Positions 1-64,000 of a stretch of DNA of 64,000 nucleotides are shown here, in pieces. The notes below the pieces were generated by a model that ran no database searches, was not told where the DNA came from, and saw nothing but the letters and a program-made list of their open reading frames with translations. Positions within the stretch are counted from its first letter, which is position 1. Every line of letters begins with the position of its first letter. The DNA comes from Azolla caroliniana (taxonomy: Eukaryota > Plantae > Polypodiophyta). A program made the translations under genes and the position numbers. The DNA lies in assembly GCA_043228905.1 (NCBI GenBank), contig JBHGNT010000012.1, forward strand, positions 12,214,001-12,278,000, given 5' to 3'.

Positions 1-499
1 TTGGGGGCTTACATTGGACGTCTGTGTTGGGTGTCGAGCATAAAAGTGTAAGCCACCGAGCAAAAATCGGCTTCATCGATTTCCCATTCTACACCCCTTA
101 CAACTGCTCCCTGAGTGTGATTCCTGTGATGTACCCCTAATCGATTTTTTCCCCTTCGTATGTTGCTATTCTGAACCTTGCCCATTGTTTGGGCATGCGG
201 TAGGAGCGTGGACTAATGCATGTGATTTCTAACAGAAATTTTACCACTTCTTGAAAAAATTCATCATTCCCCCCTTGTGTTTGATAGCTTCTACAAATGG
301 CAAGTATTCCCCGAAATACGATTGCAGAATGTCGTCTTTGAAGGTATCCATTACGTCATACACTTCTCTTTTCAAATTAAGGAATCTTCACACCTGTTTA
401 TTGGTTATTTTGTCAATGTTGATTTCCTTGATGATGCCTTCGATGTGTGGGTAAGGTTCTGCATTTGGTACTCACAGGTACCCTTCTAAGCCTTTCGAC

Positions 500-655
500 T
501 GCAACCATTTCTGTAACTAAGGTCATTGTTATCGGCACTTGACGCAGAAAGCCTAAATGCAACCATTTCAAACACTTGAATCAACATTATGTCAAGTTCG
601 TCTTCGTAACTAAGGTCATTGTTATCGGCGCTTGACAGAGAAAGCCCGAATGTTT
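500..655. repeat. ~92-bp tandem duplication downstream of pol
   Basis: TAACTAAGGTCATTGTTATCGGC-CTTGAC--AGAAAGCC occurs near 515 and near 607. Confidence 0.75.
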
Positions 656-1059
656 GTGTGGTATGTTGTTGTTTGCTACCTGCAATGTTTTGTTCTCTGT
701 GAATGCTCTTTATGAGGATGCTTCACGCTCTATTCGCTTGTAGACTTTTTTGTTTACCTGTAACAGAGAATGTAGCTGAAGGAGTTTTTGTGGAAAAGTG
801 GTCCTTTTTTCGAGACAACACATTACAAATAGAATGTGTTATTATTAGCTCTTTAATGACCACCACTCGTAATGAATACCGAATCATAAGATTGCTTGTC
901 CATTTATAGTCTGAAAGGGACAATGCCAAGAATTAATGATTACAATATTACTTTTTCTCTTATGTGTATTTCTGCCACGATTTTCTTTTTCTTCTTTTTT
1001 ATTTTTTTATTTTTATAGTACTAATATAATAATGTCCTCATCACCAACTTATAGCGTAG

Positions 1060-4000
1060 TCAACAGACTACCTGTGTCAGCGCTTTGTTCAAATGGATTT
1101 GGCAAATTTGGTCCCCGATATGGCTTGAGTCAGAACTCATTGACACATTTCGGCAAGATCTCCCCAGCTAATGTGGCGACTTGATAAGTACCATCTTTGA
1201 TGTCGATGATCCTATATAGGCTGATTCATTGGAATCTTACCTTTCCCGGCATGGAACCTATCTTTGTTTGAAAAACCAATACTGGCTTGCTAACTTTGAA
1301 CAACTTTTCCTTATTGTGTCGGTGTCAGTCGACAAACGCGTTAGTTCACATTTGTTTTTGCTCTAACTGACATATGGCTTACAACCGACTCTCCTCTAGC
1401 AACAACAATTGCTCCTTCCGAATTCGTTCCGATTGCTCCTCATCGAATCGTTCGTTGTGTTGGTCAACAAACGCCTTTGTTTCTACTCTAATTGACACAT
1501 GGCTTGCAACCGACTCTCCTCTAGCAACAACAGTTGCTCCTTTTTAATTTGTTCCGACTACTCCTCATCAAGTCGTTCGGTTACCTGGATGTAGAGTGTC
1601 AGAATTTGAAACTCGATCGGCATTTCTTCCTCTAATCCGAACACCAGTGAGAATGGAGTTGACTTGATCATTGCCTTATACATGGTGCGGTAAGCCCATA
1701 AAGCACCATGGATTTTCTGATCCCATTCGATGCGATTTTCATTGATTATCTTTCGCAGAATCATTTGCAATGTCTTATTTGTTGATTTGGCCAATCCATT
1801 AGCTTGTGGATAGTAAGAAGTACTCCTTTTATGCATAACCACATTATAATTTGACAACTCATGAACAATTTTGTTAACAAAATGAGTACCCTGATCACTT
1901 ACTAACTCGATTGGGAAACTGAATCAGCACCATATGTATTCATAAAGGAATTTTGTTGTCGACACTACTATATTATCACGAAGCACTTTGGCTTCCACCC
2001 ATTTCGTGCAGTAGTCGGTAGCAACTATGATATACCTATTGCCTATTCTTGGTGTTGTAGGTTTGAATGGTCCAACAAAGTCAAGACCCCATTTCTGGAA
2101 CATCTCTAAGCATTGTACCAATTGATGTGGCATGCAATCCCATTCAGTTGGTTGAGCGGTTCATTGGCATAGATCGCATTGTCGATAGTATTTGACAACT
2201 TCCATTGTAGTAGTCGGACACCACAGCCCATTGTTCCAAATTTTTCTGGTTGTCATTTCACTAGCATAATGGCCTCCAGCTATCCCACAATGAGCTTCGC
2301 GCAAGATTTGTTCCTTTTCGAATTGTTGACCGGTGCGTCGCCCTATGCCATCAACTCCTTTATGATACAATGTTTCATTTAGTAAGCAGAAATTTCGTCT
2401 CTAAACTGTCAATCGGTTTCATTCATCTACTGGAAATCTAGTACTAAGAAGTATCAACATTTCCATGATCCACAAATTGACTATTTCTTAGTCCACTTCA
2501 GTCAAAGCGACTATGTCGACTTGGAAGAGGTTGGTGTCCTTCACTCCTATACTCAGCTCTCCCGACTCCAGTCGATTGAGATAATCGGCTATTGAATGCT
2601 AGACTCCTTGTCCATGGATAATGTCAAACTCAAATTCTTGCAGCAGCAGTGTCCATCTTGCCAATTCACCTGTAAATTCCTATTTTGAGACTAAGTACAA
2701 TAATGTCAAATGGTCGACATGAAATGTGAATTTCCATCCCAACAAGTAATGTCAGAATTTGTGGATGCTATGAATCATTCCGAGAGCCTTGCGCTTGGTT
2801 GTCGAATAATTGTGTTCGGTAGTTGATAATTTCCGACTCGCATAGTATACTGGCCTATACCAATTCGGCTCCGACAACTACATTCAAGAAATTCCGATTG
2901 CGACATTGGAGGCGTCTAGAAAGACATGAAAATCCTTTTCCCAATGAGGTGGTTGTACGACTAGTACCTTTGTCAGCATCTTCTTGAGACAGTTGTATGC
3001 ATCTTGCTCGACGGTTGTCCATTGAGAAGGTACTTTGTGTACCACTACATATAGAGGTGTGGCCACATCGGCTAGATACTGAATCATCCGACTGTATGAT
3101 CTTATTTGACCCAAAAATCTACTCAGGGCTTTCGCATTTGTCGGTGGTGGAACCTCCATTATAACTTTTACTTTGGCTGGGTCGATTGCAATACCTTGGC
3201 AACTGACGATATGTTCGAGCAGCATACCACTCGTTACCCTGAATGCACATTTAGCTAGATTCAGTCTAAGTTGAACTTGGTGACACTGGTCTAAGCATAG
3301 TCAGAAATGTTCAAAATGGTTGGCTTTCCTGTTGTAAACTACAAAACCATCCAAGAATACCTTCATAAATGCTAATATATAATCTTCAAAAATTTCTTGA
3401 ATTGACCATTTGAAATGTCGTTGGAGTTGTTATCAAGCCAAACATTATCACAACTGCTATATCATCACTACTGTTTTCAAGTCGGAGTTGTCTTTTCCTT
3501 ATCATCAAGGTGCATCCGAACCTAGTTATACCCACTAAATCCATCCAAAAAATTGTATATTTCATGGCCTGCTACTGCATCAAGAACTCCATTTGAAAAT
3601 GGTAACGAAAATGCATCCGTTACCGTGGCCACATTTAGTTTTTGGTAGTCGACACATACCTTGATTTTCCCGTTCTTTTTGCAGATTATGACTATGGGAT
3701 TTAACCAAGTTGCCTTATTCACTGGTCGAATGAAACCAAGTTTGCCTCTTTTACTTTGACTACATAGTTCGGATTCAACCTATACCGACGTTGTTGAACT
3801 GGCGTCACATCCTTATATAAATTAATTTGATGTTGACAGAGCGCCGGATCGAGCCCTTTCATATCCTCAAATGACCATGCAAACACATCTCTATATTGTA
3901 AGAGAAGATCGGTTAGTTTGGCTTTGTTGGTTGAGTCCATTTCTATTGCGATCATAATTGTCCTTGGTTTGGCATCCTTTCTAGCTAAATTTAATTCCTC

Positions 4001-4722
4001 TAATGTCGACGCCTGCACTTTTTTTGTAGCATACTAAAACTCTTTTAGGTTAAGTTCTAGTTTTATTTCCCATTCTATAGCTTCTTGTTGTAGTTGTAAT
4101 TCCTTCAAGGTTTTATTGTCGACAAGCATTTCCTCCTCCTTTGGATTATCTTCGAAGTATTGTTCTTCTTCTACATCATCCAATCCCTCCATCATGTTAA
4201 CTGCCTCCACATGAACTGGTAAACATTGTGGAGACGTTGTGACCTTCTCTTGTGTAGACACCCGAATCTTGTTCTTGCCTTTACGAATGTTAGAATATTT
4301 TTCTGTCAATTCTGCTTGATATTAGTAGTTTTTAGCGAAGGTTCTGCCCAGTAATAAAGGATATGCATCTAATGCATCTAAATGAAGAACCACTACCAAT
4401 ATCTGAAATGTGTGGCCACCGATGACAATGTCCAAGTGGTCGAACAGTACTCGTGTCGGCCATTTGTAACCAAAAATGACAGGCTTCCCATTGAATAATA
4501 TCGAGCCAATCACATGTAAGCTTATTAATCACATTGACACCAAAACCACCATTGACAATGCTCCATGAGACTTCATGATCACAAATTATTACCCTGAGTG
4601 TTGGACTCTGCTCGTCCATTATTATAATTTACCGACACTTTCTCTACCCCATTTTGCAAAGTAATTGTGGCGACCTTTTCGGTAAATCTCAACACTAATT
4701 TCAATAATCCAGCTAGGGGTAA
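1060..4722 (-). pseudogene. pol: Decayed Ty3/Gypsy non-chromovirus (Athila-like) pol, PR-RT-RNaseH-INT; 3' half of element F
   Basis: Minus-strand fragments: protease (IVNGGFGVNVI...YPLLLGR), RT (WLNPIVII-KKNGKIKVCVDYQKLN...FLDGFSGYN), RNase H (FHVFLDASNVAIG), integrase ([32 protein letters not shown]). Many stops and frameshifts. No chromodomain or extra archaeal RNase H seen. Confidence 0.92.
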
Positions 4723-5087
4723 TGTTAGAGCTTAGCTACTAATGTAAGCATATGATAAGGATAAAAGATAGATTAATAAGATAGGAGAGAGAGAAAGAAG
4801 GGTGCCGATCCACCCGACCACTCCCTAGAGAAGAGATCGAGACATACTCAAACCTCGATCAATGTCCCACACCACCAATGTGGCATCGAGTTGTACCTAG
4901 TACTAGTGTACTCGCTACACGAGTTGACCCAACACAATGTCAAAGAATGATAAATAGATAGATAGAAAGGAGAGAGAGACAAAGAAGGGTGTCGATCCAG
5001 CCAGCCATCCCTGAGCGAAGGGATCGAGACGGACTCAAGCCTCGATCGGCGTCCCATACCACTGTCGTGGCATTGAGTCGAACCTAG
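4723..5087 (-). repeat. 3' part of a chromovirus LTR (two tandem partial copies), ending ...CTCTAACA and followed by TSD TTACC
   Basis: Reverse complement matches the 3' half of the LTR at 49655-50110. The segment ~4770-4930 is repeated at ~4950-5087. Confidence 0.85.
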
Positions 5088-7135
5088 AAAATTTGTCATT
5101 ATTTTCTTGGATGATATTATAGTTTATAGCCGTACATTACAAGAACATGCTACACATGTCCGCTTTGTTTTACAAACATTGCGTGACAAACAGTTTTATG
5201 CGAAAATCTCAAAATGTGAGTTCTTCAAGAAATCAATTACTTATCTTGGACATCTCATAACCGAACGAGGAGTTGAAATTGATCCTTCTCGCATTGAGAA
5301 AATCAAGCTTTGGCCCACTCTTCGGAATATTCGAGAAGTTCAATCATTCCTTGGTTTTGTCGGGTTTTAGCGAAAATACCCTTCGTAACTACTCCCAATT
5401 GACGACATTGTTTACTAATCTTCTAAAAGGTCAAACACGTAACTCTACAGAACCTATTGTCTGGAATGCTACACTAGACCTCGCCTTTAAGGAACTCAAG
5501 GACTTGGTGTGCAAGGTTCCTTCACTTCTTTTACCCGATCCTTCAAAACCTTTTAAGGTTGAAACCAATGCAAGCGATTATGCTATAGGTGTTGTCTTAT
5601 ATCAAGATGGTAAACCAATAGCATTCAACAGCAAGAAACTTGATTTTGCTCAATGTCGGTATACCATTCAAGAAAATGAATTATTTGCAGTTATACATGC
5701 GCTCAAAACTTGGCGCCATTATCTTTATGGAAATTGTTTTGTGATAACTACGGACCACGAGTCCTTGAAATATTTTTGTGACCAACAAGACCTGAAAGGT
5801 CGTAAGGCACGATGGGTTGATCTCATCTAGGACATTGATTTTTCCATACGATATCGTAAATGTTCCATGAACATTTTCACTGATGCACTAAGTCGCATCC
5901 GTGAAGTTAACATGCTAAGCTTCACAGAAATAACATCATATCTCGTACTCTCGTTCTCATCTCCACTCAATTTTATTGCCCTAAGATGCGTTCTAACATA
6001 CATAGCTATGTGATTAAATGTCACTAATGTCAGGTAAAAAAGCCGAGTGACTTAAAGGCACAAGACTTTTACATCCCTTGGACATTCCCAATAATAAGTG
6101 GGAAAGTATATCCACGGATTTTATTGTTAGCCTTCCTCGCACCCAAAAAGGTCATGATGTCATCTGGGTTGTGGTTGACAGACTAACTAAAATGGCTAGA
6201 TTTATTGCTACCAATTCACTAATGATTAATGTCGTTTTTATGGGTTGCCGATGGATATTGTGAGTGATCGAGATCCAAAGTTTACTAGTGACTTCTGGAC
6301 GCAACTCTTTAAGAAGTTCGAAACTACATTGAGCATGAGCTCCACGGATCATCATCAATTCGATTGACAGACAGAACGAGTAAATCAAATTATTGAGGAC
6401 ATGCTTCGAGCATACATTGGTACAAAACCAAGAAAATGGTTATCTCCCAATTTTGGAGTTTGCTTATAACAGCTCCAAGTTTACATCGACGGGATATAGT
6501 CCTTTTATGTTGATGTATGGTTTTTTGCCACAAGCCCCGATTGATGTTAATATACATCATGATAAGTTGCGAAGTACGCAAAAATTTCTTCGGGATATGC
6601 AAGATATGTTGCATATTGCATGAGATAATATAAAAATAGCTCAACATAGAGCGCGTTTTTACGCCGATCATCATAGGCAACCTCGTGTATTCAACCCTAG
6701 ACAAAAGGTATTTTTACGTGTACCTCACAATTCTAAGACATTGTCTAAGGGTAAGTGTGCTAAGTTAGCCCCACGGTTTTGTGGATCTTTTACAGTCCTC
6801 AAACGCATTGGGTCATCAACCTATCATCTCGCTCTTCCCGATGGTGTTGAAATTCATCCAGTTTCGCATGTGAGTCATCTAAAAGAACTTCTAGGTTCTG
6901 GGACAATATACTTACAATTGTAACTCTGGTTACTTGTAATGAATTATCTTCTAAACTACATGTACCAGAAAGAATTCTCGATGTTAAAACAAAAAAATTA
7001 CGTACTAAAGTAATTCGAGAATTTAAAATAAAATGGATGGATAAAGCAATAAAAGATGCCACATGGGAATGCGAAAATACTCTCAGAACTAACTTCCCTA
7101 ACTTTCCATTGCAAGAGTGCAATGTTTTAAAGAGG
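5088..7135 (+). pseudogene. pol: Decayed chromovirus pol: RT C-terminus, RNase H, integrase, chromodomain
   Basis: FLDDIIVYS, ETNASDYAIG, WRHYLYG, WESISTDFIVSLP, KLAPRFCGSF, and chromodomain-like PERILDVK...KIKWMDK...ATWE. Confidence 0.92.
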
Positions 7136-7142
7136 GGGAGTA

Positions 7143-7585
7143 TGTTATGGGCATGACCATATAATATCCCATGGTGAGAATTTACCGTAGTATTCTATAC
7201 ATGTGGATAAGTGTGAGGGTTAAACGAGAGTGTGAAGAAGGCGAGGATTACTTTTAATCCTCGGGATTGAGATAACCCATTAGGCCAAGTGTGAACTTTC
7301 CTGGGGGCCTTGGGTATCGCTATAAATAAGAGGCCTAGCTACCCTCATTTCATCATCTTTTGACTAACGCAAGACTCTGTTTCGTGGTGGTTCAACTCTT
7401 GTAGCGAGCGCGCTAGCACCAGGTTCAACTCGACGCCATGGCGGTAGTATGGGACGCCGATCGAGGCTCGAGTTCGTCTCAATCCTTTCGCTCGGGGGTG
7501 GTTGGGTGGATCGGCACCCTTCTCTCTCTCTCTCCCTTCTATCTATCTATCATCATTCTTTTCTCCTTATCATACACTTAGATTA
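7143..7585 (+). repeat. Chromovirus 3' LTR (3'-truncated), preceded by a PPT
   Basis: AAAGAGGGGGAG-TA precedes TGTTATGGGCATGACC. Same LTR family as 49655-50110, 42190-42763 and 36044-36135. Confidence 0.88.
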
Positions 7586-7618
7586 GATCATATCTCGAAT
7601 AGAAAGGCACTACACATT

Positions 7619-9930
7619 TGGTGAACCTGACGTGAAACTAGGTGGCAAGGAGAAGCAAAATCAACAAGAAGCGATGACCATGATGATCAACCGCATACTT
7701 CAAGAACTACAAGAACAATGTGTGATGTCGAAGACCAAATCGGCAGTAGAGCGGCTTGTGCTAAGAAACAAGCAATTCAACGGAAAGGATGTGTCACACT
7801 ATCTATGTGACTACAATGCAGCCATGATGCAATGTTGGATACCGGAAGGATTGCAAGTGATATCCTTCAATCGGGTGGCCATAGATGAGCTACAAGAGAG
7901 AGTCCAGAAGATATGGCAACAAACCCCGAAATGGGGGTCCTTTGAAGAAGCTTTACAAGAGGCATATGACTATGAGAGACCGAAGGGATGAGATTGACAC
8001 GAGTTTGACCAGTGGGTGGCATCGGCGAAGATCCACCAAAGCGCGACACAAACATTCCTAGAGTTAGAGCATCATTTTGCTCAACTCTCGGAGCTGGAAT
8101 GACGATTGGTGGGGGTGGATAAAGTCCTAATGTTCGTAAGATCGATCGATCGGAAAGAAAGGATGGACATCGGGATCCAACTTGAAGACGATTATGGTGC
8201 AAATGGTCTCACGGAGGATTGGGCCAAAGTCAAAAGTGCCAAAGACATCATAAGAGGAAAATGAGAATCTCGTTAGCAACAACGTGGTCCATGCGGGATG
8301 GTCGATTAAGGATGAATGATGTGGCTGATATGAAGACCGAAGTACAATACGAAGGTACCACGGTAGAGGGTGTGGAACAAGCTACCCTCTTGTCTTGCGA
8401 AAGAATGATGGCCAAGGATGAGACCGATGACTTGAGAGTGGAGAACACCACTTCAAGGGTGGAAGAAGGTTTCGGGACATGAGTGTCCAAAACATCGAGT
8501 GAAAAAGGGGAAGCATAATCGAAGATTCCATAATCAACGAGGGCCGAAAAGAGTGTGAAGCCTATGGAGTTGAAGAGATAGTCGCGGATAACGACATTGA
8601 GGTGAAAGTGGCTCAGGATTATTCAATGGAGGACTGTAATACCAAGGATTACTTCCCACTAATTCAAGAGACTTCAACAGTTCCATCTGAGAACCAACGT
8701 GAGACGGAAGAGGCGGAAGGTGGCGGAGAGGAAATGAAGGTTGAAACCGATGCATATGACGGAGAGATAGTCGAGAAAGTGGCTATGGAAGAGTCAATGG
8801 TAGATGTCCATATCAAGAGTTTCCCACCACTAATTCCAGAGACTCTAGCGGTTGTGTTTGAAAGGCAACGTGAGACCAAAGAGACGGAAGGTGGCGGAGA
8901 GAAACCGAAGGTCAAAGCCAATGCATACGATGGAGAGATAATCGAGAAGGTGACTATGGGCGAAACGACAGAGGACGGTTATATTGAGGATTCCTGCCCA
9001 TTTATTCTAGAGACTTCGGCGATTGTGTCTGAGAACCAACGTGAGACTGTAGAGACAAGAGGTGGCAACAAGGAATGTAAAGCTGGAAGTGGGTTCGGAC
9101 GAAACATGATATGGTCGGATTCCGGCCTAAACGAAAGTCATACCAAGCGGAAGTGGATTCGACCGAAATCTAATTTGTGAAGCCCGACTCGGACAGAAAT
9201 CATTCTAGTTGGAAGCCGATCGGACGAGACTCATCTAGAAAGAAGCTAATCTGGCTCAGCTGGAGGTCAAACCAGTTGAGGCTGATGAACACGAGGAAAA
9301 GGAACCCAACCCAAACCAAAACCGATTGGTTGAACCTGACCCAGAAGGGGGCTGACTCGGTTGAAACCGATCAACTGAGTTCGATTTGGCCGAATGCGAA
9401 TACGGATGGAAGCCGACCTAGCTGAAAGCCGATGAGACGAGATTGATATGGAAAGAAGCTAATTTGACTCAACCAGAGGTTGAAGAAATCGAGGCCGGTG
9501 AAAACGAGAAAGACGCCAAGAAGGCACACTACCATGGACGACAACGGCCGAGCAGATTTGAAGGGTGTTACCGAGGATGAGATCTCAACAAAGAAGGAGG
9601 GCTCTAACACGAAGATTGCCAACTCTAACGCGAGATTTTACGATGAAGTTGGACGAAGTGCGGAGTGTCTTGACCAAGGAGACAGTTGGAACAAAGGTGG
9701 CACATGAACGAGACATGAAGGGTTAAGCTCAGAAAGAGCACAACGAGAAATGAGAACCGGTTATGGCAATTCAAAGAGTGAACGAAGAATATGGTGGATC
9801 GGATGACGACAATGGTTCGGGTGGAAAAAATGGATGTGCTCAAAATGGAGAGACAAAGTCAACATAGCGAGAGAAACTAAGGATGCTAGGATGAAGGAGA
9901 GTAACAAGCATTGGCAACTTTGGCACACAT
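7619..9930 (+). mobile_element. Fragment of a tRNA-Trp-primed Ty3 element (PBS, decayed gag, acidic repeat region; no pol)
   Basis: PBS TGGTGAACCTGACGTGAA at 7619-7636. Gag AVERLVLRNKQFNGKDVSHYL is homologous to AVDRVVELESQFDGRNVTKFL at 55418. Confidence 0.75.
8640..9070 (+). repeat. ~171-bp (57-codon) tandem repeat, ~2.5 copies, encoding an acidic peptide
   Basis: PLIQETS...NQRETEEAEGGGEE / PLIPETL...RQRETKETEGGGEK / PFILETS...NQRETVETRGG within ORF 8602-9180. Confidence 0.8.
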
Positions 9931-9934
9931 CGGA

Positions 9935-10961
9935 GGATGTGCGTACGAAATGTCATTTTAGGAACATCTTCCTCACTTATACGAATTTGATGGTAGCCCG
10001 TACGGAAATCAAGTTTCGTAAAATATCGAGCTCCCTGGAGATGGTAAATTAGATCGTCAGCGTGGGCAATGGATATGAATTCTTGATCGTTACTTTATTC
10101 AAGTGTCGGTAATTAATACATATACACCATGTGCCCTCTTTCCTTTTTACCAAGAGAACATGTGTAGACCATGGTGAGTTACTATAACGTATATAACCCA
10201 TTCGTAAATAGTCCTTGAGTTGCGTAGATACCTCATCCTCTTCGGATTAACTTAAGAGATAAGAAGGTATACTTATTAGTGCAACACCAGGTACAATATC
10301 TATACGATGGTCTATATTACGTTTAGGTGGTAACCCATCTGGTAGTTCACTCGGAAAAACATCACCAAAATCATTTAAGATTTCATTGAGTTGTTCAAAA
10401 CATGATAATTGACCCAAGACATTATCAATATTATAAACCTGAATTTTCGGATCAAGTACAGAATAAAAAAAAGAAGAAAAAGACAACTCGGATATTGATG
10501 GAGGGGAAAAAACCGAAAGAGATTGTTTATTTACACATTAAATAAAATGAGTACAATCGTTCAGCACAAAGGAAATGGAATGGCGAACCCAATCAATAGA
10601 CAATGAAGAGTTTTTATTATAAAACCAGGGGTAATCCAGTATTACATCAGTGGTACAAAGATTCATTACATGGAAGCGACTTCCTCGATATAAGTATCAA
10701 TAGAAATTCCTAATGAATGAATCACCCCATTGATGTATTGTACTCTTCCATCAACCAAGTGCACCCTATAGGTGTGATCACTTACGGTGGGTTGGATTCC
10801 CCATATCTAAACCAAACGATCATTCACAAAATTGTGTCAGCATCCTGAATCAAATAAAAATTGTACGGGAGATACATTTATATACCCGTTTGCAAATAGT
10901 AAATCAATGGGTCCCAATACATAGTGAGGGAAAGAACATTTACAATTACTTAAATGAAGTG
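9935..10961 (-). pseudogene. pol: Chromovirus protease and RT N-terminus (continuation of the gag at 52486-53453)
   Basis: Minus strand reads [37 protein letters not shown] and YFTKLDFRTGYHQIRI. It begins with TSD CACTT at 10957-10961. Confidence 0.88.
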
Positions 10962-11385
10962 TGTTAAGAATCAATGTGATTCTTGTGTAGCGGAAGAGAT
11001 GTGTGTTATGTGTATGTGCGAAAGAGGAGAGGAGAGAAACACAAGATGGATAAGAGACAAACTGAAGTACTCAAGAAGGAGATGTATATTAACAAGGAGA
11101 ATATGATAAATGAAAATGTAGCATTACAAGGAGTCACAACCGACTTTTTATATAGAGTCACCCTCTCTCGTCATTAACTTACAACAACCACTCTCTCTCT
11201 TGGGGAATGTGAAGACTCATAGTCATGGAGAATATGTAACTCATTAGTTATGTGTCATAGAATATGATTCTATGATGCATAGTTAATGTGTAGAGATTAG
11301 TGATGTGACTCTTGACCTTTGAGTAATCATGGATTCTCAAAAGGTTTGTTCACACGTTGCATTATGTTGAGCTTGATTCTCAACA
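10962..11385 (-). repeat. Copia 3' LTR (partner of the 5' LTR at 53454-53903)
   Basis: Reverse complement TGTTGAGAATCAAGCTCAACA...GATTCTTAACA is highly similar to 53454-53903. Confidence 0.92.
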
Positions 11386-11389
11386 CGCC

Positions 11390-11792
11390 TGTAAAAAGTA
11401 GCGTGCGGAAGCAAGTATAAAAAACGAACAGAAGGAAGAAAACTCAGGTTTAATGGAGAGCTTGAGCTTACGCAGTATACTCGGGAGAGACAGAGAGAGT
11501 GAGAGAGAGAAAACACAAGAACTATATTCAACAAAAGATCTCGATTCACTACTCTATACATATGTGTGTTCCATGAACACTTTTATACAAGTCCTAGAAG
11601 GACTGATCGAAGTACTGACAGTACTTCAATGCTCATTAAGAGCTCCTACACTAACTCCCAAATATATTCCTCACGGAATATCTTTCCTAACGGCCTCTCG
11701 GTTTACGCACTCGGCCTAACCGATCGGTCCCAACTGATCCGGTCCTCGGCTTCTTCAGCCGATCCGGCCGATGTTGAGCTTGTCTCTCAACA
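11390..11792 (-). mobile_element. Solo LTR inserted at the PPT/3' LTR junction of the Copia element
   Basis: TG...CA ends; flanking 5-bp repeat ACGCC at 11385-11389 and 11793-11797. The host PPT (GAGGGGGCG, minus strand) lies immediately outside. Confidence 0.78.
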
Positions 11793-11929
11793 ACGCCCCC
11801 TCAAGCTCAACTTGGGACGGTTCTTTTTTATTGATGTCTATTTCGGCTGGGATCTGGTTTGGACGATCTCCAGTGTCTGCTTCGGTTCGTACCAAGTTCA
11901 GACGGTATCTGGTTCTCGCTTGTACTCCT

Positions 11930-12945
11930 CCTTAAGCTTGGCAAGTCAGGGATTGTCAATCCAAGGTCTGACATGAATTACCGAAGCTTGTCGGCTCCTA
12001 AGGCTTTGGTGAAGATGTCGGTCGTCTAAAGATTCGTGTTGATGTGTTGAAGGTCGACATCTTCGGCCTGTATGCACTCTTGAATGAAGTGGTAGTGCAC
12101 TTCAATATGCTTTGTGTGTGCTTGGAACACCAGGTTCCGAGCCAAATATATACTGTTCATGTTGTCGCAGTAAATGGGAGTCGGATCCTTGATGGGGACA
12201 CCCAGATCCTTCAAAATCTTCTTGAGCCATACGGCTTCACATGCAGCTACGGTTGCAACCCTGTATTCGGCCTCCGTACTCGAAAGTGCGATGGTAGGCT
12301 GCTTCTTACTACTCCAAGATATTGGTCTGCTACTGAGCGAGAAGACAAATCCAGAGGTTGATCGTCGATCGGCTTTGTAGCCTGCCCAGTCCGCGTTTGT
12401 GTACCCTTCGAGTTGTATTGGTGTGGCCGATGCGTAGAGAACGGCGTAATCCATTGTGCCGCTTACGTATCGTAATACTCGCTTAGTGTAATCGAAATGG
12501 ATATCTTGCAGAGTTTGCATGAATTGGCTAAGGAGTTCGACTGGATAACTAAGGTCGGGTCGAATGATCGTGAGATAGATGAAGCTCCCGATTAGTTGAC
12601 GATATTGGGTCAGCTTGCACTCGTCTGTGTCGGAGTCATCATCTAGTTTGAGGTTTTGATCGAGAAGCGTAGCGACTGATTTGCACTCCGTCATCCCGAA
12701 CTTGTATAACAAGTTGACGATGTAGTGCCGTTGAGAGATCATCATGCCGGTCGAAATCCGAATTACTTTGATGCCAAGGAAGTAATGGAGCTTCTTCATG
12801 TCCATCATCTTGAATTTTCTGGAGAGGAGGGACTTGACCTTGTTGATGTTGACTAGACTTTCACCTCCAATGACAAGATCATCCACGTATAGGATGATAA
12901 CAATTAAGCTTCTAGAGTCGTGTCGGACGTAGAGGGAGTTGTCAG
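11930..12945 (-). pseudogene. pol: Ty1/Copia RT and RNase H (3' half of Copia C), truncated at ~12946
   Basis: ORF 12026-12991: LYVDDLVI, RPDLSY, ADWAG...DRRSTSG, SWSSKKQ, TKHIEVHYHF. Confidence 0.93.
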
Positions 12946-15900
12946 ACACCATACTGTTACCATAGTTATCGGATCTCGAATCACATCTCATATGTCTAGA
13001 GGGCTAAAGACGTCAGATGCCTTCTTGGTAAAGTTCTTCCAATCAAAATTTGAAGCATTCATTTTGCTTGTGTATTTTCTGAACCTCCTTATTTATATTG
13101 CATACCCACAACTTGCATCATGGAACAAGTTTTGAACGTTGTTGGAGAAATCTCAATGACCGAGACCTCTCAACTCCAATCCGCATCTCGCACACAAGCT
13201 GAGATCACTATTGAGAAATTGCTCACTCTGGGTATGAGTGCTATGTGCAGAAACATGTATGGATCGATAGTCGGTATTGGACAGAAAACAACACATACAA
13301 AAAATAGAATAGACATGGAGACTTACACAGATGGAGCTTTAATGGGAAGCTTCTTATTACTTCGTTCTTTCTCAGAGATTCAATACTTTGCTCGACATCA
13401 CTCATTACAATGTTAGGTATTTGCTTATATACTAAGCCCTAACTTATTAACGAGTTCACACTTGGGCGGATACAATTTGGAAGGAGTCGGCCTTTTATGA
13501 CAACAAACTCCCCCGTAAAAGGACTACTCTTTCTTGCATGTACAAGTTCTTGGGGTTATCTCCCTCGTAAACCTAGATTACAAATTTAACTAGATCTTAT
13601 GTTACAAGTCTGTTGGCAAGTAGCTGAGTCTGTAGAGGTATAGTATGAGTGTCGGTCAGCTCTTAGCATCTACTCCTCGTTCGGGTTTCTTCTACTCATT
13701 GCTTGTCGTAGCCTCATCTTCGTCCTTAGTGTTCCGAAGCGTTGATCTAGGAGTGGCTTCGTCAGGCAATCGACAATCTTCACCTCGGTGTCGATCTTCC
13801 GGACTTCGAGTTTCTTCTCAGTCACGAGCTCCCGGATATGATGATACCGCACCTCAATGTGCTTCGTCTTTGCATGGTAGATGGGATTGTTGATGAGGTG
13901 TATTGCGCTCTGTGAGTCGGAGTAGATAGTCGGCATTGGTCGGTCTATTCGGTTTGCAGTTCTAAAGTCGGTAGTTAGTCGGTGCAACCAGATTGCTTCC
14001 TTCGCTGCTTCCGATGCTGCTACATACTCTGTGGTAAACAGAGTCGTGCACTCTTGAAGTTTTGACCTCCATGATATCGCACTGCCACCATAGGTGAAGA
14101 TGTAGCCTGATGTTGATTTCCGATTATCTACATTTCCGGCATAGTCGGAATCGGTGTAACCTTCGACTTCGGTTGAGGTTGTCAGTCTGAAAGTCAGTTG
14201 TGCATCCAGGGTTCCTTTTAGATACCTAAGGATGTGCTTGACAGTGTCCCAATGCTTCTTTCTTGGGTTTGACATGTACCAGCTAACCACCCCTACGACA
14301 TAGGCTAGGTTGGGTTAGGTTGCCAGCATTGCATACATGATACTTCCTACTGCCGATGAGTAGGGTATTTTTCCATTAAGTTCTCTCTCCTTGTCCGTTG
14401 CAGGAGAGTCTCTATTCGATAGTCTGATCGATGTCGGAAGCGGTGTCGGTGCTAGCTTCACATTCTCCATGTTGAAGCGCTTCAGCACCTTGCGGATGTA
14501 TTCGGACTGGGAGATTCAGAGAGTTTTGGTCATCCGATTTCCCTCTATCCTCATGCCCAGTATGTGTCGGGCTTGTCCGAGTTCCTTCATCACGAATTTT
14601 GCGTGAAGGCTCCACTTCAGCTTACCGATCTCTGCTTGATTTCTCCCTACAATCAACATATCGTCGACATATAGGATCAGATAGATCCTTGACTCGTCGG
14701 CTAGTTGCCGAACATACATGCATGGGTCGGAGTTTGATCTGTTGTATCCAAGTTACCGTATGTAGGAGTCAAAGTTCTGGTACCACATTCTCGGCACTTG
14801 TTTTAGGCCATATAGACTTTTCTTTAGTCGACATATGAGGTGACCGTACTCCCCCATCGTTGTGAAGCCTGCCGGTTGTAATATGTATATATCTTCTTCC
14901 AGATCTCCATGTAGGAATGTCGTCTTTACGTCCATCTGCTCGAGCTCTAGATCTTCTGTCGCCACGACTCCTAGTAGGAATCGGAGGGTGGTCATCTTTA
15001 CTACTAGTGAGAATATCTCGTCGTAGTCGGCCCCATATTCTTGTTTGAATCCTTTCACAACAAGCCGAGCTTTGTAATTGGGTTTCTCTGAGTCGGATAC
15101 CTATGTGTATCAGAACCACCCATTTGCAAGGTAGCGGCTTTCTTCCTGCTGGTAGTTCGACCAGCTCCCATGTCTGGTTCTGATGAAGTGAGTCCATTTC
15201 GGATTTCATGGCTTGCAGCCATGTTTCAGCGTCCGGTGGGGCCATAGCTTTGTCATACGTGATTGGTTCGCCTACATCCGTGTCGTTGACATAGTCGAGG
15301 CCCAGTTGATAAAACTCTGTTGGCCTTCGAGCTCGTCCAGATCTCCCGGGTGCCGTAATATCTGGTTCGGATCCTTCGATCGGTATTTCTTGAATCAGTT
15401 GTGTCAGGAGTTTTGTGAGGTGTCCCACCCCCGGTTTGGGATTTTGGCGGTGTCTGGTTTTCCTCCCTTGTGGTTGTCGTCGACTCTTTTCTAACTTGTC
15501 TCTTGGTGACTTTGCCTGTATCGATCCTTGTCGATTCGGCTGTGTCTTTGAAGACTTTGTCTTTGAGTTCGACGATAGGACTTGTTGCCGATTCAGTGTC
15601 AGCAGGGAAGTTGGCATCTTGTTGGAGTTCGACTATTTGCCGCGTCTCCGATTTGTCCCGGTTGGTCAGTCCTTCCATGATAGTGTTGTCATCTTCGAAG
15701 GATACCTTCTTACCAACTGTTTTCTGTCAGTTCCGCTGAGAGAAGATAGAGTCTTCATTGAAGACTACGTCACTACTCCGGATCAATTTCCGGTTCTCAG
15801 GGTACCATAGTTGGTAGCCGAAGTCCCCATCAATTCCATAACCGAGAAATATGCACTTTGTTGCATGGTGTGCCAACTTCGTCCTTGTGTCACAGGGGAT

Positions 15901-18900
15901 GAATGTGTAGGCTTCGCATCCGAATATACGGAGCCTATTGTAGGTCGGTTGTTTTCTTGACCATAGTTCTTGTGGCACTTCGATCCTGATTACTCTTGAC
16001 GGCACCAGATTTATCAGGTACACTGCCGTTTGCAATGTCTTGGCCCAGAATTCCAGCTTCAGTTCGGCTTGCTGGAGCATTGCTGTCACCCTCTCTTGGA
16101 TCGTTCGGTTGATCCTTTCAGCCACCCCATTCTGCATAGGTGTGTAGGGAATGGTCTTTTGCTGTCAAATCCCTTTTCCAGACAGGTACTCTTTGAAGGC
16201 TCTGGAGGTGTACTCACCTCCGTTGTTGGATCGGAGTGTCTTCACTCTATATCCCGACCGGTTCTCCACTTCAGATATCCATCGAGTGAAGACCTCGAGC
16301 ACTTCATCTTTGGACTTGATGGAGTATGCCCAAAATTTCCGTGTACAGTCATCTACGAATGTGATGAAGTACTAGGAGCCTCCTAGTGATCGCTCTAGCA
16401 TGGGCCCACATATGTCTGTGTGCACGAGCTCTAGGGGTTATCGTACCGTCTTGTAGGGGAGAGAGTGTGGACTTCGGGTCTATTTCCAATATAGACAATG
16501 CTCGCAGAAGTCCCTCTTCGCTTGGAGTTTCAGGATGTAGCCAACCGACATCAGCCGATCAAGTCTGGCTTGTGACATATGGCCAAGTCGACCATGCCAT
16601 AGGTTCGGTTCGGTCTTTTCGGCTACGTTCACAACCCCTTTAGGGTTGATCACCATCAATGGGTATAGATTATTATACTTGTGCCCACTACTGATTTTGA
16701 GGTTTCCTCGGCTGATCACCCACGTCAACTCGTGTAGAGTCCTTTGATACCCGTCTTCAGCTACCATGCCGATGGAGACTAGACTCCTCTTTAGATCGGG
16801 TACGTGCCAAACTCGGTGTAGGGTTATTGTGTTGCCATTTGGAAATCTGATCGAAACCTCCCCAGTTCCGGCTATCTTGCACTCCTGCCCGTTGCCTAGT
16901 CGGACTGTGCCGCTGGTGTCGGTTGAATAGTTTGAAAACCATTCGATGTTGGGGGTCACGTGAAATGTGGCACCATAGTCTAGTAGCCACGTATGTGCAG
17001 CTTCTACACTATAGAGGACTTCTCCGATCATCGAATCCTCTAGGGAGAGGATATCTCTAAATTGGGTGTCGGCAACATTGATCTAGTTGCCGACTGGAGA
17101 GTGGTCCGAGTCGGAACGTCCCCGATTCTGCTCGGATCGCCGACCAGTGTCTTTTCTTTTTATTGACCCCGTCGGAAACATTGTGGCCAGCTTTCTTGCA
17201 GTGTGTGCAGTACTCACTTGTTCGGCCCATTCTCCACTTCGATCGTTGTCGGTCACCCTTTGTTTTCGATCAACTGTAGCGTCGACCAGTTCTATCGGCT
17301 TGTTCTTTCGTTCGACTCTGTCGGTTGAACGACTCGGTCAAGTGATGGGCTTCTACCGACTCATCGATGGTTAGTCCAATCGATTTTCGCCTGATGTCTT
17401 GTGTGAGGACTTGGCCGGTTGTTTCGTCCAGATTTAGGATCAGTTGGTTATTGGCGTAAGTTGTACAGAATACCTCCCAACTCGCCAGCAAGCTCAATAG
17501 GAGGGCAAGGGCTCTCAGTTCTTCTTCGAAGTTGATCCCTTGTGACGAGAGCTCAGACAACACCCGACTGAAGGTGTTGATGTGGGAGGTTGCCGGATCA
17601 GTCTCTTTTATCTTCGTGTTGAACAATTATTTGACCTGTTGATTTCTAACCTGTTCTTTTCTTTCAGCTTCTTTTGGTGTTTGTTGCCGCCAAACAACAA
17701 TGATTCTGGTCGGGTACTAGTTGTGGGTACGAGTGCTATGTGTGGAAACGTGTATGGATCTGTAGTCGGTATTGGACAGTAAACAACACATACAGAAAAT
17801 AGAATAGACATAGAGACTTACACAGATGGAGCTTTAATGGAAAGCTTCTTATTACTTCGTTCTTTCTCAGAGATTCGATACTCTACTCATCATCACTCAT
17901 TACAATGTTAGGTATTTGCTTATATACTAAGCCCTAACTTATTAACGAGTTCAAACTCGGATGGATACAATTTGGAAGGAGTCTGCCTTTTATGCCAACA
18001 CTCATACTACCTTAAATCAATTGGCCGAAATGAGGCGGGCCAATATGGCATTGGAAAAGAAATTCCAAGAATTGACTATTGAGTCGAAGTAAGAAGGTGA
18101 GCCTTCTTTCGTAGTAACGTCATTCAAGGGAGATAAGAAAGAAAGAACTGAGGAGGCCATTAGCACTTGGATTGGTCGTTAGGAGTCTCACTTTGAGCTC
18201 CACCCCAAGCCCAATGCTGTAAAAATTGGTTACGTCGCTCGTGAGTTAGGTGGCCGAGTTGCTGCTTGGTGGTGCGGCCTAAGGACTGCAAAGAACTTAC
18301 CCACAACTTGGGAAGGTTTCGTTGTTGTTTTTAAGAAATAGTTTTTGCAGCCACCTTCTCAAACTGAACAAGCGCAACACTTGTTCACGTTGTCGAGTAA
18401 GCCATTTACCTCTCTTGAGGATTATGTGCATCATGCTTGGACCGAGATCCAAAAATTGGGACTTAGGGGTGAGAAATGGTTTGTTTCTTGCTTTTTGAAT
18501 GGTATTCCTAATGGGGATTACCATTAGATTGTCCATGACAAGAACCCCACAACTTTCGAGGAAGCCGTCAACATTGTACTTCGGTACCATAAGACTTCCA
18601 AGAAAGACCACAATAAACCCGAGTTCGCCAAAACTCTGAATGTCAAGTTCATTGGGAAATGTAAGCAATCCAATGACACCCTTGACCTCGACTCCAAGAA
18701 ACCGAACATCTTCTGTGCATATTGCAAGAAGCGGGGCCACACAAAGGATACTTGTCGTCGTCTTGAAAGGAAGTCAATGAACACCCCCCCCTCCTCAAGA
18801 CAAATCCAAGAGTCACACAGGTGAGTCTGTTGATGTTGTTGAAGTTCATATCAACCACTTAAGTTCATGTGAATGCACTTTTCCTTCACATTTACTTGGA

Positions 18901-21900
18901 CCTAATGATTTACTCCGACCAATCGGGTATATCAATGGAACACGAGCACATTTCTTGTTTGATTCCGGTAGTTCTCAAAATTTTCTTAATGATCACTTTG
19001 TGCAGCAAATGGAACTCCACATAAACGCAAGTGATCATATATATCAAGTTCACATGGCAAATGGGAGGGAGGCTTCAATACATCAGTGGCATTGTTTTTC
19101 AACTACCAATTCAAATAGATACCTATTTGGAGAACCTTGACTTTCATGTTATGAAACTACAATCCGCATATGTCATTTTAGGATACCATTGGTTTTCTAA
19201 TAAAAAACCTTCTTTGTCCATTGATTGGGTTAATCACTCAATCACATTTGAACTTAATAATTGTAAACATTTTATTCAATGTTCCAAATTTCCTTCTCAT
19301 TCACTTGTGTCTTCTAAATCTTTAAGTGAGTATTGACGCCACATCATTACCAAATTATAGTAAAACACCTTGGGGTGTGCCAGTTCTACTAGTAAAGAAG
19401 AAGGAAGGTTCATGGCGGATGTGTATCAATTACGCCGTTTGAATAAAATGACAATTAAAAATGCATATTCGTTACGTCATGCTGATGATTTGATTGATCG
19501 TTTGCATGGGGCTCGATATTTTACAAAAATTGACTTACAAACAAGTTATCATCAGATTCGCATTGCCGACGATGATATTCCTAAAACTGCTTTTCCTATG
19601 CGCTATGGCCATTATGAGTTTTTAGTCATGCCTTTCGGGTTGACTAATGCTCCAGTCACATTCCAACAAGCGATGAATGACATTTTCTGAGATCAACTCG
19701 GTGATTTTGTTGTCGTCTTCTTAGATGATATTTTGATATATAGCCATACCTTGCAAGATCATGTTCAACATGTTCAATTTGTTTTGCAAAAGTTGCGTGA
19801 CAACTCTTTCTATGCAAAACATTCAAAATGTAATTTTTTCCAAAAATCTATTGTGTACCTAGGTCTTTTAATTACGGAAAATGATGTTGAAATTGAACCT
19901 TCTCATATTGAAAAGGTTAAACTTTGGCCCATTCCTCGTAATATTCGTGAACTGTAATCATTCTTAGGGTTTGTTGGATTTTTACAAAAATCAATTCGTA
20001 ACTATTCCAAATTGACTACGCCATTAACTGACCTTTTAAAAGGTCATCCACATAAGTCTGTCAAACCAATTGCATGGAATGAACAACTTGACAAATCATT
20101 TGAGACACTAAAAGAGCATGTGTGTCAGGTTCCCACTCTTCTATGACCGGACCCTTCTAAGCCTTTCTTAATCGAAACCAATGCTAGTGATTATGTTATT
20201 GGTGCCTTTCTTTATCAAGGCGGTCACCCTATTGCTTTTGAAAGTAAGAAGCGTGATGCTACTCAATCTCGGTATTCGGTTCAAGAGAAAGAGTTGTTTG
20301 CGGTAATACATGCACTTAAAACATGGAGGCACTATCTCTATGGAAATAAATTTGTGGTTACAACAAACCATCAATCATTGAAGTATTTTTGTGACTAGCC
20401 AGATCTTGTTGGTCATAAAGGCTGTTGGGCTGACCTTATGCAAGATTTTGATTTTTCCATACAATATCGCAAGGGTTCTATGAACACTGTTGCAGATGCT
20501 CTTAGTTGCATTAAAGAAGTTAACATGCTTAGCTTCAAGGAAATAAAATCTAATATTTTAGATCACCTTCGACAGAAATACCTTGATGATAGTTATTTCT
20601 CAAAATACTAGACGAAAGCCAAATTTGGTTTAGATGCCATTACTAGCACCCTACCCTCGAAGGCGACCTTTCACATTACAACATTACAAACAATTTTCTC
20701 TACCATAGTGGAAAGGTCTGTGTTCCAGATTTACCAAACGTAAAATAAAAAATTCTTCATGAATGTCATGATGCAACATCTGCTGGTCATCCTGGAATAC
20801 AACGCACACTCGTTCTCATCTCCAGTACCTTTTTTTGGCCTAAGATGCGCTCTGACGGGCATAAATACGTAACTCAATGCTTACAATGTCAGATTAATAA
20901 GTCAGAACTACTTAAATCTATGGGTCTTTTACATCCCTTAGATATTCCCAACAACAAATGGGAAAGTATCTCGATGGATTTTATTGTTAGTTTACCTCGT
21001 ACACAGAGTGGTCATGATGCCATTCGGGTTGTCGTTGACAGACTAACAAAATTGGCTAGATTTATTCCTACCAAAACCACAGTAACTGCTCAACAATTGT
21101 CTTATCAATTTGTTGATGAGTTATTTCGCCTTTATGGATAACCGATGGATATTGTTAGTGATCAAGATTCCAAGTTTACTAGTGACTTTTGGACTCAAGT
21201 CTTTAAGAAACTAGAAACTACGTTGAGCATGAGTTCCGCAGATCATCCTCAGTCTGATGGACAAACTGAAAGAGAATCAAATTATGGAGGACATGTTTCG
21301 AGCTTATTTAGCAAAACCCCTTCTAAGTGGGAGCAATACCTTCCTATCTTAGAATTTGCCTATAATAGCTCTAAAAATACATCCACTGGATATAGTCCTT
21401 TTATGTTGATGTATGGTTTTCAGCTACGTGCCCCAATTGATGTCATGATTCATCGTGATACATTAGACAATACACAATTTTTTGCAAGACAGGAACCAAA
21501 TGTTGCATATTACCAAAAAGAATGTCAAGACAGCTCAAGATTGTGCTCAATTTTATGCTGATCAGGATAGCCGTCCTCGTGCATTTACTATTGGTCCAAA
21601 AAAAATTGTGTGTCCGTACTGACTCTACTTCATTGTCTATGGGCAAGTGCGCTAAGTTAGCCCCACGATATTGTGGCCCATTTGAAATCCTTAAGCGGGT
21701 TGGGTTATCTGCTTATCACCTTGCCTTACCCCGTAACGTTGGTATTCATCCTGAATTTCACGTCAGTCATCTAAAACCATTTTTAGGCTCTAGTGATAAC
21801 ACCATCACAATCCAAGATCATGTAGCATTAGAGGATTTTTCTTACAAACCTCATGTTCCTGCACGAATTCTTGATTCTTGTACTAAACTTTTACGTTCTA

Positions 21901-22420
21901 AAGAGATTTGGCTATTCAAGATCAAATGGATGGATAAACCTATTGATGATGCCACATGGGAATGCGAGCATACTCTTAAGGCACAATTTCCTCACTTTAT
22001 ATTGCAAGAGTGCAATCTTTTGAAGTAGGGGAGTATGTTATGTACACATAACGTTGGTGAGGGTAGGTTACTAATATTTACATTAGTGAAGGGTATGTTC
22101 ACTAATGTTTAAAAGGGGACTAATGATTGGATAGAAGGAATGATAGGTGCATGCACTATCATGATTTGGACAACCAATGAATGGAGAGCCTTTTAGAAAG
22201 GCACATCTATTCAAGGGGCCTAGGAAAAGGTATAAATATGAGGCTTAGCTACCCTCATAAGGACATTACGTCATAAGGCTACTGTCTTAGACACCGGTGG
22301 TGCAGGGTAGGCTTTCATCTCGATGATCGTGTTTATCGTTTCCAAGGTATTAGTCATCCTAATATCTGGTGGTATGGGACGTCAGTGGTAGGTTGGCTAT
22401 GTCTAGATCATAGCTTAACA
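12946..22420 (+). mobile_element. Second chromovirus (5'-truncated): gag, pol, PPT and 3' LTR at 22036-22420, interrupted by a Copia
   Basis: 5' UTR at 12946-13000 is homologous to 52308-52365. Gag with CAYCKKRGH knuckle at ~18715; protease FDSGSSQNF; [15 protein letters not shown]; integrase [13 protein letters not shown]; chromodomain ending at 22028; PPT GAAGTAGGGGAG. Confidence 0.88.
13227..18000 (-). mobile_element. Full-length decayed Ty1/Copia element, LTRs 13227-13505 and 17722-18000
   Basis: ~279-bp LTR pair; TSD CTCAC/CTCAT; PPT GGGGGAG next to 13505. Gag, protease (WLLDYGATFHV), integrase (QNGVAERINRTI), RT (YVDDML) and RNase H (TDSDYAG) in Copia order. Confidence 0.92.
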
Positions 22421-23166
22421 TATCTCCTCGAGCCTTGTGCTCCTAGCACTATTCCACATCGTATTGTGCCACCTCCACCTGTCGTTCAACTCGATGATGG
22501 CCCGGAATATGAGGTTGTAGCTATCCTTGATTCCAAGATCATCCCCCATAAGCTATATTAGTTGGTGGATTGGCTTGGATACGGTCCCAATGATTGTACT
22601 TGGGAGCTTGTCGACAACGTTACTAATACCTCAGACACTTGTGGATGCCTTCCATCGCAAGTATCCGGAAAAACCTAGCCTTCCATCCCAGGCGACTCAT
22701 GGCACTCGTCACTTTAAGAGGAGGGATTGTGTCATGAATACTGGTCATGCCAAAGCTTGAACCCTCGACCCTCACACTCATCTCATAGCACCTTACCTAC
22801 TGGGTAATTTAGATTATGTGGTAATTATTCATGTCATTATTAAGAGATGTATACATACAACATTATAGAACGCTCTAGAACATTATGGAACATTCTGGAA
22901 AATTTAAGGAAACTCATTAAGGGATGACACATGGCATTGCTTGCTCTTTCATGCATCATCACCTACTCCTATAAATTGAAGCCCCTCACTATTTTCAAGT
23001 CATTCCGGTTCAACACCAGTCTCAAGACCTCTAGCCTACATTATAAGCCAGTCTCTTAATTCTCTAGTTGTAACATTCTCTCTTTATAATAATAATATCT
23101 CCATTCTACTTCTTCTGCATATCCCTATCCTTTTCTCTTGTTCGTTGTCGTGTGGTTTTTCACACA
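22421..23166 (+). mobile_element. Tcn1-like chromovirus 3' end: integrase tail with group-I chromodomain, PPT and LTR (~22730-23166)
   Basis: Frameshifted SLLEP...PPPVVQLDDGPEYEVVAILDS...LVDWLGYGP...TWE...VDAFHRKYPEKP, then AAGAGGAGGGA and TGTCATGAA. The Tcn1 assignment is an inference from the chromodomain type. Confidence 0.75.
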
Positions 23167-23499
23167 CGATATGAAAACTATGTAGAAAAATAATGAAATA
23201 ATGATTTTAGATTAGATTAGTAGCTTGTTATAGAAATATGGATGTACTCAAGAGCTTTAAAACGTATTTCACTACATACAAAATGGAAGTTATGAGAACA
23301 TGGAGTTTGAGAAGATAGGGAAAATAGAACTATGATTTACCCCACATAGATAGGAAACTTTTGACCCTGGCTATATAAGCACATTGAGATCCCTCATTTT
23401 TCATTTGTGCTAAGAGCACTTTGGCCACTTTGTCTACAAGGATGAATGTGGCCAAGTTCCCAAAAACTGATTGGAAATAAAATGGAACCGCCCGGTAAT

Positions 23500-23730
23500 G
23501 AAATCAGAACCGGAACCGGCCGGAAAGCAAACCGTAACCAGTCGGTAAGCAATCCAGAACTGGTCGGTAGCAATCCAGAACCGGCCAAAAAGCAAACCGG
23601 AACCGGCCGGTAAGCAATTCGGAACCGGCCGGTAAGCAAACCGGAACCGGTCGGTTAGCAATCCGAAACCAGTCGGTTAGCAAATCGGAACCGGCGACAT
23701 CGGCAATCAGCTGGTGTCGGAAACCGGGCG
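23500..23730. repeat. 22-bp minisatellite (AAACCGGAACCGGCCGGTAAGC), ~9 degenerate copies
   Basis: Periodic CCGGAACCGG cores are directly visible. Confidence 0.85.
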
Positions 23731-24059
23731 GATCCGAGAACCGGTGACCGGACGAGGCTAGACGTGGACCGGACGGATTGGATGGGCGACGATCGAGACG
23801 GACAGTTGATAGGATCATGTGGCTAATTAAAGTAAAGTAAAGGAAACTAAAGTAAAGGTCATGTGGATGGTCGCATGCAGCTAAAAATGGATGCAACTAA
23901 AAGTAGAGGCCAATGCAACTAAAAGTGGACATGCAAAGTAACATTGAAGGTGATGAACAGAGAACTCCATATAAAATTCCAATTTTTTTTCCTATACTGA
24001 GGCTCTCTCAAATTTTATTTTATTTTCCTTCTCAGCTCCCTTATCTTATTGAAGTCATA

Positions 24060-24240
24060 ACACTCAAAAACCCTAACTTTCCCTATAGAAGCGATATCTC
24101 TCATAAACCCTAATTTCCTTACGGAAGCCAAAAACCCTAATTTTCCTTACAGAAGCCATAAACCCTAATTTTCCCTATGGAATCCATATCTCTCAAAAAC
24201 CCCTAATTTTTCTTTTCTATTAAACTTAGTAAACCTAAAC
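24060..24240. repeat. AAACCCTAA-containing ~30-40-bp repeats
   Basis: Five to six copies of AAACCCTAATTTTCC-like units. Confidence 0.7.
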
Positions 24241-24399
24241 TTCTGAATCCCAATCTTGGGACATATTGCAATTTCTTTTCCTTTGCTAATGAAAAATTAT
24301 TAAATTTCTTCTTTCCATTAATTGTTAAAAAATATAAACACACGAATGTGATATCCGAGGTCCTGCCTCAAGTTCACGTGTCCTCGTCGTATTTTCGCG

Positions 24400-27300
24400 A
24401 CACTGTGTGCTCACATTGACGACCCCTACGGCATATGCAGGATCGGGTTGGCTCGCCACCATCACGTACATGATACGTGCTACTGCCGATGCGTAGGATA
24501 TATTTCCATTGAGCTGTCTCTCCTTATCTGTCGAAGGAGAGTCTTTGTCCGATAGTCAGATCGACGTCGGAAGTGGTGTTGGTGCTAGCTTCATGTTCTC
24601 CATGTTGAAGTGTCTCAGCACCTTTCGGATGTAGTCGGACTAGGAGAGTTTTCGTCGTCCAATTTCGCTCGATCCTCATGCCCAATATATGTCAGGCCCT
24701 TCCGAGTTCCTTCATCACGAACTTTTTGTGAAGGCTCCGCTTTAGATTTCCGATTTTGGTTTGATTGCTCCATGTAATCAGCATGTCATCGATGTATAGG
24801 ATCAGATAGATCCGGGACTTGTCACTCAGTTGCCAAGTATATAAACATGGTTCGGAGTCGGACCGGCTGTACCCGAGTTTTTGGATGTAGGGGTCGAACT
24901 TCCAGTACCACATCCTCGGCGCTTGTTTTTTAAGTCATAGAGGCTTTTCTTCAATTGACATACGAGGTAACTTTCCTCCCCCATCGCCGTGAAGGAATGT
25001 ACACATGTAGATGTCTTCATCCAGGTCTCTGTGTAGGAATGTTGTCTTTACGTCCATCTAGTTGATACGATCTCGAGTAGGAGTCGAAGGGTGGTCATCT
25101 TGACTATTGGGGAGAAAATCTCATCGTAGTCAACCCCGTGTTCATTCTTGAATCCCTTCGCGACAACACGAGCTTTGTATTTGGGCTTCTTTAAATCAGA
25201 TAAATATTTGTATCAAAAGACCCATTTGTAGGGTAGCGGCTTTCTTTCGGTTGGTAATTCGACAAACTCTCACATTTGATTCTGTCGAATCGATTCCATC
25301 TCAAATTGCATGGCTTGTATCCATGTGTCGGCATCCGGTGCAACTATAACTTCTTCGTATGTGCTTGGTTAGCCTGCATGGTTTAGTTGACATAATTGAG
25401 GCCCGATTAAAAGAACTCTATCTTCTCCGAACTTGTCTGGATCTCCTGGGGGCTGTATTGATCGGTTCGGATCCTTCGATCGGCTCCGTCTTGGCATATG
25501 TTGAACCACTTATGTTAGGATTCCTGTTGGATGACTCACCCCTGTAATAGGAATTCGACAATGTCATGTCATCCTCCCTTGCTTCAGGATCGATTGACTT
25601 GGAGATAGGAGACTTAGCCGACTCATGTCGACTTTTCCCTTTAATTGTTTTGGTTGTGCCTTGTGTAGCCATGCGCCAGCATCCGGTACAGCTATAGCTT
25701 CTTCGTATGTGCTTGGTTCGCCTGCATTGGTGTAGTTGACGTAGTCGAGGCCCGGTTAATAGAACTCTATCGGCCTCCGAACTTGTCCGGATCTCCTAGG
25801 TGCCGTATTGCTAGGTTCGGATCCTTCGATCAGCTTTGTCGGTTGATTGGCATTTGTTGAACCAGTTGGATGACTCACCCTTGTAATAGGAATTCGATGA
25901 TTTCACTTCATCCTCCCTTGCTTTGGGATCGATTGACATGGAGATAGGAGACTTAGCTGACTCATGTCGGCTTTTCCCCTTAGTTTTTTTGGTCGTGGCT
26001 TGGTTGACCAGTATTGATCTTGTCAATCTCTTAGTCGAATCCATTTCGACTAGTGTATGTCTTGCCGATTCAGAGTCGATAGATGTATTATCGGCTTGGT
26101 GGAGTTCGATTGTTTGTAGAATCTCTGATTCGGCCCAGTGGGTTAGTCCTTCTACGACATCTTCATCAACTTCGAAGGATACCTTTTTACCAACTATTTT
26201 CTGTTGGTTCCTCTCAGAGGGAATAGAGTCTTCATTGAAGACTATGTCACTACTCTCGATCAATTTCCGGTTCTCTGGGTTCCATAGTCGATAGCCGAAT
26301 TCCCTATCAGTTCCATAACCGAGAAATATGCACTTTGTTTCATGGGGCGCCAACTTGGTCCTTTTCTCCCTAGGGATGAATGCATAGGCTTCACATCCAA
26401 ATATATGAAGTTTTTCATAGGTCGTCTCTTTGCATGACCATAGTACTTGTGGCACTTTGAGCCTAATTGCTTTCAACGATGATAGATTTATTAGGTAAAT
26501 GTCTATATGCAACACTTCAGCCCAGAACTCTAGCTAGTCCGGCTTGTTGGAGCATTACCGTCACCCTCTCTTGGATTGTTCGGTTGATCTGTTTAGCCAC
26601 TCCATTTTGCATGGGTGTTTAAGGAACGGTTTTTTTATGTTTGATCCCTTTGTCAGACAACTACTGTTTGAAGGCTCGGGAGGTGTATTCACCTCCGTTG
26701 TCAGGTCAAAGTGTCTTCACTCTGTATCTTGATTGGTTCTCCATTGTAACTGTCCACTAACTGAAGACCTCAACCGCTTTGTCTTTCGACCTAATCAAAT
26801 AGGCCCAGACCTTCCGTGTACAGTCATCTACAAATGTGATGAAGTATCGGGAACCACCTAGTGATCGTTGAGGCCTAGGCCCACATATGTCTATGTGCAA
26901 GAGCTCTAGGGACTATCGTATCATCTCATAGTGGAGAGAGTGCGAACTTCAGGTATGTTTCCCATATCGACAATGCTTGCAGAAGTCCATCTTCACCAGG
27001 AGTTTAAGAAGGTAGTTGACCGCCATTAGTCGGTCCTGTCCGACTTATAACATATGCCTGAGTCAGCCATGCCATAAGTTTGGGTCGGTCGTTTCATCTA
27101 CATTCACGACTCCTTCTGGATTGATCGCCACTATTGGATATAAGTTGTTGTACTTGTATTCGCTTCTGATCTTCAGATTTTCTCAGCTGATCATCCAGGT
27201 CGACTCATTGAGAGTCGTTCGTATCCATCTTCGGCTAACATGCCAATTGAGACTACACTCCTTTTTAGTGTGGGTACATGTTGGACTTGGTGTAGGATTA

Positions 27301-27770
27301 TCGTGTTTCCATTCAACAATTGAATTGGAACTTTGCCAATTCCTACGATTTTGCAATCCTGCCCGTTGCTGAGTTGAACGGTGTTGTTGGCATTGGCTGA
27401 ATAGTTCGAAAACCATTCGATGTTCGGGGTTACTTGGAATGTGGCATCAGAATCCAGCAACCACGTACGTGCCCCTTGCGCACTGTAGACGACTTCTTCC
27501 GATCATCGAGTCCTCTAAGGAGAGGATTTCTCCCGATCAAGTGTCAACAACATTGACTTGGTTGTCAACTAGAGAGTGGTTCGAGTCGGATTGTCCTTGA
27601 TTCCACTCAGATTGCCGACCACTCTCTTTCCTCTTATTCTACCAGCAGTTGGAAATGTTGTGACCGGCTTTTCTGCAGTAGGTGCAGAAATCACTTGATT
27701 GACTCATTCTCGACATCCACGGTTGTCAGTCTCCCCTCATTCTCGATTGACTATGATTTTGACCGGTTTT
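24400..27770 (-). mobile_element. Decayed, truncated Copia internal region (same family as 13227-18000), with an internal duplication at ~25310-25670/25680-26000
   Basis: LDSDATFQV protease, FGCEAYAFIP integrase tail, LYIDDML RT. KGKSRHESAKSPIS appears twice. Confidence 0.85.
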
Positions 27771-27789
27771 GTCGGCTTGTCCTCGATCA

Positions 27790-28235
27790 ACTGGATCATG
27801 GTAGTGGGCATGGTAGTGGGTAGTGGGCATGGTAGTGTGTATACAAGAGGAGAGGGAGTTAAGGCCCCATCAATCTCTCCTCCTAAGATCCAGGCAAATA
27901 TTCCCCATTGAAAGAGGGGAATATTTGGCCTCTTCATTGGTAACAAACCTCACTCCTTTCTACTATAAAAATGAGTGAGGGGTCACCATTTAGAGGGTCT
28001 CCGTTTTGTCATTTTGAGGTAGACCATTAGGGATTTAGTTATTCTTATCCCATTTCGCTTTAGGGTTTTGCTTCGAGGTTCCACTCTCTATCATTTCCTT
28101 TCATTAGGGTTTAGTTCTTCTTCTTCTCCCTATCGGGTTAGATTTTGTCTAGCCTATATGGCCACACTTGTAAATCATGTGGTGATTTTCGTAATACAAT
28201 TTGTTTCATGAATCTCCTCTTCATCTAAAACAGTC
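27790..28235. other. Probable LTR fragment of an unassigned family
   Basis: TATA-like CTATAAAA followed by a pyrimidine-rich U5-like tract between two Copia remnants. No partner copy in the window. Confidence 0.3.
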
Positions 28236-28552
28236 GGCTTCTTCATAAACTAACCAGATAACTAATGTCGGGTTGGGTGATTGTCAAGTAGATAAGGCTT
28301 CCAACAATTTTTCGGAACTGTTTCTCACTGCAGGCCGGTCCGGATTCTGGACGTAGCTTTAAGTTCCAGTCAAGGGGTGTGGAGATCGATTGACATTCTC
28401 TCATGCCGAACTTGTACAGCATATTCAACACATAATGGCGTTGTGAGAGAAATATGTCGTCGGGGGTCCAGATCACCTCCATCCCAAGAAAATAGTGAAG
28501 GTCCCCCAGGTCCTTCATTTCAAATGCGTTTGACAATTGGGACTTCACATGG

Positions 28553-29474
28553 TGTCGCATGGCGCATGACACACGTGCCAAACTTTGGGATGTGGGCGTC
28601 GCAAGCGCGGACAAGCACCGGGCCTCTATCCGCTAGTGGTTATGGAGGATTGACGATGGGATTTCCGCGCCTAGGGGTCGGTCGAATAGGACCACCAAGG
28701 TCTTTGACCGGGGAGAATGAATCAGGTGAGTTGTGCCTGTAAGGAATTGGCCGTTTAGGTTTATCGTCGAGGCGTCCTTTGTTGTCGAAGACGCGCCCAA
28801 ACCCGACTCAATGGTGTGGTGGATTGATGTGTAGGCAGCTGAAGTAACGCACTAATGTGGTTGAGAGTGTGTGAGAGAGAGAAATGAAAATTGAGGAAGT
28901 GTTTAAGATAGATAGATAGACGGATTGAAATTCCAATTCTAGGTTTGAACCCTTGACTTTTCTTTTGAGAAACAAGACACATCACCAATAAGATAACTAG
29001 GTTTTCTTATTAAAATATCTTGATTTAATCCATAGCTTGCTTGATACATAGCCTCCTTTGATTCATCGATCAATTCCCACTTATATAGATGCCCCCATGC
29101 ATATGTGCATGCGACAGTGTAAGACATGCATACAATGCATGAAACGCATGCGATGCATGATTACCATTTGGCGCTCATGTACCTCATCCAAGCTCTCATG
29201 TATGAGCATTCATATGTGAAAAAGATAATGATAAACTAAAGAAATAACTTAGCCTAATGGTAAGTCAGTTGTCTTCTATCTTGGAGGTGCAAGGTTCAAT
29301 ACTTGCACCTCTTTGTAAGCTTGAAAATGCAAATAGGCTTTAGGTGTTCTCATTATATTTATATTTACAACATGCTAACGTATGAGTGTAACCATCACCC
29401 CTTTCATTCGTGTGCGCATTACACCCTTTCGATTCCATGCGATTTTCACACTGTTGCCGAAAATCTTCACGACA
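28553..29474 (-). mobile_element. Solo LTR of the tRNA-Trp-primed Ty3 family inserted in Copia RT
   Basis: Starts TGTCGTGAAGATTTTCGGC on the minus strand, as at 54344, and shares the CATGAGCGCCAAATGG block. Flanks CCGT/CCAT restore host codons GGC CGT GTG AAG. Confidence 0.8.
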
Positions 29475-32161
29475 ACGGCCGATTTCATCGAGTCCAGGTC
29501 CGGTGATGACTAGATCATCTACGTATAGTAGGATACAAACCGGACGGTGCGGACCTTGCCAGATGAATAGTGAAGATTCAGACTTTCAGGCCACAAACCC
29601 CATCTTACACAACTGGTGTGTGATTTTCGCATTCCAAGCTCGGGGGGCTTGCTTCAAACAATAAAGGGACTTTTTGAGTCGGCACACCGCCGACCTATTT
29701 AGGTTTGATTGAAAACCGGGGGGTTGGATCATATAGAGTGGTTCTTCAAGGTCACCTTGAAGAAATGCATTCTTCATGTCCATTTGGTGAAGTGCCATCC
29801 ACTTGCCGCAGCAACAGCCAGTACCACATGAACCGTCATCATCTTCGCTACCGGAACGAAGGTCTTGTCGTAGTCAATTTCGTGGGTTTGGAGTGTATCC
29901 CTTCGCCACTAACTGAGACTTGTACAGGTTGACCAAAACCGTCGGCATTGTATTTTACCTTGTACACCCACTTGCAACCGATCGATTTACATTGTTGAGT
30001 AGGGTTGACCAGGTCCCAAGTGTTGTTGGCATCGAGTGCCCACATTTCTTCTTCCATAGCAGCACGCCAATTTGTGTCTTTCGTTGCTTCTGCGTAGCTC
30101 TCTAGCTCACGCACTCCCACCACCTTGGTCATGTACGCATAATGATGTGCCATGTACTTATTCTATCCATACCGTTTTACGGGGTTCTTTTAGTGGGTTG
30201 ACCGGTGCAATTTTCCGTCAGTCGGTTTGAGGCCCTTCTTGGCCAGTTTGGACTTTGTTTTCGAACATCTTACCTCATTTAGTTTGTAGTTAGAATCACT
30301 CCGATCTGACTCTTCGCTACCAGTGTCGTATTCTAGCATCTTCTTCTTCCCCTTCTCTGTGCGCGTGAACCGTCTCCTCGGTTCCTTGCGTAGGAAGAGC
30401 ACGAAGAGTCTCCACCACTCACTAGATCTTCATCCGACTGGTCATTCCGACTCAGTCGCTCATTTGGCCCACTTAGCCGGAATGAGATCCGACTCTCATC
30501 TAGAGTACCGAATTCCCCATCTGCTACCTGAACCTCTCCGGGTTCACTAGCTTCATCCTCCGGAATCGGGACTTCGTCGGGAGTTGGAGTCGGTAGAGAG
30601 TACCATGATGCCGACTCATCAAACTCGACATCTCAACTTACTCAGGCCTATTTAGTCCGGGGGTTATAACACTTATAACCCTTCTGTTCATGCGAGTAGC
30701 CGACGAGGATGTACTTCTCCGACTTCGGATCTATATTCCTTCGATTCTCATCCGGTACATGCACATATGCTATGCTACCGAATATCCGAAGATGTCTCAA
30801 ATTCTGTCCAAAATACAGCTCATGTGCTGACACCTTATCTCCAATCCGGTTTTGGATGTAGATGGTCGTCCAGACCACCTCAACCCAGTAAAACCTGGGC
30901 ATGATCTTCTCCTCCAGCATTGCCCTTGCTGCATCGACAATCGACCGGTTCTTTCTCTCAGCCACACCGTTTTGTTCCGGTGTGCATCGATAGTTGAATT
31001 CTCTCTGAATTCCTTTTTGTTGCAAATAACTGTTGAATTGGCTGGAAAAATATTCTTTTCTACCATCCAACCGCAGACACTTGATCTTTCTTTCTATTTC
31101 CCTCTTGACCAAGATTTGTAGATTCCGGAAATTGTCGAAGACTTCACCTTTCCTCTCAATGAGGTAGATCCATGTGTGCCGGTTGTAGTCGTTGATGAAG
31201 GAGACGAAATACCGACTCTTGCGAAGACTAACGTTTTGTCCCGGTCCCCATACATCCAGCTGGATTAAGTCGAGCTTGTTACGGCTCCGATTTTGTTCAG
31301 TGCGAAATGGAAGCCGGTGTTGCTTCCCAAGTTGGCATGCTTCATATATTTGGGCCTTCCGGCCACTGAATTTCGGCAATTCGAGACCAACCTGTTTCTA
31401 TTGCAAGTCTTGAAGCTTCCGGTAGTTGACATGGCTGATCCACGTGTGCCAGAGATCGATCTCTGATTTTGTCTTTTGTCCTTTGGCAAACAAGGCAATG
31501 CCGACGTCATTGGTGTCGAGGATGAACATCCTCCCGTCTATGCACCCTTGCGTAATTATCCGGTCTCCTTCCTCGATGAAGCACCCGAGGTGCGTAAACC
31601 ACACCTGTTGTCCCTGGTCGACGATTTGTTCGACCGACACTAGGTTCTTTGTGATTGTCGGAATATGTAGTACGTTTATCAACTTTCCCTTTTGTCCAAC
31701 ATGGCATAAGGGGACTTCTCCAACATGCACAATCAGGTGAGGGGTGTCGTTGTTATACTCTTAGCCGGACAAGGCCTAACACAAGGTGTCACGGAGACAC
31801 TTCACCAAAGGGTGATTACGGCATAGGATTAAGATTCAACGATCACACCGACTTACGTAGGTTACACGATTAGATTGCTTGGTTAATTACACGCGTAAGA
31901 TATAACAATGATTACAGAACGGAAATCAAGACAGAAGTATAAACACCATAATCTCCATTAATTATCCGCTGTGATTACAATAGGGTCCGGGCCTTTAAAT
32001 AGGTTTCCGGCCCGTAGTACAAAACGGTGTCTCTCGCACCTATTCGGGATCCGTCCGGATCTGGAACGGCATACCGTTTCCAGTCCGTCCGTCCACACTA
32101 TGCTCATTTACAACCATCTAATTAATTCCGTATTTTGGACTCCTTGCCGGCCGGTAACACA

Positions 32162-32195
32162 TGGCACGCCCGTGGGACAGTACCTTGTACGTCGA
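32162..32195 (-). promoter_or_regulatory. tRNA-3'-end-like motif at the PPT position of element A
   Basis: Element sense reads TCGACGTACAAGGTACTGTCCCACGGGCGTGCCA, 2 nt before the 3' LTR. Same motif at 61721-61754 and 44736-44770. Confidence 0.85.
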
Positions 32196-32211
32196 ACCCT
32201 TCTCGGCCCCT

Positions 32212-33057
32212 TCATTGTTCACCCAAATTGTCCAAAATACTTGGTTCAAGAATTTCCGCTTGTTCTTTCGGTTGTGGTTGTTGCGGCTGTGCTTGCTGCT
32301 GCTGCTGTGATTGCGGTTGTGACTGAGGTTGCTCCGGCTGCTCTGCTTGCTGCTGCTGCTCCATTTGTTTTGCTGACTCCGGCTGCTCCGTTTGTCTCTC
32401 TGACTCCGGCATCTCCGTTTGACTGCTTCCGGTCCGGTCTCCTTCCAGTAACGGTTCCTCATCACTGAGGTTGACCGTAACTGGTTCTCGTTCTTTCTCT
32501 CCCCGGATCCGGGACCTCTCGTAGCTTTCAAACTGGATCTGCGCCTCCAGCCTGTCGTCGTCCAGCTGAGCTACAAGTTGCCGGACTTGCTCTAATTGGT
32601 CTTCTGCCAAGGCTTGAAAGTCTTCGGCCAGCTCATCTCTTATGCCGGTGAAGTCTTCGGAAGTCAGCATATAGCAATCATCTCCCTCCTTCCGCCGGTT
32701 CTCTACGTCAGCCCGGAGCAATTGGAGTTCCGCCGCGTTTGTGGCCCACTTGGTCCACCATTTGACGGAGCCGTTGTCAATCAAGCTCTTGGTCTGGTTC
32801 AACCAGGCCCGCATTATATCCTGGATGCGACTTGCTCCCATCTGTGCTCTGCTTTCCACCACTTGTCGCTCCTCCTTCAACTGCTTGATGAGGTTTGCCG
32901 TATCCTCCGCCTGCTCTCGGTAGCGCGTCAGCTGCCCTTGATATGTCGTTTGCAGCCTCTGCAGTACCTCTGCCGCTCTTTCTTTTTCCGCCTGCTGTTG
33001 CCTGAGGAGCTCTGTCCGAACCTTCTCCGCCTCTTCCAACCGTCTTCTGTTTTCCAC
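32212..33057 (-). CDS. C-terminal part of a coiled-coil extra ORF (281 aa, Gln-rich tail)
   Basis: Open frame. WLNQ...WWTKWATNAAELQLLRADVENRRKEG matches WLNQ...WNDWSAEAAELQILRINAENHKKEG at ~45360-45480 (minus). Start codon uncertain (GTG). Confidence 0.7.
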   Translation of the reverse strand: MENRRRLEEAEKVRTELLRQQQAEKERAAEVLQRLQTTYQGQLTRYREQAEDTANLIKQLKEERQVVESRAQMGASRIQDIMRAWLNQTKSLIDNGSVKWWTKWATNAAELQLLRADVENRRKEGDDCYMLTSEDFTGIRDELAEDFQALAEDQLEQVRQLVAQLDDDRLEAQIQFESYERSRIRGEKEREPVTVNLSDEEPLLEGDRTGSSQTEMPESERQTEQPESAKQMEQQQQAEQPEQPQSQPQSQQQQQAQPQQPQPKEQAEILEPSILDNLGEQ

Positions 33058-34967
33058 TCTTTGGCCATGCCTTTCGACCGTGTGGTTACTTGCTGTACAT
33101 CCGTCACTTCCGGAACCACCATATTAACTGCTGGTCGTTTCTCGTAGCTCTTTACCGGGCACTGGTTACTGTAGTGGCCTTCCTGCCTGCAGTAGTAGCA
33201 GTACTCTTTACGGGTATTGCTGGATTCAGCATTGCTGGTAGCCGGAGTTGGTCCCGTAGCGAGTGGTGCGTTCTGTGCCGGTTGGCTCCTTGGGATTCCA
33301 TGTTCCGGGTCCCTAGGGTGACCACCTTTCTTGAAGTTTCGTTTCTTATTATTCTTATGTTTATTTCGGTAGTCCGGCCGTGGTGGATCGTAACATCGGC
33401 CGTAGTCCTCCTGGTGCCTTCGGTAACCAGGGGAATGGTCTCTATCGTATTGCTCATGTCGCCTGTTGGGCTCCCGATAACGGTCCGATCGCTCATACCG
33501 GTCGTAGTTATCACGCCGATTCCCGTACCGGCCATCATTCTCTTGCCTGTCTCCGTACCGGACATCTTGTGCCGGTGGGTACCGGTTCCCTCTTTGCCAA
33601 CGATCGTCATCTTCGTCTCGGCTGCTTCTTGGCTCGATCCGTCGGACGGGTGGTGCTTGTCGATTTAACAGGTTGTACTCGCACCGGTCCGTTGTATGAC
33701 TCTTGGATTGACAAATCACACACTGAGTGCGCATGGTGCACTCTACTGCTGAGTGTCCGGCATTCAAGCAGATTGTGCATTGAATTGCCTGCCGGAACCG
33801 GAGATCTTCCTCGGTGGGTAACGCCCGTTGCAGTGTTCCCAGCGTAAGCCATGAGCTTGTCTTTTCCATTTCTCTGACCCGATCAATGACCTGATCGATG
33901 GTGCATCCTCGAAAGTCGATCACCGTACACACCGTGCGTAACGGTTCCCGGAGTGCGTTTAAAAATATCGTCCGTAATTCCTCCTCCGGGGGTGCACGGG
34001 CAAGCTGGCTATGCATTCGTTGGAAACGGATGACGAATTGGGGAATGCTTTCCCCTGCCTCCTGCCGGATCGTATAAAACAGCCCCACCATTGTCGTCTG
34101 GTCGACCTCCTTGTGGAAAAAATGCAAGAATTTTGCTTTTAATTCTGCAAATGTTGTGATGGTCGCCGGGTCCTGCGACCGCCGCCATCGTGTCGCTGGT
34201 CCCTCCAACGTGACTCCGAATTCCGCTATCTTCGAGCGTTCTTCTTCCTCCGGTGTCATTCGCTGGGACGTGTGATTTGCTTCCCATGTCTGCTCGAAGT
34301 CATCCACATGCGCTTCCGCATCCGGATCATCGCGGTACTTTGAGTATTGGAACGGCATGTCGTCGTCCAGTATTAAGCCGCGGTTTAGTGGCGCTTGTTG
34401 ATATCTTTCCGGTTCTTTCTCCGGTTTCACTTCCGGTTCTTTTGCCGGTCCTTTTTCCGGTTCTTTTTCCGATACCTTTGCCGGGAAGTTCGTTGGTGTT
34501 GGTGGCTTTGCTTCTTCCACTTCCGGTGTTGGTGGGTTGACGGCTTCCGTTTGCGGTTCCGGATAGCCCTGGTTGAGCGGTTCCGGTTCTGGAGTCGGCA
34601 CGGTATCCGACCCGTCGTCTTCCGGGCCGCCGGGGGTATCGTTGCTGCTCCGGTAGTTCGTGTGCACGCTGTATCCCCCTTCGGAATCCGATTCGTAGGC
34701 TGAAAAGGCTTCTGCCTCGTTTTCTCCGCTTGCCAGCGCCTCCAGGAGTCGTTCGGTTTCCCGGAGACTACTTAGACTGCTTCCGTCGACCTGGTTGCGA
34801 GTTTGCCGTAACCGGAGAGATTCCTCCGCGACTCTCCGGATCTCGTTGGAGAACGAACGATCCGAGCGAATTTCCTGCGCTGCTTGCTGGAAAGTCTCAC
34901 GCCGTCTTTGCCGTTCGGCGATGCGTCGAGCTCGGTTTGTAACCAAGTCGTGCGTTGGTCTAGTCAT
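32928..34967 (-). CDS. gag: Intact Gag-like protein (679 aa) with capsid-like region and three CCHC zinc knuckles
   Basis: Open ORF: EFGVTLEGPATRW...LKAKFL...IRQEAGESIPQFVIRF; knuckles CTICLNAGHSAVEC, CVICQSKSHTTDRC and CYYCRQEGHYSNQC. Homologous to the decayed gag at 48108-49654. Confidence 0.9.
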   Translation of the reverse strand: MTRPTHDLVTNRARRIAERQRRRETFQQAAQEIRSDRSFSNEIRRVAEESLRLRQTRNQVDGSSLSSLRETERLLEALASGENEAEAFSAYESDSEGGYSVHTNYRSSNDTPGGPEDDGSDTVPTPEPEPLNQGYPEPQTEAVNPPTPEVEEAKPPTPTNFPAKVSEKEPEKGPAKEPEVKPEKEPERYQQAPLNRGLILDDDMPFQYSKYRDDPDAEAHVDDFEQTWEANHTSQRMTPEEEERSKIAEFGVTLEGPATRWRRSQDPATITTFAELKAKFLHFFHKEVDQTTMVGLFYTIRQEAGESIPQFVIRFQRMHSQLARAPPEEELRTIFLNALREPLRTVCTVIDFRGCTIDQVIDRVREMEKTSSWLTLGTLQRALPTEEDLRFRQAIQCTICLNAGHSAVECTMRTQCVICQSKSHTTDRCEYNLLNRQAPPVRRIEPRSSRDEDDDRWQRGNRYPPAQDVRYGDRQENDGRYGNRRDNYDRYERSDRYREPNRRHEQYDRDHSPGYRRHQEDYGRCYDPPRPDYRNKHKNNKKRNFKKGGHPRDPEHGIPRSQPAQNAPLATGPTPATSNAESSNTRKEYCYYCRQEGHYSNQCPVKSYEKRPAVNMVVPEVTDVQQVTTRSKGMAKEWKTEDGWKRRRRFGQSSSGNSRRKKKERQRYCRGCKRHIKGS

Positions 34968-35002
34968 CCATTACCGTCGTTCGCTGCGAGTAAGCAGGAA
35001 TC

Positions 35003-35012
35003 GTGGTCGCCA
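35003..35012 (-). promoter_or_regulatory. PBS of element A (TGGCGACCAC, tRNA-Arg type)
   Basis: Lies 6 nt downstream of the 5' LTR and upstream of gag. Complementary to a plant tRNA-Arg 3' end (...GUGGUCGCCA, recalled). Confidence 0.75.
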
Positions 35013-36135
35013 AAACTGTGTTATACTCTTAGCCGGACAAGGCCTAACACAAGGTGTCACGGAGACACTTCACCAAAGGGTGATTACGGCATAGGATTAA
35101 GATTCAACGATCACACCGACTTACGTAGGTTACACGATTAGATTGCTTGGTTAATTACACGCGTAAGATATAACAATGATTACAGAACGGAAATCAAGAC
35201 AGAAGTATAAACACCATAATCTCCATTAATTATCCGCTGTGATTACAATAGGGTCCGGGCCTTTAAATAGGTTTCCGGCCCGTAGTACAAAACGGTGTCT
35301 CTCGCACCTATTCGGGATCCGTCCGGATCTGGAACGGCATACCGTTTCCAGTCCGTCCGTCCACACTATGCTCATTTACAACCATCTAATTAATTCCGTA
35401 TTTTGGACTCCTTGCCGGCCGGTAACAGTCGTCTCCAGTTTCGACGATTCCCAGTTGTTCCAGTTTCTCCAAAAACGAGAACCACCCTTCGTGGCTCGTC
35501 ATGTGGTTTCATGCGCCGGAATCAACATAGCATACTTCCTCCGATTTGGAAGTAGTCTTCTTCATCGAGTTACCCTTGTGCTCCATCACAAAGGTTGGTT
35601 GCCCCTTTCCAGTTTTCCCGGTTCCGAATCCTTCCGATCCTTCTGCGTAGTGCGAATATGTAGTCCGAATCGGTGCGCTTCTTCCAACACTCGCTTTCTC
35701 TGTGGCCTTTCTTGCCACAATACCAGCATTCCGTGTCGGCCTTCCCTTGTCAGTTTCCGGTGTCGTTTTGACTAACCCTGCTCCTAGAGGGTCCGGAACT
35801 ATTGTCGGCACTATCGCGGTGCCTTCGATTCTTCTCTTGTCGGCTGCCTCCATTGCATGCCAACCCACCTCATCCTCCACGCCCATGTGGCCTTACCGCC
35901 TCCGTGTAGAACATCCGGTGGTTCGGTTGAGTGGTCCTCGACCCACTCACGTGATTTTCTTCGACCATCAGCATCAATTGCAGGTCGAAGAAGGATGGTG
36001 GCTTCTCCCGGGCGCAGATAGATGTCCAGATTGGCCTGTACCCTTACGATCATGACCATATAATATCCCATGGCCAGAATTTACCGTAGTATTCTATACA
36101 CATGGATAAGTGTGAGGGTTAAACAAGAGTGTAAA

Positions 36136-36935
36136 TGTCGGGAACTCAACGCTCCTTATGTCCAACGCTCGGCCACAACCGAGATTCTTTTCGTACACAG
36201 AAAAACGGGAAACAAATGCACGACACAAAGGAGAGAAAATACATAGGAGGTTTACGTGGAAAAACCCCAAACTAGGGGAAAAAACCACGGCAGCCCACAT
36301 GCTGCAAATTGTCACTATGTAAGAATGTACAAACAGTGAGTTCACGGAGGCAACGACCTCGTGCTCACGATCTTCGCCACAGGCGGCGGTTACAACAGAG
36401 GCAACGACCTCGTTCTCTCTCTCTCTCTCTGTACAGTTACGCACACTGATCTCGTGCAAAACAGAAAATGACAACAACTAAAAGTTTGCCCTAAGTCATA
36501 TTTATACTAATATGACTTTTCGGCTATTTACAAATATAGCCTCGATGAACTCTCAGAAAACATATTTACGAATATGTCTCTTCATCCAGTTCATATCGGG
36601 TCTGCACCATCCGGCTCTCCGTAGCCGAGTACTCCTCATCCAGTCTTCACCGGGTCTGTATCATCCGGCTATCCGTAGCCAGGTACTCCTCATCCGGTCT
36701 TCACCGGGTCTGCATCATCCGGCTCTCCGAGCCGGGTACTCCTCATCCGATCTTCACCGGGTCTGTATCATCCGGCTCTCCGTAGCCGGGTACTCCTCAT
36801 CCGGTCTTCACCGGGTCTGTATCATCCGGCTCTCCGTAGCCGGGTCCTCCTCATACGGTTTCGGCCTCGGCCGAGTTTGTTCATCGGCACTGTTCTTCTC
36901 CCTTCCCATCCGGAGGGACCTATCATCCGGAGGGA
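36136..36935 (-). mobile_element. LTR (same family as 50932-51639) inserted into a chromovirus LTR remnant (36044-36135, resuming ~36936)
   Basis: Extensive similarity to 50932-51639. The flanks correspond to near-consecutive parts of the chromovirus LTR. Confidence 0.78.
36582..36852. repeat. 54-bp CCGG-rich tandem repeat, 5 copies, inside the LTR
   Basis: Unit TCATCCGGTCTTCACCGGGTCTGTATCATCCGGCTCTCCGTAGCCGGGTACTCC. Confidence 0.9.
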
Positions 36936-36959
36936 CTTTTAATCCTCCGGATTCATTAT

Positions 36960-38330
36960 TACACATAATGCATGGTATATCGTTATTTAGGCTCCTCACA
37001 AGCATAATCTTTATTTTTTTATCTATTAACGCTAAGCTTAGTGTGCATGCAAACATTAAAAAAAAATGTTTTGCATTCACTCAAAAATGTCAGTGCATCT
37101 CTCAGAGTATTTTTAAGTTCATCATATCTTCTACGTAAAATAATAACATCATGACTATATTCCCAATGCTTTCTTCCTTTATAACCTTGTTAACCATTTG
37201 TTCTAATTCATCAATGCTTAGATCAAATAGAGTTGGTGAGAATGAAAATCCTTGCTTGACCCCAGTAAGGCCATCGAAAAAATTTGAAATATCATCATTA
37301 CCCATGCATACAACCTATAGCCTTATCATAGATTCGGGAAATTGAAAGCAAACTATACTCACTTGTGTTCTTCCACGCCTCCAAAGATGCTTTGAGGTAC
37401 CATATCATAATCTTTTTTGAAGTTTACAAAGAAACAATATAAACCCGCACTTCTCAAGAGATATTTTTACATTATTTCTTGAAGGGAGAGAAGTTAATCA
37501 ATAGTATTATTGTGTTTTTGGAGGCTAGATATGCTCTTTTACCATTTTTTCAGCCTATTCACTTACCTTTGGTTCCATTATACATCCAAACAGTTTTGTT
37601 ATAAGTGAGTTGACCATGGTAGTCTAATAATTGTTTATATCATTTACAATGCACATCTTCACCTTTATATAAAGATTTGATCCAATGTATACTCTAATTG
37701 TAGGGTATGCCACGTTGGAATGCATGATTAATACATCATTTTTCCATGCATGTGCTTCTTTTCATATTCATTTTCGCATTTCAATCTTTATACATTAAAG
37801 ATCTCTTGGCTTTCGATAGGAAAATTTCTTAAACCCCACGCACACATCCTCCATTGTAAGGAAGAGTGGCACACATAAAGAGAACCATAAGACATTATTG
37901 TTCATGTGAGTTCTTATAATGTATAAATAAGTCCATATGATTAGAGTCATAATAAATTTGAACACATTTCCCCACTATTTTTCTCCAAAATTTAATACAT
38001 GCATTTGCTTTGTCTTGAATTTCCTATATTCTTCGCTTTCTTTGAATAAGTCTTTTTTACTCATACAAATGATTTTAAATAAATTTCCTTATCCTTGACT
38101 AAGCGCAACCTCATGAGGCACTTTCGAGCTTCATGGCACTATCAAACCATTTTTTCTTCAAGTTATGTTCGTTGATGTTGTTGCAAGGTGTGTGCTTGAC
38201 CTAAAAGCATTTGTTTCTCCAAAGCTTCCATGTGCATTCTAGTGTTGCAGCAAGTTGTGTCTTTGTCATTTGTAACATATTTTCAAACATCTTGGAATAC
38301 ATGGGTGGTCATTTAAGGTTAATTCTCTAG
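36960..38330 (-). pseudogene. Decayed non-LTR (LINE) reverse transcriptase fragment
   Basis: TGVKQGFSFSPTLFDL...LLFYVEDM resembles the GVKQGCPLSPTLF...LLYADD motifs; upstream CFFVNFKK resembles the FVDFxKAFD motif. Confidence 0.75.
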
Positions 38331-38576
38331 ACAGAGATAGACTTGTGTATTAATGCCTAAAAACAGGCTAATGACATGTTAGAGTTTCACAAAGTGATGA
38401 TGTATGGTATAACAAAGATGTGCATAAGATATTTTTTAGTGTCCATAAAGAGGCCATTATTGACACATGGGACTTGAGCACACAATTTTTCTTGATGTGT
38501 GTCTTCTTCTTAGAAGGGATATTTATACTTTGAAGCATAAAGTCTCTATGTGTAAACAAGACAGAAACATATTAAC

Positions 38577-38830
38577 TAACAATCGGCAATGGTTCAGTTC
38601 GGTTTGAGAGTGTCCAAACCGAACCATTTAAAAAGTTTCAAACTTGAACCGAATCAAACTACGAAACCGTTAAACCGAAATCGTTTAAACCAAACCGTTA
38701 GGTAAAAATCCAAAACGATAAACCATTAAACTGTTAAAATTGTGTTTTTGTGGTTCGGTTTCGGTTTTTCAATTTAGGTCAAAATTCAAATTTAAAATTT
38801 AAAAATTTAAAAAAATTAAGAAACTAATAA
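38577..38830. mobile_element. Truncated AACCG-rich MITE end related to 40475-40803
   Basis: AATCGGCAATGGTTCAGTTCGGTTT start and dense AAACCG subterminal motifs. Confidence 0.55.
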
Positions 38831-39079
38831 TCATCCTCTACAATCCCTTCATCACACACCTTACATGTCTTTATATTTGACTCATTTTGATGCCACAATG
38901 TAATTTCAATCCTAGCTTAAGTGATTGATTCCAAAGGAGCGTGAGGGCTCTATGAGAGTTAATATTTATGTTGATAATGAGATAAGGTTGAATAGAATCA
39001 ATAGCCATTCTTGAACCCCAACATGTAGGGTAAACCATTGCAATTTAATATTCTAAAATTTGCCATTTTAGCATCACCT

Positions 39080-39760
39080 CACTCCTTCCTTATAGTTCCA
39101 TTAACCGTTCCGCAATAACTACATATTGCGTAAAATCAGTTAAAAGCTCTAAGAGATCGTCTAAACCCCAACTTTTGAATCACTTTGTCATGTCAACTAT
39201 GCAACTAGACGAGAGAATTTTGCTCTAATGATTCTTATGTGGCTTATATATGACGTTCCAATATAGATGTGGTAATTTATGATTTGGTTATATACTCTTT
39301 GTAGTGTCAATATCTCAATGGGTCCAATAACTATTTCCAAGATCATGAGCTTGTAGAAGGTGGTGGATTTAACTCCCAATTGTTTTCTTAAAAAAATCGT
39401 TTGAACCTTCTCAATCTCATTCCATGTGTTAAGAGGGATATACACCCCACATTTTTAGTTCATAAACTAAGGGTTAGGTTACCATGACATTGAAAGCATT
39501 AGTTTCACTTCCCATCCATGACTATCATTGTGGTTGCATTGATTCTCCAACATATAATAACTTTTCTAACTAGCTTAAGTTCTAGACTCAAAGCAATGCT
39601 CCATTTATTTGTGGTTTGTACAACAACATCAAGATACTTAAGTTTTGTAGAAATAGTACATATTCTCCCTTATATGTATGCACTATTTCAATGAGGATGC
39701 TTTGCCTACAATCATTTTTGTTTTATCCACATTTGCAATTAGTCCACTACTTTGATGTTG
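39080..39760 (-). pseudogene. Decayed LINE ORF2 C-terminal fragment
   Basis: WNEIEKVQTIFLRKQLGVKSTT...LE...PIE resembles the post-RT region of RTE-like LINEs. Confidence 0.6.
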
Positions 39761-39889
39761 TGGAGTTACGAACGTACATATGAAATATGAGCGGAACCAC
39801 CGGGATTTTAACAAGGGAAGATGGGTTTGGCTCCAATTGATGACTCAGGACCCTCATCACTATCGTCAACTGATTTAATAGACTTTGAC

Positions 39890-40360
39890 GATGTGTGCAT
39901 GTGTATGTGAAATTCTACGTGTTGGAGAAGACCTAGTACATGTCTATTTGTGTAGATTTCAGTATCTCTTAACTTATAAGTGTACTTATGTATTTGTCTT
40001 ATATATATGTGTACATACTTATGTATATGTTGAAGAGAATGGTAATGTGCATGAGGAACGTACATGTAAATGTTGTGCATATAAATATAAGTGTAAGTAT
40101 ATATTTTAATGTGTACATATGTGAAAGTGTATTTTTATTTGTTTATGTATGTATATAGTTACTTGTTCAAGCATCTATGTGATTATATATGCACAAGTAT
40201 TTTGTTCGTATTAATGTTTATGTATATATGCTTATGTGTATGTCTTGAAAAATGTATATGTACTCTTTATTCACATGTATGTGAAGTTATGGATCAATTT
40301 GTATCTAGTTTTTCATCCATTTGTGAGTGGGTGGATGAATGTATATTTATGTGCATTGGT
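39890..40360. repeat. TA/TG-rich low-complexity tract
   Basis: Degenerate TATG/TGTA repeats. Confidence 0.7.
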
Positions 40361-40474
40361 AGATAGGGGAGGGGTATTTAGGAAAACTGATATTCCTTCA
40401 CTTGTGGATAGAACCTTAATAAGGGATGTGAGTGTGAAAAGAAAAGGGACGGGGGAGAGGGGTGATGTCACTTG

Positions 40475-40803
40475 TAGGAATTAGCAATGGTTCGGTTTTA
40501 GCTTAATCGGTTTGGCCTTCTCCAAACCAAACCGAGGAGGCCTTAACCGATGTGGGAGTTTCCAAACTTGAACTGAACCAATTCCTAAACTGGTTTAGCC
40601 AAGCCGATTAAGCCTTAACCGGATTGGGAATCGTTTTGGCCCAAAACGGTTTGGTTTAGCATGAGCCTTCCCAAACTGACCTCAAACCGGTTAAGGAAGC
40701 TCAAGCCTAAACCAAACCGAACTGAACCTTTCAAATTGCTAAACCATTTACAAACAGTTTAATGGTTTGGTTCAAGCTTGAGCCGAGCCATTGCTGACTC
40801 CTA
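40475..40803. mobile_element. hAT-type MITE
   Basis: TIRs TAGGAATTAGCAATGG and CCATTGCTGACTCCTA; 8-bp TSD GTCACTTG/GTCACTTT; AACCG-rich interior. Confidence 0.85.
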
Positions 40804-41321
40804 GTCACTTTTGGTAGGTACAACATTGGTATCGGTCAATAACGGGAACAACAACAACTGATTGTGTCAACTTGAGCTCACTCCTCTTCCTCTCATTCTA
40901 CTTTGTTGCTCCAGCCTCAAAACTCAAATTCGCAATGTGAAAATGTCACTGTGAACTTGTATAATCCCAAAGATATTGACAAATTGAAGAAATGGATGTG
41001 AAATTAATCCAAGTTTACGACTCCTCTCTACGAGTACAAAAATGTTTGATACATAATATTTTGGATAAAATTCTAAAAAAGTTATATTACTCATTAGAAG
41101 AGACAATTTATTTAACGAAGATCAACCCGAATATAATAATTCTAAATGACAAAATTGTTTCTCTAACAAAAGAGATTAATCCCAATACACATGTAATGGA
41201 AGATTGAGATTAGAAAGAAAGATGCCAAAAGAATGTGGGGAGGAGATCCTTGAATTTTGGTGTAACGAATCTATGATTAATGGCCAAATAGCTTCTCGTT
41301 GTGATATATTTTCATATATTC

Positions 41322-41595
41322 CTTCTTGATTCATTATCTTGCAACTAATTATTCACTAGCAAAAATTCTTACTGTTGGCAATGAGTGATACTCCTTTTAT
41401 AGGTTTCAAGGGGGCATTCCCCAAATATAATAACTTGTTGCACAAGTCGCCAAATATTTTCCTATATGCCCTCTTGATTCATTATCTTGCAACTAATTAC
41501 TCACTAGCAAAGATCTTGAGTGTTGGCAATGAGTGATACTCCTTTTATAGGTTTCAAGAGGGCCTTCCCCAGTAACTTGTTGCATAAGTCGCCTT
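41322..41595. repeat. ~148-bp tandem duplication
   Basis: TCTTGATTCATTATCTTGCAACTAATTA...CAAGTCGCC occurs twice. Confidence 0.85.
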
Positions 41596-42189
41596 GACTT
41601 TTCTTCCCATTTTATTGCATTCCTCATTCCCATAGTTGTTTTGTACTATAGATCACCTTTCTCCTTTCATTATCCATTACATGATTCAAACCCTTAGACA
41701 TTATCATCTCAAGACTTAGGTCTGGCCAATTTAACCCATCCGTTCAATCCATGGGATTTTCTCCATTGTACACACCACACCACGACAACTACCACAAGTC
41801 ATTCATAATCGACGAAGTGAGAGAGGACCTCCTCTTCACCTGTGTAATCATTATATTGAAATTTGCTCTCAGGGTCATAACAATTGATTCCCCCAACCTG
41901 AGCTCTTTCATCTCTCTCATACTCTAGATCTGGTAGTTGGGTTCAACGAGGCGGTGACCTAGTCTACGAGGTGGTGGTTGTAGTAAAGTCTATTGAAGAA
42001 CCCAAATCATAATTGGCAAATTCACGTGTTCAACTCCTATTTGGTGCAAACAGAAAAATAGAAAGGAGTGACCCTACTATGAAAAACATGTTGCAAATTA
42101 ACCATGAAAAAGAATAGTAGGTGGGATTGGACGGTTAGCTCTAGCCAATTACCTATGATGTTCTACACTTACGAATATGCGAAACTAGA

Positions 42190-43735
42190 TATCATTCCTA
42201 ATGTAAGCATGAAATAAGGAAATATGAGATGGTAGATAAGAGAAAGAGAGAGCAAGAAAGGTGTTGATCCACCCGACCACCCCCGAGCGAAGGGACCGAG
42301 ATAGACTCGAGCCATGATCGACATCCCATTCCACTGCCATGGCATCGATTCATACCTGATACTAGCGCTCTCGACAAAAGATCATAGTCTCAACATAGCT
42401 AAACCCTTCCCTTAATGAGGGTAGCTAGCCCTCATATTTATAGCCAACCTAAGGCCCCTAAGCAAGTTCATACTTGGCCCTTATGGCATCGATTCATACC
42501 TGATACTAGCGCTCTCGACAAAAGATCATAGTCTCAACATAGCTAAACCCTTCCCTTAATGAGGGTAGCTAGCCCTCATATTTATAGCCAACCTATGGCC
42601 CCTAAGCAAGTTCATACTTGACCCTTATGGGTTGTCTCAATTCCTATGATTAAAAGTAAACCTCCCTTCTTTACAGTCTCGACTAACTCTCACACTTTAT
42701 CCTCGTCTGTAGAATACTAAAGTATAACTAACCACGAGATAAATTAGGGTCATGCCCCGAACATACTCCCCCCTCTTTAAAACATTGCACTCTTGCAATG
42801 AAAAGTTAGGGAAGATAGTTTGTATAGTTTTTTCTCGTTCCCATGTAGCATCTTTTAGAGATTTATCCATCCATTTAGTTTTAAATTTTTGAATTGTCCT
42901 AGAATGCAATTGTTTTTGTTTTAACATCAAGAATTTTCTCTAGTACATATAGTTTAGAAGCTAAATCTTTAGAAGTAGCAAGAGTTTTAGTTGTAACTGT
43001 ATTGTCACTAGAACTAAGAAATTCTTTTAAACGACTTACATGAAAAACTGGATGGATTTCGACACCATCAGGAAGAACGAGATGATAGGTTGATGAACTA
43101 AGGAATTTGAGGATTGTGAAAGGTTCACAAAACCACGAGGCTAACTTAGCATACTTACTCGTAGAAAACGTTTTGGAATTGTGAGGTACAAACAGAAATA
43201 CCTCTTGTCTAGGTTTGAATACATGAGGTTGCCTATTTTGGTCAACATAAAAATGAGCTCTATCTTGAGTTGTTTAAGATTATATCTCGTGCAATATGCA
43301 ACATATCTTGCATATCCCTTAGAATGTTTTGCATACTTCGCAACTCATCGTGATATATATTAACATCAATTGGGGCTCGAGATTGAAAGTCATACATAAA
43401 AGGACTATATCGAGATTGAAAGCCAATTTAGGAGCTATTATTGTAGTTTTAGTAACAATAAACGTGGTCATTTTAGTTAGTCTATCAACTACAACCCAGA
43501 TGGCATCATGGCCTTTTTGGGTGCAAGGAAGGCTCACAATAAAATCCATGGATATACTTTCCCATTTATTGTTGGGAATATCCAAGGGATGTAAAAGTCT
43601 AATGGCTTTAAGTCAGTCAACTTTGTTAACTTGTCATTAATGACATTTAGTCACATAATTATGTATGTTAGAATGCATCTTAGGCCAATAAAATTGAGTG
43701 GAGATGAGAACAAGTGTGCGATGTGAGTGAAAGGA
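42190..43735 (-). mobile_element. Chromovirus 3' fragment: integrase/chromodomain, PPT and LTR (42190-42763) with an internal ~145-bp duplication
   Basis: [18 protein letters not shown]...ATWE, AAAGAGGGGGGAG-TA-TGTTCGGGGCATGACC. 42339-42483 is repeated at 42484-42628. Confidence 0.88.
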
Positions 43736-44053
43736 AGCTATGGTGTACCAACTTTTGGTCGAAATTCTAGAACTAATTGATAAGGAGAAAAACCATAAAA
43801 ATTTAAAAATAATCCAATATTTAGGTCTAGAAAGTTGATCATCACTTCTTATAAAATTAAAAGCCACACTCGATGAGTTTTTGATTTCAAATAACAATAA
43901 ACATTGCACATCCTTCCACCGTTATGTCTATGTCCAAGTGTCCCTTGTGTAATCAATTTCATTTGAGGTTGTCAGTTCACAATCCTAGGTAAAGTTGTAT
44001 GGAGTACCTATTTGTATAAGATCTAGAGTTGTCAGTCATTTATTTAGTTAATG

Positions 44054-44055
<2 letters not shown>

Positions 44056-44095
<40 letters not shown>
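44056..44095. repeat. (CT)n microsatellite
   Basis: About 20 CT units. Confidence 0.95.
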
Positions 44096-44097
<2 letters not shown>

Positions 44098-44295
44098 CAT
44101 CTGCCTCACGAAACATTTGCTTGTTGTGACCCCTCTGCAACCTCCAAGCGTTCTTTGCTCTTCGTGTCCTCTCTGCAATGACCTTCTGCTTGTTGTTTCC
44201 CCACGTTTACTGCTCACTCTCCTCGTCGTGACCCCTCTACAACCTCCAAGCATTCTCTACGTGTTACTCATTCAATTACTCCTCCTGAGTAATTG

Positions 44296-47100
44296 TGTCA
44301 AGAAATCGTGGTGCGTAGGAGACTCAGGGGAACGTCATACTATCGATCATTTATAGAGAATAAGACTAATACATTGCGGAATCGACAACAACCAATTCGT
44401 ATATTCGTCTTTCCACAGACCGAACGTTATATAGATATGTGTAGAGAGATGAGAGAGAGACGGAAGTTACCGCAAAGCATATATTATGTATATTCGATTG
44501 AATGTAGCATATAGATACATATACAAGTACCGAGTATAATCGGTGAACACTCACTCACTCTCTAATTAGTCTATCCCTATTCGTAATCTCTTTGATCCTT
44601 CCGCGCTCACCGATATATATATCTTCCTTCTGCTCGACACTTTCTACCTACTCCTTGATGTTCGGCTTCTCTTATTCGGCTGTTAGTGCTTGGCTCCCTT
44701 TGGTTCGTTTCACACTTGTCCCATTGGATAACACCTAGCACGCTTGTGGGACACTGCCTTGCATGTCAGATTCACAAAAAATCGAAAAACTCGAAGGTCC
44801 CAAAAAATAAAAAAATCAAACAAATTCTAATATAGTTCACTCCTCCAAAATGAGTAAAATGCTTGCCAACTGTTGCGAGTCGTCGAGTTTGTCAATGACT
44901 TCGGTCGAGAGTTCGGCCCAAATATTTGGCTTCGTAGGTGTGGCTTGCGTCTCTCTTATTTCTTCCTCCGTAGTGGTTTGTTGGACTAGTTCGTGAGGTG
45001 CATGCTCTTGGTTAGTAGGCCGATGATCCGAATCCTCATGCTCCTGCTCCTGTGCCTGTTCTTGGCATATCGAATCTTGTTTATCTGCTCCTCGGGTGCC
45101 CATGTTACCCCTTGCTTATGCATGCTTTCGGGGGAAGCTTCGTCTTTTCCTTGCGTTGGGGCCACCGTGTCCATCTTGGCCTAGAGTTGCTCACGTTCGA
45201 ATTTATCCATGTCAATGGTGAGTAGGAGTTGATCATTGGTGAATTCCTCAAGGCGGGTCCCAATAGCAGTGGTATGCATCTGTGCCATGGCATGGAACTC
45301 TACAGTGAAGTCCTCTCGGAGCACCTGGATGTTGTTCTTGTCCATTTGAAAAAAACCGCAGCCCTCCTTTTTGTGATTTTCTGCATTTATTCGGAGAATT
45401 TGTAATTCGGCCGCTTCTGCCGACCAGTCATTCCACCCCTAAGCCTGTGCATCTTTGACCTTCTGGTTCAGCCACTCATGATGTTTTCATACTAAAGCCT
45501 TGACTCATTCTTTGCCCATATCATATTTGTTATGGAGTATTTGTAACTCTTTTGTGGCAGTCAGGATGTCAAGTTCGAGCTTTGCTTTAGTGATGTTGAG
45601 TGAGGGTTTAGGGTCTTGCTCGTATTTGGGATGAGCCTGACCTTGTCCTCTTCAACCTCTAGGTCTTGTTGTGTTGTTTTTTGAAGCTCTTGGAGGGAAT
45701 CTTCTAATGCACTCTTTTCACTCTCCATCTTGCAAAGCAACTAATGTTGTAGACCGAAGTCTGACTGGAGATTCAAGAGGGGCTTCATTTGGATTACGGA
45801 GCGCCAACTAGTATCTTTCTTCCAATTTCTGCATCTCGACAACCGATTCGTCGTTGGCGGCCTGAAGAGTTGTCGTGGCCTTTGCTTTCAATTCTTGGAG
45901 GGTGCGATTAAATTCCTTTGTCTCGGAGTCAAGTATTTATTTTAGTTCAATTTCTCTCTTCTGTGCTTGATAGAGGGTTTTGCGGATGCAGTTGATTTCC
46001 TCCATGGCCTCGTGGTAGCATTGTTTGGATTGCTCGGCAATCGCCTTTTGGGTTTCCAATTCATCTTCGAAGTTTGGTGGTGACATCGATGATGTGGTAG
46101 TGGGGAGGGGTATTTCGTGGTCGGTGGTTGTAGCCGAGGGGCGGATTTCCTCGACCTGGTTTCCGTTCGCCTGATTGGTGTTTGGAGTCGGCAAGGTGAG
46201 AAGGTCGACTTGACCTAAGCCTCCTATTTCCTAAAGTTTTCGTTTGAGCTCCACCACTCGGGCTTCCGCAGCCTGCTAGAGCTCCGTTGTCTGTTTAGCT
46301 TGCTTGCATGCCTGTTTACTGTATGAAGCCATATCTTTGGCCGCGCGGGTCGTTTTGTCCAAATTTTGGTATACTTCTACTAGGGCCTTGTTTAACTCAA
46401 GCAGTGCGATGAGCAAGTGGTTGCTCCCCTTCTGATGCTTTCGGTAGATTTTCTGCAGAGGCGCCTCTTCATCGGATTCGAGTTCTCCAGTGATAGTCCT
46501 TTGGACCATCACTCTATCTGCGTGCTCTTCAGCCATGTTTGCCACAGACGCTACTTGTAATCGAGTGAAGAAATCGATGAGCTCATAGGAAGTGTCATGC
46601 CGCAAAATGTCATTGAGCTCAAAAGCCTCGGCTGGTAGGTCAGGAAAGGTCATCACGGCATCTTCTGAGATCTGGAAGGCCTGGCCCTTCTTCAAATTCC
46701 TTGGCAAGGACTGGGTCGTGTCTGGGAGGGCGACCACCATTTTTGTCAGGTGCCACAACCATATGCAATTCATCCTTCTTGGTTCAGACCCTCTTGTTGA
46801 GAGAGCATGCTCAACTTGGGTCGGAACGGCTGAAGAAGACGAGAACCGGATCGGATTGGACTGGTCAATTTGGCCAGGATCGGTTGAAGAAGCCGGGAGC
46901 CAAATTGGATGGAGACTGATTGGCGAGGCCGGATCGGTGGGATCTGGAAGGGCATTGGAAAGATATTTTGTGAGGGAATATGTTTGGGAGTTAGTGTAGG
47001 GGATCACTTCTGAGCATTCAAGTACTAACGGTACTTGTGTCAGTCCTTTTAAGGACTTGTATAAAAACTGCTCTCTAAGCACATTCGATGTACAGAGTGT
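44296..47100 (-). mobile_element. Element E: 3' end of a decayed member of the element A family (extra ORF, tRNA-like motif, 3' LTR ~44296-44733)
   Basis: Coiled-coil ORF remnants at 44837-47082 are homologous to element A ORF2. Motif TCTGACATGCAAGGCAGTGTCCCACAAGCGTGCTA lies 2 nt before TGTTATCC. The left LTR boundary is tentative. Confidence 0.75.
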
Positions 47101-47149
47101 TTACAAGTGTTCATTATTTTTGAAATAGAGTTTCTGTTCTTCTCTCTTA

Positions 47150-47340
47150 GATGCGACATACAAGGAATTTCCAGCTTGGGAGCAAGTGGCAAGCAAGGTA
47201 ATGTACTCCTTTGCGTCCAGTGTCGGTGATCAGTTACTTAGCCACATCCGGGATGCCAAGATGCCAAAGGAAGCGTGGACAAACCAGAAAAGGGTTTTCG
47301 CCCCAAGCACCACGGCCCAGAAGCTGCAACTCAGAGAGGA
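47150..47340 (+). pseudogene. gag: Copia gag fragment
   Basis: WEQVASKVMYSFASSVGDQLLSHIRDAKMPKEAW is homologous to the gag at 54075-54343. Confidence 0.75.
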
Positions 47341-49654
47341 TGTTAGCCGGTTTGCTACCCAAGATCAGAAGGTCGGAGTCAGAGAACTGTGAAAATGAGT
47401 CAGAGTCGACAATGTTCGAAGTTGGAGTCGGCGTCAGAAGACAAAAGGAAATATAATATGATTTTTGCAAGTAGAAAAAAATAGAATTAGTTAAAATAGT
47501 TCTGTTATAGTTCTTGCCGGACGAAGCAAGTGTAAATCTTGGAAGAGAGCGGATCACCTATAAAAGGGACTAAGAACATTCTAATTTTATCGTTCTATTT
47601 TAGTTTAATATAAGTTAGTAGCTAGTTATCTGTTGTGTCGGCTATTTTGTGTTTGTGTTGAACTTTTGGTTACTACATTTGCTAATTAACCATATTAAGC
47701 TGGATAGTTGATCATCAAGTACTTAACCATCAAAGTAGAGTTGTCTGTATATCAAGTCCTAAGTATAGACTTGTACTAGTAATCCAATTTCCTACCACAA
47801 TCATCTTGATAGAACGGTCTTAGTCAAACGTTCAACCTATTGTGTCTATCAGGTACAATCGTCGACTATCGGCAGATCAACACAATATTTTGGCACACCT
47901 CGTTACATCTACTATAGGAAACGATGAAGGGGAATGGATGTCATCTAGTCCGGATACACCTATAGGCCACAAAAGACCACGCAAGTGATCACAAACACAA
48001 TGTGGAAAGGGTGAGATGGCGAAAGGTTCTGAGTAGAGTGAAATTCCCGATCTAACTGATAGCAATTCAATCAAGGATATTCTTTTGACATTTGGGAGGA
48101 GGATACAATGCCATACCCTTACTCAAAGTATCGGGATGGAGCCGATGCGGAAGCGCATGTGCGTGATTTTCTTACAACATGGGAGGTGAACCATGTTTCA
48201 CGATGATTGCAGGCTGTGGAGGAAGAAAAATCTAAAATTGCCGAGTTTGTATTATCGCTCCACGGATCGTCGGCGAATTGGTATGCCCAGAATGGGTCAA
48301 GGGCGTTCGACTCTTTCATCGATGATTATTTCATTTGATTATTTCATCCACAGATTCCACAAAAGGATCTAATTAGTAAGTTTTATGCAGCATATCAAGA
48401 GCCCCATAAAACAATGTCGCAGTTTGTAATTCGATTTCAAAGTCTTCGTCTCTAAATTGCACGGCCAATTTCAGAGGAAGAGCTGAAAGACATATTCTTG
48501 GAAGTGTTACGCAAGCCACTCCGAACAACTTTAACTTTGTTCGATTTCAACAATCAATCACCAAAGCAAGTGATTGATAAAGCACTCGCAATGAATAGAA
48601 CCCAGAGTAGTAACACTATGAATATGGCGGCATTACACAGGTCGTTACATACAGTGGAAGAGTTACGATTTTGACAAGCCGTGCAATGCACTACTTGTCT
48701 CAATACAGGGCATTCTACCATGGAAGGTAGTTTGTGTACTCATTGTACAATCTGCCATTCCAAGGCGAATTGTATCGATCAATGTGAGTAAAATTTACTC
48801 AATAAAACCATGACATCAGTCCAACAGATTCACCCCAAAAACAAGTTTCAAGTGGACCACAATAGGTCGAGGCACCGTCCTCAAGAGGATGATTGTCCAC
48901 ATTATGAGGATTGTTTTCAATCAAATCATAATCAGAGGGATGATAATCGTTGGGAAGATAATCAGATGGACGATTATTGGCGCGATGACCTGTACAATGA
49001 CTATCGACGAGAAGATGACCGACAAGATGATGATCGTCGCAATAGTCGGAATACTTATGACCGGGACTATTCACCCCGGCAGGATAGAAATAATCGACAA
49101 CCTTACGAGGGTGCTTGATACCTGGAGGGGAAAAGATCTCATGATCACCGAAGGAATGACGATCATCGACCACTGAATCATCGATTCCATGATCTAATAG
49201 AAAGTCGAAAGGATCTCGACAGTTTCAGCATGATTCAAGAGCCAAAGATTACTCAAAATCCCAAGATGCTCGCTGACCTCAGTATGAAAATGGCAAATCC
49301 AATGGCCTATACTGACTTGCTATATTTGTAGGAAAGATGGTCACTATGCAAATCAATGCTCGACAAAGGATAAAGGTAAAGCACCGTGGTGAATATGGTC
49401 ATGCCTAAAGTACAACAGGTAACCACTTGCAATAAGGCCAAACAATCAGAATGGGAGGTACGAGAGGCAGTAAGAAAAGCAGCCAAGGAGTGGGTCGAAG
49501 AGGCTGACAACAACAATGTGGCCGGAATGTTGCAAGAAAAGGCTCGGTTGACTGCCAAGTTGGAAAGTTGACCAGTCGAACCATCGACACCGACTATAGC
49601 ACCTGATGATGAAGAAGCCTGGAAAGTCTTGTCAGATTGTCCAGTGTCATTACC
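47341..49654 (+). mobile_element. gag: Element F 5' half: LTR (~47341-47882), PBS-like TGGCACACC at 47891, decayed gag
   Basis: MPYPYSKYRDGADAEAHV...KIAEF..., CTTCLNTGH, RD-rich tract and VNMVMPKVQQVTT all match element A Gag. Ends ...CPVSLP at TSD TTACC. Confidence 0.85.
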
Positions 49655-52600
49655 TGTTACGGGCATGACCATATACTATCCGGTGATGAGAATTTACCAT
49701 AGTATTCTATACATGTGGATAAAGTGTGAGGGTTAAACAAGAGTGTAAAGAACGGGAGGATTACTTTTAATCCTTGGGATTGAGACAACCCATTAGGCCA
49801 AGTGTGAACTTGCCTGGGGGCCTTAGTTCTAGCTATAAATATGAGGCCTAGCTACCCTCATTTGAGACATTATCGACTACGTCGACACTTTGACATTGTG
49901 TTGGGTCAACTAGTGTAGCAAGCGCACCAGTACTAGGTATGACTTGACGCCACATCGGTGGTATGGAACATTGATCGAGGCTCGAGTCCATCTCGATCCC
50001 TTCTCTTGGGGGTGGTCGGGTGGATCGACAACCTTGTTTCTCTCTCTCCTTTCTTATTTATCGATCTTTTATCCGTATCATATGCTTACATTAGTAGCTA
50101 AGCTTCAAAATTGGTATCAGAGCTATGTTTCTAATGTTTCTTTTCTTGATTGTTTTCTTTCTTGTTGAATGATGATTGATCGATGTACCAGCGAGCTTGA
50201 TCCAGATAACTATCAACAAAGGAAATTCGGTAACTCTTTCTTTCTTTCTTTTTTCTATTCTTTCTTCTCCCAATCGAATCATGTATAGTTAATATGTGTT
50301 TGCTTTCATTGATTCAACACCTCATTGTAGTGGTAATTAATTGGTTTTATGAAACGTTTACATATGTGTATGAGGGCAATACCTCATTTGACATATATTT
50401 TATATATGATTCATGTCGTATGCGTACGAGGTTAATAACTCAATTGCATATTACGTTCACATACATATGTTACGTATGTATATGAGTTCAATACCTCGAT
50501 TTCTTTGTAAAGGATATTCGTAAGATCTCAATACCTCAATTGTGTAATATGTTCACGCTTCTTTTCGGATGTTTCGTGTGTGTGAAGGCTATAAGCCTCG
50601 ATTACGTATCTTGATTTACATCATTCGTTGGCTATGATATGTTACGATTTTTTTAAATATATGTATATGTAACCATGTGTATACGTATTTAATTGTATAC
50701 ATGTGATAAACATTGTGTATGTCAAACGTTGTCCTTTTCGGGGAAAGGATCTTGGTGGCTGTCCTCACATTATTGTGAGAATGGCGTAGTCACTATCCTT
50801 TCTTTCAACAATTTCTTTTTGTTGTCATCCCCGTTGGTCACTTTGATCTTACTATGCATTATAACGAAATGATCATAGCCACAATGACGTTGAGAGCGTA
50901 GGGCTTGACCCACTTTAAGTGAGGTTCACCTTGACAGGAACTACACGCTCCCGATGAACAACGCTTGGCCACAACCGAGTCTAAAATCAAACACAGAAAA
51001 CGGATAATGAACGCACAACACAAAGGAGAGAAGAGTACACAGGATGTTTAACGTGGAAAACCCTGAGAGGGAAAAACCACAGGAGTTCACAGACTCCAAA
51101 CTATCACTATATCACAATGATTACAACAGTGAGCTCACGGAGCCAACGACCTTGTGCTCACGATCTTCGCCACAGGCGGCGGTTACAACAGAAGCAACGA
51201 CCTCTTCCTCTCTCTCTCTCTCTCTGTACACTGTTACGCGCTCTCTGATCTTGCGCCAACAAGAATGACAACAACAACTCTAAGTTTGCCCTAAGTCATA
51301 TTTATACTAATATGACTTTTTGGCTATTTACAAATATAGCCCCGATGGACTCTCAGAAAACATATTTACGAATATGTCCCTTCATCCAGTGAGCACTTCT
51401 CACCGGGCCTTCATCATCCGGCTCTTGCCGGGTACTCCTCATCCGGTTCTCACCGGGTCTTCCGTAGCCGGGTACTCCTCATCCGGTTCACACCAGGTCT
51501 TCCAAAGCCGGTACTTGTCATCCGGTTCTCACCGGGTCTTCCGTAGCCGGGTAGTCCACATTCGGTTTCGGCCTCGGCCGAGTTTACTGATCAGTATTGT
51601 TCTTCTCACTTCCCATCCGGAGGGACCTGTTTCCTAACACGCCCCTATGGCACCCACATCCAACATTCCTCCCTCGTTACATGGTTACGATGCCACCTTG
51701 AGATTATCATTACGAAAGGCATTTGTAATGATGTAACCATGTGATGAGCCACGTGGGCCTACTACAAAAGAGGGCTCGTATGGTTTGGCCATTCGGTTGC
51801 ACTTTGGGGTATGTCATCGTAATGATGAGCCTTGAGGTAGGGTAATGTACCAACATAGTTTTGTAGTAAACGAGGGGGAAATAAGGAGTCTCAACATATA
51901 TGTTTTCATTTAAAGAAACCTATATTGGCAAATGCCTTCGCATATCCCTCATACGCATAAATATTAAACTTTAAAAAGAAGCAAACCATTTGGTTAGCTC
52001 AAGTATTTAATGTATTTGTTCTCGAGGCCTCGAGTTCAAATATGACCAAGACCATACAACATTGTTCATCTACATATGACTATAACACATGTTTAAGGTC
52101 TAAGTGCACTTTGGGGTCCTCGTAATAGGACTTAAAGAGCCGAAACCACATGGGTGGGTACAGAGACATAGTTTACTGTTAACATGTTTTCGTGTTTAAA
52201 CTATTCATGACGCAAACATACATGGTTGATCCTTGGAGAACCGCCATGAAAAAACCAATATAGAGATCAAAGAAAGACATTCATTTGTAGCCCCCCTGGT
52301 TTTTAAAACACCTTTCTATTACCATAGTACCTTGATCTTGAACCTCATCTCATACGTCTAGAGGGGTATTGCCATGAGATCATGATATCTATTAATGTTT
52401 GCCCATGATATGTTTACATCACGACATAATGGTATGACTATTTGTCTGACCTTATCCTATTTCTTTACCAAAAATTATCATTCAATGGCTCATAATAACG
52501 ACATGATGTCATCCGCTCAAGCGGAAGGAATTCCAGCAAATCCTCTTGGGCCAATGCCCATTGAGTCGTATTTGATACAAATACAAAATCTCCTTAATTC

Positions 52601-53453
52601 AACCGTGCATCAGATGTTCGAACTTCGGCAATCTCATAGTGCTCTCAAGGCAAGTGTCATTAGTTTACAACATGATACTAATAGACCCAATGAGTGTCAG
52701 GGTAAACATCATTTGTCTTAAAGCCATTTAAGGGAGAAAAAAAGGACAGACCCAAAGAAACAATTTGCACGTGGCTAGGTCGATGGGAGTCTCATTTTGA
52801 GCACTAGCCCAAGCCAAATAGTACTAAGATTGCATATGTCAGCGGAGAACTAGGGGGTATGGCCGTCACCTGGTGGCGTGGGTTCCGCACTTTGGGGAAA
52901 TTGCCCGATACCTGGACAAAATTTGTCACAGTTTTCAAGGGCCAATATCTACAACCTCCATCTGGAATCCAGGCAGGACAAGCTTTAATGAACCTCTCTA
53001 GTAGGAATTCTTCCTTGCTAGAAGACTATATTCACCATGCTAGAACCCAAATCCAAAAATCGGGTCTAGAAGGGGGCCACAATTGGTTGATAGCTTGTTT
53101 TGTCAATGGCATCCCCAATTCGGACTATCACTGGATAGTGCATGATAAGGATTCTAAATCCTTCGAAGAGGCCATTGAAATAGTTCTTCCTATCAATGCA
53201 CTTCGAAGAAGGACATAACAAACCCAACGAAGCGCCCAGGACTAAGTAGTCGCAATTTGATGGGAAACGCAAGACACCCAACGAATTCATGGATCACGAT
53301 TATAAGTGACAAAATCCTTTTTGCGTATTCTGCAAAAGGAATGGTCCTACAAAAGAGCAATGTCGAAAGCTCCAATGTAAAAAGCACGACAACAAAACAA
53401 AAGCTGGAGACCATAAAGGTCAGATTCCTGATGTCCTTGAGGTCTATACACTT
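49655..53453 (+). mobile_element. Chromovirus 5' half: LTR 49655-50110, tRNA-Met PBS 50112-50123, long UTR, decayed gag ~52486-53453
   Basis: TGTTACGGGCATGACC LTR start; TGGTATCAGAGC PBS; gag WLGRWESHF...AVTWWRG is homologous to 18160-18800. Confidence 0.88.
50932..51639 (-). mobile_element. Solo LTR in the chromovirus 5' UTR
   Basis: TG...CA ends; degenerate TSD CACCT/CGCCC; same family as 36136-36935 but with fewer, shorter CCGG repeats. Confidence 0.75.
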
Positions 53454-54343
53454 TGTTGAGAATCAAGCTCAACATAGTGCACTGTGTGAACACACCTTTT
53501 GAGAATCCATGATTACTCAAAGGTCAAGAGTCACACCACTACTCTCTACACATTAACTATGTGTCATAGAATCATATTCTATGACACATAACTAATGAGT
53601 TACATATTCCCCATGACTATGAGTCTTCACACTCCCCAAGAGAGAGAGTGATTGTTGTAAGTTAATGCAGAGAGACTCTATATAAAGCACCCTCCTCATA
53701 TTTCATACTAAGCCGGTTGTGACTCCTTGTAATGCTATATTTTCATTTATCATATTCTCCTTGTTAATATACATTTCCTTCTTCTTGAGTACTTCATTTT
53801 GTCTCTTATCCATCTTGTGTTTCTCTCCTCTCCTATTTCCTCTCACACATACAGATAACACACATCTCTTCCGCTACACAAGAATCACCATTGATTCATA
53901 ACATGGTATCAGAGAGATTTGGTAGATCGATCTAGCCCACTCGCCTCATCGTGATCATGTGTTGTGCTCTACGTTGACATTCAAGAAGAACAAGCTCATC
54001 ACTATCGTAGTGCGACAACATAGCTCGTGTTTGAGAGAGAAGGAAAAGAAAAGAAGGAAGAAATCTACATCGACAATGAATACTCAAATGGGGAGTGCTC
54101 TCCCTAGCGAGAACTTGGATCACAACAACTTTGCATCTTGGGAGTACAAGATGCACCAATACCTTGTTGGCCAAGGCTATTGGAGCTACATCAAAGGAGC
54201 ACAAGAAAATCAGCCCAACCTAGAAGACGCCAACTATGCAACGTGGGAGCAAGCGGCAAACCGAGTGATGTATTGCTTGGCCACATGTGCTAACGACCAC
54301 ATGCTCGGGTACATTCAAGAAGCCAAGACGTTGAAGGAAGCGT
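53454..54343 (+). mobile_element. Copia C 5' half: LTR 53454-53903, tRNA-Met PBS 53904-53914, gag start
   Basis: TGGTATCAGAG; gag LDHNNFASWEYKMHQYLVGQGYWSYI; preceded by TSD CACTT. Confidence 0.9.
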
Positions 54344-57300
54344 TGTCGTGAAGATTTTCGGCGATAGTGTGGAAATTGTAAGGAACATTCGAAATCGAGT
54401 GTGGCTCTTCACATGAGAAAAACAAAACAATAATAGTGAAGATAATATTTTGAATAAGTTTAATATCTAGGTACAAAAAGATAGAGATCTTCAAGAGCTT
54501 TTAAATGTGCTTTACAACATAAAAAACGGACATCTAAGTGACGAGTTATGTGGGAGTGAAGTATGAGAAGGAAGAAGAGAAAAATAAAACTATAGATATC
54601 CCACATAGACAAGACAAACAAGGACCCTACAATATATAAAGTAGAGCAAAAGCTATTATCTTTGTGTCTATATGTGGAGCATAAAGAGTTACAGGTGACT
54701 TGCACAAAGTTAATATGATGAATGAGTGTGGCCTAGCTACAAGTTTTGGCCAACCGAAACTGGACCGACGACGGAGACGTCATCCGACATCCGACGAGAC
54801 AGCGACCGGATAGATATATAAATAAATATATGTATACACACACATATATATATATACAAGGAGTGCAACTGTGGATTTGAGCCTTGCACCTCCGAGTTGA
54901 GAGTTTATAGGCTTACCACTAAGCCAAAACATTTTCTTGAAATAATATTTTTGTCATTATACTTATATGTAAATTCTCTTACATCAGACCTTGAATGAGT
55001 AGCCTGATTCTCATTCATCACATGTAACGCATGAGCGCCAAATGGCAAGCATGCATCACATACATCATATGCATGAGAGCATCTATAAAAGAGGAGATGA
55101 AAAAGACAAAGGGAGAGTACTTTTTTTATATATGAATTTAAGAGAAGAAAACTCGGTATCGAATTGATCGTGTAACTTGTTTCTTAAATCTAAAGTCAAT
55201 TGCTCAATCTTAATCTCTCTCTTTTTCCATATCAATCTCTCTCAAATTATCTTAAATACTTTCTCTCTAAAGTTTGTGCCAACTTCGAATCCTTTCGGTC
55301 TAGAACCATGGCGATTCCGCCTCGCGATCCACGCTTAGTGATGGATCTTCACGATATAATTAAGTGGTGAACCCGACGTGAAAGAGGTGATAGGAAGGAT
55401 CAAGTCGAAACCGATACTTGGAGATGGCATCCTCAAGCAACCAAGCGGGAGAGTTCGAAAGGATGATGTTGATCGTAGAACAAATGATGAGATTTCGAGA
55501 CAACGATGCAAGCGTGGAGAAGGCCGTCGACCGTGTCGTAGAGCTCGAGAGCCAATTTGATGGAAGGAACGTTACGAAGTTCCTTAACGCATACAAAAGG
55601 GAGAGGAATCAAAGAGACGTGTCTGAAGCACAGCAAATCACGAGTTTCAAAAGGGTGGTTGCCAACAACATCCAAAGACGCGTCATCGAGCTTCAAGAAG
55701 GTAAGACAACATGGTCCGAGTTTGAGAAAGCGATATTAGCAGAGTTCGTGACTGAAGACTCAATGAGGATGACTCACACATGCCCTGATGAAGTGGATAG
55801 ACAAGAAGAATAAGAAGATGAGCGCCTCGAGGGTGTATGACGAATTCGACCAGATGTTTAGTCGTCTCCCCAACACGGACCAAGTGCTGCTTGAAGAGGA
55901 CAAGACTTTGTACTTCTTGAAAGCTGTGGACATGAAGGATAAACGAGAATCAAGGACTCTCCTCGAAGATGATACCCAAGCGAATGAGCTTGTGGCAGAC
56001 TGGGTTGCGGTGAAGAGAGCATGCAATAGGCTCAACAAGCGTCGTCAGTGGGTTGATGATACCGACTTGGCGGGATCGACTGTTGTGGAGAAAACGAGAC
56101 AACCAAAAGTAGTTGAGGTGCCCAAACAAAGTAACCCCAAAGAAAAGAGGATTGATGACAACATCATTGGAGGATGCCAATGCGAGTCATGTGGATGTGA
56201 TGCACTATGCTGCGTCGGCCGGAAGAAGAGTCGGGAAAGACAAGACTGAAGCTGCTAGAGCGGGAGCAAAGTTTTGGACTTCCGTTCTCGAATATGAGAA
56301 GAAGGGAAAAGTCACTTCAAACGAAGTAGGGCTTGTGGATCAAAGTGTACAAAGTATAACCGGATGGTCGGATCCGGTGGATGACAACACCATACTCACG
56401 GAGGTGATGTGCCACAAGCACAAGTTGTTCGTCAAAGAAAAGAGAAAAGAATAGAAGAGCAAGGCCCATCAAAAAGACATGAAACAAGGAACGCGAAAAA
56501 GAAAGAAGATGCGGAGACAAGTCGAGCTTTACAAATGGAGGAACGAGAATCAAGCCGAAAAGGAGAGCCGAGCATACGAGTCGAAGAAACCGTACGACCC
56601 ATGAAGGTTGGTGTCGAAGACCCCGCTCGGAGGACAAGGGCTATGCCTACCTATAAGCTAAGGTTGGAGATAAAGCAGACGACGGACCTAAAGAAGATTC
56701 TCAAAGAACGTGTTCTTGATAGCCACGTGACTTTGTCCTTGAGGGAATTGCTTGGCATTACGAAGGAGTTCCATGACACGATCGTGGACCTTGTAAAGAG
56801 AAAAAAACAACAATCGGACGAGGAAGAAGAGAAGTCACAAAAAGCAAAAATGAATGCCATAACGATGGCAAGAGACAAAGTTGATGAAGATATGGTGGAC
56901 ATCCACTATACTCAACCTCATTGGGCACGAGCGACAACGGAGACGCCGGTGAAGATTGGGGAGAAGAAAGAGACCGTGGTAGCCTTGATCGACCATGGCT
57001 CGGAGATCAACCTCATGTCAACCGACTTTTACAAAAAAGGAAGATGGCCAATCAATACAAATCACGGATGGCAGATTCGCGCGGCAACAAAGACTACGGA
57101 GGACTTGTACGGAGCTTGTCCCAATGTTAAAGTCATGATCGGGGATGTGGAGATGGATCAACACTTCTTCGTGCAAGAATCGACGTCACATCCTATCATC
57201 CTAGAACAACCGTATATCACATCATCTCAGATGGAGACCAAAGTGTTCGATAATGGAGCAGCCTTTGCACGGATAAAGAATCTTGAAAACCAAAGATCGG

Positions 57301-60300
57301 TCCAATTCCAAATGGTGCGAGCCAATCATGAAAGGAATCGAGATAGTCTTGGAGGCGAATCCTCAGATTTTTAGAGTGAACTATTGAAGCATGGGGCACA
57401 AATAGTTTGAGCAATCACAAGTCCCCACAAGAAACTAGAGCGCGTGCATTGCGAGGAGAAGGAACATGTGTCACACCTAGTGGGGCATGTAAACTAGTAC
57501 TACCCAACAAGAAGGACAAGCATCGGATACAAAACTTCAAGAAGTTGCTAAAAAAAGAAAACATAATAGAAGAAGAAGAGTTCGTGACTCATATTATGGA
57601 AGAAGCCTCATTTAACGACACCATCGGCGAAATCGAGGACGTTGTGGACTTGAGCTATCTTCACGATCATCACGTGATTTCGGTTAGCTCCATCAACATG
57701 TACGTTATCATCGATGAATATCATCAAAGCATCTTGATGAAGGAAGCTGACGTCAACACAAAATATAAAACGGTGGATAAGAAGGTCAAGCCAATTGCAG
57801 TTCTGCTACCGGAAGATAGCTGGCAAAAGATGAGGGAAGTCCCTAACGATCCAAGCTTAAGAGATCCGAAGACAATAGGTCATGTCTTCACCAAAGAGAC
57901 GAAGGGAAAGCTACGAGATGGAAGGGAGGATTTCCTTCTCCCTAAAGAGGAGCGAATGTTTCGCGACATGGGAAGGCTTTCGCATTTTTCCCACGAGAAA
58001 TCGGATGTGCTGATCTAAGGACGATAGAACCAATGGTGATCTTCATGGTGCCGCATGTGCCTTGGAATTTGAAACCGATACCGGTTCCGAGAGCACACCT
58101 ACCGAAGTTGATCGAGCTCTTAAAGTAGAAGGTGAATATGGGAATTCTGGAATCATCGAATGCTCCTTCTTCCAATAGGTGGTTCACAGTACCGAAGAAG
58201 AATGGATCATTGCAATTCATCCAAGATCTTCAACCCGTCAACAAGGTGACAATTCGAAATGTCGGAATCGGTCCGAGCAGGGACGAATTTGCCGAGGCGT
58301 TTGCGGGCCGGTCCATCTACTCCATTGGCGATCTCTACTCCGGATATGACCAATTCCAATTGACGATTGACAGTCGTGACATTACAACCATGAGGACTCC
58401 AATCGGGCTTGCGCGTATGTGTACCTTACCTCAAGGTGCAACGAACTCGGTGGCTCATATGGTGAATGCCATGAACAAAGTCTTGAAGGATTGTATCCCG
58501 GACATCACGATTCCATTCTTGGATGATATTCCGATGAAAGGATGTTCGGATGAGGAGAAAGATGAATCGAAAGACAAGGAAGGGTGTAAAAAGTTTGCCG
58601 CGGATCATATGAAAGATTGCGAGCAGGTGCTTCAAAGGCTCGAAGATGCGAATTTGACATTTTCGGGTGAAAAATCCATATTCGAGCAACCGGAGATCTT
58701 GTTGGTAGGTCACTTGTGTGGAGCATACAGCCGAAAGCCTTCGCCATCCAAAGTTGTTACCGTATGAGATGTATGGGTGATTGATAAGTGAGGGTGAAGG
58801 ATGTAATGTATGTGTAATCTTATACGATTATGAGTGTAAATGTAAGTGTGAGTGTGGTGGATACAAAGAGGTGTGACTGAGTGACTAGGTGTGAATGCCC
58901 AAGGGGCTTGCACCCTTTTGTACCTATTTAACCCCTTATGGGGAATGAATGAATACAACAATAACCATTTTCTCTCATCATCTCTCTCTCTTCCCTCCCC
59001 TTAACGTTGAACCCCCTTGGGAGGGAGGTGGAGCCATTCTAGGCACCACCCTCCACCCCGCAATGCTTCTCAATGCTTGTCTTGTTCTTCATGATCTCTC
59101 TCACCATCATACTCTTCATCATCTTCATTATTACACCATGTCTATCTTCGTCATTGATAATCATCATTACCATTAACCCTAACCCTAAAATGTACAACAC
59201 TTTTTGGCAACCACTAAGGCAACCCCCCCTTAGGAGACGAAGTCGAAGACTACTACACGGCAAAGACATGGCAACGACAAAATGTGCGAGAAATCAAATG
59301 GACAATGTGCGGGAAATGGTGATGTTGATTGGAAGCCGTCGAGGTCGCAAAATGCAACATGGTGATGTGTGAGAGGACATCGCAAAAGGATAAGCAACAG
59401 ACATATATGTCCAAGCGTGTTTTCGAAGCGGTTAACAACAATGTGCGTGTTTTCAAAAGCATGGTGCAAGATGCACGGCTGGACAAACAACGACGCAAAG
59501 GGAACTGGTGCCAGCATGACCGGAAAGAAAAGCCCACCAGGAGATTGCGGAGGAAGACGCAGTGTGTGGAGCGGAGGCCGGTAGGATGTGCTGAGAATGC
59601 ATGAGAGATGGTTCTAAAAGAAGCAACACAGAGAGAGTTGGAATTGGAATCGGAACCAGAACCAGATTCGGTTAACACCGGAGGGCCGAAGAAGACAGAG
59701 AAGGAGATGTAGACGCACACTAGACATCAACGACCAAGAAAAAACAACGACCGAACATGCCAAACGGACACATGACATAGCCGGAAACGGAGAAGTTGGA
59801 CAAGACAACATGATGCAGAAAGCCACAGACAGGGGCCGAAGAAAAACACATAAACACGATGGAATGGTCTGGAGAGAAGAAACGGAAAAAGAACGGAATG
59901 AACCGGATGGATACAGCATGAAAGGCGTCCAAAACGGAAAGAGACAACGGATGGATGGCCAAAATTAGACAACGGAAGGGCCAGAAAAGTGGCGGCCACC
60001 AGACAGGCCGACAAAGATGACCATGGCCGGCCGACGGAGAAGACCACAGAACCCGACGAAGCAGCGGCCGCAGCAGGAGAGTTCCGGCAAGAGAGGGGCT
60101 AGATAACAATAGGAACAGTGGCCAAATATCGGCTGAAGAGCGGAAAGAGCGGTCGGAAGGGCCGGAAACCGGTCGGAATAGCCGGATAGTGGCTGTAGCA
60201 GCCGGAGCGGTCGGAGGGATGGACAAGCCCCAAATAGCCGACGACCGGACAGACGGTGGGAGGATGACCGGAATAGACGGACATGCTGGACAAGGCGACG

Positions 60301-63300
60301 GACGATGGACGGAATAGCAACCATCGAGGTTGCAAAGGCCGCCAGAAACCTTCAACGGTGGCGGTTGCCAGACAACAGACATGCGAACAACGACCAAGCA
60401 CATAGACGGAGATAGAGATGCCTGAAAGATGATGTCGGACAGGCAGTCAGAATGGACCGGAAGACCTCAGACAATGGGACGGAGACAACCAAGACAAGCG
60501 CTAGTCGGAGAGGCCAGAAAAGCGCTAGCCGGAGAGCGGCCGAGAAACAACTAGAATGTATGGAATAGACTGTGGCCAAAGCGACTAGAGAACGCTCGAA
60601 AAGCGATAAGAGTGGTGGCGATAGAACATCCGGAAAAGCCAGAATGGCATAACATCGGTCGAGGTGGCCGGAATGGCCGACGACAGACACCGGATGCCGA
60701 ACGGGTAGAGACGCATAATGCCGGAGGGAGAGATAGTTAGGGCAACGGACAAAGATGGATGGCTGACACAGGCAACAGACGACGATGATGACTGCCGAAC
60801 GAGGCCAAGAGATGGAGATGGAGATGACAACGAAACCGGGGAAAAAAAACGATTGAAATGAACAAGTAGACAACCGATGGAAGAGACTACTGACGAGTGG
60901 AGGAAAAATAGCAAACAAAGCTAGAAACAACGATGGCGGTAGAAGAAGAAGACGAAGATAGAAACAACAAGAAGCAAATGCAGAAGAAGAAAAACAAGAC
61001 AGACAAAATCATGAAGAAGAGAAGAAGGGGAGAAGAGAAAATGGGAAGGCAGAACAAGACAAATACTGAAGAGGAACAGAAGAAGACATGCAGAAGAAAA
61101 CAAGAAGAAGAAGCAAATGAAGAAGAAGAAGAGAGGAGAGAAAGGAAGAGAACAGAGAAGCGGGAACCAAAAGCAGAAAGAAAGAGGAAGACGAGGAAGT
61201 TAGAGCTGAGACAAACGGCTAAGAAGGAACGGCATGAACGACATAGAGCATAAGAAGAAACAGGAGAGAAAAAATATAAAGACAAGAGGCAGAAAAAGCA
61301 GAAAGCAAACAGAAAAAAGAGAGGGAAAAAAGGAGATGAGGGCATCCATGAAATTTTAAAAAACAAATTGAGGGCATCAAACATAGATTTAAAAAACATG
61401 AGGGTACATGATAAAATTGTTTTTTTTAAAACTAAAGGGTACCTACAAAATTTCGATAACTCATCAACCTAAAAGAAATGGATGTGATCCACACACAACT
61501 AACAAAATCAACAAAAGGAAGATATACATACACAACATTTTTAAGGACCCGAAAGAGCATACCAAAGTTTGTAAGTCGACAGAACGAGAATGTTCGTGTC
61601 GCAGAAGATTCGCTGACCAACGGAGATGTTTAAGTCAAGCGCTCCAATCGAGGGAGTCAATCGTTGAGAGGACCGATGGAAATTCCAAGCGAAGAAAGAT
61701 TATGATGAAGGCATGTGGGATCGACGTGCAAGGCACTCTCCCACGGGCGTGCCATATTGTGCTACCGTATGAGATGTACGGGTGATTGATAAGTGAGGGT
61801 GAAGGATGTAATGTATGTGTAATCTTATACGATTATGAGTGTGAATGTAAGTGTGAGTGTGGTGGATACAAAGAGGTGTGACTGAGTGACTAGGTGTGAA
61901 TGCCCAAGGGGCTTGCACCCTTGTGTATCTACCCTTTTGTACCTATTTAACCCCTTATGGGGAATGAATGAATACAACAATAACCATTTTCTCTCTTAAT
62001 CTGTCTCTCTCTCTTCCCTCCCCTTAACGTTGAACCCCCTTGGGAGGGGGGTGGAGCCATTCTAGGCACCACCCCCCACCCCGCAATGCTTCTTAATGCT
62101 TGTATTGTTCTTCATGATCTCTCTCACCATCATACTCTTCATCAACTTCATTATTACACCATGTCTATCTTTGTCATTGATAATCATCATTACCATTAAC
62201 CCTAACCCTAAAACATACAACAAAAGTGAACGCGATCCAAGACATGAAAGAAGAATGTGAAACCCAAATGGAGGTTCGAAGGTTCCTTGGAGCATGCATG
62301 TTTTATCATATCTGGATTCCTCACTATGCACATGTCGCCGAACCGTTATATGGACTAATAAAGAAAAGAATGAAGTTTGAATGGCAAAGCAAGCATACAA
62401 ATGCGATGCAAAGATTGAAGAAACTACTTCTTGAAGCTCCAACACTAAGAAAGGCCAACTATACCGAAAGGAAGCCGATTTATGTGATTGTAGATACGAG
62501 CCCAACCAGAATCGGGTGGGTCATCAACCAAGAAGGAGAAGATAATGCGCGATATGCCATCCGGTTTAGAGCAAAGGTTCTCAGCGAACGACAACAAAGA
62601 TACGCCCAAGTCAAGCGGGAACTTTGGGGTATTGTGTCAGTAGTGAAGATGGACAAAGATTACCTGATCGGGACGGAAGTGATAATAGAGACATATTGTC
62701 TCCCAATCCTCGGAATGATCTCAGGATGTGCGGCCCCAGATCTAGCTATGCTAAGGTGGATCACCTATATCAAGTCTTTAAACCCAGAGATCCGTCACAT
62801 TGCAGGGAAGAAGAACGCCATGGCTGACAAGCTGTTGAGGGCAAGATTTGAGAATGACAGTGACATGGTTTCGGAAGATGAAGATGTCACCCTCGACTTC
62901 TTCAAGATGGCTCGATTATCGGTGGAAGACAAGGACACGCTAACCTTCCACGCCTTCAACGAGGACGAGTACGAAGGGGAGTGGTTACTATTCGGTAGAT
63001 TCCTAAGATCAATGACAACGGATGCTTCGTTGACGAAGGAGGAAACCCTACAAATCCAAAAGAAATCTTACCAATACTTCTTGAAGGGAGGATTCCTTTG
63101 GCGACACCCAAAAAGAAGGACAGGAATACCACGTCGAGTGGTGGTGAAGAAAGAAGAGCAAGTGACGTTGATGACCGAATTCCACAAGAGTGCTTGGGAA
63201 GGTCATAGAGGAACATGGGCGACGTTCGAAAAGTTGAAGGAAAAGTACTGGTGGCCAAGCATGTACAAAGATGTACTCCATTTCGTGTCCACATGCAAAA

Positions 63301-64000
63301 CTTGCCAAGTACATTCCAACATACGTCATTGTGATGAGCTACGATCGACATACCCGCTCACCATACACTTCAAATGGATGGTTGATCTGGTCTCAATGCC
63401 AATGGGAGTGGGAAAAATGAAGTACTTAGTGCTGGCAAGAGAAGACTTGACAAATCAAGTGGAAGGGCGGGCTTTGACAAATAAGACAATGTCATCTGTT
63501 TGCAAATTTCTACTTGAAGAGGTTGTCTGCCGATACATATGTGTGGGGAAGATAGTTGCCGACCGAGGGGAGTTGGTCGCACACGAAGCAACAGAGCTTT
63601 TCGAACGACTAGGCGTGAAGCTCTCCCTCACGACTGCCTACAATCCAAAAGCGAATGGGAAGATTGAACGAGGACATGGACCCATCGTCAAAGCCATCGT
63701 ATGAGCATGCAACAGTCGAGTCGGGAATTGGCCACGACTATTGCCCTACGCCTTGTGGGCTGACAGAATGACATACAACTCGGTGACAGGGTATATGCCA
63801 ACATAGCTTATGTATGTACAAAAGCCGGTGATGCCCATCGAAAGGATGATCGCCTCATGGGTAGCGATACCATGGGAGAACGAGATGAGCCGAGAAGAAT
63901 TATTAGCGGCACGGATAAGGCAACTTGAAAGGACACCTAAAGATCTAGAACATGCGCGAAAAATGATGGAGGCAGCCCGAGTGAAGAATAAAATTCGGTT
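54344..64000 (+). mobile_element. Element D: tRNA-Trp-primed Ty3/Gypsy element (5' LTR 54344-55356, gag, PR, RT, RNase H, INT), continuing beyond the window
   Basis: LTR TGTCGTGAAG...CTTCACGATA; PBS TGGTGAACCCGACGTGAA at 55365-55382; protease ALIDHGSEIN; RT LPQGATNSV/FLDDIPMKG; RNase H IVDTSPT; integrase GHRG, VADRGE, AYNPKANGKIERGH. Confidence 0.92.
58755..62222 (+). mobile_element. Element B: non-coding (LARD-like) LTR element, LTRs 58755-59199 and 61760-62222
   Basis: LTR pair with some substitutions and indels; TSD AAAGT at 58750-58754 and 62223-62227 restores host KPSPSK|VNAIQ; PBS TGGCAACCAC at 59205-59214; tRNA-like motif at 61721-61754; purine-rich interior with no recognisable domain. 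Confidence 0.93.

Follow-up and report, generated by a model that had tools for sequence, protein, structure and literature searches.

LTR retrotransposons and retroviruses initiate the minus strand from a tRNA annealed at the primer-binding site (PBS) and the plus strand from a polypurine tract (PPT) that withstands RNase H. To our knowledge, plus-strand priming from the PPT is treated as universal among retroviruses, LTR retrotransposons and pararetroviruses. Precedents for a change of primer in LTR elements include the self-priming of Tf1/Sushi and the half-tRNA priming of copia/Ty5; as far as we know, these variants concern the minus-strand primer only and all of them retain a plus-strand PPT. 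CCA-ended 3′ tRNA-like structures (TLS) also serve as replication tags in the Mauriceville retroplasmid and in plant RNA viruses. Among Ty3/gypsy elements, a comparable arrangement is the bipartite 5′–3′ PBS of Ty3 (Gabus et al., 1998; for a review see PMC5371799).

In this study, we analysed a 64,000-nt stretch of DNA (the window) containing an LTR retrotransposon derivative, element A, in which the position of the PPT is taken by a sequence copied from the tRNA-Arg(UCU) 3′ end. The anatomy of this module, its tRNA origin, its fixed spacing from the LTR, its conservation and the absence of a PPT are described, and the architecture is found in a whole lineage of plant Ty3/gypsy elements, with a single origin in one clade. 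No prior description of a tRNA-end module in place of a PPT was found in a search of the literature outside subscription journals.

Element A and its 3′ boundary

The features of element A and of the two further module-bearing elements in the window, B and E, are collected in Table 1. Element A is inserted inside a Copia pol. Its module architecture is competent for transposition, because the LTRs are identical and a clean TSD surrounds the element within that pol; the recent transposition proposed in the preliminary description is thereby borne out. The homologues of its Gag are 64–71% identical, and the search for them returned unnamed ENA proteins only. The 281-residue product of the extra ORF gave no match in a Pfam search; its C-terminal ILD..L..E motif also precedes the module in L001, L128 and L130.

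Table 1. Positions of the features in the window (position 1 is its first nucleotide)
Feature	Position	Strand	Description
Element A	31751–35427	−	gag-only LTR retrotransposon derivative, without pol and without PPT
A, 5′ LTR (coding orientation)	35019–35427	−	409/409 identical to 31751–32159; ends TG..CA
A, 3′ LTR	31751–32159	−	409 bp, direct-repeat partner of 35019–35427
A, TSD GTCGT	31746–31750 and 35428–35432		on both sides of the element
A, 5′ PBS TGGCGACCACGATTCC	34997–35012	−	6-nt spacer cagttt between LTR and PBS
A, gag ORF	32928–34967	−	679 aa; Pfam Retrotrans_gag 6.4e-09, zf-CCHC 2.5e-06
A, extra ORF	32212–33057	−	281 aa, coiled-coil-like; stops just ahead of the module
A, tRNA-Arg(UCU) 3′ tail copy GTCCCACGGGCGTGCCA	32162–32178	−	last 18 nt including CCA, one C missing
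A, T-loop remnant GGGTTCGA	32192–32199	−	tRNA positions about 51–58; matches GTGGGTTCGA of tRNA-Arg(TCT) genes
A, hairpin GAC-GTAC-AAG-GTAC-t-GTC	32176–32193	−	13-nt core inserted right after A58
A, spacer tg	32160–32161	−	2 nt from CCA to LTR; mirrors ACA-Cn at the other LTR edge
Element B	58755–62222	+	non-coding LTR element, LTR unrelated to that of A; TSD AAAGT; LTRs 93.5% identical
B, PBS TGGCAACCAC	59205–59214	+	
B, module	61715–61754	+	tail motif 61738–61754, then 5-nt spacer tattg, then LTR
E, decayed module GTGAATCTGA..GTCCCACAAGCGTGCTA-gg	44734–44776	−	adjoining LTR begins at 44733

Element A had been described as having a PBS but no PPT, with which the coordinates and sequences determined here agree. 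Its sense strand reads GGGTTCGACGTACAAGGTACTGTCCCACGGGCGTGCCA-tg directly before the 3′ LTR, and the longest purine run within the 30 nt before this LTR is 4. A purine-rich stretch, GAAGGGG..GAGAAGGG, lies 35–55 nt upstream and was rejected as a PPT: it is unable to define U3 because the LTR begins 40 nt further on. An artefact of nested or inverted elements was likewise rejected, since the two LTRs, identical in sequence, stand in direct orientation and have the TSD at their outer edges.

Structure of the module

The tail was compared with a tRNA-Arg(UCU) gene (L220:1581–1653) and with dozens of eukaryotic Arg(TCT) genes. Against tRNA-Arg(UCU) plus CCA, 17 of 18 positions are matched, one C being absent, and the final 11 nt are exact, so the match proposed earlier, to the plant tRNA 3′ end with one gap, holds against actual tRNA genes. 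Since the motif copies the tRNA 3′ end in sense orientation, it constitutes, as had been noted, a PBS when read on minus-strand DNA. The tRNA-derived part extends beyond 17 nt, comprising the T-loop remnant, which recurs with 0–1 change in B, L128, L130 and L171, and a hairpin inserted upstream of the tail. Two pairs of this hairpin are changed on both sides (UA/GC and GC/AU), 91.8% of the cells are paired compared with 34–47% when slid, and RNAalifold predicts the same hairpin. No cloverleaf of a tRNA gene or tRNA-like structure was recognised in the module: ARAGORN detected 0 tRNAs in the 64,000-nt window, and Rfam gave no match at the gathering score, a spurious tmRNA match alone covering the module at E values up to 10.

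The spacing to the LTR is fixed. CCA-nG-TGT is found in A, E, L001, L128, L130, L171, L122, L123 and L129, with tg, cg, gg, ag and again gg among the spacers, and B alone has 5 nt. The CCA end sits where a plus-strand primer has to end. The tail columns are almost invariant (seven copies). All modules depart in sequence from the tRNA: in a comparison of ten copies taken mostly from low-coverage assemblies, the changes are the missing C of the A type, G>A in L001 and C>T at −7 in L122, L123 and L129; if a tRNA were the primer, this last change would give an rC:dA mismatch unless the hosts have a variant tRNA. CTA and TCA replace CCA in L128 and L171, which may be dead copies.

Distribution of the module and loss of the PPT

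The module is also present in B, E, the autonomous L128 and four other elements. A 15-mer of the motif occurs three times in the window with at most three mismatches, where 0.61 occurrences are expected, and none of 100 shuffles reaches three. Element B is inserted in a Gypsy RT-RNaseH-integrase ORF and has no gag/pol-type ORF, its single ORF (227 aa) lying on the opposite strand; only the module and a similar PBS are common to B and A. The motif had been reported as retained in non-coding B and decayed in E, and both copies were located again, the tail of E at 44752–44736 (−), followed by gg-TGTTATCC. A search of the window for the 5′ or partner LTR of E found none. The PPT attributed to other families in the window was present in the one case checked, the pair at 13229/17724, which reads GGGGGAG-tt-TGTTG (−).

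The autonomous relatives, for which a normal PPT would have spoken against the proposal, carry the motif and lack a PPT in every case checked (L001, L128, L122, L123 and L129). Within the final 30 nt, purine runs reach at most 3–4 nt in A, B, L001, L122 and L123, compared with runs of 11 and 17 in the controls L124 and L126. These two are the closest non-carriers and both have a PPT, reading AAAAAAAGGGAGAAGAA|TGTTGAC in L126 and GAGAAAAGGGGCA|TGTGAT in L124, an element from Riccia. A tree of pol from a quick IQ-TREE run places the carriers in one clade (SH-aLRT 100), and its sister and outgroups, including the Riccia element, bear a PPT. Elements A and B have the direct TG..CA LTRs and the TSD of Ty3/gypsy elements but not the abutting PPT. 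Of gag and pol, A has gag only; in its relatives L002, L128, L122 and L123, RVT_1, RT_RNaseH, Integrase_H2C2 and rve follow in the Ty3/gypsy order, with no chromodomain on record. No 3′ end was obtained for L002, for L125, whose contig ends in pol, or for L250, which is decayed and without an LTR pair; L127 has a tRNA-Asp-like PBS and purine runs, and its LTR start could not be fixed.

The module might be a passive relic, left by an inverted 5′ LTR–PBS rearrangement or by copy-choice onto a packaged tRNA, and hitchhiking either without function or solely as a decoy in silencing mediated by tRNA fragments. Such an origin is suggested by the resemblance of the module to an extended PBS read on the opposite strand. 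We nevertheless consider this explanation very improbable, since the module is a conserved island between diverged flanks (1 mismatch in the 45-nt module between A and L128, in flanks about 60–70% identical with indels) and has persisted both in B, a non-coding parasite, and throughout a clade with pol branches of 0.3–0.7 changes per site. The hairpin covaries, and without a PPT something has to prime at the position of the module. As a decoy, moreover, its sense RNA would be incapable of pairing with 3′ tRNA fragments.

The tRNA and the 5′ PBS

A tRNA matching the motif, the existence of which the proposal required, is represented by a gene in a sister metagenome series that also contains relatives of A (the L220 gene above) and by hundreds of copies in runs from the window's own organism. 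These runs, examined as DNA contigs, each include 112–252 contigs with copies of tRNA-Arg(UCU), and 17–48 at the level of at least 99%. No host contig spans the tRNA-Arg(UCU) gene together with its own upstream flank, only the numerous copies being detected. Related elements carry nearly complete copies of the tRNA at their 5′ PBS, which explains the large population of tRNA-Arg-like sequences in the genome. A scan of viral contigs for the tail gave about 120 matches, nearly all by chance in phage DNA, and a single real tRNA-Arg(TCT), L091.

A site starting with TGG follows the 5′ LTR in all elements examined, and with regard to self-priming of the Tf1/Sushi kind these PBSs look tRNA-type. Their sequences differ between module carriers (TGGCGACCACGA, TGGCACGCC, TGGCGACTCCGC and TGGCGATCCTGC), and L128 has the same PBS as A. 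The PBS of L001, L002, L171 and L130 matches tRNA-Arg(UCU). The host tRNA for TGGCGACCACGA, the PBS of A, B and L128, was not recovered, and when ARAGORN was run on all the loci retrieved, no tRNA fitted the PBS of A, L122, L123 or L125. We tentatively take the PBSs of these last four to be Arg-type, for which the HERV9 PBS gives a literature lead. The first 12 nt of the PBS of A equal the HERV9 PBS discussed in PMC4724089. A tRNA primer at the module would need two tRNA species per particle in element A, as its PBS implies a tRNA different from that of the module.

These PBSs bear on the idea of an RNA-level bridge, in which the module would act in the genomic RNA, pair with the 5′ PBS or else with the 5′ strands of the acceptor and T stems set free in the annealed primer tRNA, and aid strand transfer while the plus strand is primed elsewhere. 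The bipartite PBS of Ty3 is a precedent (PMC5371799), and L001, L130 and L171 have a PBS that is likewise for tRNA-Arg(UCU) and hence complementary to the module. The PBSs of A, L128, B, L122 and L123, however, appear to belong to other tRNAs and share only TGGC with the complement of the module. Conserved 5′–3′ RNA pairing was rejected as the function on this lack of complementarity; because the 5′ PBS varies while the module persists, the role of the module is independent of PBS pairing. A bridge would also leave the fixed CCA-nG-LTR spacing unexplained and the U3 boundary without a primer, and we regard it as improbable.

Proposed initiation of the plus strand

The module is almost certainly a plus-strand initiation signal. 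The anatomy of the site suggests that the tRNA molecule itself may be the primer, and the following course can be proposed. Minus-strand synthesis would move past U3 and RNase H would clear the template, exposing TGGCACGCCCGTGGGAC on the minus strand as a primer-binding site. A tRNA-Arg(UCU) in the particle would anneal through its last 11–17 nt to a 14-nt landing site that the upstream hairpin would hold single-stranded. Reverse transcriptase would extend the tRNA into nG-U3-R-U5-PBS, RNase H would remove the tRNA as it does the minus-strand primer and integrase would trim the 2-nt overhang. The duplex predicted between the tRNA 3′ end and the minus-strand site has an energy of −27.6 to −36.5 kcal/mol, compared with −28.6 and −29.2 for the real PBSs of L001 and L002, −15.6 ± 3.3 for shuffles and −4.6 and −10.3 kcal/mol for the PPT controls; this support is partly circular because no renewal of the module from the primer is possible and part of its resemblance to the tRNA reflects simple descent.

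A primer formed in cis would account equally for where the module lies, for its CCA-nG spacing, for the conserved tail, for the lost PPT and for the lack of dependence on the 5′ PBS. Here the hybrid of module RNA and minus-strand DNA would mimic a tRNA end on its PBS and RNase H would cut the genomic RNA right after CCA, through the specificity with which it normally removes the primer tRNA, and no tRNA would have to anneal. Such a primer fits the 1-nt deletion and the tRNA mismatches of L001, L122, L123 and L129 better and requires no second tRNA species in A-type particles, and the hairpin 14 nt upstream could pause the reverse transcriptase and help to position the cut. This would, however, demand that RNase H cleave a strand consisting entirely of RNA at a non-purine site and afterwards leave the primer intact, an activity that we know of in no reverse transcriptase. 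Even the divergent types L122 and L123 retain complementarity to the tRNA over 15–17 nt, and if an inverted PBS took the place of a PPT in one step, it would function immediately only with a tRNA supplied in trans. We hold priming in cis to be possible but rather unlikely.

Our judgement is evenly balanced on the full proposal that in a monophyletic group of non-chromoviral Ty3/gypsy elements of bryophyte-grade plants a copy of the tRNA-Arg(UCU) 3′ end replaced the PPT as the plus-strand signal, with the tRNA as the primer. It might equally well prove right or wrong that both strands are primed by tRNAs, a tRNA-Arg isoacceptor at the 5′ PBS and tRNA-Arg(UCU) at the inverted second PBS, and that the PPT and PPT-specific RNase H processing would be dispensable. 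If the tRNA is the primer, these would be the first retroelements with both strands tRNA-primed, and the packaging of primers, given that every PBS here looks Arg-type, would be linked to the two halves of replication alike. The existence of a recently active clade with autonomous members, lacking a PPT and carrying a tRNA-end copy, means that the plus-strand primer is exchangeable in evolution. This clade offers a natural system in which to ask what reverse transcriptase and RNase H need at plus-strand initiation, and annotation tools that score PPTs will misjudge the carrier families.

Comparison with known systems

The carriers share with canonical LTR elements the TG..CA LTRs, the 5-bp TSD, a PBS of apparent tRNA type after the 5′ LTR, gag and, in the relatives of A, an RT-RNaseH-integrase pol, and as in retroviruses the 3′ end of the primer site lies 2 nt from U3. 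They differ in having no purine tract; adjoining U3 is instead a sense tRNA 3′ end with CCA, a second PBS on the minus strand. Element A, with gag and an extra-ORF tail but no pol, resembles TR-GAG elements, and non-coding B resembles TRIM/LARD elements; both have retained the cis signals found in L128 and other autonomous relatives, but the 3′ signal retained is the tRNA-end module and not a PPT. Unlike in Tf1/Sushi and copia/Ty5, the change concerns the plus-strand signal and the PPT is gone. As in the Mauriceville retroplasmid and the TLS of plant RNA viruses, a tRNA-derived CCA-ended sequence marks a polymerase start; those are full folds at the 3′ terminus of the template, whereas the module is internal and, of the T and acceptor arms, contains the 3′ strand alone. 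Ty3 likewise has, besides the 5′ PBS, a sequence related to a tRNA at its genome's 3′ end, but this segment is located within U3, where it complements the T and D arms of the primer for the minus strand, and Ty3 keeps its PPT. In A the tRNA implied by the PBS differs from that copied by the module, and the module, which is upstream of U3 and runs in the sense of the tRNA, occupies the position of the PPT with CCA at its end.

Structure of the elements in the window

Element A, an LTR retrotransposon encoded on the minus strand, carries two identical LTRs (409/409 positions) bounded on both sides by the 5-bp duplication GTCGT, and the ORF flanking it on one side matches the Copia-type Pol_BBD and gag_pre-integrase domains; A is therefore a clean and recent insertion in another element. 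A DSGA protease motif lies on the opposite flank. The interior of A encodes a gag of 679 amino acids (Retrotrans_gag and zf-CCHC) and an extra ORF of 281 amino acids, and pol is absent. The extra ORF corresponds to the tail of a large type of ORF that is located downstream of pol in module-bearing and PPT-bearing relatives alike. On the sense strand of A, cagttt-TGGCGACCACGATTCC comes directly after the 5′ LTR, and GGGTTCGACGTACAAGGTACTGTCCCACGGGCGTGCCA-tg directly precedes the 3′ LTR. All purine runs in the last 30 nt before this LTR are of four nucleotides or fewer. A tRNA fitting the PBS of A itself was not recovered by ARAGORN over the fetched loci.

Element B is lodged within a Gypsy RT-RNaseH-integrase ORF, and its LTR is unrelated to that of A. 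It contains the PBS ctttt-TGGCAACCAC and the motif (module) GTGGGATCGACGTGCAAGGCACTCTCCCACGGGCGTGCCA-tattg; a decayed copy is present in element E. The 15-mer core of the motif occurs three times in the window, compared with 0.61 occurrences expected. A further small element has an ordinary G-rich PPT on the minus strand (GGGGGAG-tt-TGTTG) and no TGG-type PBS, and may for this reason be self-priming.

Coordinates of the features discussed (window positions unless a fetched locus, L, is named)
Feature	Coordinates	Strand	Remarks
Element A	31751-35427	minus (coding)	
LTRs of A	31751-32159; 35019-35427		
Copia-type pol interrupted by A	31398-31730; 35509-35886	minus	
Element B	58755-62222		non-coding; TSD AAAGT; LTRs 93.5% identical
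Gypsy RT-RNaseH-integrase ORF interrupted by B	58600-58754; 62223-63704		ORF of 492 amino acids resumes straight after the TSD of B
Telomere-like CCCTAACCCTAAA repeats	59176-59192; 62198-62214		3′ end of the LTR of B
Element E, decayed module copy	44776-44736		followed by gg-TGTTATCC
LTR pair of small element	13229-13505; 17724-18000		92% identical
Tandem repeats	8593-9105; 36578-36859; 42339-42626		periods about 171, 54, 144 nt; within or beside other elements
Large extra ORFs of relatives	L122:7720-11893; L123:9986-12034; L126:5595-8927; L127:15706-19110		about 600-1100 amino acids; no Pfam match
tRNA-Arg(TCT) gene	L220:1581-1653		
Long 5′ PBSs	L171:201-235; L130:1188-1265; L224 (several copies)		complement tRNA-Arg(UCU) over 35 nt to nearly its whole length, from about position 6-14 to CCA
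Tandem array	L224:1-2055		at least four repeats, each made up of an LTR, a stretch of about 10 nt and a nearly complete tRNA-Arg copy
(CT)n microsatellite, long	L129:6080-6186		within the LTR of an L123-type element

Composition of the 3′ module

Dozens of eukaryotic tRNA-Arg(TCT) genes, identified by scanning metagenomes for tRNA 3′ ends, terminate in GTGGGTTCGAGTCCCAC[C/T]GGGCGTG followed by T-rich terminators. One of them, in locus L220, originates from the ENA series ERZ10343xx, which is also the source of the close A relatives L001, L002 and L128. The tail of A reproduces the last 18 nt of this tRNA plus CCA, minus one C (CCCAC-C-GGG), and its final 11 nt, CGGGCGTGCCA, match exactly. Upstream of the tail, GGGTTCGA corresponds to the 5′ T-stem and the T-loop as far as A58. 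The intervening 13-nt insert forms, with its neighbours, the hairpin GAC-GTAC-AAG-GTAC-t-GTC. Ten module copies were compared, several of them from low-coverage assemblies. In the alignment of seven A-type copies two stem pairs covary on both sides (UA/GC and GC/AU), 91.8% of the cells pair, a share that falls to 34-47% if the partner column is shifted, and invariant columns are concentrated in the tail; RNAalifold independently returns the same hairpin. Neither ARAGORN nor Rfam detected a tRNA at the module, which is a 3′-strand fragment and not a tRNA-like fold.

Distribution among autonomous relatives

Autonomous relatives were found by gag and pol searches and contig look-ups. L128 shares both the PBS and the module of A; the flanks of the two elements are only about 60-70% identical, whereas a single base separates their 45-nt modules. 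L001 combines an A-type module (CGAGCGTGCCA-tg) with a PBS for tRNA-Arg(UCU), L122 has another hairpin and the tail CTCCACCAGGTGTGCCA-ag, and L123 and L129 contain an unbroken 26-nt tRNA-like stretch, GATTGAGTGCCCAGCCGGGTGTGCCA-gg, without the insert. None of these five elements has a PPT. Ordinary PPTs are present in L126 (AAAAAAAGGGAGAAGAA|TGTTGAC) and in the Riccia sorocarpa element L124 (GAGAAAAGGGGCA|TGTGAT). A quick maximum-likelihood search on pol places all module carriers in one clade (SH-aLRT 100), with L126 in the sister group and L127, L124 and the Marchantia and angiosperm elements outside. Liverwort elements are the nearest named relatives (43-47% identity). The simplest reading of these sequences is a single replacement of the PPT, which would then have been kept through substantial divergence.

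tRNA-Arg(UCU) in the host

Contigs of four runs, three from the organism of the window and one from a second organism, were aligned to L220:1541-1661. Each run yielded 112-319 contigs aligned to the tRNA locus, spanning tRNA positions from about 6-14 to the 3′ end, and 17-69 contigs per run are of at least 99% identity. Most aligned contigs continue beyond the tRNA 3′ end as CCA-AAAG-TGT; read on the opposite strand, these consist of an LTR end, cttt and a PBS complementing almost the entire tRNA, a pattern that also extends over 35 nt in L171 and over nearly the full tRNA length in L130 and L224. None of the contigs of the four runs contains the chromosomal tRNA-Arg(UCU) gene together with its native flanking sequence. 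Judged from these contigs, the copies show that the host tRNA-Arg(UCU) has this sequence.

The long tRNA-complementing PBSs, of which the host contigs hold hundreds of copies, look as though copying had continued through the primer tRNA beyond A58, had halted near positions 9-14, and the product had then been inherited. In the tandem array of L224 the stretch of approximately 10 nt, which reads GGACACAAGG on the opposite strand, directly adjoins the LTR and is similar to the 5′ half of the hairpin in the module; the array could have arisen by unequal crossing-over or by aberrant strand transfer, or it could be an artefact of assembly (coverage about 6x).

Role of the module and its primer

The CCA end lies 2 nt (nG) ahead of the TG of the LTR in all carriers but B, where the distance is 5 nt, and the CCA-nG spacing has its mirror image, ACA-Cn, on the inner edge of the opposite LTR. 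Retroviral integrase trims two bases, and this spacing is the geometry expected with the primer 3′ OH on the A of CCA and such trimming. Some primer must act at the U3 boundary, because the PPT is missing and the boundary is sharp. Pairing between module and PBS is ruled out as the conserved function, since carriers that have different 5′ PBSs all retain the module. On these grounds, the module is very probably the signal for plus-strand initiation.

For the primer itself, we give roughly even odds to host tRNA-Arg(UCU), which would anneal to the minus-strand DNA. The predicted duplexes between the tRNA and the minus-strand sites (-27.6 to -36.5 kcal/mol, with RNA parameters used for the RNA:DNA hybrid) are on a par with those of the real PBSs of L001 (-28.6) and L002 (-29.2); shuffles (-15.6 ± 3.3) and PPT controls are far removed from this range. 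Priming by this tRNA would require no new enzyme specificity and would be functional at once after an inverted-PBS rearrangement. A rather doubtful alternative is that RNase H cuts the RNA of the element itself after CCA, the hybrid mimicking a PBS-bound tRNA. Such a primer accounts better than the tRNA for the one missing nucleotide and for the mismatches of L001, L122 and L123. Perfect and in many cases of great length, the 5′ PBS gives the impression of being renewed from its primer, whereas the 3′ module is degenerate beyond the last 14-17 nt. This asymmetry fits a 3′ site inherited by templating only, as both the tRNA primer and the element's own RNA would entail.

Comparison with known systems

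In full-text literature searches, neither a tRNA-end copy nor an inverted PBS was found described as a substitute for the PPT. The REXdb survey names tRNA-Arg among the PBSs of non-chromoviruses and is silent on a tRNA-end copy replacing the PPT. In Tf1 self-priming and in half-tRNA priming, only the minus-strand primer is changed. The closest known case is the bipartite PBS of Ty3 (PMC5371799), the 3′ part of which is complementary to the tRNA and lies in U3, with a PPT also present.
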